From assembly GCF_003704095.1 (NCBI RefSeq), contig NW_020844494.1, positions 682,001-746,000 of the forward strand: a DNA stretch of 64,000 nt. The letters are read 5' to 3'. Origin of the DNA: Pocillopora damicornis. Its lineage: Eukaryota. Positions 1-64,000 of this stretch are shown here, piece by piece. Position 1 is the stretch's first letter. Each line of letters starts with the position of its first letter. The notes beneath the pieces were generated by a model, which was not told the origin of the DNA, did not search any database, and worked only from the letters and a program-made list of their open reading frames with translations. Both the position numbers and the translations under genes were made by a program.

Positions 1-1448
1 TGAGGAGAGTACAACATGAGAACTAAACTATGACTTTGTGTTAAGAAAACCGGAAGTCACAGACCGAGTTTAGTCTCGTCGTAAGTATTTAATTGACCAT
101 GATACTTCTTGGTTGGTCAATAAAAAGCTAACGGTTTCCGTTTGGCTACGTGAAATTTCAATAGTTGTTTTCATCTTTCTCTCAAAACAATGCAATCATT
201 AATAAATGAGGTGAGGGTGGGGAACAATTAAAATTTTTTGAATACAATACCATTGGGAAATTCTAGAAACTTCATTCGATTTTTTTAATTACGAAAAATA
301 ATTTACATATACACATCATTCCTTTTCAGAGGAACGCAGGAGATGTAAGGTAAACTGAATTTAAGCTTAGAAGTACAATCAAGTAAAAGTTCCCCAAGTG
401 CTTACATCTAGAACTAAAAATTTTTGTTTTCAGCATATGACCCTGGCATTAGCCCGATTCTAACAGTGTATTGGAACATTCCTCCAACTGAAAACGGTCT
501 CATGCGTTGGACTTAGGCTTTATTTTGAAATCTCAAGTCAGGGTTGTTTGAACGACTGCGATGCACTAACCTAGTTCATTGTATCTGTTGCCTTTTACGA
601 TACTTATGTAAGGGGTTTTGCATAAGGAAGATTAACAAGGCTAAAAGTTGATATCACACAAAATTGTGATTTTGTGCATTAAAGCATAACCATTAAACAA
701 CTTCAGAATTTAATTAATATATATATATATGCTTTTATGATCGTGACAACAACCCCCTGTCGCTAAGCACTGTTTGACCTCTTTTGATCTGTATCCTGGT
801 TACATGTTCAAGACGCGAAACTGAATAAAATCAAATACTTTATCTTGTTTCTAGAAGAAATTGTCTTCAAGAGCGCGCCAGTTTAGATTAAGGACGCTTT
901 AAATGGGAGGACGTTACCTGCAACGATACCTGTTGGCAATGACAAGAATACAGATAACGTTAACTATGAAAGGTATGTGGCCATTGTAGTTAGTTTCATC
1001 GTTGCAGGTTGCTACTATTGCAAAACACTCGAACTCAACCCAACGAGAAAAAGCGGCAGAATGTTAAGCTGTGAATGTTACAATATACACCCTAACTCAG
1101 TTGAAATGGGTCAAGTTTGAAAAAGAGCCTTGACGAACTTGGAAATGGCGCCATAAAAAATCGTGGCCGGTTTTATAAATTTAATCGCACAACATTAAAG
1201 ATCGATATATGTGCTCAGATGACCATCCAAAACAGCCATGTTGCCGCTAGCAGCCTCTGTGACTTCCTTCGTCTCGTAGCCGTGGTTACTGACTACAGGT
1301 GGAACTTTGCCTTAGTATTGTTGTTAGAAAATATATATTTATATTTAATTGTGGGAAATTGTACCAAATGCTGTAGGAAAGTGCTCAATACACGCGAGTG
1401 TAGAGCGAAATACAGTTCAAAATAACTAAAATGAAACGCGCATGATTC

Positions 1449-1490
1449 TCTGTTACTCTGAGTTTCGTACTTACGCACTCGTCAGACAGA
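1449..1490 (-). ncRNA. Type I hammerhead ribozyme (mirror copy)
   Basis: Minus strand reads UCUGU-CUGACGA-GUGC(GUAA)GUAC-GAAA-CUCAGAG-UA-ACAGA. The single change gives a tolerated G-U pair in stem II. Confidence 0.8.
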
Positions 1491-1495
1491 TTAAA

Positions 1496-1537
1496 TCTGT
1501 CTGACGAGTGCGTAAGCACGAAACTCAGAGTAACAGA
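1496..1537 (+). ncRNA. Type I hammerhead ribozyme
   Basis: UCUGU-CUGACGA-GUGC(GUAA)GCAC-GAAA-CUC(A)GAG-UA-ACAGA. Full core (CUGANGA, GAAA, GUA triplet), stem I UCUGU/ACAGA, stem II with GNRA loop, short stem III. Predicted cleavage after 1532. Confidence 0.85.
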
Positions 1538-4500
1538 GGATCATGCGTGTTTCATTTTAGTTATTTTGAACTATATTTGTATTTATGTATCCCTAGCAAC
1601 AAGGCAGATCATTCAAAAACTAAGGAGATTTTGATCACTCCTAATGGGATTTTCAACTCGTCTTCTGACAACGCATCAAACTTCAGTTTGTTTTCTTTAG
1701 ATGGCAGTAAATAACCGATATGGGCATCTTAAGATGGAAAGAAAAAGAAAAGAGCAGGATAAATCTACCCTCAGAGGTATGTTGCTGTACTTTCAGCCAA
1801 TTAATTTAAAGTTGATCACTTGCCATAAAATTTGAAAGTTTCATTTAATTACCGTTTAGGGTAAGTTTAGGGGTAATCATGCAGGCAGTTGTAATAAAGC
1901 TCTACAATGACAAGAAAACAGAAAATGCGTGTACAGTCGAGAATACTTTTAAAAACTACTTCTTCTGCCTTATCAAGGGAATAGTTTAGACATCACTCGT
2001 TTTTTTTTTGTGCCGTAAGTGTTGGTTGATTACTCACGAGACATGGTAAGCGCAAAAGCCACGTAGAGAGAGCCCTTAGTTATAAAATATAAAAACAATC
2101 AAAGGCAAAGTTCCTTACTCTTCCACATAGAAGTAAGGAATTATGTGAAATATTGATCATGTCTGATAAGCCACAAAATCAGTCCAAATTTTGGTGAGTT
2201 AAAGGAATTTGAGCGGGAGAAACCATTGCCCAGGGACATAGCAACTGAAAAAACATTGCATGTTAGTCTATTACTGATCATAAATGTCACTAAGGAAATC
2301 TAAAAACTTTTTAAATAGCGATTACGATAACGAAATATTTAAACCCAAGTAGGTCGGAAAAGAGCACGCTTTTTAAAATAAATATTGAAAATTTATATAT
2401 TTCCTTCTCTTTGTCTTGCAATTGAGTTCAAAAGACATTTCGTAATCAGGTACGACAGTTTTGAAACTCTTAAACAATATCTGTAACGTTGTGGGTGCCT
2501 TGTTCTTTATTGGACAATCCTCTTAGATTATTTTAGTGATGCACTGATATGATGTGGTGCAGGCAACTCTGGTTTGCAGTAATTTAATTTCATGAAAACT
2601 TTTCTTTGCCAAGTTGTAAACAGGAAAGATTATTTTTACAGAAAAAGCAGTGAAAGAACACTGACTACCTTTGGCATCGTCAAACTAAAAGACTCTATGA
2701 CGCAAAGGAAGCTTAACACTATAACAGTTTTATTCCCTTTTCTACCACTGCTTAAAAGCATCACACAGACTAAAATCTTTCCATCACGGAAGCAGGATGT
2801 AGGTTAGAAGAAGCTGGTGAAATGAATTTAGAAACTTTCCAACTGCTTGACAGTAGGGCATCTGAAATAACAAATACCATTTTATTCCAGTAATGCTTGT
2901 GACACCATCAGGAAACTTAATTTTAGATGTGCGGAGGAGAGGGTGGTTTACATTACGGGTTCCATATAACCTTAGCTTATTAAACAATCACTGAAAAAAA
3001 ACCAAACATACTTACGGTCTGAAGCTAGGCAATTTTATGTTTTTCCCACGCTTTAAGCATTTTGAGAGATTCCTCGAAGGATTTCAGTGGTGTTCACCGT
3101 TGGTACTTTATGGATTTTGTCACCTATAGTGGGTCAATTTTGCTTTTACTAGTTAAGAGTAATATTGTTTGTCATTACATTCAGTGAAGAAAAAACGCAA
3201 AAACTTTTTGCGCACTAAGAGGGTCAGTGTTTCCTTCAGGCTAGCGGTGATGTTTAAAAGGGCTATGACGTTGCTGATAGGGTTTTAATTTGATTTTTCC
3301 CTGAATATTTTCTCAAGATTTTGCAAATGGAAGATAGATTGCGGCATGGAAGCTAAACACACATTATTCATTAACCTTTTAAAAACTTCTTTGTTTAAAA
3401 TGACCGAAAAAGGAAAAAAGAGCTTACAGGATTCGAGCAGCCCTTAAAACACGCCGAGTTCGTGTGGGAAAGTCGCACTGTCAAGAGACTGACTCTACAA
3501 GAGACTGAATGATAAAGAGGCCGCGGTGGCTCAATATTAGGGAACATCTTTAAATACACGTCATCAGAGTGTGGCCAACCTATTAAAATATTAGATTTAC
3601 TTTGCTATTGGTTCGGAAATCAAAGATATTCATTTTTATCTGAAACGTGATAACAAACTGTCATGCTAAGATTGTTTTTTTTTTTTGTATACCCATCATA
3701 TATTAAATTCATTCTTCTTAATGACATTTTTATCGTAAAAATTTATAATGAAAAGTCTTCGCTACAATTTCTCTTGCCTCTCTTCCTATAATTAGTTGAC
3801 GTCATTCATTCGTGGAATTTAGTTCAAATTTAATTCAGTTATGTTGGTCTTTTTATCGATGTATGAATCGTTCTGATGTCTCTAACCTCGTTCAAGTCCT
3901 AATTATGCGCAAAAAATATGGCATATCAAAGCTTCGGAAATTGAAAACGTGGCCTTAGTTTATAACAATAATGAAAACTGTGACAAGAGAGAGTCGTTAT
4001 ACAAATTGAACGAGTACAAAGTTAATATTGCAGTCAATTGAATATCAATATGATCCATTCTGCTATTGGTTGTTTACTGGTGATATTTGTCTTCGTTACT
4101 CGCGTAGAGCGAATATAATTAGCGCCAAGAACACATAAAAAGAGTCTCTAGGCATGTGTGTAACTTCGGTCTTCTATTCAAATAGTTCATTGCCTAGGTG
4201 CTGCGTTTCTATAGTGGAAAAGCAAATACAGCAGATTTCTTCGCCGCGTGTTAGTAAATAATTCCTTACTGTTCCGGCAAAATAGAACAGTGTCGAAGAG
4301 GTAAGCGCATTAATTCTGGTACATTATCCTTGAGTTCATCAGTTGACATTATTTTTCATTCTTCTTTATGTCTGTCGGTAAAAATGTGTTCTGACAAACG
4401 CAGCTGCCGGGTATTTTAGAAAAATCTTTTGGTCCTCTGAGATTATCAATACAAGTTGATGAAAGTACAACTGAGATTCGATAAATAAACGGAACTTAGC

Positions 4501-7500
4501 CGCGTACATCTTAAAGATTTGCCAAAATGCGTGGTTAACATTTGATCAGTGAGGGTAGCAGCGTTCACCTCTACACTCCAAACTTCACATTGACTTCAGA
4601 TTATTATAGTTTTTTTCTTTATGGACAGCCAACCAATTATCCTAGAAAAGCTGCCGAGCTTCCAGAGTATGTAAATTAGTAGGAAAATATCTCTACCAAT
4701 CTTACTTTTAGGGCTCTCATAATTATGCAACGTAAAACTGAGTACAACTGGAAACTGTTAGCAGTCTCATGAAGAGATCCGTAAATGCGAAGTAGCTATT
4801 GACACATAGCTCTTGGAATCAAGGTTGAACAATCTGAAATCATTTGGCATGACAAAAGTTTAACATGGCGATATTCATTTTCATTAATGCCAATATTTTA
4901 GTTCAACACCAATGTTGACATTGCTCGAACAGCCATCAATGAAGTGTTATCTTCATCACAAAACGTTCTCCAAGGAATATTTGCTGTTACTATTATTTGA
5001 ATACCATCCTGCTTTTAGAGTCATTTTCGGACAGAATAATAGCAAATGTGGAGATACAGGGGGGATTTGAATTGCATAACAACAAAATACACATGAAAAT
5101 TTTACATATTGATTTTCACACGCCTTAAGGTCCATGAATATGCTTAGTTTCTTACAAACTTTTTGTGAGCTTTTTAAACAAATTACCGGTGAAAGATCTT
5201 GAACTACAGTTCATTCCGGTTGACATTACGTGATTATTTTACGATTAGAAAAGCAATGTGCATTTTCATCAGCTATTCGTTTTTTAAACCGTTGGTTCAC
5301 CCTTAACGTGATCACTGAAAATTTAGTTTAAGCCATGACGAGGAGAATTGAGCGTTTAAAGTGATGTGCAGAGAAAATTTTCCTTCACGTGAAAGACTTT
5401 TCGGAAATTGACCTTAAAACTTCCAACATGGTGGAGTTTATTTTTAAAAAACATTTGAAAATCGGAGGGTTTTTCTGGTTCTGTTTCTCTTTTTGTTATT
5501 TATCACACTAATTCATCCTTGAAACTGATATGACGAATTTGATTACGGAACTTTTAACGACGATCAAGCATTACTTCCTTTGGAGAAAATCTTTTTTCGA
5601 ACCTTCTTTCCATTTTTAATGAGACTGGACCAACTCTTTTTTAACAAGATGTTTGCAGTTTGACGAAAACGCATCACGGTTCTTTCAAATTAGCGTTCTG
5701 TAGGTGACATCTGTGATACATTTTCAAAGAATTATCTTCGCGTGAGTGTATGTGTCAAGCCCTCTCTTAAAAAAATTAAGCATGGCCATACAAAGTACAA
5801 TCAAGTTAGGGGATTCGCGTGATCTTCGTTAGGAAAAGATACACATGCTATGACACGCAATAAGATCTTAAGGTTTCACGAAAATGTTACCCCACGCAAA
5901 TTGAGAATTAATGATGCGTCCATATTTCATAATTCATATTTCACATTTCGCGATAACAGTGCTTAGTCACATTCATTTGTTTTCAAAATTGATAACTTTG
6001 ATGAAAAATGATTCTTGGAAAAATGATTGTCACGCGAAAGATTATTGTCATAATTTTTTTTCTTATACTACGACAAACTGAGCGACTGTGCATAGTTTGA
6101 AAATCCTCGCTGTCTGAAAACAGGGAGAAGATTTTCTTTACTTCTAGAAACGAAATATTGTGATATTTGACTTATTTTTGTTGTTATCATTATAATGCCA
6201 AGATTACACCTCCAAGAAGAGTTTAGCTCATCAATATACACCTGTAAACCATTAAAAGCCAAAAATTACAGTGCAAATATGCTTAGCTCTACGTGAATAT
6301 GGCGTCTTTTGGCGATAAAAATCCTCCAATGGCTTCCAATTTTGTATTTCGGCTCAGCTCAATTTATTTTTAGTCTTTTATATACAATTGCCCCCGAGCC
6401 AAAAAACCATGTTACTCCTAACAAAGCCGGTGAATTTTAAATTTTAATCATCAAGTTACAAAAATGTTCACTTGTACAAGATATATAATTCGATATCCGG
6501 TAAAATATCGTTGGAACTATGCATGAATCGGATATTCTACATGTGTTAGAGAGCGCTAGATTCGGCGTTTTTTATCAGGAAGGAATCATCAACATTGCAA
6601 CAGAAATTGAAGAAAGAAAATAGAAAATATATATGCTTTGGTACGTGATCTCAATTAACTTAGTTACACGATCCAAATTTCCTACGAACTTGTTCAAATG
6701 GAACAGAAAAGAAAAAAAAAAGAAAAAAAAAAGGCGTAAATGAATTTTGGTGCAGCTGAAAATTATGCTTACTGTCCCAGAAAATATATCCTTCATGTCT
6801 TGATTAGTCGATACCCCGAGGGGCGAAATAAATGCTGACTTACATCGTGTTTTTCCTACTATTTGAAAACAAAAAATACCGTTGCTAGCGAACAAAAGAA
6901 AAACTTTGAAATATTGACACGGGAAAAATAAGTGACGCCGTCTTTCCACATTTGTAGCAGATTATTGGTCAAAACAGCAGACATTGTTCCATATAATATA
7001 GGGCGCGTGACCCAACCACGTTTTATGTTGTTTTCTAAATTAGTAAGAGTCACGATATAAATCTCGAACGGGAAAAAGACAGGTTAAAAACGCAGCAGGA
7101 TACGAAAAAAATTCTGACTTTCAATCACTTCTGTAACGTGACAACTCACAAAGAAAACTGATGTTTATACTTAGCTTATTTCATTACACGTGGGAAGGCA
7201 AATTTCCGGCTGCGGACAGCGTGTCTGGGAAAGCGAAAGTTCTGGCGTTCAGGTATAATGGTGTGAATGTTTTTTTCTTGTACAGCTTATTAACGAGCAC
7301 CGCTGCCGCCAATTTCGTTTTACACGTATTTAAGGCGTTATTAGAAGGCAGGGAGCTAAGGGATTGTTCAGTTCTCTCCGTCACGAGGGAAATTAAATCA
7401 CACTCCATGGTAAATTGTTTTCATTTTGATTCGCTCGTACACAATTACCGCTCTAACAACGTGGCTCTAAGAAAGTAGAACCACGCGGTGACCCTGAATA

Positions 7501-7722
7501 ATCCTTGAGTGAAATCCGATTTAAAAACTTGCTCTTATTGGATTATTTGATTCGTTTTCTGTTAAGTTGTGCGCTTCAAAGTAGGGAGGGCGCAGTGAAT
7601 TATTTTGCCTATAAAGCGATGTGTATAATAATAGGTGATAACCATGAAAGTAGGTTACTATAACTACAAACGATTGTTTGTTACACTCGGTAGGTGAGGC
7701 ACGGAGACTGCAAGTTTTCCCA

Positions 7723-8262
7723 ATGAAGCAAATCGATAACGAACACTGTGATGCAGACAGTGGAATGGCACCAACAACCCCGTGTTATCCAAGAATCCCA
7801 AGGAAAAAAACTCAGGAACAACAAGCTGTGGTGGACGAGATACTTCAAGTGGTTGCTGATCAAGGAAGGCGCTTTTCGCTTTCGCAAACGGACTACAGCG
7901 TTCAAAAGAGAATCGAATGTGGCCTAAGGAGGAAAAAAAGACTAACAAGCGACGCGTCTAGTTTTGATGATTCCAGTTCATGTGCAAGCGGCTCCGACCT
8001 TTCTACTTCGCCACCACCAACACGGCATAGCAGTATCAGTATCAATTCAAGTTTTTCAGATGATGGCAAGATGTTCGAATATAGCAGTAGACCGCAAACT
8101 CTTCCGCCGCTCCACCGAAATAGAAGCCACAGGCCGGCTCGACCGACGCCTCCTAAAATTGACTTTGACGAGGAGCGAGAAATAAGTCGCTCTGGCACCT
8201 TGTCGAGACCTATGTCCGCGCGGGGACAACGATCACGCCCACAGAGAGGTTTCACGTTATAA
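7723..8262 (+). CDS. Uncharacterised intronless Ser/Arg/Pro-rich protein (179 aa from ATG 7723)
   Basis: Long ORF, more GC-rich than its AT-rich flanks, with protein-like disordered composition. No domain recognised. Confidence 0.65.
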   Translation: MKQIDNEHCDADSGMAPTTPCYPRIPRKKTQEQQAVVDEILQVVADQGRRFSLSQTDYSVQKRIECGLRRKKRLTSDASSFDDSSSCASGSDLSTSPPPTRHSSISINSSFSDDGKMFEYSSRPQTLPPLHRNRSHRPARPTPPKIDFDEEREISRSGTLSRPMSARGQRSRPQRGFTL

Positions 8263-11200
8263 TTCCAGAGAACGCAAAACATTGAGAGAGATCGCCATGA
8301 ATTCATTACTTCAGTGAGGACGTTAAATCCCACCCATGGAGGAAGTGTTCTGGCTTGGATTTTAGTAGTGTAGAGTTTTGAAAAAGAAAACAATTCATGC
8401 GTATAGTGCACAACGAGGGCCAACATTAGGATGTCAACATATAAACTCTAAGTTCAACTGCCAGAGTAGAAGGCTTATGACAGGTGCCGGAGGCCGAGCA
8501 AAAAGAAATTAGTTAAGCTGTTGCTAGTTTAAGGGAAAAAAAGGGCCCTGAAGGAAACGATCAAACATACTTGAAGTCTGATTCGCTGAAGATTACATCA
8601 ATGATTCCATACACCATGTGCAGCAAATTTATTTTCAAAAAATCGACGCCAAAACATGCCGAATACAAGAGGGATCATTAGCCACAACAGAACTTTTCAA
8701 GTGTTATCAGCTACACGTAAACAATTGCATTTTTCGAGAACAATCTAGGAGGTAAGAGGGTTGTCTCTTTGCAAAATTCATCATGAAAACTGTTAGAAAA
8801 GAAAAATAGTGACATGGAAACTGAACAGTATTCTCTATCGTCAAAAATGTCATTGAGCGGTTGTAGATTACTTATAGCATGGCGTGTAGCAGCCTCATTT
8901 AAAGTCAAAACAACGGACGGTCTGAAATGAATCGTTGCAAAGACTATTCCTTTGTTTCATTCTATAAAACCTACAAATCAAAATCAATTTTTAATAGCAG
9001 CACATAGCGACTCATTTCTTCTCCCTAAGTTTTTAAAAAGCGATATTTGTTCAATAAAAATAAAAAATATAAAATGCTAATTTACCTATATATTCTCGGA
9101 ACATTTGATCAATAATTCTACAATGTAAAGAGATGATCGTCTTTCAGGTGAAGATCGACCGGAAAGGAAGATTCAGAAACAAATTTGTAAAAAGGCAAAA
9201 TATAGGTTTTGGTTAGAGTAAATATGGAGTAAGAATAAAATATATAGTACACAATTACACCCGCGGTGTTGTCTGAATTACAAACTGATGCGATTTGAAT
9301 ATGCTAAATATTTGTCTGGCGAATTATGAGAATGCGTGTTCTCATACGTGTGACGGTAATGTAAAAAAAAAAAAACAAGGAATACAGAACACAGGTGTTA
9401 AAAGTAATTTTCACATTTAAGGGTTTAAGAATAAAAATATATTCCCAGAAAACTGACGTCCGTGAATAACAAACACATATAAACCAAAAATCACTAACAA
9501 ATAACAAAAGTCGCGACGTGGTGGAAAAAAATTATCTCCCATCCAACAGACAGGTTTTCGATGCAAATATATATATATTACATATCGCGTCAGTATTTCG
9601 GGCATCAGCCAAGTAATATTACTTGTTACCAAGCAAGATATTGATCCATCTACATGCTTTCTGCAGGTAGGAAATTTAAAAAAAAAAACTTGAAGCTAGC
9701 TTGTTCTTCTATGTGCTTGGCTAAAACATTTCTGGCGTTCGTTGCTTTTTCATTTTTATTTCGGTTCTTTCGTTACCGCTAAAATCGGTGAAAAATATAG
9801 AGCATTGGTGCAAAAATAACATATACCTTCGTTTGCCGACACCAATATTAGCAGCTCTCAAATTTACAGAAGTGACACTATTTTAAGTAAGTAATTTGAA
9901 TCCATTTTTTTTAAATCCCATCAAATGTTGTTGCAAATCTTATTGGGATGTTCTTTTATTATCCTTCAGGTCAAAACAAAATTCAACAATATGTACCGTG
10001 CTAAAAAGATTGTTGCGGTCAAATTAACCCGCATATTAACAAATTTCATTCACCTGCCAAAGTCAAAATCGACATAGTACATAATTTGGCGAAATTATAA
10101 TCAACCGGACAAAAACTACAAGCTCATTTGGTAGAAGAACCGCGGCAATATTTATACTAGAATTTGCTTGATACTCGCAATCGTTCAGTGTTAAATATGG
10201 AAACCTATACATAGTTGTGTTAAAATTATGGCATCACATTTGAACAGTAACACACAAACAACATATATGCATAAGGAAACTTTCAATATAGTGATCAACA
10301 AACAATATCAACAACTTCTTCCCTTGTTATGTAATAACTGTTGACGAAAAAGGTAAAGAAACATCGATAGTATATACAAAAGCACATCTTTAATTTAGGA
10401 AGACAATAGAACGTTTCATTGACTGAAAAAACGGTTGATAACTGGTGTGGAACGGGTATTGCTTAAAAAATGCAACACGGCCTAATATAAGTGGCAAAAG
10501 AAGACTGACAGAACTAGCAAGCGGAATCTAGTTTTAAAGAAGATGGAGTCTTATTTCAATTCAGTAAGTTGTAAAAGTGTAAAGAAGCTGAAATGCGATC
10601 AATTCACGTGATGTACTAAAACAGCATCCATTAAATAGTCTCTGAACGAAATTTGCAATATTCAAGAACATGACGCACATGTGCACTTCAAAATGACATA
10701 ATGACCTGTGTTTCTAATTTTATCGAGATAAACCCGCCAGAAATTTCCAGGTGCGACATCGAAATAAGTCACTAAACTGAGTGAAAACAATATTGGCACA
10801 AATTTTAAATTCGTTTCTCAAATGCATCCTGGATGTTCTCGATATATATCACAGCTATCGCTGTTACAATTCAATCATTCGTATTGGCTGTCAATAGTCT
10901 TACTCAACGCAAGAGCGGCCAAAAACACTAATATAAACTTACGTAAGAATTGTTGTTCTACTAATTAGAAAAATTCACAGAGTTTGTGGCAACACAGTTT
11001 ACAGCAGTCGTGTTCCTACGGATTGTAGACTATAATACATTTCCTATAGCTTTGATTAGTGTTACTCACAATAAAAAATTTCTATTAGCAAAATTACTGA
11101 ATATGGCGGCTTCGGAGGACAAACAGCGGCGTGTTTCGTGCAATATTGTTTGGCGCGAGCAGTCCGAGCGCAGGTAATTATAAAATCATAATAAAAGTTA

Positions 11201-13114
11201 TTCATGGCAGAACTTTTTTCGCCTCGGGGAAGTTATCGGCTTAACTGCTCGACTTTTAGGAGAAATATATTCTTTTAATATGTTTTGGTTATTTCTTTCT
11301 TTTCTGACAATTTTTCCGTTTAGGTAATGTATCAGTGATAAAAACAAGTTTTGCTAATGCCTTTTTAACTGGTCGAATTAACGAGTTACTAGTTCTTTGT
11401 GTGGCGCAACCTCTTGAATACATCAACTTGCTAACTCAGTGAAATTGACAGAGTAAACAATTCTCATGATTGCCGATGTTTCTGTCAAACGATACAACCG
11501 CCAAGTGAGACAGAAAAGTGCAGTCAAAAGGATGACAAACAAAGTTAGCAGTACAAAGAATAAAGAAATTCACAAATTTAATCATCTTATCTTATCTTAA
11601 TCTTTTTGTGGTATTCTAGAAAACGCAAGACTGTGAGCTACAAACACGTGCTCGGCAGAACTTGTTTTTTCATATTCTGTGACCAGTTATAACCTCATAG
11701 GTTCCACAGAAGTGAGCATTGACTTATACTGATGTAAACATCAATTGTTGTGTAACGCAAAGTCATAGTTTAAGTTTTTTCTCCACAAGTTTCTGTGGTT
11801 AGAACGGTCAAGTTTGATTTACTGACTATTCTTCCCTAATATGGAATCTTAGATCTGTTTTAATGATTTCCTTCCTTTGCATGCAGCGCCGCAAGTACCG
11901 TCTGCTAAAAAAGCATCCATCATTACAGTTCAGATAACTCGTCCCAACTACACCGAAATAAATCCGTGCGTAAACAATACTTGAAGTTCGATCGAAAACG
12001 CAAATTGCGGGGAAGGCTTTCTTCGAAATTGTACCAGGTAGTCTGGGGCAGACATGACAGACTTCTTTATAATGACGGTGAGTATGACGACTTTGAGAGA
12101 AAAACACTTTAAAACACAAGAAGCTAATTGTTTCTTTGGCTTCTTTGATGAGTAATACTAACAAAGGAATGGAGCATAAATTTAGCCAGGGCAGAGTTTC
12201 CGTCCAATTTTTTTAATCTCACAGATTTGTAAGTAATAAATATCAATATCAGTTCTTACAAATATCATTCACTTACATGCTGGTTATCAGTATAAAATTT
12301 CAAATGCCTGTCGAAATTTCCTCGGGATGACATTTTCGTCAAAAAGGAGCTTTGGACGGGAAGAGTTGTACATATTTCTACAAGTTCTTTAGAGGTAGCC
12401 ACACCTTGATAATAGGCAAATGAATGTGATCTTAACTGAGCTATTTACAACTCTAAAACAGTTCTTTGGTCTATGACGTTAAAACAATATATCAGCTTTC
12501 AAAAAAAAAGGACAGAAAAATTATATGTGTGATGAATTCGCTTTCCTGAAAGTTTTGACTTTTTTAGAAAGAGTGAAATTGTCATTTACGTGATTCAAAA
12601 TAAATACGCATGAACAAAATGATGTACAAAGATCACATTGTTCCATAAGAAGTAAAGACAGTTAAGTTAAAATTCAAGAAAGCCTTCTTCTTCTTCGAGA
12701 AGACTCGTGTCATTTACTGACGAGCATCATGAATTCTCTCATCACAGTATCTGTATTGAGATACTGATAAGCAGAGTTTTGCATGTAAAATGGAGGCAAC
12801 GTCTCCAAGCATCAAAACTCCTAAGAAAAAAAAAGAGAAGTAACATAAATACAAAAGAGGGTACAGAACTAATGGCTCTGAGTCACTCGAACCTCAAGAA
12901 ACAAACAACAACAAAAATAGCTCTGGGGCTTAAGTGGATATTCAAATAATATTTAAGTATTGTGAAACAACGCAGAGCGAATTACTATGTGGTGAATATC
13001 TTGTTAAATTCAGTTTACTTCGACAAGGAGATATTGTTTAAATTGAACAGAGGGGAGTTCGTATTTTTTTTCTGGCCTCACCTGCTAGACAGCGTGTGTT
13101 TCACTTGATCCACT

Positions 13115-14185
13115 TTAGCTGCTGGAAGGAGCAGGCCCTTCTCGTCCAATGGGAGGGACGTGTACCATGGTGTAGGGCGCTGTGGAGGACGCCGCCGAGT
13201 TACTTCTGTAAAGCGGTAACTCAGACGGGTGCACTGGTTCCAGCTCCAATGGCCCATCAAACGCTAATTGAGCGTCCAGTCTGCTGAAATTGATGTAAGT
13301 CCTTCGTCTTGAGCCTTTACGTACATTTTTAGCGTAAGATAGAGGGTTTGCAAGTGAGGTCGGGTCACAACTGATCCGCTCACATTCGCTGGCCGATGAT
13401 ATTCTGGCGGAAATGATCTCTGCTGGCCGCACACGTTGAAAAGTTTGACTCGATCGAGGTCGGAAAGCTTCCGGGTGATTATCGATTCCGGAAAAGTTTT
13501 CCAAAGGAGCATTGTAGTGATACGGAGTTTCTTTGGTGGCGTAAACCGAATGATCTCGAAACGGGACGAACAGTTTTCTAGAGAGACACTGCTGAGGCCA
13601 CGATGCGTTCAAGTTACCTCCTGAACTAGCTCCCTCTTCACTGGTAGGAGAGGAATTTAACTCTGTTCTTTCCGTGGAGCTATGCAGCATAAAATCACGC
13701 GAGCTGCCAGGCTCATTTGTATCTTCTTTTGATGAAACGTCCTTACCAGAGTAAAAAGAATCCACCGAATATTGTCGTCGTAAGCTCGACACCGATCTTT
13801 TCCGACTGCTTGTACTTCGTGTGCGGGGGCGACCTGACGGTGGCCGAGGCACAATGACGGCCTCTGGAAGATTACTCAAGTTATCGACGTCCGAATTTAA
13901 GGAAGATACTTCTCTAGACACGGGTCGATGGCTAGATTTATCAAGCTTTGGACTTTCGTCTGAGACTGTTAGTTTGCTTTCCTCCCCAGATCCCTTGACA
14001 ACAAGCGCTGAATCTATTAAGTCTAAGATTTCATCGTCAACGATTTTCAAATCCACTTGCGAAGTTTGAAGAGCCTCTTGATCTTTGACAAAACGCAAAA
14101 CCATTTCTTGCTTTGCTCGATTAATATTTTCTGAGAAGTCATCAAGCCTTGGACTCTCCGGTTTGCTGTCCTTCGATGTAGTCAT
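13115..14185 (-). CDS. Uncharacterised Ser/Arg-rich, largely disordered protein (356 aa from ATG 14185)
   Basis: Open frame over 1 kb with elevated GC; helical N-terminus then low-complexity Ser/Arg region. No domain recognised. Confidence 0.75.
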   Translation of the reverse strand: MTTSKDSKPESPRLDDFSENINRAKQEMVLRFVKDQEALQTSQVDLKIVDDEILDLIDSALVVKGSGEESKLTVSDESPKLDKSSHRPVSREVSSLNSDVDNLSNLPEAVIVPRPPSGRPRTRSTSSRKRSVSSLRRQYSVDSFYSGKDVSSKEDTNEPGSSRDFMLHSSTERTELNSSPTSEEGASSGGNLNASWPQQCLSRKLFVPFRDHSVYATKETPYHYNAPLENFSGIDNHPEAFRPRSSQTFQRVRPAEIISARISSASECERISCDPTSLANPLSYAKNVRKGSRRRTYINFSRLDAQLAFDGPLELEPVHPSELPLYRSNSAASSTAPYTMVHVPPIGREGPAPSSS

Positions 14186-17100
14186 GGTGAAATCTATTAT
14201 GCATACAATTCCAAAATTACTCCGTGATTTCGTAAATTTATGAAGACAAACAACTATTATCGGCACATGAGATATCTAGAGATCGATCAGCACCTTTGAA
14301 AAAGAAATTCAGATGTATTCTTGAACTTGCATCAAAACTCGAAGTTGTCCTTAAATGTTGTCTAATCATTCAGATAACTCGATGAAGTTTCTCGTCGCTT
14401 CCTTCGTGTTTTGCTGTGTGGTACATGCAAGGATCCTTTTAATCCTTCAAAACTTTAGTTACCAAACCAAACCACAGTGACAGGATGACAAACACAACAG
14501 CTCCACGAAAGGAACACTCGTTTTGGTAACCTTAACAAGAATCTACTTCAATAAATTCGCTAAAAGTTTAGCGCCATCATTTAGTAATTTTCCATGTCTT
14601 TGAATGTTTTCTGCCTTTGTGTCTGCAGCTAACAAATACCGCTCTTAGAAAAGCTGCGATTGGTCCGAAACAATAAACAAATGAATCATAAATATTCATT
14701 TCTACTTTGGATAAGATCAATTCTGAATGCAAACTAATTAACTACTGTATGTTTACTTTGAAGAAAAGAAAACTTCGTTCAATTTTTTCTTTGTTTTGAA
14801 GAAACAGGTAAGACAACTATAGCACAAGATTTTCAAACTCTTCTAAAGATCTATTTTCAGCTGGAATTAATCTATTTGTGAGTTTCCAAGCGGGTAGAAA
14901 GAAAGCAAGTAATTAGGCATTTCAATTCAGCCTAAAGCAATGTATACATTTTAAGATAAGTCTTTGTTTCTCTGTTTACACATACAAATAGTTCAGTAGT
15001 GGCTGAAAGGCAAGTTCGCACATCAGTCGTCTTTTAACAAACTGCAAATTGCTTTAATCGCACACAATGTTTTCTTGTCGTGGTCGTTTACGTGAAGACC
15101 TATAATCTTAATATGAAAGTCGTGAACCCATTCATGCTCTGTACTTTGAATCTATGTTAAGTGAATCTAAATTAGCTTTGCGGATCCCTAGTGGATTTCC
15201 AAACGCTCAATTATCCATTTTGGCACCCCATGTAAGGGGGCCTATCGCATTTGCGTCAGAGCACATTGTTCGCTTAATCCTGTTGTATGGAAGTATACAA
15301 AAGTAATCAATTCTTAAAACTCGACGTCCAAACACATAATTTCTCTCATAATTCGCTTCGGAAGCTAGAGAACAATTATTAAAAGACTCTTCGAAAATAG
15401 GCGCGAGAAGAATCTTTGGCAATTATGTAAGAGGAACACTCGAGTTCCAGCGGGATTCTTTCAATTATCAAAAAAAAAAAAAACTACCGGAGAGTCTGAA
15501 GAGAAAAACCTTTAGGTAGTTTAAGTCCTTCAAAGAGATTATTAGATTGAAAAGCACCTAGCAACACGGAATAAACGCAGCACGTGCGTCCTCAGCATCC
15601 TAGCATTTCCCACAACGAATTCCATGCCGCTATCAAAACACATATGTAACATATAAACGAATGTGAAGTCCACGTGATGCCAAAGAAGATCAGACACATT
15701 CCACTTATCGTTTCTGATCGAGCCGGCCAGTTCATATTTAATAATATTATACTGAACGTGGCACGTCAATACATAATCGTTTAGAAATTTCTCCAACTAA
15801 ATGGATTCGTTTTCTCGGATGGTCAATGTTCAAAGTCTACCCTGTTCCACCTTTAAAAATACACAACTTGGTCTATCGATCATGGAGCTCATTTTTTCAG
15901 TGCTTAGCTCTGAGTAAGAAACATTTTGCAGCAAAAAGGAAAAATATGCTCTTACAAGTTACGTAATCTGGAGTGGGGTATGAGGTAATGACAAAAAGAT
16001 ACAGTCTGATAACTGAGTTCAGATAGCTTTGAGGTGAGCTACTGGATAACGAGAAAGCTCTCTTGTTAAACCACCTGAAAAGGGAAATAAACTAAACAAA
16101 ACAAAACAAAAATACAATAAAAGCAGCGTAACGAATCAACAAAAAAGAAGAAAGATGAAGCTTAAAGAGACCATGTCAGTGAAAACTGGGGGAAAAATAT
16201 TGGTTCTCTCGCTTTTTTCCACCGTCATGTTTCATCTCCAGTTCTCTATTAGAGGAATCAGGAAATAGAAACATCCTTTTTGCCTTTTGGGAAGGCTACA
16301 AAAGACTGCGAAATAGTTTGGATGAATTTTACCGCAGCGTAAGCCGTCCCCATCTAGTCTGGGGAGAGAAGTTTGGGGTAGTAATTTCACTTGTTTTTCA
16401 GTCTATAAATTAATAAATCGTCGTTGAAGTTTAGCTGCTAGTCTCTTCAGATTGGATTCGCGCTCTACTTGCCCCCTACCACGGACAGCCTGTTTCATTC
16501 GTCAAGGGAAGATAAAACTGTTGCGTTGTGCGCTTGACTACGGCGCGTCTATCAAAACGGTTGTTTTGAAACAAACATCAATTTTTCATTTATATATTGT
16601 GGAGAGAATTTCCCACAACATGAGAAATTTTTACGCAAAGCAAAACAATCAGCCGCGAAAAGGAACTTTTTCACTCTCTTCAATTTGTAATCCTCTAGTT
16701 TCCCTTATTTGGCGTTCAATAGGAAGCAGCTGTCACCGCAGGCAATTTATAATTAATTATGTGGACATTAAAATAAAAAAGGGTAAGAAAACCAACAAAT
16801 GCCAAGAACAGAAAAGAATGAAATCTCTCATTTAGATTGATTTACCATCTTCTGACAGAAACAGAAAGACACTGAGTAGCCTGTGCAGGGCTTCATCATT
16901 GGCGCCTCCGCGTTACGAGTGTTCTTCGCCCTCAAACAAGTTTGAGGCCTTAGGGAAACGATAGCCGGGGAGAGGTGTCCAAGTGGTCTTGGACCTGCTT
17001 ATCAATGCCAGACCCGGCCCTTGTCGGCTTACTTTGCTCAAAGCCTGAAAGTTACTCGCAGGCGAAGAAACGATCGTGCTGCAGCGCTAATGATGATGGC

Positions 17101-17872
17101 GGATAATAGCCTGCTAACAGGTTCTACACTGACATTTTTACAATCAACAATCGTCTAACCACTGCATTTGTTTTGCAAATTATCAACGACAAGGAAGACT
17201 TCATAAATTTACTAAGTGCTATGAAATATTAATTGGCGAGAAAAAGCTAAAAACAAGGCCTGCAAACGGCTCCTTGGCCACCGATAAGAGGCAAATCACA
17301 CGAAAGTGCGAAAATGAGAAAAAGTGCGACGAATTTTAAAAAAGAGGCCAATATTTATATAAAAAGCAAACTCTTATAATTTTTCCTATCTATAAATATA
17401 TTCGCTGTAGAGTGAGTTCTTAACTTTTAAATTAATTATTTGTTAAAAGACAAAATGTTAGGCGATCGAGAAGACAAACGAAAATACCGACTTTTCACCG
17501 AGTGACGGAAATTTGAGACAGCTGTGGGTTTTTCAGGGTTTTACATAATTTGCACCTTTGCTAAAGTTAATCCACAGCTAAATTTACGATCACGGATTTA
17601 TTTTTGCACTAAAACGCTCACTGGTCGCTCAATGACAGCAACCGTTTGAGTGACGTAAGCAAACTGTCTTTAGCACCGTCAGTCTTTTTGTGTTTATAGC
17701 TGTCAAAGCTTTTAATACGCCAACGGCGGGAGTCAGTTCACAAGCACCGACAGCTGCGGCGCTCAACAAGCTTATGTAAACTCGACTCGCGGAACTGCAA
17801 CTTAGAGGATGTTTAATAATCTGGATGTCACGGATTAATAAGGGATAAGGCGCCAAGGAAATGGAATAAGAC

Positions 17873-18370
17873 ATGTACGCACCAATTTCAGAGGAAGACA
17901 GCTTTCTTCCTGCTATTCTGTGGAGCAATCCTTCAAAACAACTCGAACATGTTCGAGGTTATTACGAACGACAGCGTCAGTTGAATTTAGTGCTTGATCG
18001 AAACTTGGAAGACATTCGAATGGCGTACTCTAGGAAGCTGTGTACTGAAAGAAATCGGCTTAGCAAGTCCCTGTGGGAGATAGAGGTTAGGAAAAGGAAA
18101 TTACTGCATCAGATTTTGGAGCCACAAGCGAAACGTGAGGCGACATGGCGAAAGCAGTCTATAGCTGGACCAAAAAAGCATCGAATAAGGCACAAAGAGA
18201 GTGAAGAGGAAAATAAGTTGCGGAAGGGATATAATAAACATGGCAAGCACACTTCTAACGAGCATCAAAACAGGCAGCAAGAAAGAACTGGGAAAGAAAA
18301 GCCCAAAGATAAAGAAAGCTCTGAAGGAGAATCTGAACAGTTAGTGCTACCCAAATTTCTTCTTCGTTGA
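17873..18370 (+). CDS. Uncharacterised coiled-coil, charged protein (165 aa)
   Basis: ATG-initiated ORF with a helical segment (RQRQLNLVLDRNLEDIRMAYSRKLCTERNRLSKSLWEIEVRKRKLL) and a K/E-rich tail. Confidence 0.65.
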   Translation: MYAPISEEDSFLPAILWSNPSKQLEHVRGYYERQRQLNLVLDRNLEDIRMAYSRKLCTERNRLSKSLWEIEVRKRKLLHQILEPQAKREATWRKQSIAGPKKHRIRHKESEEENKLRKGYNKHGKHTSNEHQNRQQERTGKEKPKDKESSEGESEQLVLPKFLLR

Positions 18371-19978
18371 AATCAAGTTATGTATACCCGCAGCGAATTC
18401 ACGTTGCTAAGACACGGAAAATGAAATATTTATCAAACTGAGGTAAATACGGAAATTATTCCATAATAAGGGAAGCCAATTTCAGGTCACTAGAATTAAC
18501 AGTGAAATATTTGAAAAATAAAAAAGAGAGTCAGTTCAAAAGTACAAAAACTCTCTCAAAAAATTAAACTTCTGCTTCACCAAAATGTTATTTACAAGGA
18601 AATGATTGATACGTATTTTTCTGTGTTATTTCAGCTGCGTAGTTATTGAATTTTCAAAATTCTATTCATGAAGGAGAGGAGTGACAACCGTTGGAAACGC
18701 TTTAAGCGAATATTACCTTTCTTAAGTACATTTATTCGATCAAAACTGGCGACTCTAATGATAAGGTACTTCTTAACACTAATAAAAACATTTTTGAAGT
18801 GGACGTAATATTAAACATAGAAAAAAAAATCCGTTAAAACAAGCATCCAACAAACTAAGAACATTATTTATCTTTTCAATATCAGCTTATTACTGCCGCA
18901 AAGAAAAAAGTACACAAACATGAAAACGTTCATTAAATCTTGCAAGCTCTCTGTTTCCTTCGTCTTCCACTTCGCGCCAAGCTAGTTTATTTGAGATTCA
19001 CTATTAAATATTTAGTTCGGATTCATAATCGACGTATTCGAAATAGGAACTTTAGCTTGGCCTGTCAAGACTTCAAAGAAGCCTTTACATAAATCTCTAA
19101 AACTAAAATGTTGTGCAAATAGGTTCGAAGAAATTGGACAAAAGAGGAAGTCTTCAGATAAACAAAAGTAATTTAAGCTTTATTGCTGGAGGGGCTGTTG
19201 TACTCAATTCTGGCCGCCTGATTTTGTTCAAAGTTAAGAGTTTTAACCAATAACGTAGGACAGCAATCAAAAAGAGGGCTATAATAGACACTATTAATGC
19301 ATTAGCTAAGTGCATTGCGCTGTTAAATGCGGCGCTAAGACACAATGGGGAGATTAAGGGAAACTGGGGTAGCTATCTCTGCTGTTTAAGATTCAATCAG
19401 GAAGAAAAGCGTTAAAAGCTTTCTTTTTGTTAGGTGCGAATATTTGTTCAGCAATCTTCAAAGTTCAGTCATCACAGCATTGTGTTGCGGAAAAAGTTGC
19501 AAATATTAACAAATTAAACAAAAGATTGAAAATTCAAGTTTTCGAGTATTCTCTTTTGTACTTATAGAGTAGCTTCTTAGTTCTTCAGCTGTTTGATGAG
19601 GCTGTTACGCCGGGTTAAATAACACAGCTACAAACTCAGTATCGTCCGATTCATTTATTTCTCTCAGAGATCAACTCTGTGATTTAATTAAAGGAAATTA
19701 ATAATGCTCTCACTGTCTTTTAAAGACAGAATATTCTATCAGAATACAAATGACGTTGCTTACTATCAGTTCATACATATAATCTACGGAAAATTAGCAT
19801 TTATAAATTTTCCTTTTGCTCTTAAAACAGAATATCAAATAAAAATAAAAAATAAACCGTATCAAAAATAGAGAGAGCTTGCAACTTTTGCTCTCAAAAA
19901 AAAAAAAAAACGATTTTACCGACATGTCACATTGACCTATCAAGGGATAGCACATGCCGCAGTCGAAGACATCTTTCG

Positions 19979-22900
19979 TTATAAGGACTCTAGCAGTTTC
20001 TGAGCTTGTTCGCTTGATTCTTTGTCCTAAATTTTCGGCAATGAGAAAAAAAATTTTCAGAAAGTCAAACGTGATCGTTTGTTTGGTTCAATGAAAGCAT
20101 CCATCATCGTAGAAATCGTAGAAAAGGAATTTTAGAATAACACTTAAAATATTCACGAGTCTAAAGTTTTTTTTCTGGAGTTCTGGCTTCAATGAATTCC
20201 AAAGTACGACAACGACAGTAGTACGGTTTTTTGTTAAATGATAAGAAAAGCAGAAAGTAACAAAGAGTCGTTGTTCTATTCTACTTACGTCATCATTGGA
20301 GACTGGAAGCGAGAGAGCTTTCTTCAACCATTCTTTCGCCTTTGGTACATCTCCATTTTGTTTGTAACACTATGAAGGAAAAACTTGTAAAATGCTTTGG
20401 AATATTCGAATGTATTCTATGTAGAAATGGATTCTTTGCGTAGAAAGTTGCTCGAACCATTTGAGATCCCGAGTACAGGTCTTAAGAAATGTGTTACAAT
20501 GTTTCTTTTTTCTCTTCACGAAGATCAATTAACGTGAACTTAAGATGACAGATAAGAACACAGCTTTTATTAGCTTCTAATTTATTACCTTTCCGATCCA
20601 AAACGAATTTGTCAGCCAAAATCCCGGCTGGAGATCTTCAGCCTGAAAAAAGGCAATCAGTTAGATAATAAAAGAGAGTCATGTAAAATTAAACAAAAAA
20701 ATCTCTAGTTGTTCTTTGGTAATAATAAAAGTAATACATAGGAAAATGCCAAATATTCAGTATGCTTGACCCCAATTCAAAATGTCTAGTTTCCGGCCAA
20801 GGCCAGGTCATCTGCGTTGACTGTGTACGAGTAAGAAACTTAAAAAACTTTACTTTCTCAGTGCCACTCTCCACTCTGCTAATAAGGAGGAGTAACAAGA
20901 CTCCTGGTCACTTCATGCACAGAAAACTGGAATAAACTCCTCTATTAATGGTTTCTAATCTTCTAAAATTAAAACCTATTTTAATTTAAGTTAATATTCT
21001 TCAAGCAAAGTTTAGTGTGAGTTCCTGTTTCAAAGGCTGACCTTAAGAAAGTTTTGAAGAGCCTCGTCAATAGATGATGACGGAGGTTCAGCTACAAATG
21101 CTGAGGCAGCTTTCCTCTGCCACCAAGACAACATAGAAATCTGAAATAGAATTCAGTTTTATTAAAGCTCAGACAGATCTTGAATGAGAAAAAAATCACA
21201 AAAAAATTCAGTTCAAGTTGCAAAGTTACCTCAAAACACCATCTTCCAAATAGATGATAGTTAGCAGGATCATCCCTGTTGAGTTTAATAGCTTCTTGAA
21301 TATGTTCCTACAAAATAACACAGTTATCTCATATCACTGGAGTCAATGTCCTTCAAAAATTGCTACACAAGACGAGAAAAAAAGGTTTGTAAACAATTTG
21401 ACCATTAAATTAAAGGTTAGATAATGTGAGTGCATTCAGATCTGTGCAAAGTTCAAATACTTTTAAACTAATTTAATTATTTTTTTCCTCTACCTTGTAT
21501 TCATAGCCCAGCAAAATCTGATCTTGTAAACTTTTATATTCTGTTGTGCTTCCAAGAATTATTGCATACCTATAAAAAAAAAATTAGAAATACAATATTG
21601 GGTGTGGTAAGTATGTGCAACTTACAAGACACTGTGTTCTTCACATAGACATGAAAATCCAGATATTGAGGAGCAATTATGTTTTAATCAGTTACTTACC
21701 ATTTGTGAGCATTTGGATTTTTTTTGTCCATTTGAATTGCTTTCTTTGCCTCTGCAATGCCTTCAAATTTTCAGTTTGTCAGATTAAGCAAATGTATATG
21801 ATTACAACAAAGCTTCATGGAAGCACCAAAACAATTACTTTTAGGTAAATTTTACAGAGTATTACCATCTAATAAGAAACTGAATCATAAGTGGTTGAAA
21901 TGCAATTCAGAGGCAACTGATTAAAAGATACTGGTCAGGTACTGAACACCAATCAGAAGGTAGTGCCACATTTTCTTAAGAACACTTTTCAGGAAGCTGC
22001 CCTCCCATGATTTGCTGACTTTAATAATCAAATGGCAAGCATATAGGTAGTGGCTATACCTTCATATAACATGTTTTTTTTCCCATCAGCATCTCCACTT
22101 TTTCCTTTCATTGTTGCAATATCGTAGCAAGATCTTGCATATCTCCAGCTAACTTCACAGTGTTCATGTTTCTGTACAAGTGAATCATGGTTACAAAATT
22201 ATATCAGTCTACTAAAAATATTTATTATCTAATGAAGTATATGATTTTGTAATAAACATTCAATTTACACCCCTGACCTGTAAACACTCATGTAGAAGTC
22301 CATGAATTTTTTGCTTGGCTGCAGTCTCATTATTGGAGTGTAGCTGGTCTACTTCATCAATGATAGCTTTAAGATGGTCAAAGTCCAAAGCACTAGATGT
22401 AATGCCACAAAATGAAATATCAGTTAAATCAAATGTGTTGGGGAGAGAGAGGTGGTGGCAGGAAAATTAGCCCACTGAACTCTGGACTCTAGACTCTGGG
22501 TCAAAAAATCTTGGTTTAGATCTTAATGTGTGTTTTTAGGCAAAACACTTCATTCTCACAGCACCTCTCTCCACCCAGGAGTATAAATGGGTACCACCAC
22601 ACTGTCAGGAAAGTCTGACAATGCATAGGGAGGTAATCTGCGATGGATCAGCCTCCCATTGATTGCAAACTGGAGTATGGATCAAAAGGTCCAGATTTTA
22701 GCCCTGAGAAGGTCCAGCAATTGTGTTATGTTCTTGGGAAAGACACTCTATTCCCACATTTCATATTAACCCAGTGAATAGTTTGGGAAACTTGTTGAAA
22801 TCCTGATGTGCAAGGGGGNNNNNNNNNNGAAGAACCAGAATCCCATCCAGGGGTGAGTGGCAAGTCAGTCTTGATTGCTAGGACAAGCTCTGGCAGTATG

Positions 22901-23605
22901 GGCCACTCGCCCCATGAATAGACCACAGAGTTTGTTTTACAGGTAAAGGCTAGCAGTTTCAAGCAACTAAACTAGCATATATGTGTAATCCATTTTTCAT
23001 GGGTAAACAGCCTGGCTTATGTTTGAACTTGAACTTTAATATAGCCTGGCTTATGTTACAAAGCCCAACAATTCATATTTTGAGACACAACGTTGTCAAA
23101 ATATGATCTGCATTCCTATTTGTCGTTTTGTTTCACAGCTATTGTAGGGCTATAAAAATTGTCACCTATCACCTCCTCTCTAAAGTTCGCTCGAATTGTA
23201 AGTCGCTTTACCAGTCAGAGAGATAAAAAACATATTTACACTGTACCTGGAGGAAAGTTCTTCCCCGGACATTTCAAAAAATTCGTCTTCCGTCTCCTCA
23301 TCACTTTGTACAGTCACTCGAGATGGTTCATTCTTCAGTGGTACATTTCGTTTATTTTTGCCTTCAGTGAGGGTTACTTCAAGTCTAACCACTGTACAAC
23401 GAAGTTCTCTTATTTCGTCCCTCAACTCAGTGAGCTGAACGACAATATTTTGTTCTTCCTTTCTCACAGCAAGCCATTTCCTTGAAGCAGCCATTCCAGC
23501 ACCTATCCCTATCCCAATTCCCAAGCCAATGGAGATTCCCACAAGAATATTACGTCCACAAGATGAAAAGAACCCGAAATTATCAAATGACTGCAAAGAC
23601 GCCAT
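19979..23605 (-). CDS. RMDN3: Regulator of microtubule dynamics protein, RMDN2/RMDN3 (PTPIP51) type, 10 exons
   Basis: Exons 23605-23247, 22392-22278, 22171-22060, 21760-21700, 21569-21494, 21307-21230, 21140-21042, 20642-20589, 20369-20289, 20026-19979, all GT-AG and in phase. N-terminal TM helix plus coiled coil, then TPR-like RMD1 motifs ([73 protein letters not shown]). Confidence 0.9.
20765..20945 (+). mobile_element. Degenerate tRNA-derived SINE in RMDN intron
   Basis: Shares body motifs (ACTTTACTTTCTCAGTGCCACTCTCCAC; GGAGTAACAAGACTCCTGGTCACTTCATGC) with the common anthozoan SINE also seen at 22470-22930. Recognised from memory. Confidence 0.5.
22470..22930 (+). mobile_element. Two adjacent degenerate SINE copies in RMDN intron 1
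   Basis: GGCAAAACACTTCATTCTCACAGCACCTCTCTCCACCCAGGAGTATAAATGGGTACC, then a second GTTCTTGGGAAAGACACTCTATTCCCACA...CATCCAGGGGTGAGT. Typical anthozoan SINE core. Confidence 0.6.
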
Positions 23606-23751
23606 CTTAGTTTCCTTTAGACATTTCCGCTGAAATCACTCCTAAATCGCGGGCTCCAAACATAACATCTCCTTTCATCAGGCGTTTGTCGCTTCATACA
23701 GAACTTTCCGCTAACTTTGTGGCGTGTTTAGGACCTTAAAAGGCAATCATT
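23606..23751. promoter_or_regulatory. Bidirectional promoter between RMDN and GCHFR
   Basis: Only 146 bp separate the two divergent ATGs. Confidence 0.7.
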
Positions 23752-24621
23752 ATGCCTTATATCCTGATAAGTTGTCAGATAAGGCTGGTAAGAGCTTCTT
23801 TGATAATCCTTGTCCTCAATTACTGTTATTCTAGTTAAAAGCGTCTCTGAGTAGTTTCGTGCATTACCCCAATTAGCCTGTATTGGTAATCACAGATTGT
23901 GACCGTGTTTGACATCATTTAGGCAAGTGGGCCCACAACCTGTGGGGACGAATTTTCCGACAGAGAATTGATGGAGTATTTGGGGGCCGAGCTGGTGCAC
24001 ACTTTTGGTAACAACTTGTGAGTATTTTTTGTGAATGTTTTGATCACATATAACTGTGTGGGGGATGGTAGGGAGACAAATGTCGATTGATATCAAAGTT
24101 GAATGTTAAATTGGAGGGGAACAGGGAACGAGAATCTTGGAAAGTACGCGCTAGGTAAGATACAGGAGATAGAAGAAGAAAGGTCCAGAGGTTGTAGCTG
24201 TATTTTTGGCATGACACAGGAAAGAAATACAAAGATATGGGAGCGTTTGTTTTATTATTACTCTGCAATGATTTCGTCATTGAGGGTGGGAGGCAGCAGT
24301 CACCGGAAGTGGACGTGGAAGGAAAGACAGCACGCTTCAAAATTTGATAGATTCCCACGGGCCCTGCTTCCCCCATCTGTTTTCACCTAGACGATATAGT
24401 AATCATACTGCTTAATATCACCAAAAAAAATGTTTTATGCTCACATGTTCAGTAAGGAGTACATCAGCACTGATCCACCTCGTGCAGTCCTTAACAGACT
24501 GGAAGGTAGAGGATACAAAGTAATAGCAGCAACAGGTGTTGGTCAAACATTAGTCTGGACACTCTACAAGGACGACAACTGTGAGATTGTGGACAAAGGA
24601 AAAGCTGACAGGTATATGTAA
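23752..24621 (+). CDS. GCHFR: GTP cyclohydrolase I feedback regulatory protein
   Basis: Exons 23752-23787 (MPYILISCQIRL), 23923-24017 (ASGPTTCGDEFSDRELMEYLGA...GNNF) and 24453-24621 (KEYISTDPPRAVLNRLEGRGYKVIAATGVGQTLVWTLYK). Clear GFRP sequence. Possible alternative end via donor 24612 to acceptor 25351 (...ADR-stop at 25355). Confidence 0.95.
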
Positions 24622-26151
24622 CTTACTGATAAAATAGGTTCAGCTTAAATGTTGTTTGCAGTAATGAACCAGCTAAGAACTAGTAATTTCTTACAAGTAT
24701 TGCCCATGCATCCCAGCAAAGACAAATTGTCATTGATCAGGTGCTCTTCAGGATAGCTGATTTTAAACTTTTGGGTCTGTTCATTCTCAGTCACAAATCA
24801 CTGTTAAGGCTTCACAGCAGAAGCACGAGTACATGTTTTTTACTTGGAGGCTTTCAGAACTAATTGAAAAGTATTGCATTAGAGGGATAAGATTTTCCAT
24901 TTGCTCTTCAAAGTCTTTTCACATGTTCTTTATGTGTAACAAGTGTGGAAATAGTATGAAGACTATGCTTTGATTTTACCATTCCCAGCATATGAGTACA
25001 AACAGTGTCTTGTTGAAATGTGTTATGTTTCCTGTACAGACAATTGACATTGTTTCTCATTTGATTCACAATGTAACAGTGAATGATCAATTCCTTTGGG
25101 CTGGGGTAATCCCTAATCTGCAGAACACTCAATGCAGATTGCTGAATTCCAAACAAGCATATGTCTGGTTTGCATGTCTAGTTGGCATTGTCTTTTGGTA
25201 ATTAAAGCTGCACTGGAAATGTAACATTATGTTGATAATCGTTTTTTTGCATTCTGCAAAGTATAGCCACCAGTGTGAATTATCTATAGCATTTTACCCA
25301 TTGTTTAACAAGCATAATATTTCTCTTTTTTTCTTTTTCTTTTTTCACCAGATAAAATACCTGTCTTCCAATGCATAACTGTTTAATGGAGTGTGAGACT
25401 GTACATATTACACAATGACTGAAGTTCTGTACAAGCAGTTAATGAATGATTAATAGCTGATCTTAATTATTTTTCTCTGTAAAATGTCAGTCCCATGAAA
25501 CCATGAAACACAGGAAATATTGTTAGAGGTTCTTTTGATGACAAGAACTTAAAAAAATGAAATGTTTCTCCTATTATTTATTAGTATATTTAATACTGTA
25601 AACCTACTCAAAGAACTTTTTAAGGTGGAATGTTACTCAGTGTTGGTCATCTGTTGCACAACTTTAAGAGGAAATGTATAACTTGTTCCCATTACAGCCA
25701 TGCAGCCAAGGAAAAAAAGGAAAATATTGTGGCACCTAATCAATTGTTAATAAAATAAAAATTCATATGCAGTCTTCAGAATTATTTAATATTTTAAAAT
25801 ATCTTCTTCCTTTTGACTACTCTTATACATTTTCACATAGCACCATTTTTCAAGAGTTTGATTCCAGCTACTTTCAGTGCAAAGGATTTTTAAGTTTAAT
25901 GTGACTCAGACATGAAGAGAAGAAGATTTACGGTGTTCTAAATTTCTGTTCAATGTTTCTTCATTTGTTCAAGTTAAGCTAACCATGAGGCTGATTACTG
26001 TGCCACATATAGCATAAGGCTGAAAATGAAATCATGGCCTCATGGCTTTTAGCTTATACAGCTATTTATCAAGAAGCTGGAACCGGCTTTCAAGAACTTC
26101 CTGCAAGGGGAAGCCCTGTCTTGAATTACCAACTGATCCTTCACTTGGTTG

Positions 26152-29100
26152 TCAGCGCTTTTCCTCCTCTTCCATTTCTCTGATCAATCGTTTCCTTTCC
26201 TCAAACTGGCGAAGTTTCATCAACACTACACTTTCATAATCTCTTTCTGATATGTTGCCATCTGACTGATAAAATTCCTCAGAAACCTGCAGTAATCAGT
26301 GACGTAGTATATCTAAGCCTAACTGAGAAGTTAGTCAATCAAGGGTGAATATCAAGACCCCCACCCCTCCTTACCTCAGCCAAACAGTGTATATAAGTAA
26401 CTTTCAGTAGCAAAGTTTTAAGCAAGAGAGGCATGTCTTGGAGACAAGTACAAATCATTATGACCATTTATGACTGCAAAAACCCTACCTGAAAGATAGT
26501 TTCCATAAAGACAAGTCAACTCTCACCATGTATTTATCTGTAGCTTCACCAACATCTCTTGTTGATTTTGAAACCCCTGGGTCAGTTTCTGAACTTGCAT
26601 CATTTGAAGATGGCTCTCCATCCAACCAGGAGATTTGTAGAGGGTTGTCTGGGATACCATGCTCATTCTCTACTGCAAGTTTCTAAGGTAATTCAAGAAT
26701 CTACTTACCATATCGCTATTATTAGGTCACTCACATTGCAAATTCAAATAAAAACTTACAAAGAATATCATTCTCAAAAACCAGTTTACAATACTCACTG
26801 CACTAGCCATTGATGTGAACTCTGCCACAGCACTTCCCTTTTTATTGGAAGATACAATCACATAACTCACTTCACCATACTACAAAACCAATGTATGGAA
26901 CAATTAAATTAACCCAGTGTTCTTTCATCCAAAATAAATGAAAGTACATTAACAGTAATTCCTTAAACATCTACTGTCTTGAACAACTTTCAAAGTAAGT
27001 ACAGTACCTTTTCAAAGAGTGACCTGATCATTTCTTGTGTGTATCCACCATTTGTTAAATCAGATTTCTTGCTTTTCCACCTCACCTGGGCAGGTAAACA
27101 AAGTACAGATGCTATTTGATACAGTTTATGTGCATTTATGGTAGGTAAATATTTGTTTTTGTTTTTCTGCCTTATATTGTGGCACTAGATCTTAGACTTG
27201 TTGTTATTGCTGGACTTCTCTGAGCTGAAAGTGGTTTTCTTAACGGACAAACATATTCTACCACAAACTGAAGATTACAGTATGTTTATCACAAATTATG
27301 TGTAGTTATCCCTACATCATTAACCTTTAATTTCGGAGTGACATCTTGGTAGATTTTACTATCTTTATCACATTCAACTTCTTTCTTTAACTGGTCTCTG
27401 AGAAGTTCTTGTTGTTCCTTTAAAAGCTTTGATCCTTCCTCTCTCAACCTATTAATCTGAACAGCAGATATAAAAATGAAACAATTTGTGCTTGATTAAA
27501 AGTTTGCTTAAGATAAAAGACCATGAAATGACAATAAAGAAACTCACTTCAGCTTCCAAATTCTTTGCAGCTATTTCATCACTTTCCTTTTCTGTTTTGG
27601 CTGCATCCTCCCTTGCTTCAAGATCTGCAATAAAACTCTCAAATTTTACTTTGTACAACACATTTTGTCATACTCCCCTTGATATCAGCTGATAACCATT
27701 ATAGAAAACACATTTTCCTGCTAACTGCCAAAGAAAACATTGACATGATCTGAAAAAAAGCATTACCGTCAAGTCCCAACTTCTCTAAACAGCTTCTCTA
27801 TAATTTTTTGGGGAAGGGGAGCAGAACAGGTTATCAAGGAATTGGATTATTCTATGATATAGGTGTCATCATTTTTTAGTTATAAAAAAAAAAAAGAACT
27901 CTATATTAGTGTATAGAGAGTGGTATGTTACCTGCACCAATCAGATCATTTGAGATATGTATCTCACTCCAATCCAATAGCCACATTAGGGTATTATCTT
28001 GCACCAATCAGAGCATCGGTTTTGTTCTTTAGTTTGAGAGGTGTTCAAATTTCAACAAAGTAATAGGGGATTAAGAGAGAGTGGTTCGTAAAATGGAATC
28101 ATCCTTTAGAATGCGAAATGTTGGCTTTTCTGTGTTTTTAACATGTATTTTACCATGCTCTACTGCACAGATGAAAGATATCAGATTATCTAAAGTAAAT
28201 GTGTAACTCATGCTGTGAAAATGGTAGATAGTTGTTCAAGAGAAAGTGGAGTTCTGTGCACTGTAGCATGATTATGGTTATAGTTCCTTCGTAACGAGAG
28301 TGAGAGGAAAATTTTTTAGTCAAATGTTGCTTGATGTGTTGATGAGTTGCACCAAACATTTTGATTTGAGCAGTTCTTTGAGCGCAAGCTGTGTTGCAAG
28401 ATTCATGATTTGTTGAGTGTGCCAATTATATTTTTCTGGATTGGTTTGCTCAGTGCTATCTCTAGATGAATGTCTGATTAAAATTAACTATGGACAATTT
28501 TGTGGATCTTTTCAATGCCTGGAGAAAGTGATCTTGTGGAGTCATTTATGTTTGGCCAAGGATGAATTCAGATACCATTGTTAACATGTTTATTTGATTT
28601 TGTTATCTGGAATGAATTATTTACGGAGGTAAGTTAATATGATGTGATCTACTAATGTTGAAAATATATCAAGTTGAAGGAATAATTTTGGTCTCAGTCC
28701 ACATTTTTGTCAACAAAATAAACACAAACTGTTTAAAAAGATGATAATACAGACCACATGCAAAGCTGTCAATTTTTTCTCGAATATTATGCGTGTTAAA
28801 TATTCAATGGTGACATCTCATTAACATCTACATCTACATCTGCTTTTATTACGTTGGTAAAATCTGTACAGACATCACACTAACCAACTTGCGCGCAAAG
28901 TGAGAAGACTGTATGAAGGCTTTAATTATTAAGATTGATTTTGATTGAGAAACAGGTGAGGAATATTCCACAATAGTGCAAATAATCATGAAAGCTGATC
29001 ATGGAAAAGCGATTGCGTGACGCTCAGTAAGTTGTAAGGTGACATGTTATCACATACTAGACAAAAAAACTCCTTAGATTCTCAGTCTGCATTTTATACC

Positions 29101-30127
29101 AACTCTGCAGTCTGCAGTCTACATTTTGTACCTAGTCTACATTTTGTATCCAGTCTGCAGTCTGCATTTTGTACTAAAAGATATCTGTGGCACCAATACA
29201 GTTTATTTTTGGTAACAGTTATTCCCACAACACACACAATCTACCACAAAATAACTGTGTGTGAGTTAATTCAACATTTTTGTTCTTTTCCACTTTAATA
29301 CTCTTCTTTCCTTTTGTAAAAATGGAGACATCACTTACAATGTTTCAATCACTCCACCCACCCCCAAAAATAACTCTTGCATGCATAGCATGCCTGCATT
29401 TTATTTGCTTGTTCCACTTAACAACCAGTAGTTGTTAGTTGCAACAACTAACAACCATTGTTTGTTTTTGACACACGGCTTATTATTCAAAGGACTCTTA
29501 TCCTACCTTGTTTAAATTTTTTTCTCTTTGCATCCAAAGCCTGTGTTCGTAACCTTGCTTGTTCTTTAGCCTTCAGTACAGCATCATAAGCAGCTTTTGC
29601 CTTTGGATCACTGAGTACCTCCAATGCCTTTGAGAGCTCATGAAATAATTCAACTAAAAAGTGAAATATAGATCTACAGGTATAAGTACGAATAAAACCT
29701 ACACTTATACTACTTCCTAAAGAAATACTCACTTCACTTTGATCAAAAATGATCACTGCATGACTAGTACCTCAACATTTGCACGAAAGTCTATATTTCT
29801 ATATTATGCATTAACATAAATTGCATCCTTACGGGCTTGTGGGTTATCAGGATTCTTATCAGGATGACATTTTAGTGCCTTTTTCCTATAAGCTTTAGCA
29901 ATCTGCAAAGCAAACCAAAAATAAAGTTTCTGTGAGCGGCACCAATTTGCAATGCAGTTGAGTTGTACAACAAGATAAGTTAGCGCAGTACAAACTTTCC
30001 AAAATCCCCCTTGATAAGTTATATTCAATTCGTTCAGTAAAATTTTAATCATATAAGTTTTTACCTCTTTTAAGCTGCTTTCTTTGCTAACTCCAAGAAT
30101 TTCATAATAAGTCAGTTTGTCCGCCAT
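26152..30127 (-). CDS. DNAJC17: DnaJ homolog subfamily C member 17 (J domain + RRM), 9 exons
   Basis: Exons 30127-30065, 29902-29833, 29653-29507, 27624-27548, 27456-27325, 27085-27008, 26879-26799, 26682-26527, 26286-26152. J domain with [10 protein letters not shown]; KLKVRWK...NGGY RRM entry; C-terminal [20 protein letters not shown]. Confidence 0.95.
29082..29175. repeat. Short degenerate tandem repeat (CAGTCTGCA/CATTTTGTA units)
   Basis: Repeated CAGTCTGCA and AGTCTACATTTTGTA units in DNAJC17 intron 3. Confidence 0.6.
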
Positions 30128-30195
30128 GTTGAAAATTGTGACCCAGACCTCTCACGTCCTCTTCACACAGTCGTAATATAACGTGCAGGTTAAAC

Positions 30196-31516
30196 AACAT
30201 GATCTCGAGACCGAAATTACGATTATCGTTATTTCTAAATTGGCGCCANNNNNNNNNNNNNNNNNNNNNNNNNNNNNNNNNNNNNNNNNNNNNNNNNNNN
30301 NNNNNNNNNNNNNNNNNNNNNNNNNNNNNNNNNNNNNNNNNNNNNNNNTTTCAGACTGCTTTTCAGGATGAGGTTTGGCCTCTGCTGCCTATAATTACAA
30401 CACCCAGCTTGACTACTACTACTAAAGAACATTTTGACTGGGCTGTGCAAGTGTTACTAGCATATAAAAAGCACCTTCAGGTAGATTACAGCAAAGCAGA
30501 CTTTGTACCAAAACACTTTGCATTAAGTACATCATTACCCTCTACAGGTATTTCTAGTTTACATGTGAAAATCCCACAAATCTCAAGGTATATTACATCA
30601 TACATGTTGACAAAGCAATCAGGGGTACATTTTTCATAATAGGATGCAATGGTCTTCAGTATCAAGATTATTTGGTACCTAAATAGTAAAATGTTCGAGA
30701 GAAGAAATAATCATAAACATTTTTTCTCTCTCATCAGCATCGACTTCCAAAAGTAATGGATAATGACCACCCAAAACAAAGAAGAAATAAATCAAATTTG
30801 TGGTTTCACAGGGCTTCAATACGAAACAACTATACATATCTTTTATTTCCTACCACTTACAAGTGGCAGGAATGGCTGAAATGGCCTTCACGTGAACACA
30901 ACAGAATCCTATGCGTGTATAACCATGTAGAACTATTTATTCGGTATCGAAATTACATCCCAAATGTCATGATATTTGACTGAAACTCAGCTTACCCATC
31001 TTTCGTTTAGACTTCGAAACTTGCTGCTTTTTACCACCGTTTCAATGTTTTCTTGTTGTTCAAAAGGTGGTAGGGCCATTGCAGACCGTGATTTTTTTTT
31101 TTACTTGAGAACCAGATCACAACACCCAAGCCTTTTCACGCTAAAATATTAAACTACTGAGATTTCCTTCGCCGCCGTAAGCCGCCATTTTATCTTTCCC
31201 TGAATACTAGTTCCCAAGCTTCGAGCCCGAAGGTCTCAGACATGCACTGAAATTATGATATTCGTTATTTCAGGGCCAATTTAGAAATAACGATAATCGC
31301 TATTTTGGTGTCGAGATCATGCTGATCACAACTGAACGCACATTTACCCCTTTCCTCCGCCATCTTGAATGTTGTAAGACAGTGGAACCGAGTCCTTCTC
31401 TTTATTTAACACGTGTAAAGAGCATTGGTAAAGAGTGCCACGAAATTACTATATCCATAAATTTGGTGCCAATTTAGAAATAACGATAATCGTAATTTCG
31501 GTCTCGAGATCATGTT
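30196..31516. repeat. About 53-bp inverted repeat pair (30196-30248 / 31464-31516) plus a diverged third copy (31275-31321)
   Basis: The reverse complement of AACATGATCTCGAGACCGAAATTACGATTATCGTTATTTCTAAATTGGCGCCA matches 31464-31516 with 1 mismatch. Confidence 0.8.
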
Positions 31517-31525
31517 GAGGTTAAA

Positions 31526-33484
31526 ATGGATGTAGTTAATGACTCGGGGATCAATTTTATCATTTATTTACAAAATTCTTGCGCCGATTGGCAAAAAGAG
31601 ATGCTCTTCCTTTCAAAAGTTGGTGATCCTAGAAACTCCTTTCTGATCTATTTTCCAGTGGCTTTTCACTTGAACCACAAGCTAGGAGTGAGTGTGTTAT
31701 GGACGGCTGTTCTGTCTGAATGGCTCAACTTAATTTTGAAATGGTAAGAAGGAAATGGCTCGTGTGCTATTATCTTGTATGTTAAGCAATTTAACTGAAA
31801 GCTGTGAAAACTTCCTTGCATGATATCTTTTCAAGAAAGAACCAATCACAACTGTAAAAAGCATACCACCAATAACCTCATTCAAAACTAACCAATCACT
31901 TTCCATGCATCAGACTCGCAAGAGTCTCATAACAAGTCTCAGCTCAGGTGGAAATGTCATCAAATCATTGGCTGTTACCATTAGTGACTTCATCTCATTA
32001 TTATGATGATAATAATTTATCTCATTATTAAATGCAAGGGTGTGGTTGTATAAATATGGGGACAGAAAGTTATACCCTTGGCTGAAATTAACTCCCTTAA
32101 GTCCCATGAGAAGCTTCAGTTTTCCTGCTACTGCTGCTTAAATGTCCTGGTGCTGGTGTCCAGGTCCCCACCTCTAATGAGAATCCTGCCAGATGACAAC
32201 AGTCCATTTCCAATTCAGGACTGCCTTCATTCTGACAATCACATTAAGTGATTAGGATGTCACAAGTTGTCTTATTCTACATGCACCATCATAAATTGTT
32301 TGCTAAGATGAATCACTGTGTCTATTAGGATTCTGAGAGGTGACAGGCCATACTGGTGGGTACATGAATCAGAACAATGGAGGAATGTGACACTTCAGCA
32401 GTTTGAATTGACTTGTGAAACAGGACCAGGCAAGTAAAGGAATTAGACCATATACCACCTCTTTAATTAAAAGTACAAAGATGCTTTTGAAATATCAGCT
32501 CACTAACCTTCTTTAAAATTTCGCATCGTGTTATTGGTTGGTCAAGTTTATTTTGGGACTGATCAACAAACTTGCAATAAATAGTTTTTCTAACTCTCAA
32601 GAATTCTCCAACATCCCCAAGTTTTTCAATCTAAACATACCTATCAGCCAGGCAGTTTGTTAACTGGTATATAAACTAGAGTAACATCAACAAGTCATGT
32701 ATCTTTTGCACGGTAGATAATTTTGTTGTTACTCTCTCTCATTTCAACAGGGTCACCATCTGGTCATGCTATGGTCACCTCAGCTGTGCTATGCATATTA
32801 GCATTGCATGTGATGAGCTCACTCAAGGAAACAATCTTACTTCAAACACATCTGTTGTTGAGATATTTTACAACCATGACAGTTTGGAGTTTGTTTTTAA
32901 CTGTTGTCTCTCTTGTGTCAGTCTCAAGAATATTCTTAGCAACACATTTTCCTCATCAAGTGGTACAGGGCACAGTAATTGGTGTGATACTAGCATTTTT
33001 TGTAAGAAAGAACATTTCTAAATTACTAAAAGTTGCCTATTCTTTTTCTTATTGTGCAGCTTTTTCCTTAGCCTTGGTGGCAATAACCTTAGTGTCACAT
33101 GTTATCCTTTCATTCCTTGTATATGATCCTTCAATTTCGGTAATGAAAGCCAAGAAGTGGTGTATAAAGGCATCGTACATCCATCTGGATACTACACCAT
33201 TTTACGCACTAGTTCGTGATTCTGGAGCAACTTTAGGATTAGGAATTGCTTTCACTGTGATAAGATTGATTCTTAAAACAAGGGAAAATAACTGGAGAGG
33301 ATTTCAAACAACATTACTGACAGGAAGTCTAAAAATTCCATTGTCACTTTTTGTATTACAGTTATTGGAAGTGATATCTTTACCTAAATCACATCCTACG
33401 CTGTTTTATTCTGCCGGGTTCATCCGTTACTCTCTTATTTCGGTTGTTGTAATTTTAATTGTTCCAAGCATAGTATTACTGTGA
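31526..33484 (+). CDS. G6PC: Glucose-6-phosphatase catalytic subunit family (PAP2), 3 exons
   Basis: Exons 31526-31743, 32329-32429, 32751-33484. Motifs [65 protein letters not shown]. Intron 2 has a GC donor. Paralogue identity (G6PC1/2/3) not resolved. Confidence 0.92.
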
Positions 33485-34156
33485 GTGTTTTAAAAAAGTG
33501 AATTTTGAAGAGTTGTACGTGTATTTGATTGATGCATTTATTTATAATTATAATCATATTGATATTACATGACTTAGTTCATAAGGATGGGTTTAACTAT
33601 TATTATCTTTTACGCATGTCCAGATTAGCCTCCTTCAGTTCCTGGTGTTACATGTACTTTTGAGTGACAATTTGGTTTTGAACCTGTTGTTGATGGCAGT
33701 TAAGCTAATTTACGTGAATGTTAAGAATAGAAATATATAAATCATACCACAGATGAAAGTGGCCTTTGCAAAGAAAGTGTTCCTTTTTAATTTTTTTGTA
33801 ATGCAAAAGAGGCAATGCATGGAAATGTAAATAATTTATGATACATTTAATGAATGAAGAGATGAAGAAATAAATGGATAAAATCAGAATGCTTTATATT
33901 GTAATAAGTACTGCGTGACATCCAGGTGTCACGCGTGACCGATAAGCGTGATAATTATGTTCGGGCGCGGGAAGATTGGAAAGGAGCGTGCTTGATCCCA
34001 GTTTCTTCATTTCACGGCTCGCCTCGGCAGGTAAGGCGAGGGTCCACGCAACATGAACGTGAGTAGCATTGAAATTTGAGGGTAATTCGAACATAAACCA
34101 CTAGAATGTCTGCTAGGGAAGTTCACGGCAATCTTTACTACAACAGGTGTACACGG

Positions 34157-36483
34157 ATGGCGACGAACAGAAGGAACTCTGGGATGAACTTAGCAAAGGA
34201 GTAGAAAGCTCACGATTAGTTGTTGTGCATTTGACGAAAGGAGACGAAGGTACGTAAGAATATTTATCGCGGACTCAGCTATTTTGACCTTCGGACCTTA
34301 TTACCTTGGCGTAATTGTCTTTCCGAACGCTCTCTACTTTGACGAAATACTGATACGTGGGAATGAAAATTTTCTTTTTTCGCAAATTCGAGGTCGACGT
34401 GAAGGTATTGTTAACAAGTGTGCGCTAGCTTGACACCTCACTGCACGGAATGTATGGAACCTCCATAAATAGATTTGAGCTCATACAACCTTTAAATACG
34501 ATTAATTTAAATACTTGCTAATGGCGTTAGAGTTTTAGTTAAAGATCTGTCCGGTTTTCAGTTTGAAAGCATATTAATACCTACCGCAACAAAGTTGTTA
34601 TTGTTCGTGAAAACTCATTCAAAACAGAACTCAAAGATGGTCACAGCATCCTAAATGGTGCGTGCATTGTCTACACAGTATGTCTTACGTTTCAATATCG
34701 CAGCTTCTCGTTCATCATTCGTCTACTCAAAAAAGCTTTGTACAGCGAACTCCGTTTAAAGTGATGTTACTTCACATGTTCACATAAGATCGTCTAGAAC
34801 ATACTAATTCTTTCATTTGTTTGGTATGTTACACATTTACTAAATGTCCATTCTAGGAATTTCCTTTTGAAGCCAATATCACATAAAATCGATTTAGGTT
34901 GAAAAATATTAAGTAGATCGCCTGATGAAGTATATTGTTGAATTTAAAACTAGATGGACTCCTGTGCGAGGGAATCCCCTTTTGTTCAAAATCCATCCAC
35001 TAGCAGTAGAGTAGATTTAAACAATTTTAAAATCAGTATTTATAACCTCAAGGTTTTAAATTAGACATCCAATCATTATTCGAGTTGCTATTAGTGGAAA
35101 ATTAAAAGACCCTTAGTTTTATTGGAAAATCATGAAATAATAGATGAATTGAAAGCAGGGAGGCTGTGAGCTCATAAATACTGGTTGCGACTCTGATCAT
35201 CAGGCCTAAAATTTGTTTTATCTCCTTCAGGGTTTGGTTTTAACATTCGAGGCGGAGTTGATCACCCTCATGTCGGGTGTGACCCAGGAATATTCATCAC
35301 CACTGTCAGAGCTGACAGTGTGGCTGGGAGAGATGGGAGACTAGAACCAGGGGACAGGATATTGGCAGTATGTAGTTCAAGCAGGATTTTTTAAATAAAT
35401 GAAAAAAAACTTAATCTTATAAATACAAAAATACACCTAATATTCCAACTACTAAGACCCAGTTCAGGGTTGACCACCAAGCTTTGTTTTCTGGCAACCT
35501 GTTATGGGTTCTTTTATAAAAGCTTTAATAAGGAAAGAACCCTATGACACTTTAACCTCCTTACCCTTTAAGGAAATTTAAAGATATCAGTGGAGAATAT
35601 CAATACTAATATTGGGGTGTAAAAGATAAATCTTCAGCTAAGATGAGAATTTACTTTGTGTTGTAATTGATTTGGGCACTGCTGATCCTAGCAGAATGCA
35701 GGAGGTTCCTTGCATATCAACCTAGCAATGGCCTTGCTCAGTGGAAAGTTCTCTCACTGTTACTCAATGGTAGAGCATCTGGCTACAAAATCCAAAGGCT
35801 TGGGGTTTGATTCCTTGTGGGAAACTTTGATCTTTCACTGATTTTGAAAAACTTAACTTTGAAGAATAATACATATGGGTTGACATGGCTCTCAAGACTG
35901 AACACAATAAGGTGAATTACTCAAAGTTTATTGTGATTCTTTGTATTTTTTCAATAGCTAAATGCCACAAATCTTGAACGTGTGACTCATGATGAAGCTG
36001 TCAATGAATTCCACAAAGCAGAAGAAACTGTTTCCTTACTAGTGGAGAAGAATGCGGAGGCATATCTGTTGGTCAGTTTTGAATATTGTGTACTTTTTTG
36101 ACTTGTTTCTTGATATTTGATTTTATGAAATATAATCTTTCTCTATACAAGTTGTGGGATGGTCAATGTGGGGTTACAAATCAGCAGCCTATTACTGGTT
36201 GTAAGTAAGGATATGAGGAACTATTTCCTCTATACTAAAAGTGTGGTTTAGTTCGTTGATTTTTTGGCCTATTTTGCAGTCAAACGAAGTCCCAAGCTCA
36301 CCAGAAGTAACAGTGACAGATGGACCAGTAACACTTGAACCAGATCAGGAAGAACCCCCTAATGCAGTTATTAGTACATTAAAACATTTCTACAATTCCA
36401 ACGTAGGAGCTCTGTCAATTGGATTGGCAATTGGAAGTTTAGCTGTCTATGTTGCTCTTCGAATTTATAAAGTTAACAAGTAG
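34157..36483 (+). CDS. SYNJ2BP: Synaptojanin-2-binding protein / OMP25 (PDZ + C-terminal tail anchor); 5' start uncertain
   Basis: Exons ~34157-34249, 35231-35367 (GFGFNIRGG...GIFITTVRADSVAGRDGRLEPGDRILA), 35958-36071 (VTHDEAVNEF), 36280-36483 (TM LSIGLAIGSLAVYVAL + basic RIYKVNK). ATG 34157 is out of frame as assembled. Confidence 0.85.
35677..35826 (+). mobile_element. Degenerate tRNA-like interspersed repeat in SYNJ2BP intron 2
   Basis: A-box-like TACTCAATGGTAGAGCAT and B-box-like GGTTTGATTCC, preceded by GCTGATCCTAGCAG...GGCCTTGCTCA. Resembles an abundant coral repeat (from memory). No intact cloverleaf. Confidence 0.6.
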
Positions 36484-37559
36484 CACTAGAGATGATTAGG
36501 GATAGATACACAATTCTTCAGCCTTTGTTACCAAAGATCCTCTAAATGTGAATTCTCATAGCAGTGAACCAGATCAAAAAACATGTGGATGTCAATGGCA
36601 AAAAGTCTTTTTTATTTTGGAATGTCTATAAAGCAATATTGACATTGATATGTGGAATTCTGTAGGGAGAAAATAGCTCATGGTTGCTTTAAAAAACCTA
36701 ATCATTCCATGCCCCTGGAGCAGGGTGAATTTCTACATCAGTTGATACTCTGAAGGTCAGTCTCAAAACTGGTAATCGTCAAAAGCTACACAAACATTCT
36801 AGCAACACAGAGTATACCTCTCACTGTTAAGTGGTTTGACGACACAGAACAAAGTGATTGGTTATTTCTTATTCTTGCAACATAATCGTTCCATAAACTG
36901 TCCCCTCATGTCTGAGGTTGCGTTTTAACTTTATGTCAGATTAATGTTATTTTCTTGGCCGGTTGATCATCCACATTATCATTTTACATGAGGGACTAAA
37001 TAATATTACCCTAGCGCTGACATTACCGTTTCTTCAAGAACAGCACGGGAGGTTAAAGATGATTGGTTTATGTTGGGCTATTGTAGGTAGGCCTTTGTTA
37101 GCTAGATACCGTTCAAGTTGTTTATTATTCTCGCCTTTTGTTCTCCCCTCCACCTGTCATTAGAAATAGCTAAGTGATAAATTAACTTCATTCTTTTGAG
37201 ATCGTCACCCATGGTGAAAAAAATTGAAGATGAATAGCCATTAGCTTTTACTCTTGATTCCAAATTTTTGTAGTTTATTTTGCATACACCAACATGGAAA
37301 TAAAATACAAAATCCTCTTTCTTCGCCTCGCCTCTGAAATTCAATTGAAGCACAGGAACCCCAATCTCGCCATTTAAGAGCGTTCATAGGGACGACCAAC
37401 ATTCAAGGCTCCCATGAACTGAATAGTGTGGCATTTACTGACAGTTTTTCCTCCCGTTTTTATCGTATCGTGGCAGTTACTACTGCTAAGGTTATTAAGC
37501 CTATTTCACGGATTATATGTTTATGATTATTTTGGTTACTGCATCGCTAAAATTCCTTG

Positions 37560-38644
37560 ACGAACGGTTCCTCAGTTCCAAATCTGTTGTCATCACCGCA
37601 CCAAGTTGACGTACAGTGGCTACTAGATCATCCGCAAAACGTTGTTCATTTTTGCGGATGACCTAGTGGTCATTTTTACTGCAATTGAAAGTTAAAAGAC
37701 GTCAGATGTTGTTTATTACAAAACGCGGAGGGGTGAAACTCCTGAAGTACCAAATTAACAAATGCGGTGAATTTCATTGACACGCTCGGGACCTGTTTAT
37801 AATGAGCAATTTTTGCGCATGTTCTCGTATTGCCAAGTGACGTAAATCAAACAACACAACCAATCAGATTACGAGTAGCACAGGCATAGCTTCGTCACTG
37901 CAAACAACATCGCGTTTTGTAATTTTGTAGTTTATGATTTTATCGGTAATCAGCGTATTAATATAAGGAGAATGTTTAAGGTTTATGTATCCAAGATCCC
38001 CTCACTTTTCTTTCTCCATCAAACTCACTGCCTTGAGTTCGTAACATGCTAATTTAACGGCAAAACCATCATCGCAGTAAGTACAAATTCTCGACTTCTG
38101 TCTTGACGCGACCTGTTAGTGTATGATTTCTTTCCCTGTATTGTAACGATGACGATGCAACGGAAAGAAGCTCTTGGTAGTTTGTTGAACATATTGACTA
38201 AGTTAGGCTTTCATTCTAAGAGCAGGTGAAAAATTAATTACATAAAAATTTCATGTACTCTCTACGGCTATGAGTGTTCTAACGCACTATTCCTTGTCAC
38301 GAATGTTCCCGTTGTTGCCTAAGAGAATACGATCAATTATTTAAGACTTCTGTCTTAAGTACTGCAGTATTTGAAATCATCAATACGAACGGTTCCTCAG
38401 TTCCAAATCTGTTGTCATCACCGCACCAAGTTGACGTTCAGTGACTACTAGATCATAAGCAAAACGTTGTCCATTTTTGCAGATGATCTAGTGGTCATTT
38501 CTCCCTCACTTTTCTTTCTCCGTCAAACTCACTGCCTTGAGTTCGTAACATGCTAATTTAACGGCAAAACCATCATCACGGTAAATAAAAATTCTCGAGT
38601 TCTGTCTTGACGCGAGCTGTCAGTGTATGATATCTTTCCCTATA
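37560..38644 (+). repeat. Local duplication: 38385-38644 copies 37560-37675 joined to ~37999-38140
   Basis: High-identity direct repeats; the second copy lacks about 320 bp of the middle. Confidence 0.85.
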
Positions 38645-38859
38645 TAGCTGGACAATAACTTTTCCTATCAAGTGAGCCCTTAACTTAACTGTCAAGAGAC
38701 GGATTGCACAGTCATTGAAGGAAAGGTCGATTTGCAATCGCAGCATGGTTACCAAGTTCTTATGTTTACTCAAGTGGCGAAGTTGAATTTTCAATTCTAT
38801 TATTTCATTTCATTTATTTTCCTTACTAGTTAGAGACCCATCCGGCGGATACATCAGAC

Positions 38860-40968
38860 ATGTTAACGGAGCTTTTCAGTGGAATCATGATGACTTTGCC
38901 TCTGCTCGTCATCCTTCATTCTGCGCAGCCTGGTGTACTATCTTCCATAAACAACTGTTTAACAGGAGGATTCTTCTTCGCTTCAGGAAGAAACATGATA
39001 AACAACTATGCCCTTCGGGGTCACCTGTTACGTCAGATGACTGTAACACAGCCAATCAGATGCTTTGAAAAGTGCCAGTCTGACTGTCGGTGCATCTCGT
39101 TCAATTATCTGACCGATGTGAATAAAAATAACTGCGAGCTTAATGAGGAAAGTAGGTATACCAATTTCAGTGCGTTGAAGCCTCTAGAGGGATCGCAGTA
39201 CTACGATCTAATCGTCAGCTATGATATTAGGGTAAGGAAAGCTTAAGGTGATTCCTCAATACTACACACTGCATCCTGTACTTCGCAGATTTCGAAATCA
39301 CATAATCAGGCGAATAAGCGCGCGTGCATTCCGAGAACACGGTCGTGTTTTTCAATTAATAGACCAAGCAAAGAGGTACGATGGTCCTTAGCTCTTGAAC
39401 GAACACGGTGACCTACATTTTTTATTGCTTAATTTTGGTGTACAAATCATCTCCTTTAAAGTGGAGAAATTAAAAAAAAATTCAGTGAAGGAAAGAAAGA
39501 TATAGCTTAAAACGGCACGAAGCCTGCGGTTACTTCAGGATGCATATTATGACCTTGGAAGCAACGAATCGAGGAAAGTTTTGAGGAATTTTTAGTGCTG
39601 TTCCTGCGAGTCAAGTTTCACTTAAACGACCATAATTGGTACAGGAAAAAAGTGGTCGCTTGATGGACGTAGTCTCCGAAGAGAAAAAGTCACTACAAAA
39701 AGCCTTGCAAAAACTGATTAGAGGAGGTTTTAACTTTTGTTTTCTACAATGCATTGTGACAAAATTGTTTGGGGATTAAAAGTAACCTTGAAATAGCTGA
39801 AATGGAAAACTCTTCTTCCAAGTCTCCAATATCACTATGTTTCACATGCCATTTTAGGTCATGAACTTATTCTTTGAAACATAACTTTTCTTTTTTTATG
39901 TTTTTACCCTTTGGTTCTGAATAAACAAATTTGTCTAGACAAACGTCCCCTTGGCTGAGTGTTACAATGGATGTTGTGCAACTCAGACCTGCTTTAACGG
40001 TGGAACATGTCACGAGACTTGTGACGTCACAGGCAAGCGATTCAAGTGTTCATGCAAGCCAAACATCGTTGGAAAGTTCTGTGAAACTGGTAAGCTTAGT
40101 ACTCTAGGTTTATATGAGGTTCTTAGATCGACATTGTTTCAACTTCCGTGGCATTTGAATGTCAATTATTACTGCAAATCCTTACATCCGATTGGAGGTT
40201 ATCGCTAACGAATAAACCACACTCCCTCGAACATTTCTTTTGTATCGAAAATAGAAAGAAAAAAGTAAATCATCGATTGGAAGCGATGAAGAGCTGTTCG
40301 AGACAAATTGGGCCTCATTAGCCTGGTATCGCTAACATGATGATTTTAAGTTCCTACATAAGAGATGTAAGGATGTGGTCTCGGAAGGCTGGAACAACTT
40401 TGTATGCCCTCGAATTAGAACGCTACCTTCATATTTTCTTTTGGTAATAAAGACTTAGAACCAATATACCATAATTACCATTGGTGCATGCACATTCTGT
40501 TGTTACAGCACACCATGTCATCATTTGACTGCTTACACAACAACTAACACAGTGTCACTTTCCACAGCCACATGCTCCACTCCTGGCTGGCTCAGAGTTA
40601 ACAATTCATGCTATAAGGAGTTTAATGAACAGGTAAACTGGTTCACTGCTCAACAAGCGTGTCAAAACTTGAACAGCAATCTTACATCCATTCATTCAGA
40701 TGCAGAAAACAAGGTTATTCGGGAAAAGGTTGCATCATCAATTTATTCAAGATACTGGATTGGACTTAACAACTTAAGAAACAACTCCGTGTTTGAATGG
40801 AATGATGGATCTTCTGTGTCATTCACTAAATGGTATCCTGATGAACCAAATAATAGCGGAGACGAAAATTGTACTGAGGTCGTGGATAACGTCGCTGGCG
40901 AATGGAATGATTTGAACTGTTATACTCATTACAGGAGTTACGTCTGTGAAAAGCAATGGAACCTTTGA
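38860..40968 (+). CDS. Secreted PAN/apple-like + EGF + C-type lectin protein, 3 exons
   Basis: Exons 38860-39231, 39939-40089, 40568-40968 (phases 0 and 1). Signal peptide; CFEKCQSDCRCISFNY...NCELNE (PAN-like); CFNGGTC...FKCSCKPNIVGKFCE (EGF); CTLD with WIGL, EPN and WND. Confidence 0.88.
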
Positions 40969-43921
40969 AGTCTTTCACTTTGAAGAACTTTACTTTTGAT
41001 CACGATGCTCTCTTGTTTCAAGCCATGAATTTTATCTCTGTAGGATGTAAAATATCTCTCTTTATACTGAGAGAAGATGAGACCCCCATCTACCAAAGCC
41101 CAAGAAGGACATTGCACAGTGTCAGTAAATTTAGCTACTTTTAAAATTCACCTGATCTTGTCAGGAATGGGTTGATAATGAGCTAAATTAAAAGACGGAG
41201 TGACATGAAGGGCTAGAGGAGCGTTTAGCTCCACTGGGTGAGAAAAATCTGCTCAAACCCATTGGAAACATTACATTTGTAGTTTATACTTTGAGTTTAT
41301 CTTATCGCTCATGTAATTTCAGTGCACCGTAATGATTTCTCCAAATATACGAGAAGTCAGTCTTTGAGATCTCAGAGCCAAGTCCTTCTCAGAAAAATAA
41401 TGTAGTCAGACATCCCTCCATATTTCTCGACAAAAATGACCAAATAAAAAAAATTTAAATCACGCTCTCATTTTTATTCTCTGGTTAAGAGAATTGCAAA
41501 GATCTTCGATTTCGTGTTGGCCTTTGAAAATTAATTACTATAGATGCTCTTTCATAGTCAAGGGTTTCGCCTGAGAGGAACAGTCCATCGTATAATGTTA
41601 GTCCAGGTGGGATGAGAGTCGTCCTCAAAATAATTATGAGCCATTATCTCTGAAAAATAAACTGACGTTTCGACAACCTGACCTCCATCATATGGTTAAT
41701 TGAGGAAATGCGTGGTGTTGGGGATAATTCGTGATAATGCTTTACTTTTCAACAAACGTTCAACACACTTTCACGAACTAAGTCAAAATTCTCTATTCAA
41801 CGCTTTCCGAGCTCAAAAATAATCTTCACTCCCATTCTAAAAAGTTTCACTGACTCCATCAAATGACAGGCCGTCATTTCGACATATATAACAGGCTCTT
41901 ATCTGTGAAGGGAGGGATTTTTCCACATGGCAACAAGTACTAAGCTTTTCGCCATCACTGCCACAACGGATGATACTCCATTGATAACGGAAACTGTTAT
42001 GTTCGCGATAAAAACGTATAGAGGTACATCGAGGTTGATTTCAAGGTAGTAACAGTTCCTATGGAGGGAATGATTTAGCGAATTCCTAGCTTCGTAAAAG
42101 CTGTAGCTGTTGTTTATTTCTGTACTTTATGTCTCTTAATTAATGTTGATAACAATTGTCAACGGTGAGCAAGTCGACTTTTCAAAACCCATAACCACCT
42201 TGAATGTTCTAGCTTTGAAAAAAAGCCTCTGAACTCTACGAGTTGACAAGCAAAAAACTTCTCATCCTCATTGTGTTTGTACCTTTAATTAAATTTGCAA
42301 TTATCTTTGTAAGTGCGCTTTATTTCACTACCTTGCCTCAGTCAAAACAAATATTCTCCTTATTTTCACCAGGTGTTTTGTCGACAGCGCGTTTGAGGAA
42401 TTTCATTGAAGACTGAAAACTATTTGATCGATGTCGTTTTTTATATATGCCTTTACGAGTTATCTGTTTTTTGTTTAGGAGAACTTACCGCACTATTGAC
42501 GGGGCCTTCGAACATGTGTGAAACATCAATTAGGGAGGTACGAATGAATTATTTGCCGAAGCTTCGATAGCGAAAAGACAGCCCTAGTTAAATATTATTT
42601 CAAGTTCGATAAAGGTTTATTAGAACAAAATAAACTGATATGAAAACTTAAGAGGAATTGGCAAAATACACCTTTCAAGGTGACAAAACAATTTGGCTTA
42701 TTTTCTTATAGATAGGAATGCCTCTTTGAAAATTTCCATTAACTTTCATTTCTAAAGCAGGAAATTAAGTTAAATTATGTTTGTTTGATTGGAAAATGTA
42801 TCCTTTTGAGAAAGTGAAGGTTGAAAAACAAACCAAGATATTGATATTTGTATTAATGATCTTATTCTTTGGAAACATTGTTACTCGGTAGTAAAAATGG
42901 AAAACACTATTTGCTGCAAATTTTGAATAATAACCAATGGTACATTGCTCTTTGAGAAAGCAAGTGAGGAATGTACTAAGAGAACAGTTTAAAAGAAAAC
43001 AGTTAATTAACTTTGAAGNNNNNNNNNNNNNNNNNNNNNNNNNNNNNNNNNNNNNNNNNNNNNNNNNNNNNNNNNNNNNNNNNNNNNNNNNNNNNNNNNN
43101 NNNNNNNNNNNNNNNNNNGAGGAATGTACTAAGAGAACAGTTTAAAAGAAAACAGTTAATTAACTTTGAAGAAGAGAAACACTTACAAAAGGTATTTATG
43201 GGCAGCAAGAAAATCTAAAACAAATACAAATAACATTTTTTGACAAATTTCATTTAAATTTTTCGCGAACGTGATCGTATTTTGCTGGTGTCTGTGTGGG
43301 CTTGAATTGAAAAAGAGAAAAGAAAAGATCTTGTCGAGAGAGGGATTGATATGACAAAAATCTGCGGGTATTACTGCGTCTAGTTTAAGAAATCAGAAAC
43401 ACAAAGAATGCAAATTTAACACACTCATAAAATAGTCAGACAACTGCACCGTAAACGATCGATATTCCCAGGCTTACAGTGTGAGATAATCAATTATAGT
43501 TCCCAATCTTTTACCAAGATTGCCTCGAGAGTTTGGTTACTGTTTGTATCTAGCTGACAACTTCTCTTGGTTGAAATCCCGGTTCCTGAACCTACGAGCC
43601 ATTACTGTGCTGGAGATAATTATTTTAACAAAGTTTGAAAACGGAGCAAAGTGACAGTTTGAGCCAAAGGGAAATAAATTACAGAAAAACTTCTAGTTCG
43701 CCGTTTGCAATCCTTTTCAATCCTCCTCCTTTTAAACTATATCTCTTTCCTCTCTTTCTCTTTTTTTTCCCTTTTTTTCCTTTGAACGAAATATTGAATT
43801 TGAATGGACGGATGTGGGGGAGGAGGTTGTGAATGACTGTCCCCCACGTACTCTGTCTGAAAATTCAACTTCTTGACATTAAACCAACACAGTTTCAGTT
43901 CTCCAAGTCACTAATCAATAC

Positions 43922-44884
43922 TTATCGGCTACCTTTGCAACTTTTCAAAAGTCTGAAGACAGCTCTCCGTATTTCCCGCATTCTACAGCAGTAAAATATT
44001 GGATTAAGAGATGAATTGATGTACACAATGGTGACTGCGACACCAAGTATCAAATGCAAGTCTGTTGTGATCTTACCTTCTATCGTTATGGCAACAAAGC
44101 ACCAGAAAAGTGGAGTGTAACATATCAGGTACAAGGCGAACAGGTATGTCATGGTTAGAGCTGTCCTAGCTCTCGATGTCACTTCCAGGTTTCTGACCTG
44201 ATTGGATGTCACGTTACGGTTGATATCCCGGATCGCTTTCTTGTGATGACGCGCTAAGAGAAGAATTCTCAAATGCAAATAGCAATTTAGTACCAGAAGC
44301 AACGGGATGATCACGTGCGCAAGTAAACCCAAACCTGATTCTACGAATCGCGACAGTGCTGAAGGTGAAGTGAAGATCCAACAGGAAAGCACAACAAATA
44401 ACACACGATTCTTTGTAACAATGGCTTCGTACCTCAGTGGATACATTAAGCAAGTGTATCGTTCCACACTTAGACAAAACAAATTTAGAAATGTCGCACC
44501 AGCCCCAATAGCACCAAATGTCTCAGACATGAACCACAGGAAGCAAGCTCTGGAAAGATTCACGTTTCCAAACCCCACCTTGACCATAAAACTGGTTTGC
44601 GAAAACAGCCCCACAAAGAGATCTGAGGTGATTAACGAACAAAGCAGACCATTCTTCGGTGAATGTAGTGCTGGAGTTCGTATAATAGCGCACAGAACAA
44701 AAATATTGAATGTGATTGCTGTCGTCGACGTTACTGCATTTGCAGTGATGAGGAGAATGGCAATTTCTCGCTTGTACCAGGAAACATCGGCTTCCAGATC
44801 TAGAAATGTACAATGCTGCACAAGATCTGCAGTTTGATTTCCTGAGGGCGGTAACCCAGCTCTACTTTGGTTAATTGATAGCAT
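43922..44884 (-). CDS. Intronless rhodopsin-like (class A) GPCR, orphan
   Basis: 320 aa with seven hydrophobic segments; SDLFVGL (TM2), SVERY (TM3), CYTP (TM6), NSSLNPIFY (TM7). Confidence 0.92.
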   Translation of the reverse strand: MLSINQSRAGLPPSGNQTADLVQHCTFLDLEADVSWYKREIAILLITANAVTSTTAITFNIFVLCAIIRTPALHSPKNGLLCSLITSDLFVGLFSQTSFMVKVGFGNVNLSRACFLWFMSETFGAIGAGATFLNLFCLSVERYTCLMYPLRYEAIVTKNRVLFVVLSCWIFTSPSALSRFVESGLGLLAHVIIPLLLVLNCYLHLRILLLARHHKKAIRDINRNVTSNQVRNLEVTSRARTALTMTYLFALYLICYTPLFWCFVAITIEGKITTDLHLILGVAVTIVYINSSLNPIFYCCRMREIRRAVFRLLKSCKGSR

Positions 44885-45387
44885 AAGAATTTATACATAA
44901 GCGTAACTTGAATTATAGGAGCTTATTCTCTCTCGTTGTAGTACAAGAACAGCATGGAAACTTTGTAAATTCTTCGCGGAAAAGAAACTAATGCACTGAT
45001 TTGAAAGAAACGATTATGTTAAATATAGATTGTGCAATGTTTACAGTCGAAGTGTCATATTTCAAATATATTTTCGTAAAAGTAAATGAAAGTCCGCTAT
45101 GTTTGTTTTTCACCAAACATCTACTTCCTTTTTCAATCAATAGTGAAGTATTTTAATAACTTTATACCGCATAGCTAAAAGATTATTTACACTCAGAAAA
45201 ATCGAACAGATGGAGTTTCACACGATTCTCACAAAATACGAGGACGATTTTTTGTAAATTTCGTCTGTTGCTTACGATATTAAATTAAAGTTGACCTTCG
45301 AGAATTTTCCACCCATAGCTTTGGATCTTAAGAAATAGGAAAAAAAATCAGTGGCGAATTGTGATTTGAAGAGGATGTGGCTTCCAT

Positions 45388-46045
45388 TTCTTCTTCTTCT
45401 TCTTCTTCTTCTTCGTCTTCTCTTCTTCTTTTTCCTCTTTTCNNNNNNNNNNNNNNNNNNNNNNNNNNNNNNNNNNNNNNNNNNNNNNNNNNNNNNNNNN
45501 NNNNNNNNNNNNNNNNNNNNNNNNNNNNNNNNNNNNNNNNNNNNNNNNNNNNNNNNNNNNNNNNNNNNNNNNNNNNNNNNNNNNNNNNNNNNNNNNNNNN
45601 NNNNNNNNNNNNNCTACTTTTTCCTCTGCTTCTGCTTCTGCTTCTTCTTCTTCTTCTGTTTCTGCTTCTTACTTTTATTCTTCTTCTGATTCCTCCTCTT
45701 ATTCTTCCTCTGCTTCTACTTCTTCTTCTTCTCCTTCTTCTTCCTCTTCCTCTGCTTCTGCTTCTGCTTCTTCTTATTATTATTCATCTTCCTATTTTTC
45801 TTCTTCCTCTTCCTCTGCTCCTTTTTCTTTTTCTTCTTTTTCTCCTTCTCCCACTTCTTCTTCTTCTTATTTTTGTTCTTGTTCTTCTTTTTCTTTTTCT
45901 TCTTTTTCTTCTTTTTCTCTTTATTCTTCTTCTTCTTACTCTTTTTCTTCTTCTTCTTCTCTTTTTTCCTATTTCTTCTTCTTCTTCTTTTTCCTATTTC
46001 TTCTTATTATCATTCTTTTCCCTCTTTTTCTCTTTCTCTTTCTTT
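45388..46045. repeat. Degenerate (CTT)n / polypyrimidine microsatellite spanning an assembly gap
   Basis: Sequence is almost entirely C/T with CTT periodicity. Confidence 0.95.
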
Positions 46046-47046
46046 TACAATTTTTATTTTTAATTCTTGGTGGTCATACATCTAATTACTACAATTACAT
46101 TTTTCATTATCCCTTCGAGTCCACATGTGACTTTACACAGGGCTGATGCGCATGCCATGTTAGTGAACGGATGAGATGGAGGGGTTAGTAATGCAAGTGC
46201 GCTGTCAATCAAAGATTGAATGAAGTGAAACTCAAAACGATCAGGACTCACCCCTAATCTTTGTGTATGCATGTTTTCCTTTTATCAAAAGCAATTTTTT
46301 TGCCTCACTTTGGGAACCCGTGCACCATTCAGAAAAATGGCCCACAACATACCTTTATAATTATGCAGATCTTTAAAAACAATGAATGTTAACACAAGGA
46401 AAATTTGCATTTGAATCGTTAGAAAGGATGAGTGCAGATTTACTGAACAAAAGCCTTGCACACTAACACAATAAATTTTTAAATTACAAAACTGTAAAGG
46501 AAAAAAGAGGTGACAATAGATACAAAGTTCTTCCTTAAATTTTGACGTGCAATAAATACGATATTTCATCATCTTATTCAGTGCGTGCTTAACCAAAGGT
46601 GAACCTATTGTTTCCGTTTAAAGTACTTTTGCGCGTCAATTTATCGCTTTCGCATTCGACTATTGTCATACTAACGTCCCAAGAGCTAAAAGCTAATTTT
46701 CGTCATTGAAAGCATTACTTGATGTCCAAAATTTGGCGTCAGTTTGCTCTAATAGAACAGGTTTTCGTTCGCACGTAAGCTGACGAAAAAAAATGAATAT
46801 TCATCAACGTTTTATTTGGTTCTTGTAAATTCAGAAAGATTAATCTAGCAATACGACAGCTTTTTGTTTCTTTTGAAAAACCACCTGCAGAGAATACTCA
46901 GAAGTCGAGCTTCGCGGCGAAAACTAAATCGACATTTGTGAGGAACGAAGTATGAAGCGTTGTTTTGAGCCGAGTCAAGCTCAACATTTCTTATTCTCTG
47001 AAATTTGTTTGGTATTTCCTCAGAATTTCTTTGGACTCATCCATCG

Positions 47047-48390
47047 ATGAAAATACGTCGAGTTTACGAACAACTTTTGAAGCAAGAAAAGCGAACAGTC
47101 CTCCGATTGAAGTGTCTTTCTGGAGCAACAGCCTTTATTGTCTTCGCTGTGTTTCTCACAACGTTTCTTAGCTCAGAAGTCGTTCGGAAAATTGCTAAAG
47201 GTTTTAGTTTTGAGGAAGGTGGCTGCGTTGTACAAGAATCATATTTTACTGGTAGCAATGTTACCTGCGCATGTGGAATGCACACTTGTTTTAGCCTCTA
47301 TCCTTGTTTACGGATCTTGGTAAAAATGACTGCGAAACGGACTGAAGATGCTGAAACATCTACGCCAGTCCTTCTGCATAACACCATTTACGATATGGGA
47401 TCTGAAGTAAGTCAATGGATGCCTGTTCTTCTGAGTTAAGATAATTTTGCGTCTACGCACGGTTAATTATTGTTCACAGAGTTGAATAATACGTGGTAGA
47501 AAACGGATCACAGTGCTTTAAAGAGCATGTAGAATGAAACTCCCAGGCTTAAAGGAATTCCTAAACTTGAAAACAATTTACGTATGAAAGGATTTTCAAA
47601 ATTTTTTCGTGTCAGCTTCATATGCCAACGCCAAGACAATTTAAACAAATAATCGAACGGAAGACAGCCTAAAGAAGTACATCGATCCCAAGTTTTAAAG
47701 ACAAAAACATATCTACAAGACTCTAAAACCGTTCAGTCCAAAAAAATTTCAACTTGATATCTAAATTATGAATTGAAAAAGTGCAACTAAAGTTCAAACA
47801 CCAATTTTCTAGACCTTCTTTCAACAAGGAACTGCAAATTGGCTAGACTATCCCGTTTGTTTACAATATAACCTCAGACGATTTATGCAAAAGTATAATC
47901 ACTCGTGGTGTTTCATTATGTTAATTAGAAAACAAAATACTATCTGTTCGCGATAGCTTGCTTTAGTTTTTAAGAGCCGCTTCCTTCGTAATAATTTATG
48001 AATCATTGATGTTGATGTTTTCTTCAATTTCAGTGTACCTACGGGCCTCCTTGTGAGCCAAATATCACCAACAACTTCGCTTCTGTGCTCAAATACAAAA
48101 ACTCCAAGGGACAGCGGGATCACCTGTTGCAGTGTTACTTTAACCCGAATGATCCCACAGAGGTGATATTAGACAAAAGTGCACATGAAATGATTGCGTT
48201 TCACGCCATGTTTTGGCCATGTTGCGCATTTATAATCGGTCTGTGTATTCTGCTGAAGACATATTACATGAGGAAAGCTCACAAAAAGCAGGATGTTGTA
48301 AAGCCACAAGACATTGAACTTGGAGAGACACATCTCACCTCTAATAACAACGTTTATAATTATCCTTTCGTCAAAAGTCTTGCAGACTAA
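47047..48390 (+). CDS. Calcium-activated (BK) potassium channel beta-subunit-like protein, 2 exons
   Basis: Exons 47047-47406 and 48034-48390 (phase 0). Two TM helices flank a Cys-rich loop with YPCLRILV, ECTYGPPC, QCYFNPNDPTEVIL and FHAMFWP, all KCNMB hallmarks. Confidence 0.82.
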
Positions 48391-50552
48391 CAGAAGAGGT
48401 GTATCATATTATGTCATGCGAAAAATAAATTGTAAAGCAGAAATTTAATAATCTCGGAGCATTGAGTATATTTCATTTTGTCTGTTTTAGTTCCGGTTGT
48501 TCGTCTAAACCTAAGAGACCAATGAAGAGATTTTTATGAAACCTTAGAGTTCCCTCTCGGCCCTGAACTCTTCCTTCTTTTGTTAGCGCAAGAGTAAGAT
48601 CGCGGAAATAGTAGGATATCAAGGGCACCGCGGTTCAAGCATCTCGTTGCAGCCTAAGTGTCCCTTAAATGCATCCATTGTTCGAGGTTCAAAACACTGA
48701 CATCCCAATCGAAGTCCCATTCGCTGTTAGCGATAAGAAAGGAACCAAAATATTGACCGTAAACTTCAATATTCTCATTGTATATTGTTTCTTTGATTCG
48801 TATATATAACTTTGATCCATTTATTACTCCAGTTTTTTTCATATGCTTTTTAAATAATTNNNNNNNNNNNNNNNNNNNNNNNNNNNNNNNNNNNNNNNNN
48901 NNNNNNNNNNNNNNNNNNNNNNNNNNNNNNNNNNNNNNNNNNNNNNNNNNNNNNNNNNNTAACTTTGATCCATTTATTACTCCAGTTTTTTTCATATGCT
49001 TTTTAAATAATTTGTGACGATAGTTTTTCTCCCCAAACTGGAGAACTGAATCTTCGCGGACGGAACAATAACAACTGGGGGAAATAATTCTGTAGAGACG
49101 ACTTGGCAGCGAGAACGGAAACTCGTCACGATTTCCTGGTACACGGAGACCCACTTCGAGCGAGCTTATACGGACGTCAAGGATAAGACAATCTTTGGTT
49201 CCACAGTACTTTTATTCTAGGTCAGGCCAACAAGCGACATGACCTCCAGCATACTCTAGTTTGTAATCATCAAAGCTGTACGAGGTACTTGCTTAAGAAC
49301 TAACTGGTGTGAGGTGCTATTGTTACACAAATCGTAATATTTGAATAAGGACACAAAGGAGCGGAAAAAAGTCTTTGAGGTTAAACGAAAACTACTTAAA
49401 TATTCCATCTGTTTCAACGACGGAAAGAATCTCAAAATTAAAAAGACGGATGTAATAAACTCTATTAAAGTAGGAAACTTAGGTGCGAATTTACAGCTCT
49501 GGTATAGAAAACAATACCTATCTTAATTGCAGTAGCGCAGCTCAGGAAATAGAAAACGGAAAAGCAATGAAAAGTTTCTGCTTATTTACGCAAGATTGGT
49601 TTGGAAACCATTGCATGAAAAGAAATTAGATTTACGCGTTTAAACTCAGCTGCTATCTACCATGAAAACCAATGTTTCCAGAAAGACCATTAACACTTAT
49701 ATTTACCTAAAAAAACCCATGTAATAAATGACAAAAGTGCCGACAAGCAGGTGCATATGATGAAAGCGAGTAACAACAAAAATCTATTCAAAAGCTACTG
49801 TGGTTTTTTTATGCATTTTTTGATTTATTAAAATGAAAGGACTCGAAATGGTTAAATGTGAAAGTTTACGAATGAATATGTACCGAATAACACACACGGG
49901 AAAATCAATGAATTTTCCCGTAACAAATTTCGTTTTCATTAATTATTTTAATAATTCGTCAATATTTTAAAATGATAAATCTCTTTAAAAAAATAACCTT
50001 AAATAATTATCATTATTATTATCATTATCATCATTATTGTGATAGGTGAATATTTATAAGGTCATCAATAGTTTAGTTCTCGATAAGCTTTACACTAATT
50101 AGTGCTCTTTGTATTAAAAAGAATAGTTATAATAGAAGAGATCTATTTAGAAATAAAGAAAATCCTGGGGACAGCAGATTGTTAGAGAGAAAATCCTCCT
50201 TAAATACCTTCGTCCAGAGAAGCAGCGATGCAACGCGATAGTGAATTATCCCCGTTGTCAGTTCAAATGCTGCCCATATGTAATTTACAAAATTATCTTG
50301 AAAAACAATACGAAGGCAAAAGTCGACCATTTTTCACCTTTTCGGGACTAAGTGATCTAATGCAGTGGGAAGAAGTTGTTTATACAGAGTCTGAGCGAAA
50401 TGAATGATTCCATGAGGACTTACAAGCTAGGCAACACAGGAACAATAATCAGTGATTTTTTTAAAAGTTTGCATTTATCTCTGTCTAAGCAATTGCTGTC
50501 CTTTTTAACAGTTCTTTTCAATGTACTTGTACACATTTTCGCTAGTCTTTCT

Positions 50553-53500
50553 CTAATTTGTCTTTAAGAAACCTGAAATATCAGCCTCAATACAAGCCCC
50601 ATAGCCTTCACGATGGTACAAGCTAAACATCTCGGGTGTAAAGAACTGATTAGCGGTGATGTGATGAGGAAATGACCCTTGCAGAAGGTTAGACATGTAC
50701 TGGCAGCTCTTTCTATGGCAACACAAACAGCAGCAACCTGTCAGTCTGTCAGCTTCGTGTTCAGTAATCTCAGGACTTCTTCCCCATTTCCCTTGGTCTG
50801 GATCTCCCAGCTTGATATCAGAATTTTCCCACGATTTTGGTTTCTGGGTGACAATTCTCGCAAGAGGTATGCTTTCAGATGGGTGTCTGGGAGCAATGAA
50901 GAGTATTTCTCCCTCTCCTGTTTTGTTGTCATCCTCATCATAATACTGGACTCGGAATTGGTAGCTCCGTGGCCTTTGTTGTGAATTAATCTTCAAAAAG
51001 TTAACTCTAATATCTTCCTCAATATCTCTCCCATTCACTCCAGTAAATGAGCAGTGTAATTTCTGCCTCGCCATTCTCAGAGCAGTAAGGAGAGAATCGG
51101 CGTATTTATGACCACCAGGGTTACAAGAGCCATCAAGTATCACAATTTTCTCCAGTTTTCTGTCAAGTAGTGGAAGTAAGGCCAGGTTTTCAAAGTGACC
51201 TCCATCGCTGAGTCGCAGTACTGGCGGAGGATTAAGTCCAACGTTATTTATGTTTAGAAACCCACGAAGGAAGCGAACGTAGAAAATGTGAGTAACACAC
51301 CATCTGAAAGAGAAAATATAATGAATCATGGTCATTTGGAACGGCAAAAAACATAAATGAAAGCATTATTTTGGCAAAATCAAATAGAATGAAGCCGCTG
51401 ATTCCACAGTATAAGGAAGCGTAAAAGTTAACTCTATCTCACTTGTGGTACACAAAACTAAAGAAGCAGTGACATCCAGCACTATCAGAGGATGCAGATT
51501 TTGTGATCTGTTTGGTGCAGCTGTGTTTGATACATGCTGATAGCATTAATGACGATGGTGCTCATTCTATCTATTAGTAAATAAATGATGGAGTTATTCA
51601 TCATAATACTGTCACAGTCATGGAAATAGTAATCTAGATGGCCGTCCGTGTTGGCCAACATAATGATGATGACACTGATGGTGAAGTGATAGATGGTGCT
51701 CTCGGTGGTAGTAAAACAGTTTTAGAAAAGCACCTGACTAAGCGCTGAATTTTTCCCGGTTGAGTCGACCCAGTATTGAGCGCAGCCAAACTTGCAAGTG
51801 CTACAACTACGGCGATGTGTAGGAGTACTAAGAGCACCACACAGTCTTTGCTATTTCCAAGCCAGTAGACAAAGGGTAAGGCCATCAGTGGAAAAAAGCA
51901 GGCAATTTCAACCAAGATTGGTGTCACGTACTGAGGAGAACAAAACATTACTTGTTAGGATTGAGTGTTAGCTCCTTTTGCATAAGGTCTTAAAAGTATG
52001 CTATGGTACCCAGGATAGATTCATTAGTGTCATATGAGGCATAATAAGGTCTTGAATATTTCCTGTAAAGAGCTAAATATTAGAAGGGTGAGCAACCGAG
52101 GTTCAAACGCTGAAGTAGGAAACCTTCCTCATTACGTTAAGATCGCGTATATACAAAAAGTTTAGCTAAGTTGTCTCCTTCCCCTTTGGTCTGAAAACAC
52201 GACACAATTTCGTTGAAGTTATGCACACACCTTTTCACTGCAACTTAATTCCTCTTCAGAATGTTCGCCATACACCAGTTCATCTCCTAAACTTATTCCT
52301 ATCAAAGTGAACAAGTCAGAGACCATATCAAGGCCATTCTGAAAATCGTCTCCCATATCAAAGCTGACAGCAGCTCCAGATAAGGTCATTGCAACAGATA
52401 ACTTCATGAGGCGAGAATGAGGACAAGCAGCAAACGTATGTGCAGCAATCCCTGTATTTTCTGTATCGTTGCCGATAAGTTTCGCTCCATCTGTTGAGAA
52501 TGCCATCAATTGGTGACGTGAACCGGCACCATTACCAATTTGCCAATCGTTAACTGTGATATTACTGATGAAAGTGGGTGAAAGACCCTCCAAGTCCTGA
52601 AGCGACAGCTCATCTTCCATCTCACAAGGACAAACCCTCTGGAACTCGTTTCGTTTGATGTACTTTTGGATACTTTTGATTGGCTCCACACACCAAGGAA
52701 AGACATCTCCATGCCTAAGTTTTCCTCCGTACCTAAAGAAGGCGTTGGACAAACGATACCTAAAACGGGAGACACCTATATTAAGTTATCTGACCAATTT
52801 TCTTTCCAGAGATAAAGGAAGAAGAATGAAGTCTCTTACAACTGCTAATACTGAGAAAATGAGACAGAATTCTAGTTACTTCAACCAGGTTTGAAGAACT
52901 ATGAGTTAAATTTATTCTTTCGTTTCTTCGAGCTTATGATATTTAATTCCGTCATGCCAATTTTCTTTTAGTGAACCACGAAAGGAATCGAATATAACCG
53001 GTAAGAGTTCACGATTATTTACGTATCACAAACCTGTAGTATACATGGAACAGAGACTGCTGTAGAGATCTAATGTATGGAAAAAATATAAAGGCCAAGG
53101 CACACATCATCAAAGCTGGGTAAAACACTTCATCGGAATATGGTACATTCCCCATCAAATTTATCTTGAAGACCTTCCAGCTCAGGATATAAGTGTACAT
53201 GTAAGAACGCAGGCAAAAACCAGCGCTATTACGGAGAACAGGAATAAATAAAGGAAGCCCGACGCTAAGAGAAAAAATGACAAATCTCATCCACATTTGT
53301 GAGGGCCACAAAAAGTCATGTGCAGCCCAAGGAAAAGCAGTAAAGGCAAATATCAATCCACTGAGTGTTGATAGGAGTCTAAGGGGGCCTTTGTAAAGAG
53401 CCAGGCCTTCCTTTTTCGACAACACATAACACACAAACGAAACTACTGCTGTTGTTGTAAACAGTAACACCCGTCTGACAGGTGGATGACAGCCATCAAA

Positions 53501-54792
53501 CAGTTCCAGCATCAGCACCGAAGACCAGGCATCCGGATGTTGGAGGGAGTGCAAGGAAGTACAGTTCTCCCGTAAAACGTCACCAAAGAAACAATCCACA
53601 GCTACGGCAACAGGAAGTGCATAAGGCAGCCACATCATGCATGGCAAAATGCACGTCACAAGTAGCCCGATTTGTATAAGTAGCAGGGATTGAAAAATTC
53701 CTAGAATGGGATTTTGCCAGTTGCATAAGTACCCAGAATTGGCTCGCATGTGTTCAAAGAACTCCTTGTGCCACTCCTTGGTGTTATTTTTGGAGCCATG
53801 GCGAAATTTCCAATCCATAAAAGCAGCACCAGTGTAACCTCCCCCGGAAACACAGCTCAGATTTTCAAACGGGACGTCATCTTGTAACAATTTGCGCAAA
53901 GCACCGGAACAAAAGGCAGCCGAGCGGATACCTCCCCCAGAAAACGCGACCCCCGTGCTACTCTTCATCGTTCCATTGGCAGATCCACACTTGTTGATCG
54001 ATGCTGTATTTAGATCACTGCCCTGATGAAAGATCCTTGGCTGAATACCACGAAGAGTGTTGGGGCAGTGCACCCTCACTGGCGGAACCTCGCTGAGTGG
54101 AATAATAATTTCTCCAACAGTTCGGGAAGTGCTCTGCGGTGCAGCATTAACGTCCATCTGTAAAAAATGTTTATGAGAGCTGCGTCATACTTTTTTTGCC
54201 ATTTCCCATTTTTGTACCGAATCTGTTTTACTCAGCCTTGAATAATCTGATTCCTTCTCTGTTTCTTCCTACATAATTGGTGTTTGTCTTTCAAAGGAAA
54301 CTACTATTTTAAGGTTTCCTCATTATTTGACGTTTCTATGAAATTAAAAATGACCAAACTATCCCAACCTAAAGTAGCTTCCGAAAAGTATACTAAAGGG
54401 ACATCTCAACTAAGTCTAATTCTAATTTTATTCCTTAGCATTTTTTCCCTCCAATCTTAGGTGTCAAGCAATGCCCACTTGAAAGGAGAGATGTGCGTTG
54501 TGTGAGATCCTAAAAGGGACTAGACTTTCTCAAAGTAGAAGAAAACCAATATTTTGGGTTTAATTATGCAATAGAAGACATGAAAAAGCCTTTTTTCATT
54601 TCGTTTTTTTTTTCCACAGTAAAAGCACAACCCCCATAAAGCTTTGTCTGTTTTATCAGGTGGCCTAATTGTCACGCAAATTCTTTTGCTTCTGTTGCGT
54701 GACAAGAAAAGAACTATGGTCGAAGGCATAACATACAACATATATCCCACCCGAACTTAATACACCCACCCTACCTGACCAATCTCGGCCAT
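50553..54792 (-). CDS. Multi-pass membrane patatin/cPLA2-like lipase, 5 coding exons
   Basis: Exons 54792-54775 (MAEIGQ), 54157-53034, 52759-52231, 51930-51734, 51303-50553, all GT-AG and in phase. Oxyanion motif FSGGGIRSA, nucleophile SCVSGGGY, catalytic Asp in LSDGGHFENL, with several TM segments between. Confidence 0.85.
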
Positions 54793-55334
54793 TTACTCGA
54801 TTCTTTCAGTGTTACGATCTCTTTGTTCTGAAAAAGAAACCAGATTAAAATAACAACGACAATAAGAAGATGCTGTAGGCTAAAACGTTTTGTCTGATGA
54901 TGAAGACCACGTATTTTGTGAGAGAACCTAATAATTGTAAAAAGAAAAAGGGCAAGTTTTAAAGAATATTATAACATTGACTTCAGATCGATTTAACAGT
55001 CTCTTATTATTCTGGGTCGCTTTCATAAATTCGCTACTATTCGTGGATCTGAGAACATTCGAANNNNNNNNNNNNNNNNNNNNNNNNNNNNNNNNNNNNN
55101 NNNNNNNNNNNNNNNNNNNNNNNNNNNNNNNNNNNNNNNNNNNNNNNNNNNNNNNNNNNNNNNTCTGGGTCGCTTTCATAAATTCGCTACTATTCGTGGA
55201 TCTGAGAACATTCGAAAACAAATCGATTATTTTTCACGCGCCCGAACGAGTCATATCACAGTTTTATCAATTGCGCCTTTGTTGGTTCGCAATATAATAC
55301 TGTTCAATATTTTTTCACACGAGTCGAACCTCAC

Positions 55335-55630
55335 GAAAATTTAAAAGCGTATTTCAGATGAAAATACAACATTTCAGGCGACGGAAGGTCAATTCTAACG
55401 ATGAATTTTTATACATTTGAATTAGACCCTGTCTACTGTCAACTGTTTCCAAAATGAATTCATGAGTCAAATCTGTCAATCGAAAATTTAAAAGCGTATT
55501 TTTTAAGATGAAACTAAAGCATTTCAGGCAACGAAGGTGATTTCTAAGAATGTAATTTTATACATTTGAATTAGACTCTGTCTACTGCCAACTGTTTCCA
55601 TAATAAATTCATGAGTCGAATCTGTCAATC
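55335..55630 (+). repeat. Tandem duplication of a ~147-bp unit
   Basis: 55335-55481 and 55482-55630 both run GAAAATTTAAAAGCGTATTT...AATCTGTCAATC, with scattered substitutions. Confidence 0.85.
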
Positions 55631-57106
55631 TTTCACTTGCACGTTCTGTCGCTACGTGAAAGGCTTGAAATTTACCATTCTGGCTGAAAAGAATATGTAC
55701 TAACCTTCACAGCGTAAGTGGGATGCTGCCATTTTAAATATAAAATAGTAAACAATTATCTTTCTTTTGTATATATATAAAATTTCCTCGGATGCGGAGA
55801 CTGAATTACAATCAGCGAAACTAATGAAATGCGAATAACTAGTCAGAAATTTGAATACAGGGTAACACGTGCTCAAAGATTCCTCTGTAGTAGCTTGTAC
55901 AGCTTCAACTTTCGCCTTACGAGAGACAACAAAACAAACACTCCAGGAAATTGTTGATTGCAAACAGAGAGAAATTCATCATCGATGACCTATAAAAGAA
56001 GCCGTTTGTAACCAGCCCTTGGGCAAACAGTAAATTATATCATGACAAAACATCACCTACGTGGCATTTCAGGTGAATTATGATTCCTTATGAACAGTTC
56101 ATATCGACATTTCCCTGTGTAGTGCCGACTACTTCATTTTGCACTCAAAAGGCTTCGGTGTAAATGATCGCCTTTTCAGAGAGGAAAACCGTCAATCACT
56201 TGACCACGTTTTTGGCACTCATCCATGAAGACTTGCTGTGTTATATGTCACGCAATCTCGTGTTCAAATGACCCCCTTTGGTATGAAAGATATGTGTTTG
56301 AACTTGGTTGGCTTAAAAAGGGGCGAAATATAGACAAAACAAATAATTCCTAATTTATCCATGATCAAAAAGTAACATCGCAAGTCTATTTCGTGGCGTT
56401 GATAGGGACAGCTCATAACTGTTTTGAATTCATTTGCATTGCGTGGTTGCATGTCTCTTTGCAGCCGATTGTTGGGTATTTCCGATCAAACCGAAGAAAA
56501 CATCCCCTACTGATCAATAATGATACTGTGTATAATCATACCCCTCCAAACGTTTGTAATATAAAAACACGTACTCAAAGTTTTTGAAAACTTCCCTACA
56601 GGTCGTCTATACATCACTTATTGCTTTTCTTTCGCCGACTTGCATCAGTGAAAGATCGCCAGAGTAAACTGTTATCAATTGTGTATATTTTTAATTAGTC
56701 TCTTTTTTTATAGCAACCTTTCATATGAATATTGCGGCTCAACCTGGCTAAAACAGTTTGATAAAAGCAAATTCTAACGCGGAATAAAATCACACATTGC
56801 TTTCGAATAAATTTCACTGTCATCGTCACCAATGTCTTTAGTAATTTTGTATTAAACTAATTTTAAAATGCTTTGCCATCCTTGAATATTTCTTAAACGG
56901 ATGGCTAGGTAAAAAAATATGACTGATAAACATAAAGTAAGCGTTCAAACTGGACATCTGGGCTATACGTAGATTCTCTCACAAACCGATGATTTTAAAA
57001 GCGTTTTATGAAGTTTCTCATAGCTCAAAGGCAATTAGATGCTTTCCATCAAGATAACGTTCCAATGGCTTCATTACGAGTAATGTATTCCGTTAGTTAT
57101 GTCTCG

Positions 57107-59015
57107 TTACGTTTCGTCTTTGAAGAAGCTCTCCATGTCAGCTTCAATACAAGCTGCATAGCCTTCCCAGTGATACGCACTGAACATTTCAGGGGTAAAG
57201 AACTGGTTGGCAGTTATGTGATGAGGAAATCTTCCCAAAAAAGCATCTGAGATGCAGTGGGAGCTGCCATAATAATGACAACAAACACAAAAGTAACATG
57301 TCAATCTGCCTACTTCACGTTCTGTCAGTTCGGGACTTGGTCCCCAATCGTTGTCGTCGAGTTCGATATCCCAAGGTATTCGTCTGCTCACCTCTTGGGT
57401 CACAGGCATTTCCTCCAATGGATCATAGCCGTCCATAGCTTTTGGTCGCTTGTCGATTGTTATCAGTGGCATGCTCTCAGATGGGTGTCTGGGTGCCATA
57501 AACAGTATTTATCCTTCCTTCCCTGTGTTGTTGTCTCCTTCGTCGTAGTAACAGACTCGAAACCTGTAGCAACGTAGTCTTTTCTTTAAATGCTGTCATT
57601 TAACTTAGTTCAGCACCACATTTTCTTCTTAGCTTCTCACCTTGGAAGAGAGAAGCAAGGAAAAAGCGCAAAGTATGGTAAGTAAGATTTCAGCGGACTG
57701 AATTTTGTTTAATTGTGGGTGTGTGTACAAGTACACTGTATGAAGATACATTGAATGCAAAACTTTACACAGTCTACGGCTTCCATTGTCTGGTATAATG
57801 ATCAATCGCTGACCGCAGATACTTTGTATCATAGCTGATTGGACATGTTGTGCAAAAAAAATTAATACAAACCTGTAGTAGACGTTGAATGCAGACTGGT
57901 GAAGAGGACCAATCAACGGGAATAAGATAACAGTGATGGCACAACCAAACAGGATTGGATAGAAAAGTTCATCAGAGTATGGAACTGCTCCCATGAACTC
58001 TGTTTTGAACACTCGCCAGCTCACAATGTGAATGTATCAGTAGAACACAAGAAATACGCTGGCATAGTTACGAATCACTGGGATCAAGAATGGAAGTACT
58101 ATACAGATTATGATTATGAAGGCTTGAATCCATGTATTTCATGGCCACAAGTCATGAATGAGAAATGGAAACAGAGTAAACAGAAATATTACGAAACTGA
58201 TCATTGAGAGCAATCGTAAGAAACCTTTTAATTTATGGAAACGTTTTTTTCTTGAAAGAAAGTAGGACAAGACGGAAAAAAATTAATGTTGTTATAATGA
58301 GGGTCGTGCGTCTACCCGGAGATTGGCAATTTTCATAGAGCATCAGCATTAAGGATGAAGTCCGTGATGTCTTGGTATCTGTGCAAGCATGCGCATTTGG
58401 GGGACATTTGGCATTCTGACGTAAGATTTCACCAAAGAGTAAGTCTACTGCCACGGCAATTGGAGATGCGTATGGCAACCATAAGACACACGGCAATATG
58501 AACACAACAGTGACCAAGAGAACTACGAACACTGCTGAATGCAAAAGACCTGAAAAGGGAAATTGCCAGTCGCACATGTAGCTAGCGTTTTGTCGCATGG
58601 TGTCAAAGAATTCGTCATGTCATTTGCTATCATCACTATTATGCCCATTACGCTTTTGCCTTTCCTTCCATTCAACAAAGGCTGCCCCTGTGTAACCACC
58701 CCCGGAAACACAGCTCAAGTAGTCTGGAAGAACATTTTCTAACAACATTCTACTCAATGCACCAGAACAAAACGCAGCAGATCGAATGCCTCCCTCGGAA
58801 AATGCGACCCCGGCAGATCTTCCAGAGCGGCTAGCTGTTGATCCACTGATTTGCTGAGATTCTTGTTTGGCCCTAACAGTGCGTTGATCATAGAAATCCG
58901 AAAGGCATTCCACCGTGCCACTGGGTGTGCTGGAGGATGATGGCCTCTTTGAAGGTATGTGTGAGGAATCAGGAATGACAACAATATCCTCAGGACCTGC
59001 TTGTGTTTCTGCCAT
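57107..59015 (-). pseudogene. Disabled tandem paralogue of the membrane patatin/cPLA2-like lipase
   Basis: Collinear homology (GVAFSEGGIRSAAFCSGAL, LSCVSGGGYTG, APRHPSES, FPHHITANQFFTPEMFS). Stops at 58620-22, 58139-41, 58037-39 and 57509-11; +1 frameshift in the A7 run 58276-82; exons 3-4 and the DGG part of exon 5 are missing. Confidence 0.88.
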
Positions 59016-59297
59016 CTCTGTCAAAAAGGAAATTTATTTCAATACAACTCTTACGCAGACGTTCCACACTAGAACTAGAATTGTACTGGAAAAAACTCTA
59101 AGCTGATTGTTATACAAAGAACAAAACAACACATTTCTGACGTATCAGATGACCAATACAAGACCAACAGAACAACAAACAAAGGTAAACAGAAAGCACT
59201 ACTTAATTTAATCTGACAACGTAAAAGTTTTTACAATTATGTTTCATCGCAAGAGTACGGATCCCAGGTACTGCCATCTCTTATTTCTCATCAACTC

Positions 59298-59800
59298 TTT
59301 TTTTTTCACGACTTCAACTTTTTTTCATAACTTCAACTTTTTTTCACGACTTCAACATACTGGCACGACTTCAACCTTTTTTCACGACTTAGACTTTCCA
59401 GCACGACTTAAACGTATTTTTCACGACTTCAACATTCCGGCACGACTGTTGTTATTCAACAGTACTTACAAATGTTTACCTTAAGATTGAATGTCATCTT
59501 GTTCAAATTCTATGGGCAATAGGCTTCGGTGGAGACGTTAACAGTCAAATTGTTTAGCAGCGGTGACCCGCAGCGTTGATTCTTTTGTTGAGTCTTCTGG
59601 TGGAAAAAGTTAAAGGTCGTGCCGTGAAAAAGTTGTGCCAGAAAAAGTCGCGCTGGAAAATTAAAATCGAGGTCGTTCAGGAAACTTAAAGTTGTGAAAA
59701 AAAGCTTGAGTCATGAAAAGAAGTTGAAGTCACGCAGGAAAGTTGAAGTCGTGTCGAAAAAGTTTAAGTCGTGCGGGAAAGTTGAAGTCGTGAAAAAAAA
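59298..59800. mobile_element. Foldback/MITE-like element with inverted arrays of CACGACTTCAAC
   Basis: TTTTTCACGACTTCAAC-type units at 59298-59447 face reverse-complement GTTGAAGTCGTG units at ~59608-59800. Confidence 0.6.
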
Positions 59801-59974
59801 GCGGTCTCATATAAATTCAGTCCTGACGATTTCATTGTCTTTTGAGGAACAAGATTTTAAGCTCTTTTTAAAACTTTAAGAGGTTAGAGCAGGAATTGTT
59901 CGGTCATCCCGCACAATAACATAACACCTTGATTGCTGTATAAATTCATCAGAGTATGACTGTGAAATGTTTTT

Positions 59975-60771
59975 TGACAGTTTTCCCTGGTTCGAGAGTG
60001 TCTTTTAAACTCACTAACTTCGGTTTTTAGAATTCAAAGAACTCTACTGAAGCGAATAATCCTAACGGCATTGAGTAAACTTAGTGGAAATCGAGACTAT
60101 AAACTACAACTTTAAGATTCAGTTGTTCACTTCTTTCAAATTCTTGTTTGGTTATTTGTAACCCTTTCCCAAACGTCACTACACTTATTGTACGTCTTCA
60201 ATTGCGATAAATAAAATTTCAACGATGCACAACCCACAACAAACTTATTGGTTTACTCAATCAAATATTGCAGGTACTTTTTGTCCGTGCCCTGAGTCAC
60301 GCTACACTCCTAAAAATAGCACACCATTACAATAACATTGAATATTTGAGAATGACAGGCTGCACTCGAATTATTTTGTGACAGTTTTCCCTGGTTCGAG
60401 AGTGTCTTCTAAACTCACTAACTTCATTTTTTAGAATTCAAAGAACTCTACTGAAGCGAATAATCCTAACAGCATTGAGTAAACTTAGTGGAAATCGAGA
60501 CTATACACTGCAACTTTAAGATTCAGTTGTTCACTTCTTTTAAATTCTTGTTTGGCTATTTGTAACCCTTTCCAAAACGTCACTACACTTATTGTATGTC
60601 TTGAATTGCGATAAATAAAGTTTTAACGATGCACAATCCATAACAAACTTATTATTTTACTCAATCAAATATTGTAGGTACTTTTTCCCATGCCCTGAGC
60701 CACGCTACACTTCTAAAAACAGCACACCATTACAATAACATTGAATATTTGAAAATGACAGGCTGCACTCG
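59975..60771 (+). repeat. Tandem duplication of a ~394-bp unit
   Basis: 59975-60368 and 60379-60771 align end to end (TGACAGTTTTCCCTGG...GACAGGCTGCACTCG) with scattered substitutions. Confidence 0.9.
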
Positions 60772-61796
60772 TGCAGCTCTGCATGAAATTTACTGCCCCG
60801 CAAGGCGATATTCTTAGTGGGCATGTATTGGCAACGCGGAGTTTCAGTAAAAACATTAAACACAGTGAATTATCTGTGGCTTTAACACCGTCTTAGATAT
60901 TTGTTCCAGGTTGTACTTCGTGAACGTTTACATGTTTAAATCACTGACTAAAAGAAATGTTCACACAACTAAGGCAATTACGATTATGGAGGGAATCAAT
61001 CGTCAATAGTCTTAGCAATTGCTTAATATTCTCTAATTTACATATCAGGATGTTTGTTTCTGCTACAGATATTTCTACCTCAATGGATTTATGTCCAAGA
61101 CTATACAAAGTTACGGAGGATTGGTCAGTTGTCGTTACAAGTAAAAGAGTTAAGTGAAACGTTTATTGGAAAAACTGTTATAAATTTTACCAGTGCATAC
61201 TTCTACAGTTTTCAGAGCTTTACAGTGACAGAACTGGCAATATACTTTGAATCGCTAACAAACCAAAATCGTTCGAAGTACAAACGATGGGAACGCATAT
61301 CAACACATTATAAATATTGTAGGTACATTAAACTACTCAAAACAAATTTATAAGTTGACGTACTGTTGGGAAAATTGTAACGTACCTTAATTTAAATGGT
61401 CTTTCAGGCACGCAGACAAGAAACTGTTTTATCAAGTTCACGTGTTCCTCGATATGTTCAACAGTTTAAAGGTGAAGAAGGAATGATCGAGAACTGAATC
61501 AAACCTATTGTGTGAACGTGACCTATTGTGCGTGACATATAGGACTGGGGCTAGGCATGAGTAGTCAGTGAAGCATATCGACGAAAAGACTTATTAAGGC
61601 AATTTAAGTTTGCCTGATGGAAAAGAGAAAACAGCAATTTTACCTTTTTCTGTGGAAATATAATGTGTAACAACGTCACCCACCCGAGTGAAATATCAAG
61701 TTGCATCATGAAAATATTAAAGACCAGTGAACGCCTGAAAACCATTTTAATGGAACTTATGTTTACATTTGATGATAATTTAGAGTAAAAAATATA

Positions 61797-62012
61797 TTTA
61801 GAGGGTAAGTTTCTAAAGAAACTGTGGTGCTACGTCGGTGAGAGAGTATATCAGGGTAATTTGGTATTATCAACTGAGTTGATCACGTTAATTAGCTCTG
61901 ACGTTTCGAGCGTTAGCCCTTCGTCAGAACGATCGATGAAGGGCTAACGCTCGAAACGTTAGCTTTTAAACTCTTTACGGTGGCCAATTTAAATTATCAA
62001 CCCAAATTACCC
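61797..62012. mobile_element. Penelope-like element terminal remnant: imperfect palindrome with minimal hammerhead motif
   Basis: Inner inverted repeat GACGTTTCGAGCGTTAGCCCTTCGTC / GATGAAGGGCTAACGCTCGAAACGTT; outer GGGTAATTTGG / CCAAATTACCC. Minus strand 61928-61896 reads CUGACGA-A-GGGC(UAAC)GCUC-GAAA-CGUC. Confidence 0.75.
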
Positions 62013-62122
62013 ATAATATATTTCTTTTAAAAACAACTATTGTTTTCCTTAGTTTAAAAATTTACTTAACAATTAGAATCATTTGTGTGAAATAATGCTT
62101 TTATTTCCTATTTAAAAATTCA

Positions 62123-63906
62123 TCAGTTTCTGGGGATGGGAGGGTGCTCCTCATACGAATCCACAGGACTATAAACAACGTCATTATACCCAAACGCCAC
62201 CGGGCCTCCAACTGCCAGTCCCTGCGGGGTGGTCCATAGAGGAGAGCAAGGCATGACGATGACAGCCACTCGGAGGCCATAACGAACTTCCTCTGTTGTG
62301 ATTGGCTGGCCTGTATCTTCATCTACTAAAGAGATCAAATCAGGAACCGTAGCAAGAACACTCCTGGAGCCATCATATTTTGTAACAAAAGCCACGTAGT
62401 TTTCATTCTGGAATTCAATACCAAGGTTCTGATTATTAAATTGTCCGGAGCCTTCAATGAGCAACCTTCCTCTGTTAAAGGCACCTTCAGTTACACGGCT
62501 TACGTCCGCTATCTACAAAAAGAACACATCAAATTTCAAGTTGTCGTATTTCTTACTCAATACAATTTTCTCAATCTACAAGGCAAATCATTTGTGGCCT
62601 TCGGACATTAAATAAAAATTTTCTCTTCTAAAATTAAAACGAAGCAGCCCGGCCAGTGGCGAACAACAACTCAACCCAGCGTTGCAATGTCCGAGATCTG
62701 CATTCTATATGATGGAAACATGCCCACAATCTACGAAACTAACGCTGTCAAACAGTTGAAATTAAAACAACAAGGTAACGAACCTTGCCAATCATTAAGA
62801 GTTTTCCATTTTCATGCTGAAGAATGCTATTCACTGGGGACGCCTTTTTGTGTCTGGCACGAAGAACAGTGTTACCCAGACGCCATGTTCTACTCACAGT
62901 ATACAGGGCACTTTTTTGTTGCACATCTTTCCAGTCAAGGACAAACGTAAAGCCAACCATGCAGCTAAAGAGCAAAATTAAAATATGTCAAGGAAAAAAT
63001 TAGTATCTGTTAACGGGACTGAAACTATGGCATTCGGGTTTTTGTCAAATTTGCTTGACTTCATGAGATGACTTATAGAGAGGTCAATTAGTAATAACAA
63101 AATAAATGCAAGATGCTTTGTCAACTTTTCCTGTCAATCCTCGGTAATCGAAAAGAGTTTCTTAAGTACCTACCCCATCTCTACCGTTTTAATTCTAAGA
63201 AAGCCTTCTAAGTGTTTGGGTGTTTCAGCAAATGTCAACGCGACCACATTTCCTTTTTCATCTCCAACGGCCGCTGGGTATGCTGGGCTACCATAAACAA
63301 ACGGCAAAAACATTTGCAACTCAGGAAACGCTCGTCCCATGCCATCCGCATCCACGATGGGGAGTCCCAGTTCTGCTCCAGCCACTAAGGGCTCGATAGA
63401 GTTGGCACCTCCTATCTCCGCACATACAACAGCCACGGGTTTCTTAGTGGATTGAGGCTGTTGATGAACAGACATCGAATTTCATACAAGACGCTGCTGG
63501 AAAAGCTGCATTATCAAATACTGAAACCTTCCACAAGATAGGCTTTTTATCTAGTTGAAATAATTCAAGTGCAAGTGTTGACTTGCAAGTAAGGACAACA
63601 ATTGCATATGAATTGTTTGTAAATTAACAAAAATGAGAATATGCCTAACAATCGGCCTCACAGAAGAAAGTTTACTCCTATACCTCATTATTGGCAGACA
63701 TCCACTCTTGAACACCTTTGACTTCCTTGATTCCTTCTCCATTGTCATGTTCATTAACAGCATCACCAGCGCATAAAACTGCTACAGCTGCTTTCACAGC
63801 TGAGAGACTTTCTTGTCCACTGAAAAGCTTCTCGATCAAGATAACTGGTGCACCCATAAAGGCAGGTGTCACCACGGTACCCGTTAGTTCAGGAGTGGAT
63901 CCTAAC
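62123..63906 (-). CDS. 3' exons of a DUF917-domain protein (possibly a hydantoinase/oxoprolinase-DUF917 fusion); continues beyond window
   Basis: Exons 63906-63684, 63457-63174, 62964-62784, 62512-62123, in phase. Motifs FMGAPVILIEK, EIGGANS, DADGMGRAFPELQM, FQNENY, VPDLISLVDEDTGQPITTEEVRYGLRV, GGPVAFG. Confidence 0.82.
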
Positions 63907-64000
63907 CTGAAAACACATGAAGGGAGAAGATGCAGCAATCTATATCAAAAGTTGACATCGTTAGCCATAGTATATTTTCCGACTCCAATTACATTCTCCC

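What the first reader, a model, noticed from the sequence alone, without database searches (positions are those of the whole stretch)
1408..1578. Back-to-back twin hammerhead ribozymes in a near-perfect palindrome
Seen: a 171-bp inverted repeat whose two arms each encode a complete hammerhead core pointing outward (plus 1496-1537, minus 1490-1449). The only substitution inside the ribozyme keeps pairing (G-C to G-U). Known: Penelope-like retroelements and retrozymes carry type I hammerheads with short, often palindromic stem III that can act as dimers. Inference: RNA from either strand carries a ribozyme. Read-through RNA should instead form an 85-bp hairpin that masks it and could feed small-RNA pathways, while RNA starting near the centre would self-cleave. 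This could be a non-autonomous mobile unit or a bidirectional RNA-processing switch. No RT ORF is nearby.
Basis: partly seen in the sequence, partly recalled or inferred. Interest (0 to 1): 0.8.

Follow-up and report, generated by a model that had tools for sequence, protein, structure and literature searches.

The report
Inverted Penelope-element stubs carrying hammerhead ribozymes
The palindrome with a hammerhead ribozyme motif on each strand is real, but it is the ordinary footprint of a Penelope-like retrotransposon that inserted as two short head-to-head copies of its own end, a layout already described for this class of mobile element.

Summary
There are 85-nt arms, 95% complementary. 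Each strand carries a complete type I hammerhead (HHR) motif, scoring 23.7 and 23.0 bits against Rfam Hammerhead_1, which is below the gathering score of 34.

It is not a stand-alone device. It is a roughly 225-bp insertion (window 1348-1572) flanked by a 13-bp target-site duplication. It consists of two head-to-head, 5'-truncated copies of the 3' end (pseudo-LTR) of a Penelope-like element (PLE).

Longer copies of the same repeat continue upstream into an ORF. The modelled fold of that ORF is a GIY-YIG nuclease (I-TevI, Z 8.8). Related ORFs in this genome fold as telomerase-like reverse transcriptases.

Sixteen such twins were found in the genome. Those checked have their own target duplications. 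All sixteen have one long-tailed and one short-tailed arm. A second PLE family forms the same twins.

Inverted pseudo-LTRs, palindromic junctions, a tail on one arm, AT-rich targets and pseudo-LTR hammerheads are all published PLE hallmarks (PMC3846280, PMC8557442, PMC4209133, PMC11167929). This scan already noted such PLE palindromes elsewhere in this genome (s1-777731, s1-776141).

The finding is a new member of a known kind. A side lead: most arm 5' ends sit 27-29 nt downstream of a TATA box, and a few sit at the predicted ribozyme cut.

The parts
1335..1347 (.). Left copy of the 13-bp target-site duplication (AT-rich, degenerate TA-type microsatellite)
   Evidence: Read from the sequence. 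12 of 13 bases are identical to 1573-1585. Other twins have their own 11-17-bp duplications.
1348..1413 (-). 'Tail': the extra 66 nt at the 3' end of the long-tailed arm, absent from the other arm
   Evidence: Aligns to the reference copy C3822 (L079) about 3333-3400. Contigs of other copies diverge at 1348. PLE tails on one of two inverted pLTRs are described in PMC3846280 and PMC11167929.
1348..1492 (-). Minus-strand, 5'-truncated PLE pseudo-LTR copy (long-tailed arm)
   Evidence: 92% identical to C3822 3250-3410. The same sequence follows a GIY-YIG ORF in the long copies C1503, C140 and C3822.
1449..1490 (-). Hammerhead motif of the minus-strand arm; predicted cut after 1454
   Evidence: Rfam Hammerhead_1, 23.0 bits, full-length model match. 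Helix II holds one G-U pair.
1490..1496 (.). Head-to-head junction (partly self-complementary heptamer), where the 5' ends of both arms meet with 1-3 nt of overlap
   Evidence: Other twins have 5- or 6-nt junctions, filler bases or unequal truncations.
1496..1537 (+). Hammerhead motif of the plus-strand arm; predicted cut after 1532
   Evidence: Rfam Hammerhead_1, 23.7 bits, full-length model match. All core positions are present.
1493..1572 (+). Plus-strand, 5'-truncated PLE pseudo-LTR copy (short-tailed arm)
   Evidence: 92% identical to C3822 3250-3338. Contigs of other copies diverge at 1490 and 1572-1573.
1573..1585 (.). Right copy of the target-site duplication
   Evidence: Read from the sequence. 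12 of 13 bases are identical to 1335-1347.

Best explanation
Window 1348-1572 is one old, dead-on-arrival insertion of a Penelope-like retrotransposon (PLE). It consists of two inverted, 5'-truncated copies of the element's pseudo-LTR joined head to head. Each pseudo-LTR carries the element's own type I hammerhead, so the junction looks like outward-facing twin ribozymes. Shown: the arms are the 3' terminus of a repeat whose longer copies run upstream into a GIY-YIG endonuclease ORF. The genome is full of RT-plus-GIY-YIG ORFs followed by the same ribozyme type. Each twin has its own target-site duplication in AT-rich or (TA)n DNA. Every twin pairs a long-tailed with a short-tailed arm. Inferred (mechanism, following Frangieh et al. 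2024): the element's endonuclease cuts both target strands about 11-17 bp apart, and each 3'-OH primes reverse transcription of element RNA from one of two internal start sites. The two start sites account for the long and the short 3' end. Both cDNAs run to the 5' end of a short pseudo-LTR transcript. Their ends, which are partly self-complementary, anneal and are filled in, which makes the palindrome. The common arm start lies 27-29 nt downstream of a TATA box at a CATT initiator-like site in three PLE families, so it is most likely the pseudo-LTR transcription start. The ribozyme would then sit at the very 5' end of the element's RNA. In this copy the ribozymes have no role of their own. 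The promoter is missing, and any read-through RNA would fold into a hairpin of about 80 bp.
For: (1) There are at least 87 BLAST matches to the region in the genome. The repeat reaches beyond the palindrome on one side only. (2) The long copies C1503, C140, C3822, C392 and C2995 continue upstream through about 190 nt of 3' UTR into an ORF with Cys-rich linker, IIY...YIG...R..H motifs. A model of that ORF (pLDDT 80.6) is closest to GIY-YIG nucleases: I-TevI Z 8.8 (rmsd 2.4 over 90 of 92 residues), T4 EndoII Z 7.4, UvrC Z 5.5. (3) More than 150 related EN matches occur in the genome. Related ORFs carry FDV..G / YRDDG RT motifs. A model of a 681-aa homologue hits reverse transcriptases, with several telomerases among the best (E 1e-7 to 1e-5). 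(4) 13 twins lie in fetched loci and 3 more appear. All 16 have one arm ending near reference 3330-3338 and the other ending between reference 3386 and 3410. (5) The twins checked have individual target duplications of 11-17 bp, several in (TA)n. (6) A second PLE family, with a different helix II, forms the same twins. It is the ribozyme of an RT+EN tandem at C2983. (7) TATATAA lies 27-29 nt upstream of the recurrent arm start in three families. (8) Published PLE hallmarks match: an inverted 5'-truncated copy, a tail at one end only, palindromes at head-to-head junctions, TATA plus Inr in the pLTR, TSDs (PMC3846280, PMC8557442); an HHR in the pLTR with short palindromic helix III (PMC4209133); two internal RT start sites that define the tail, and cleavage and extension of both strands (PMC11167929).
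Against: No full-length copy of this exact family, with RT core and both pseudo-LTRs, was recovered. The RT evidence comes from related families and from an inverted RT fragment next to the C3822 copy. Pfam, NCBIfam and PDB sequence searches gave nothing for these ORFs, so the PLE assignment rests on motifs, fold matches and element architecture. The transcription-start reading is sequence inference only. RNA reads were too few to show starts. [quoted passage not shown] The ribozyme scores fall below Rfam's gathering threshold, and cleavage was not tested.
Confidence: 0.85

Rival explanations
1. It is a non-autonomous, retrozyme-like mobile unit: the roughly 150-nt hammerhead-plus-tail unit or the whole palindrome is itself a master copy, repeatedly mobilised in trans by PLE proteins, possibly through self-cleaved or circular RNA.
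For: Many copies consist only of the pseudo-LTR part starting at one recurrent 5' end. Animal retrozymes are reported to derive from PLE pLTRs, and corals hold both (bioRxiv 10.64898/2026.07.22.740005).
Against: No tandem direct arrays were seen in about 45 loci. The arms lack the upstream TATA box, so they cannot easily be source genes. Junctions and truncation points differ between twins, so the palindrome is made at insertion rather than copied. Few arm ends lie at the ribozyme cut.
Confidence: 0.08
2. It is a MITE or foldback DNA transposon whose terminal inverted repeats happen to contain hammerhead-like sequence.
For: It is a near-perfect palindrome with a flanking direct repeat in AT-rich DNA.
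Against: The outer ends of the two arms are not equivalent: there is a 66-nt tail on one arm only, in 16 of 16 twins. The duplication length varies from 11 to 17 bp. Single arms and 5'-truncated arms are common. Long copies continue from the inner side of an arm into a PLE ORF.
Confidence: 0.02
3. It is an exapted host element: a hairpin locus feeding small-RNA pathways or a strand-specific RNA-processing switch kept by selection.
For: Read-through RNA would fold into a very stable hairpin. RNA contigs touch the flanks.
Against: The arms have diverged by about 5% with no sign of constraint. The same structure recurs at many unrelated loci as insertion debris. No promoter or conserved flank was found, and RNA coverage is near zero.
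Confidence: 0.04
4. It is an assembly artefact (a spurious fold-back join).
For: PLE inverted repeats are known to trouble short-read assemblies (PMC8557442).
Against: Contigs from an independent DNA run cover flank to element on both sides. One spans the centre (1455-1519) with no mismatch at the depth of the single-copy flanks.
Confidence: 0.01

Closest known systems
Inverted pseudo-LTR ('head-to-head') insertions of endonuclease-containing Penelope-like elements (Arkhipova et al. 2013, PMC3846280; Craig et al. 2021, PMC8557442)
   Same: An inverted 5'-truncated copy abuts the direct one. The junction is palindromic. An optional tail sits on only one of the two inverted pLTRs. A TSD flanks the whole insert. 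The pLTR holds a TATA plus Inr. Targets are AT-rich or (TA)n.
   Different: Here nothing lies between the two pLTRs (no ORF at all), so the insert is a bare 225-bp palindrome. The tail is about 66 nt rather than 30-40. The TSDs are longer (11-17 bp against 8-10 bp in the rotifer).
Type I hammerhead ribozymes of metazoan PLEs (Cervera and de la Pena 2014, PMC4209133)
   Same: The motif lies in the pLTR. Helix II has 4 bp. Helix III is very short with a near-palindromic loop, which suggests activity as a dimer. Families differ by compensatory changes. Cnidarians are among the reported hosts.
   Different: Helix I has 5 bp. This family has a canonical helix III rather than the 'min-HHR' form. A min-HHR-like twin does occur elsewhere in the window, at 61898-61962.
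PAc (Poseidon, Anolis) in vitro retrotransposition (Frangieh et al. 2024, PMC11167929)
   Same: Two internal RT start sites explain the short and long 3' ends. Both DNA strands are cleaved and extended, which explains the inverted arms. The AT-rich cut site matches.
   Different: In vitro there was no strand preference for either start site, whereas all 16 genomic twins here pair one long with one short end. In PAc the HHR overlaps the ORF start, whereas here it lies downstream of the ORF stop, in the pLTR.
Non-LTR retrozymes of animals (Cervera and de la Pena 2020; Li et al. 2026 preprint)
   Same: They are short non-coding units with a type I HHR, derived from PLE pLTRs.
   Different: Retrozymes are tandem direct repeats that give circular RNAs. 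These units are inverted pairs or single copies, and no arrays were found.
5' inversions of LINE-1 by twin priming (from general knowledge, not tested here)
   Same: Priming on both target strands in one insertion event yields an inverted segment flanked by a single TSD.
   Different: L1 twin priming inverts an internal segment and does not give a palindrome. Here both cDNAs start near the 3' end and reach the same 5' end.

Membership tests
Hammerhead ribozyme, type I (Rfam RF00163) | Conserved catalytic core (C3 U4 G5 A6 N7 G8 A9 ... G12 A13 A14, A15.1-U16.1, H17 not G) | tested here: met
   All positions are present on both strands. Across 29 distinct copies, position 17 is A, U or C and never G. 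The copies were picked with a core pattern, so invariance of the core itself is partly circular.
Hammerhead ribozyme, type I (Rfam RF00163) | Three helices around the core with open helix I, supported by covariation | tested here: met
   95.7% of pair cells are standard pairs, against 24-55% when partners are slid. There is one clear compensatory change (U-A to C-G in helix II) between two PLE families, so covariation is modest.
Hammerhead ribozyme, type I (Rfam RF00163) | Score at or above Rfam's gathering threshold (34 bits) | tested here: not met
   Scores are 23.7 and 23.0 bits, with full-length model matches and E about 1e-3 in a 291-nt search. Short PLE hammerheads commonly fall below this cut-off (stated from general knowledge).
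Hammerhead ribozyme, type I (Rfam RF00163) | Mg2+-dependent self-cleavage | not testable with these tools
   The only hints are indirect. In two twins (C4019, C3136) three arms begin within 1 nt of the predicted cut. A strict search found only C4019 with both arms ending there.
Penelope-like element (EN+) | C-terminal GIY-YIG endonuclease | tested here: met
   The ORF sits directly upstream of the ribozyme in the long copy C1503 (L046:6965-7456). It has IIY/YIG/R/H motifs. Its fold is closest to I-TevI (Z 8.8), T4 EndoII (7.4) and UvrC (5.5). Foldseek ranks I-TevI first but at E 0.6.
Penelope-like element (EN+) | Telomerase-related reverse transcriptase in the same ORF | tested here: inconclusive
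   For this genome's PLE superfamily the feature is met. ORFs joining YRDDG RT motifs to the EN occur at C2983 and C3597. The homologue alignment has an ADKT motif and RT motifs. The model hits TERT, DRT9 and group II RTs. For the exact family of the window, only an RT fragment next to the C3822 copy was seen. Pfam gave no RVT_1 hit.
Penelope-like element (EN+) | Pseudo-LTRs in tandem or inverted arrangement, with an optional tail at one end | tested here: met
   All 16 twins have one long and one short 3' end. A partial tandem with ribozymes 2.1 kb apart lies at C2983.
Penelope-like element (EN+) | Short target-site duplication; AT-rich or microsatellite targets | tested here: met
   The window has a 13-bp TSD (12 of 13 identical). 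Other twins have 11-17 bp, several in (TA)n.
Non-LTR retrozyme | Tandem direct repeats of an HHR-bearing unit | tested here: not met
   No direct arrays were found in the window or in about 45 loci of the family.
MITE / foldback DNA transposon | Equivalent terminal inverted repeats at the outer ends and a TSD of fixed length | tested here: not met
   The outer ends differ by a 66-nt tail in every twin, and TSD length varies.

The most novel reading that the evidence does not exclude
The many pLTR-only mini-insertions act as a fossil record of the 5' ends of PLE template RNAs. Most arms start at one site 27-29 nt downstream of a TATA box, directly 5' of the ribozyme, in three PLE families. That would place the hammerhead at the extreme 5' end of the element's transcript. 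A few arms start at the predicted cut, which would be the first in vivo trace that ribozyme-cleaved RNA is reverse transcribed. The strict pairing of one long with one short 3' end (16 of 16) would mean that the two strands of one insertion use different RT start sites, an asymmetry not seen in vitro.
Probability: 0.3. Interest if true: 0.5.

Novelty: new member of a known kind. Interest (0 to 1): 0.25.

Why it matters
As a claim of a new ribozyme device it does not hold: this is transposon debris of a described type. It has modest value for annotation. Such twin-hammerhead palindromes mark PLE insertions in coral genomes, where protein-family scans miss the ORFs. It also has modest value for PLE mechanism. 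The bare two-pLTR insertions expose both the 5' and the 3' ends of the reverse-transcribed RNA. They show a strict long/short asymmetry, a recurrent 5' end next to a TATA box, and rare ends at the ribozyme cut. These are testable constraints on how PLEs prime both strands and on when the hammerhead acts.

Tried and rejected
1. The Rfam gathering scan of the whole window found nothing. Only the permissive scan shows the hammerheads. The miRNA and sRNA hits there are generic hairpin matches.
2. Pfam and NCBIfam scans of six local ORFs, the 392-aa ORF and six homologues gave no RT or GIY-YIG family. PDB sequence searches with a single protein and with a profile gave nothing. Fold comparison was therefore needed.
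3. The ESM Atlas lookup pointed to clusters with HTH_animal, GIY-YIG and RVT_1 domains. It was used as a lead only.
4. The 2.6-kb 'insert' between arms on C140 is two longer head-to-head copies plus an assembly gap and unique DNA, not an internal coding region.
5. RNA evidence was sought with one raw-read run and two contig sets. Only a handful of reads were laid, with no starts or ends, and one contig reads through from the upstream TATA region of another copy. Neither expression nor cleavage can be judged.
6. Twins with both arms ending at the ribozyme cut were searched for. Only C4019 was found in family A and none in family B. With two independent loci this stays suggestive only.
Their arm ends are known only from BLAST coordinates.
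8. The bacterial promoter scan is irrelevant to a eukaryotic element and is ignored.
9. A snap-back (self-priming) origin of the palindrome was considered. It fits symmetric junctions. It fits less well the twins with unequal truncations, where either arm can be the shorter one, and those with filler bases. It is therefore ranked below priming on both strands, but it is not excluded.
Full report
OBSERVATION

The inverted repeat is present as described: arms 1408-1492 and 1494-1578, 85 nt each, 95% complementary, 1 nt apart.

A default Rfam scan of the window finds nothing at gathering scores. A permissive scan of 1350-1640 gives full-length matches to Hammerhead_1 on both strands:
- 1495-1538 on the + strand, 23.7 bits;
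- 1491-1448 on the - strand, 23.0 bits;
- gathering score 34; E about 1e-3.

Read from the sequence, the plus-strand motif has:
- helix I 1496-1500 with 1533-1537;
- CUGACGA at 1501-1507;
- a 4-bp helix II capped by GUAA;
- GAAA at 1520-1523;
- a 3-bp helix III (counting A15.1-U16.1) with a 3-nt loop;
- A1532 at position 17.

The minus-strand copy differs inside the motif by one G-C to G-U change.

Read-through RNA would fold into one hairpin of -148 kcal/mol.

The junction is not an assembly artefact. In an independent DNA run, contigs cross from each flank into the element. One contig spans the centre (1455-1519) without a mismatch at the depth of the flanks.

WHAT IT BELONGS TO

The window's genome has 234 Mb in 4393 contigs. 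Sequencing runs holding this stretch are labelled coral or marine metagenome, and the closest protein relatives are from anthozoans. From memory only, the assembly statistics resemble a Pocillopora assembly; this was not tested.

The genome holds at least 87 BLAST matches to the region. The repeat extends beyond the palindrome on the left side only.

Three forms of the repeat occur:
- full twins;
- single arms that stop at the palindrome centre;
- long copies in which the sequence continues upstream of the ribozyme.

In the long copies (C1503, C140, C3822, C392, C2995) about 190 nt of untranslated sequence separate the ribozyme from the stop codon of an ORF. That ORF ends in a Cys-rich linker followed by IIY...YIG...R..H motifs.

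Family scans failed on these proteins, and so did PDB sequence searches. I therefore modelled the 164-aa ORF of C1503 with an alignment of relatives (pLDDT 80.6). The four best structural matches among 48,161 chains are all GIY-YIG nucleases:
- I-TevI, Z 8.8, rmsd 2.4 over 90 of 92 residues;
- T4 EndoII, Z 7.4;
- UvrC N-terminal domain, Z 5.5;
- PD-T4-3, Z 5.3.

Foldseek also ranks I-TevI and EndoII first, but weakly.

More than 150 related endonuclease matches are scattered through the genome. ORFs at C2983 and C3597 join this endonuclease to FDV..G and YRDDG polymerase motifs. An alignment of 20 homologues shows an ADKT motif and the RT motifs. A model of a 681-aa homologue matches reverse transcriptases, with several telomerases among the best hits (E 1e-7 to 1e-5).

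A reverse transcriptase with a C-terminal GIY-YIG nuclease, followed by a hammerhead, defines an endonuclease-positive Penelope-like element (PLE). The Cys-rich linker suggests the Neptune, Nematis or Hydra type. The clade was not resolved.

No PLE protein fragment lies in the window itself.

ANATOMY OF THE INSERTION

I used the natural copy on C3822 (locus L079) as a ruler. Its landmarks are:
- a TATA box at 3219-3226;
- the common arm start at 3250-3253;
- helix I at 3256-3260;
- the predicted cut after 3292;
- a short 3' end near 3332;
- a long 3' end at 3400, followed by target (TA)n.

In the window the minus-strand arm runs from 1492 to 1348 and has the long end. The plus-strand arm runs from about 1493 to 1572 and has the short end. 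The 13 bases at 1335-1347 and 1573-1585 are a direct repeat (12 of 13 identical) of AT-rich target DNA. Contigs from other copies of the family diverge from the window at 1348, 1490 and 1572-1573, which supports these boundaries.

The outer 6 bp of the reported palindrome are a chance match between the tail and the target duplication.

THE TWIN LAYOUT IS MADE AT INSERTION

Thirteen twins of this family lie in the loci I fetched, and three more are visible from coordinates. In all 16, one arm ends at the short site and the other at the long site. Among single copies both end types occur.

The twins have their own target duplications. Examples are 11 bp at C4019, 12 bp at C3136 and C464b, 14 bp at C3290 and C1472, and (TA)n at four loci.

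Junctions also differ between twins. Some have 5 or 6 nt between the helix I strands, some have filler bases, and several have unequal 5' truncations in which either arm may be the shorter.

The two arms of a twin share private variants. The window's arms are each other's best match.

A second PLE family forms the same twins with the same long/short rule. Its helix II reads GCGC/GCGC with a UUAG loop, and it is the ribozyme of the RT+EN copies at C2983.

Genome-wide, a strict motif pattern matches 55 times and a strict twin pattern matches 7 places, with no match for either reversed control.

HOW IT MOST LIKELY AROSE

All of these features are published for PLEs:
- Arkhipova et al. 2013 (PMC3846280) describe inverted pLTRs, a tail on one of them, palindromes at head-to-head junctions, a TATA box plus initiator in the pLTR, and TSDs.
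- Craig et al. 2021 (PMC8557442) describe the inverted 5'-truncated copy, the one-sided tail, the HHR in the pLTR and a (TA)n bias.
- Cervera and de la Pena 2014 (PMC4209133) describe type I hammerheads with short palindromic helix III in PLE repeats, from cnidarians to arthropods.
- Frangieh et al. 2024 (PMC11167929) show in vitro that a PLE protein cuts and extends both target strands. They also show that reverse transcription starts at two internal RNA sites whose spacing is the tail.

Applied here (inference): one insertion event primed cDNA on both strands, one from the distal start site and one from the proximal start site. Both cDNAs ran to the 5' end of a short pLTR transcript. Their partly self-complementary ends annealed and were filled in.

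Three PLE families keep TATATAA 27-29 nt upstream of the recurrent arm start, which sits in a CATT initiator-like context. That start is therefore most likely the pLTR transcription start. This places the ribozyme at the extreme 5' end of the element's RNA.

The copy in the window begins downstream of the TATA box, so it lacks the promoter. Its arms have since diverged by about 5%.

THE RIBOZYME ITSELF

Across 29 distinct copies from two families:
- 95.7% of pair cells are standard pairs, against 24-55% when partners are slid;
- helix II shows a U-A to C-G compensatory change between families;
- position 17 is A, U or C and never G.

The copies were selected with a core pattern, so core invariance is partly circular.

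Between the two families, DNA similarity is confined to the 53 nt of the ribozyme and its first downstream bases. The flanks do not align.

Helix III is too short for a stable monomer, as in other PLE hammerheads that are thought to act as dimers. The two motifs of a twin lie on opposite strands, so they cannot dimerise in one RNA.

A SIDE LEAD

Arm 5' ends fall into these groups:
- about 25 arms at the putative start;
- about 8 at the 5' foot of helix II (3264-3270), unexplained;
- three arms in two twins (C4019 and C3136) within 1 nt of the predicted cut.

A strict search found no further twin of the C4019 type. With two independent loci this is suggestive, not significant. Frangieh et al. 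found no RNA-seq ends at the cut in Anolis.

RIVALS

- A retrozyme-like master unit is unlikely: no tandem arrays, no promoter, variable junctions.
- A MITE or foldback transposon is contradicted by the unequal outer ends, the variable TSD length and the link to the PLE ORF.
- An exapted hairpin or switch has no support beyond the fold energy.
- An assembly artefact is excluded.

VERDICT

It is wrong where it proposes a dedicated bidirectional device.

The finding is a new member of a known kind. The same scan had already noted PLE head-to-head palindromes with hammerheads elsewhere in this genome (s1-777731, s1-776141). Those notes agree with this reading but were not used as evidence.

LIMITS

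No full-length copy of this exact family was recovered. Expression, cleavage and small RNAs could not be tested. Further loci could not be fetched.

Noticed in passing
window 61898-61962: A second, smaller head-to-head pair (28-nt arms, 93% complementary, 9 nt apart). It is built from a different hammerhead-like motif: CUGACGA plus an extra A, a longer helix II, and GAAAC-GUC with no helix III loop, like the 'min-HHR' of PLEs. One arm is truncated inside the core. Relatives occur at C358 and C280. Rfam does not call it a hammerhead.
   Followed up: partly
L071 (C4019) 1528-1679; L076 (C3136) 1525-1679: Two twins of the same family whose arms begin within 1 nt of the predicted ribozyme cut instead of at the usual start. 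Both have clean 11- and 12-bp target duplications. They may be traces of reverse transcription of self-cleaved RNA.
   Followed up: partly
L008, L009, L011, L012, L026, L064 (reference positions 3264-3270 of L079): A third cluster of about 8 arm 5' ends lies at the 5' foot of helix II, inside or just after the CUGANGA box. No explanation was found; RT stalling or microhomology joining are possibilities.
   Followed up: no
L068, L070, L072, L073, L074, L077, L078; L049 2752-2797 and 4846-4891: A second PLE family with a compensatory helix II forms the same twin palindromes. It is the ribozyme of a partial tandem of RT+EN copies on C2983.
   Followed up: partly
L047 5564-6028: An ORF fragment with Helitron_like_N (E 9e-13) and a Rep domain lies next to a PLE copy on C2995, which suggests a nest of transposons.
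   Followed up: no
L058 1379-1424; L063 1350-1395: A further hammerhead family (helix I UCCC/GGGA, different helices II and III) has the same TATATAA-to-ribozyme spacing upstream.
   Followed up: no
window 1100-1266 and 1597-1834: Contigs of RNA libraries lie on both flanks of the insertion at low depth, so the insertion may sit in an intron or UTR of a transcribed region. No ORF of note lies within 6 kb.
   Followed up: no

Follow-up and report, generated by a model that had tools for sequence, protein, structure and literature searches.

The gene lies on the minus strand of a 64,000-nucleotide stretch of Pocillopora damicornis DNA (NW_020844494.1:682001-746000; the window), where it runs from 54792 to 50553 as five exons that join into a single open frame of 872 aa. 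All four introns begin with GT and end with AG, and their phases are 0, 2, 0 and 2. Exon 1 (54775..54792; minus strand, as for all parts of the gene below) supplies the start codon and aa 1-6 and ends at a GT donor. Exon 2 (53034..54157) encodes aa 7-381, comprising the N-terminal catalytic half and predicted TM1-TM6, and is supported by splice sites, RNA contigs and structural models. Exon 3 (52231..52759) encodes aa 381-557, the mid catalytic core. Exon 5 (50553..51303) encodes aa 623-872 plus the stop codon, with the C-terminal catalytic half, a Cys cluster and an FP..T.NQFF motif; both exons were placed by splice sites and RNA contigs. Exon 4 (51734..51930; aa 558-623) corresponds to a predicted TM7-TM8 hairpin and was placed by splice sites, RNA contigs and the full-length model.

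Introns 2, 3 and 4 (430, 300 and 274 nt) were precisely skipped in RNA contigs from three of three RNA runs, which came from three studies. The first intron (617 nt) was spliced out, joining exons 1 and 2, in contigs from two of these three runs. Contigs from a fourth run, of unrecorded library type, continued through the introns and contained none of the four joints. Annotated coral proteins are collinear with the whole spliced product (Oculina protein P0001 at 62% identity over 852 columns), and a Stylophora protein shares 89% identity across the final 156 residues, which marks the host as a stony coral. The locus is a spliced, expressed coral gene. The motifs named in the original prediction are spread over four open frames of the minus strand (50553 to 54184). 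That prediction had described a gene with four spliceosomal introns, and the GT-AG sites, the 872-aa frame and the joining of every intron in RNA contigs confirm this.

The three lipase motifs were located at aa 79-86 (SGGGIRSA), 108-114 (CVSGGGY) and 654-663 (LSDGGHFENL), with hydrophobic blocks between them at aa ~155-370 and ~557-610, so that the Ser-Asp motif set is split by predicted membrane blocks as originally described. The predicted nucleophile, Ser110 (53846..53848), is Ser in 19/19 cnidarian-clade, 65/68 other eukaryote-type and 40/40 bacterial-type rows of the alignment. The predicted general base, Asp656 (51204..51206), is Asp in 19/19, 66/68 and 40/40 of these rows, respectively. 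Arg84 of SGGGIRS (53924..53926) would belong to an oxyanion/phosphate-binding loop, a role we assume by analogy with cPLA2, and is Arg in 19/19, 61/68 and 40/40 rows. The nucleophile elbow reads C/T-V-S-G-G instead of G-x-S-x-G. At position 108, 17 of the 19 cnidarian-clade rows have C and the other two have T, which also occupies this position in 36 of the 40 bacterial-type rows. By the motifs that we take to mark those families, this elbow sets the protein apart from both PNPLA and group IV cPLA2 enzymes. A CCLCCH cluster at aa 814-819 (50715..50732) was present in 18/19 cnidarian-clade, 31/68 other eukaryote-type and 0/40 bacterial-type rows, and may be a palmitoylation or metal-binding site. 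A coral subfamily (L035 and L036 on G000:C1554; P0016, P0039 and P0043) carries SGGNY where other members have SGGGY, and DGGRLEK where they have DGGH.EN. SGGNY occurs in both C1554 copies and DGGRLEK in the one that was read to its end; the variant is shared by Acropora and Montipora. Judged by its motifs, this subfamily keeps the Ser and Asp and possibly has a different substrate.

Structure was predicted with AlphaFold2 from a 53-sequence alignment in which the modelled row was the Oculina orthologue P0001, 62% identical to the coral protein. The full-length P0001 model had a pLDDT of 83.5 and a pTM of 0.85. The top Foldseek match was human cPLA2 alpha (E 9e-4). VIA-align matched the model to cPLA2 delta (Z 20.4, 340 aligned, rmsd 5.1), PlpD (Z 19.2, 237/255 residues over model residues 63-850, rmsd 3.6), cPLA2 alpha (Z 19.1) and CapE, CapV, patatin, VipD and ExoU (Z 10-16), with unrelated folds at Z <=5.2. 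The AlphaFold and Foldseek check suggested with the original prediction therefore returned a patatin/cPLA2 fold on the orthologue model, at Z 19-20 to cPLA2 and PlpD. Because PlpD superposes on pieces spread over model residues 63-850, the segments at aa ~72-155, 371-545 and 611-866 are predicted to assemble into one patatin/cPLA2 catalytic domain. The superposed part is 93% of the PlpD chain, which would imply that Ser and Asp lie close together in the model.

Profile searches gave weaker signals. Exon 2 of the window scored 24.5 against Pfam Patatin PF01734 (cut-off 27.7) over profile positions 2-78 of 191 only. Among whole proteins, 3/12 reached the curated cut-off and most fell below it, with the match confined to the first 50-70 core residues. 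No C2 domain or PF01735 match was found in the window exons, and no PF01735 match in orthologue P0001. Four window pieces had no NCBIfam match and 0/20 relatives scored above an NCBIfam cut-off; one of the 20 matched XopAP far below the cut-off, in a separate fused region. Sequence searches of solved structures were discarded: profile A1 returned weak hydrophobic matches only (E 0.5-0.6), and profile A2 returned cPLA2 delta at E 0.38, ranked beneath generic membrane proteins.

The first membrane block, predicted TM1-TM6 (aa ~162-368; 53072..53692), was defined from hydropathy, charge and helices in both models. Six long helices were seen in the first insert of both models and two in the second insert of the full model; mean hydropathy of the predicted helices was 1.5-2.4 across 47 cnidarian-clade sequences. 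Loop 1 (~36 aa), predicted to be luminal or extracellular, contains Cys205-Cys229 and the sequon N204-C-T (53489..53563), with each Cys found in 46/47 and a sequon in 33/47 of the same sequences. Sequon density in these sequences was 2.79 per 100 aa in loop 1 versus 0.30-0.48 in the core. K+R exceeded D+E in loops 2 and 4 and in the stretches after TM6 and TM8, but not in loops 3 and 7, and was equal in loop 5. Together, the sequons, the Cys pair and the charge bias suggest that about eight helices cross the membrane and that the active site faces the cytosol; the protein would be N-in and eight-pass, entering the secretory pathway with its catalytic domain in the cytosol. The proposed transmembrane check accordingly upheld ~8 predicted helices by models, hydropathy, sequons and charge. 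Modelled alone, the TM1-6 block had a pLDDT of 87.6. It gave no Foldseek match at E<=0.001 and no match of Z>=8 among 48,161 chains. Its best match reached Z 7.2 over 68 residues, and the likeness was at hairpin level only; these searches, in which transporter, channel and acyltransferase membrane folds were looked for, establish neither a known fold nor a new one.

Group IV cPLA2 (PLA2G4) enzymes are defined by a C2 domain, a GLSGS elbow, a PF01735 match and solubility. The coral protein resembles this group (human cPLA2 alpha, PDB 1CJY; cPLA2 delta, PDB 5IZR/5IZ5; family PF01735) in its top structural match, its SGGG-x-R loop and a Ser-Asp dyad that is distant in sequence with large inserts between. 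It differs in having no C2 domain, in inserts of ~8 predicted membrane helices instead of a soluble cap, in a C/T-V-S-G-G elbow instead of GLSGS, and in that P0001 has no PF01735 match. With the patatin/PNPLA family PF01734 (PlpD, patatin, CapV, CapE, VipD, ExoU) it shares the core fold, but it has neither G-x-S-x-G nor a contiguous ~200-aa domain; its domain is split over ~780 residues by membrane helices, and no CBASS or secretion context was seen. Of the patatin/cPLA2 superfamily at large, the coral protein shows the core fold (on the orthologue model), a Gly-rich loop with Arg, the Ser and the D-G-G Asp. It also has the features of a membrane-split cPLA2-like family: SGGG.RS, VSGG, DGGH.EN and FP..T..QFF, plus a multi-helix insert between Ser and Asp. 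Bacterial members of this kind share the four motifs and the hydrophobic windows, whereas eukaryote-type members branch separately and add the Cys cluster, and cnidarian-clade members, the set scored for it, have the sequon-rich loop with its Cys pair.

Relatives were named in stony corals, Nematostella (LOC116617811), Exaiptasia, the octocoral Dendronephthya and the scyphozoan Sanderia. At least four paralogues occur in the calcareous sponge Sycon. Named protist members were found in three amoebozoans (Protostelium, Planoprotostelium and Cavenderia), the dinoflagellate Cladocopium and Acrasis; these and the Sycon copies overturn the idea of a cnidarian-only family. When 1.84 billion representatives were searched with a profile, 9,997 matched at E<=1e-10, and the best 150 of these were examined. 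Among these 150, 79 were new short entries, with best matches to cnidarian-clade (71), Sycon (5) and other eukaryote-type (3) members. A third homology search was dominated by bacterial-type proteins, its named eukaryotes being Sycon copies and one MMETSP protein. The ESM Atlas returned a single eukaryote cluster, whose 69 members are most often from Cnidaria, plus bacterial patatin clusters. As classified by sequence, the family is one of thousands of clusters, mostly bacterial-type. Bacterial-type members have the four shared motifs and 4-12 hydrophobic windows, and bacterial members are annotated merely as patatin-like phospholipase family protein; the likeness in build to bacterial membrane patatin-like proteins noted originally thus extends to a large bacterial family. 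No named bilaterian, ctenophore, placozoan, demosponge, choanoflagellate, fungal or plant match appeared in the homology searches, an absence that is provisional as most matches are nameless. Within that bound, patchy retention in animals (calcareous sponge and cnidarians, no named bilaterian match) stands. Fusions were observed to EF-hands on a eukaryote-type member (P0056), to Lipase_3 on a bacterial-type member (P0090) and to a peptidoglycan-binding domain on another (L019:288-4052).

Trees were built from 326 core columns, with the membrane helices excluded, using FastTree (129 rows) and IQ-TREE (50 of those), and were left unrooted. Of the other-eukaryote rows (n=26), five are species-named and two more come from a eukaryote-database source; 7/12 bacterial rows are named. 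Cnidarians were monophyletic (100/98 in IQ-TREE) and grouped with Sycon (97/93); FastTree agreed. The bacterial-type rows formed their own clade (96/89), and protist branches (98/93 and 96/93) lay between animals and bacteria. Forcing the animal rows (n=12) to group with the bacterial rows (n=12) on a quick tree cost 60.7 log units (p-AU 0.000377), the bacterial rows being a sample from thousands of bacterial-type sequences. The AU rejection leaves direct transfer from bacteria, the acquisition suggested originally for cnidarians or animals, unsupported, as animals form a clade apart. Such a transfer would explain why the motifs and build match thousands of bacterial-type proteins and why the animal range is patchy. 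We nevertheless consider it very improbable and largely refuted for the tested sample, given the AU result, the protist members that sit between animals and bacteria, and a Cys cluster restricted to eukaryote-type members (49/87 rows versus 0/40 bacterial-type rows). Most simply, the corals likely inherited the gene by way of the animal ancestor, the family being old in eukaryotes and lost many times. A much older exchange between bacteria and eukaryotes, or a protist-to-animal transfer that predates the sponge-cnidarian split, may also have occurred. In four of four Sycon-like N-terminal fragments the match ends at profile position 316-319, past F-x-Y/F-N-R, which is the site of coral intron 2; Sycon and corals appear to share this intron, as judged from protein fragments without species names. 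Cladocopium goreaui, presumably a dinoflagellate of the coral-symbiont family, has its own family member (P0139) on a branch distant from the coral one. This distance speaks against host-symbiont transfer.

An 89-aa catalytic piece of the gene matched at least 14 places on nine contigs of the coral genome, 13 of them without a stop. The copies include tandem pairs and a triple, and intron positions recur among them. A tandem broken paralogue lies at 57107..59033 (minus strand) and has stops, a frameshift, SEGG for SGGG, and no middle section with the Asp motif. RNA contigs from one of three RNA runs cover it and are spliced from 57871 to 57638. Its N-terminal part is 75-80% identical to Stylophora P0122 versus 47-50% to the intact neighbour. 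Among the differences listed for exons 3 and 5 (at least 25), 13 were replacement and 12 silent, giving a pN/pS of ~0.29 that may mix sister species; on these differences the gene is under purifying selection. Loop 1 was the least conserved ordered region in 4/5 pairwise comparisons (34-50% identity). Canonical cPLA2-like loci (L046-L049) occur on four contigs of the same genome, with GSGGGFRA motifs and, in three, GLSGS. The genome has nine PF01735 matches, and the membrane-lipase locus is not among them. Given these separate loci, the membrane-lipase family is not their substitute.

Bacterial gene context was taken from 12 loci out of 21 fetched around one member, representing one sub-branch, in which 75/84 neighbour ORFs were scanned. 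Housekeeping, envelope or redox genes made up 47/75 of these ORFs, and 28/75 had no family. No defence hallmark (cyclase, TIR or NTPase sensor) was found among the 47 annotated ORFs at the 12 loci, and PADLOC defence models matched 0/20 relatives, setting the family apart from CBASS/patatin defence effectors. A GMC oxidoreductase gene lay upstream on the same strand at 2/12 loci (L021 and L030). At two Thiobacillaceae-like loci, an 860-aa ORF without a Pfam family directly follows the lipase gene (L014:8748-11321 and L018:8741-11326).

We consider that the protein probably resides in a membrane and remodels lipids as a phospholipase or transacylase, in a family that animals likely inherited from an old eukaryotic one. 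The ~8 helices would anchor it in a secretory-pathway or plasma membrane with the active site in the cytosol. They would stand in for the calcium-driven C2 recruitment of cPLA2 and deliver membrane lipids to the site. Ser110, activated by Asp656, would attack the lipid ester while the GGG-Arg84 loop holds the oxyanion and head group. The acyl group would then pass to water (phospholipase A/B or lysophospholipase activity) or to another lipid. The likely job would be routine membrane-lipid remodelling or fatty-acid release, with paralogues divided by substrate or tissue. Repeated tandem duplication and a fresh pseudogene are, however, also typical of interaction or immune genes. It is conceivable, though doubtful, that the protein is instead a receptor-like, signal-activated lipase whose variable, glycosylated outer loop senses a microbe, symbiont or damage cue and switches on the cytosolic domain, yielding fatty acids for oxylipin signalling, or cell killing. 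The 14 or more copies on nine contigs in tandem pairs and a triple, the low conservation of loop 1 (4/5 comparisons), the shared fold of the CBASS effectors CapV and CapE (Z 14-16) and the EF-hands on one eukaryote-type member are in keeping with this. Set against these are the mere ~36 aa of the loop, the pN/pS of 0.29 (exons 3 and 5, among listed variants, which exclude loop 1), the 0/20 PADLOC result with metabolic bacterial neighbours, and the four canonical cPLA2-like loci that could provide fatty-acid release.

Several cPLA2/PNPLA enzymes are transacylases, and a biosynthetic acyltransferase that makes a special lipid (e.g. an esterified sterol, fatty alcohol or hydroxy fatty acid), and not a degrading lipase, would fit the GMC oxidoreductase at two of the 12 bacterial loci. 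We rate this a little below the signal-activated lipase: the other ten loci have no such neighbour, and the conserved Arg84, by an analogy that we take to hold, suggests a phosphate-bearing substrate. A venom or secreted toxin would share its fold with the bacterial effectors ExoU and VipD (Z 10-14). It is the least credible of these readings, since no hydrophobic segment lies upstream of aa 155, ~8 membrane helices are predicted, and members occur in a sponge and amoebae. The toxin or immune role raised originally gained no support, with no N-terminal hydrophobic segment, 0/20 PADLOC matches, no defence hallmark among 75 bacterial neighbour ORFs, and purifying selection. A symbiosis-specific role was weakened by the members in sponge, Nematostella and protists. 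The boldest combination of these ideas, which we judge no likelier than the acyltransferase, would make the family a third, polytopic cPLA2/patatin branch of early eukaryotic origin, which sponges and cnidarians retained, bilaterians lost and reef corals expanded. In reef corals it would act as a receptor-lipase: on sensing microbes or algal symbionts, its glycosylated outer loop would trigger the release of fatty acids on the cytosolic side of the symbiosome or cell surface.

To our knowledge, patatin/cPLA2 enzymes are soluble or peripherally anchored. No published study of the membrane-split lipase family was found in the literature searched, although supplementary coral expression tables may list its genes, and a look-up with six gene identifiers returned no paper. 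Passages of PMC12419801 and PMC13069673 mention other patatins only. With no curated NCBIfam model among 20 relatives either, the original description of an undescribed membrane lipase family has held up. The family is apparently unstudied, a variant of the cPLA2/patatin enzymes with predicted helices threaded through the catalytic domain. What is new here is its eukaryotic branch, which is expressed, expanded in corals and likely kept vertically in early-branching animals; these animals keep, express and multiply a lipid enzyme for which no named bilaterian match appeared. Since Nematostella, Exaiptasia and a dictyostelid have copies, genetic tests of the family are feasible in model eukaryotes. 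It may also account for steps of coral lipid and oxylipin metabolism that still have no assigned enzyme.

Other coding features were seen in the window. At 47002-48390 on the plus strand, convergent with the lipase gene, a pair of exons matches Pfam CaKB (the BK channel beta subunit). The intervals 29807-44890 and 62126-62512 hold ordinary neighbours: DnaJ, a PAP2 family member, a PAN domain, a C-type lectin, a rhodopsin-family GPCR and an S-Me-THD-like exon.
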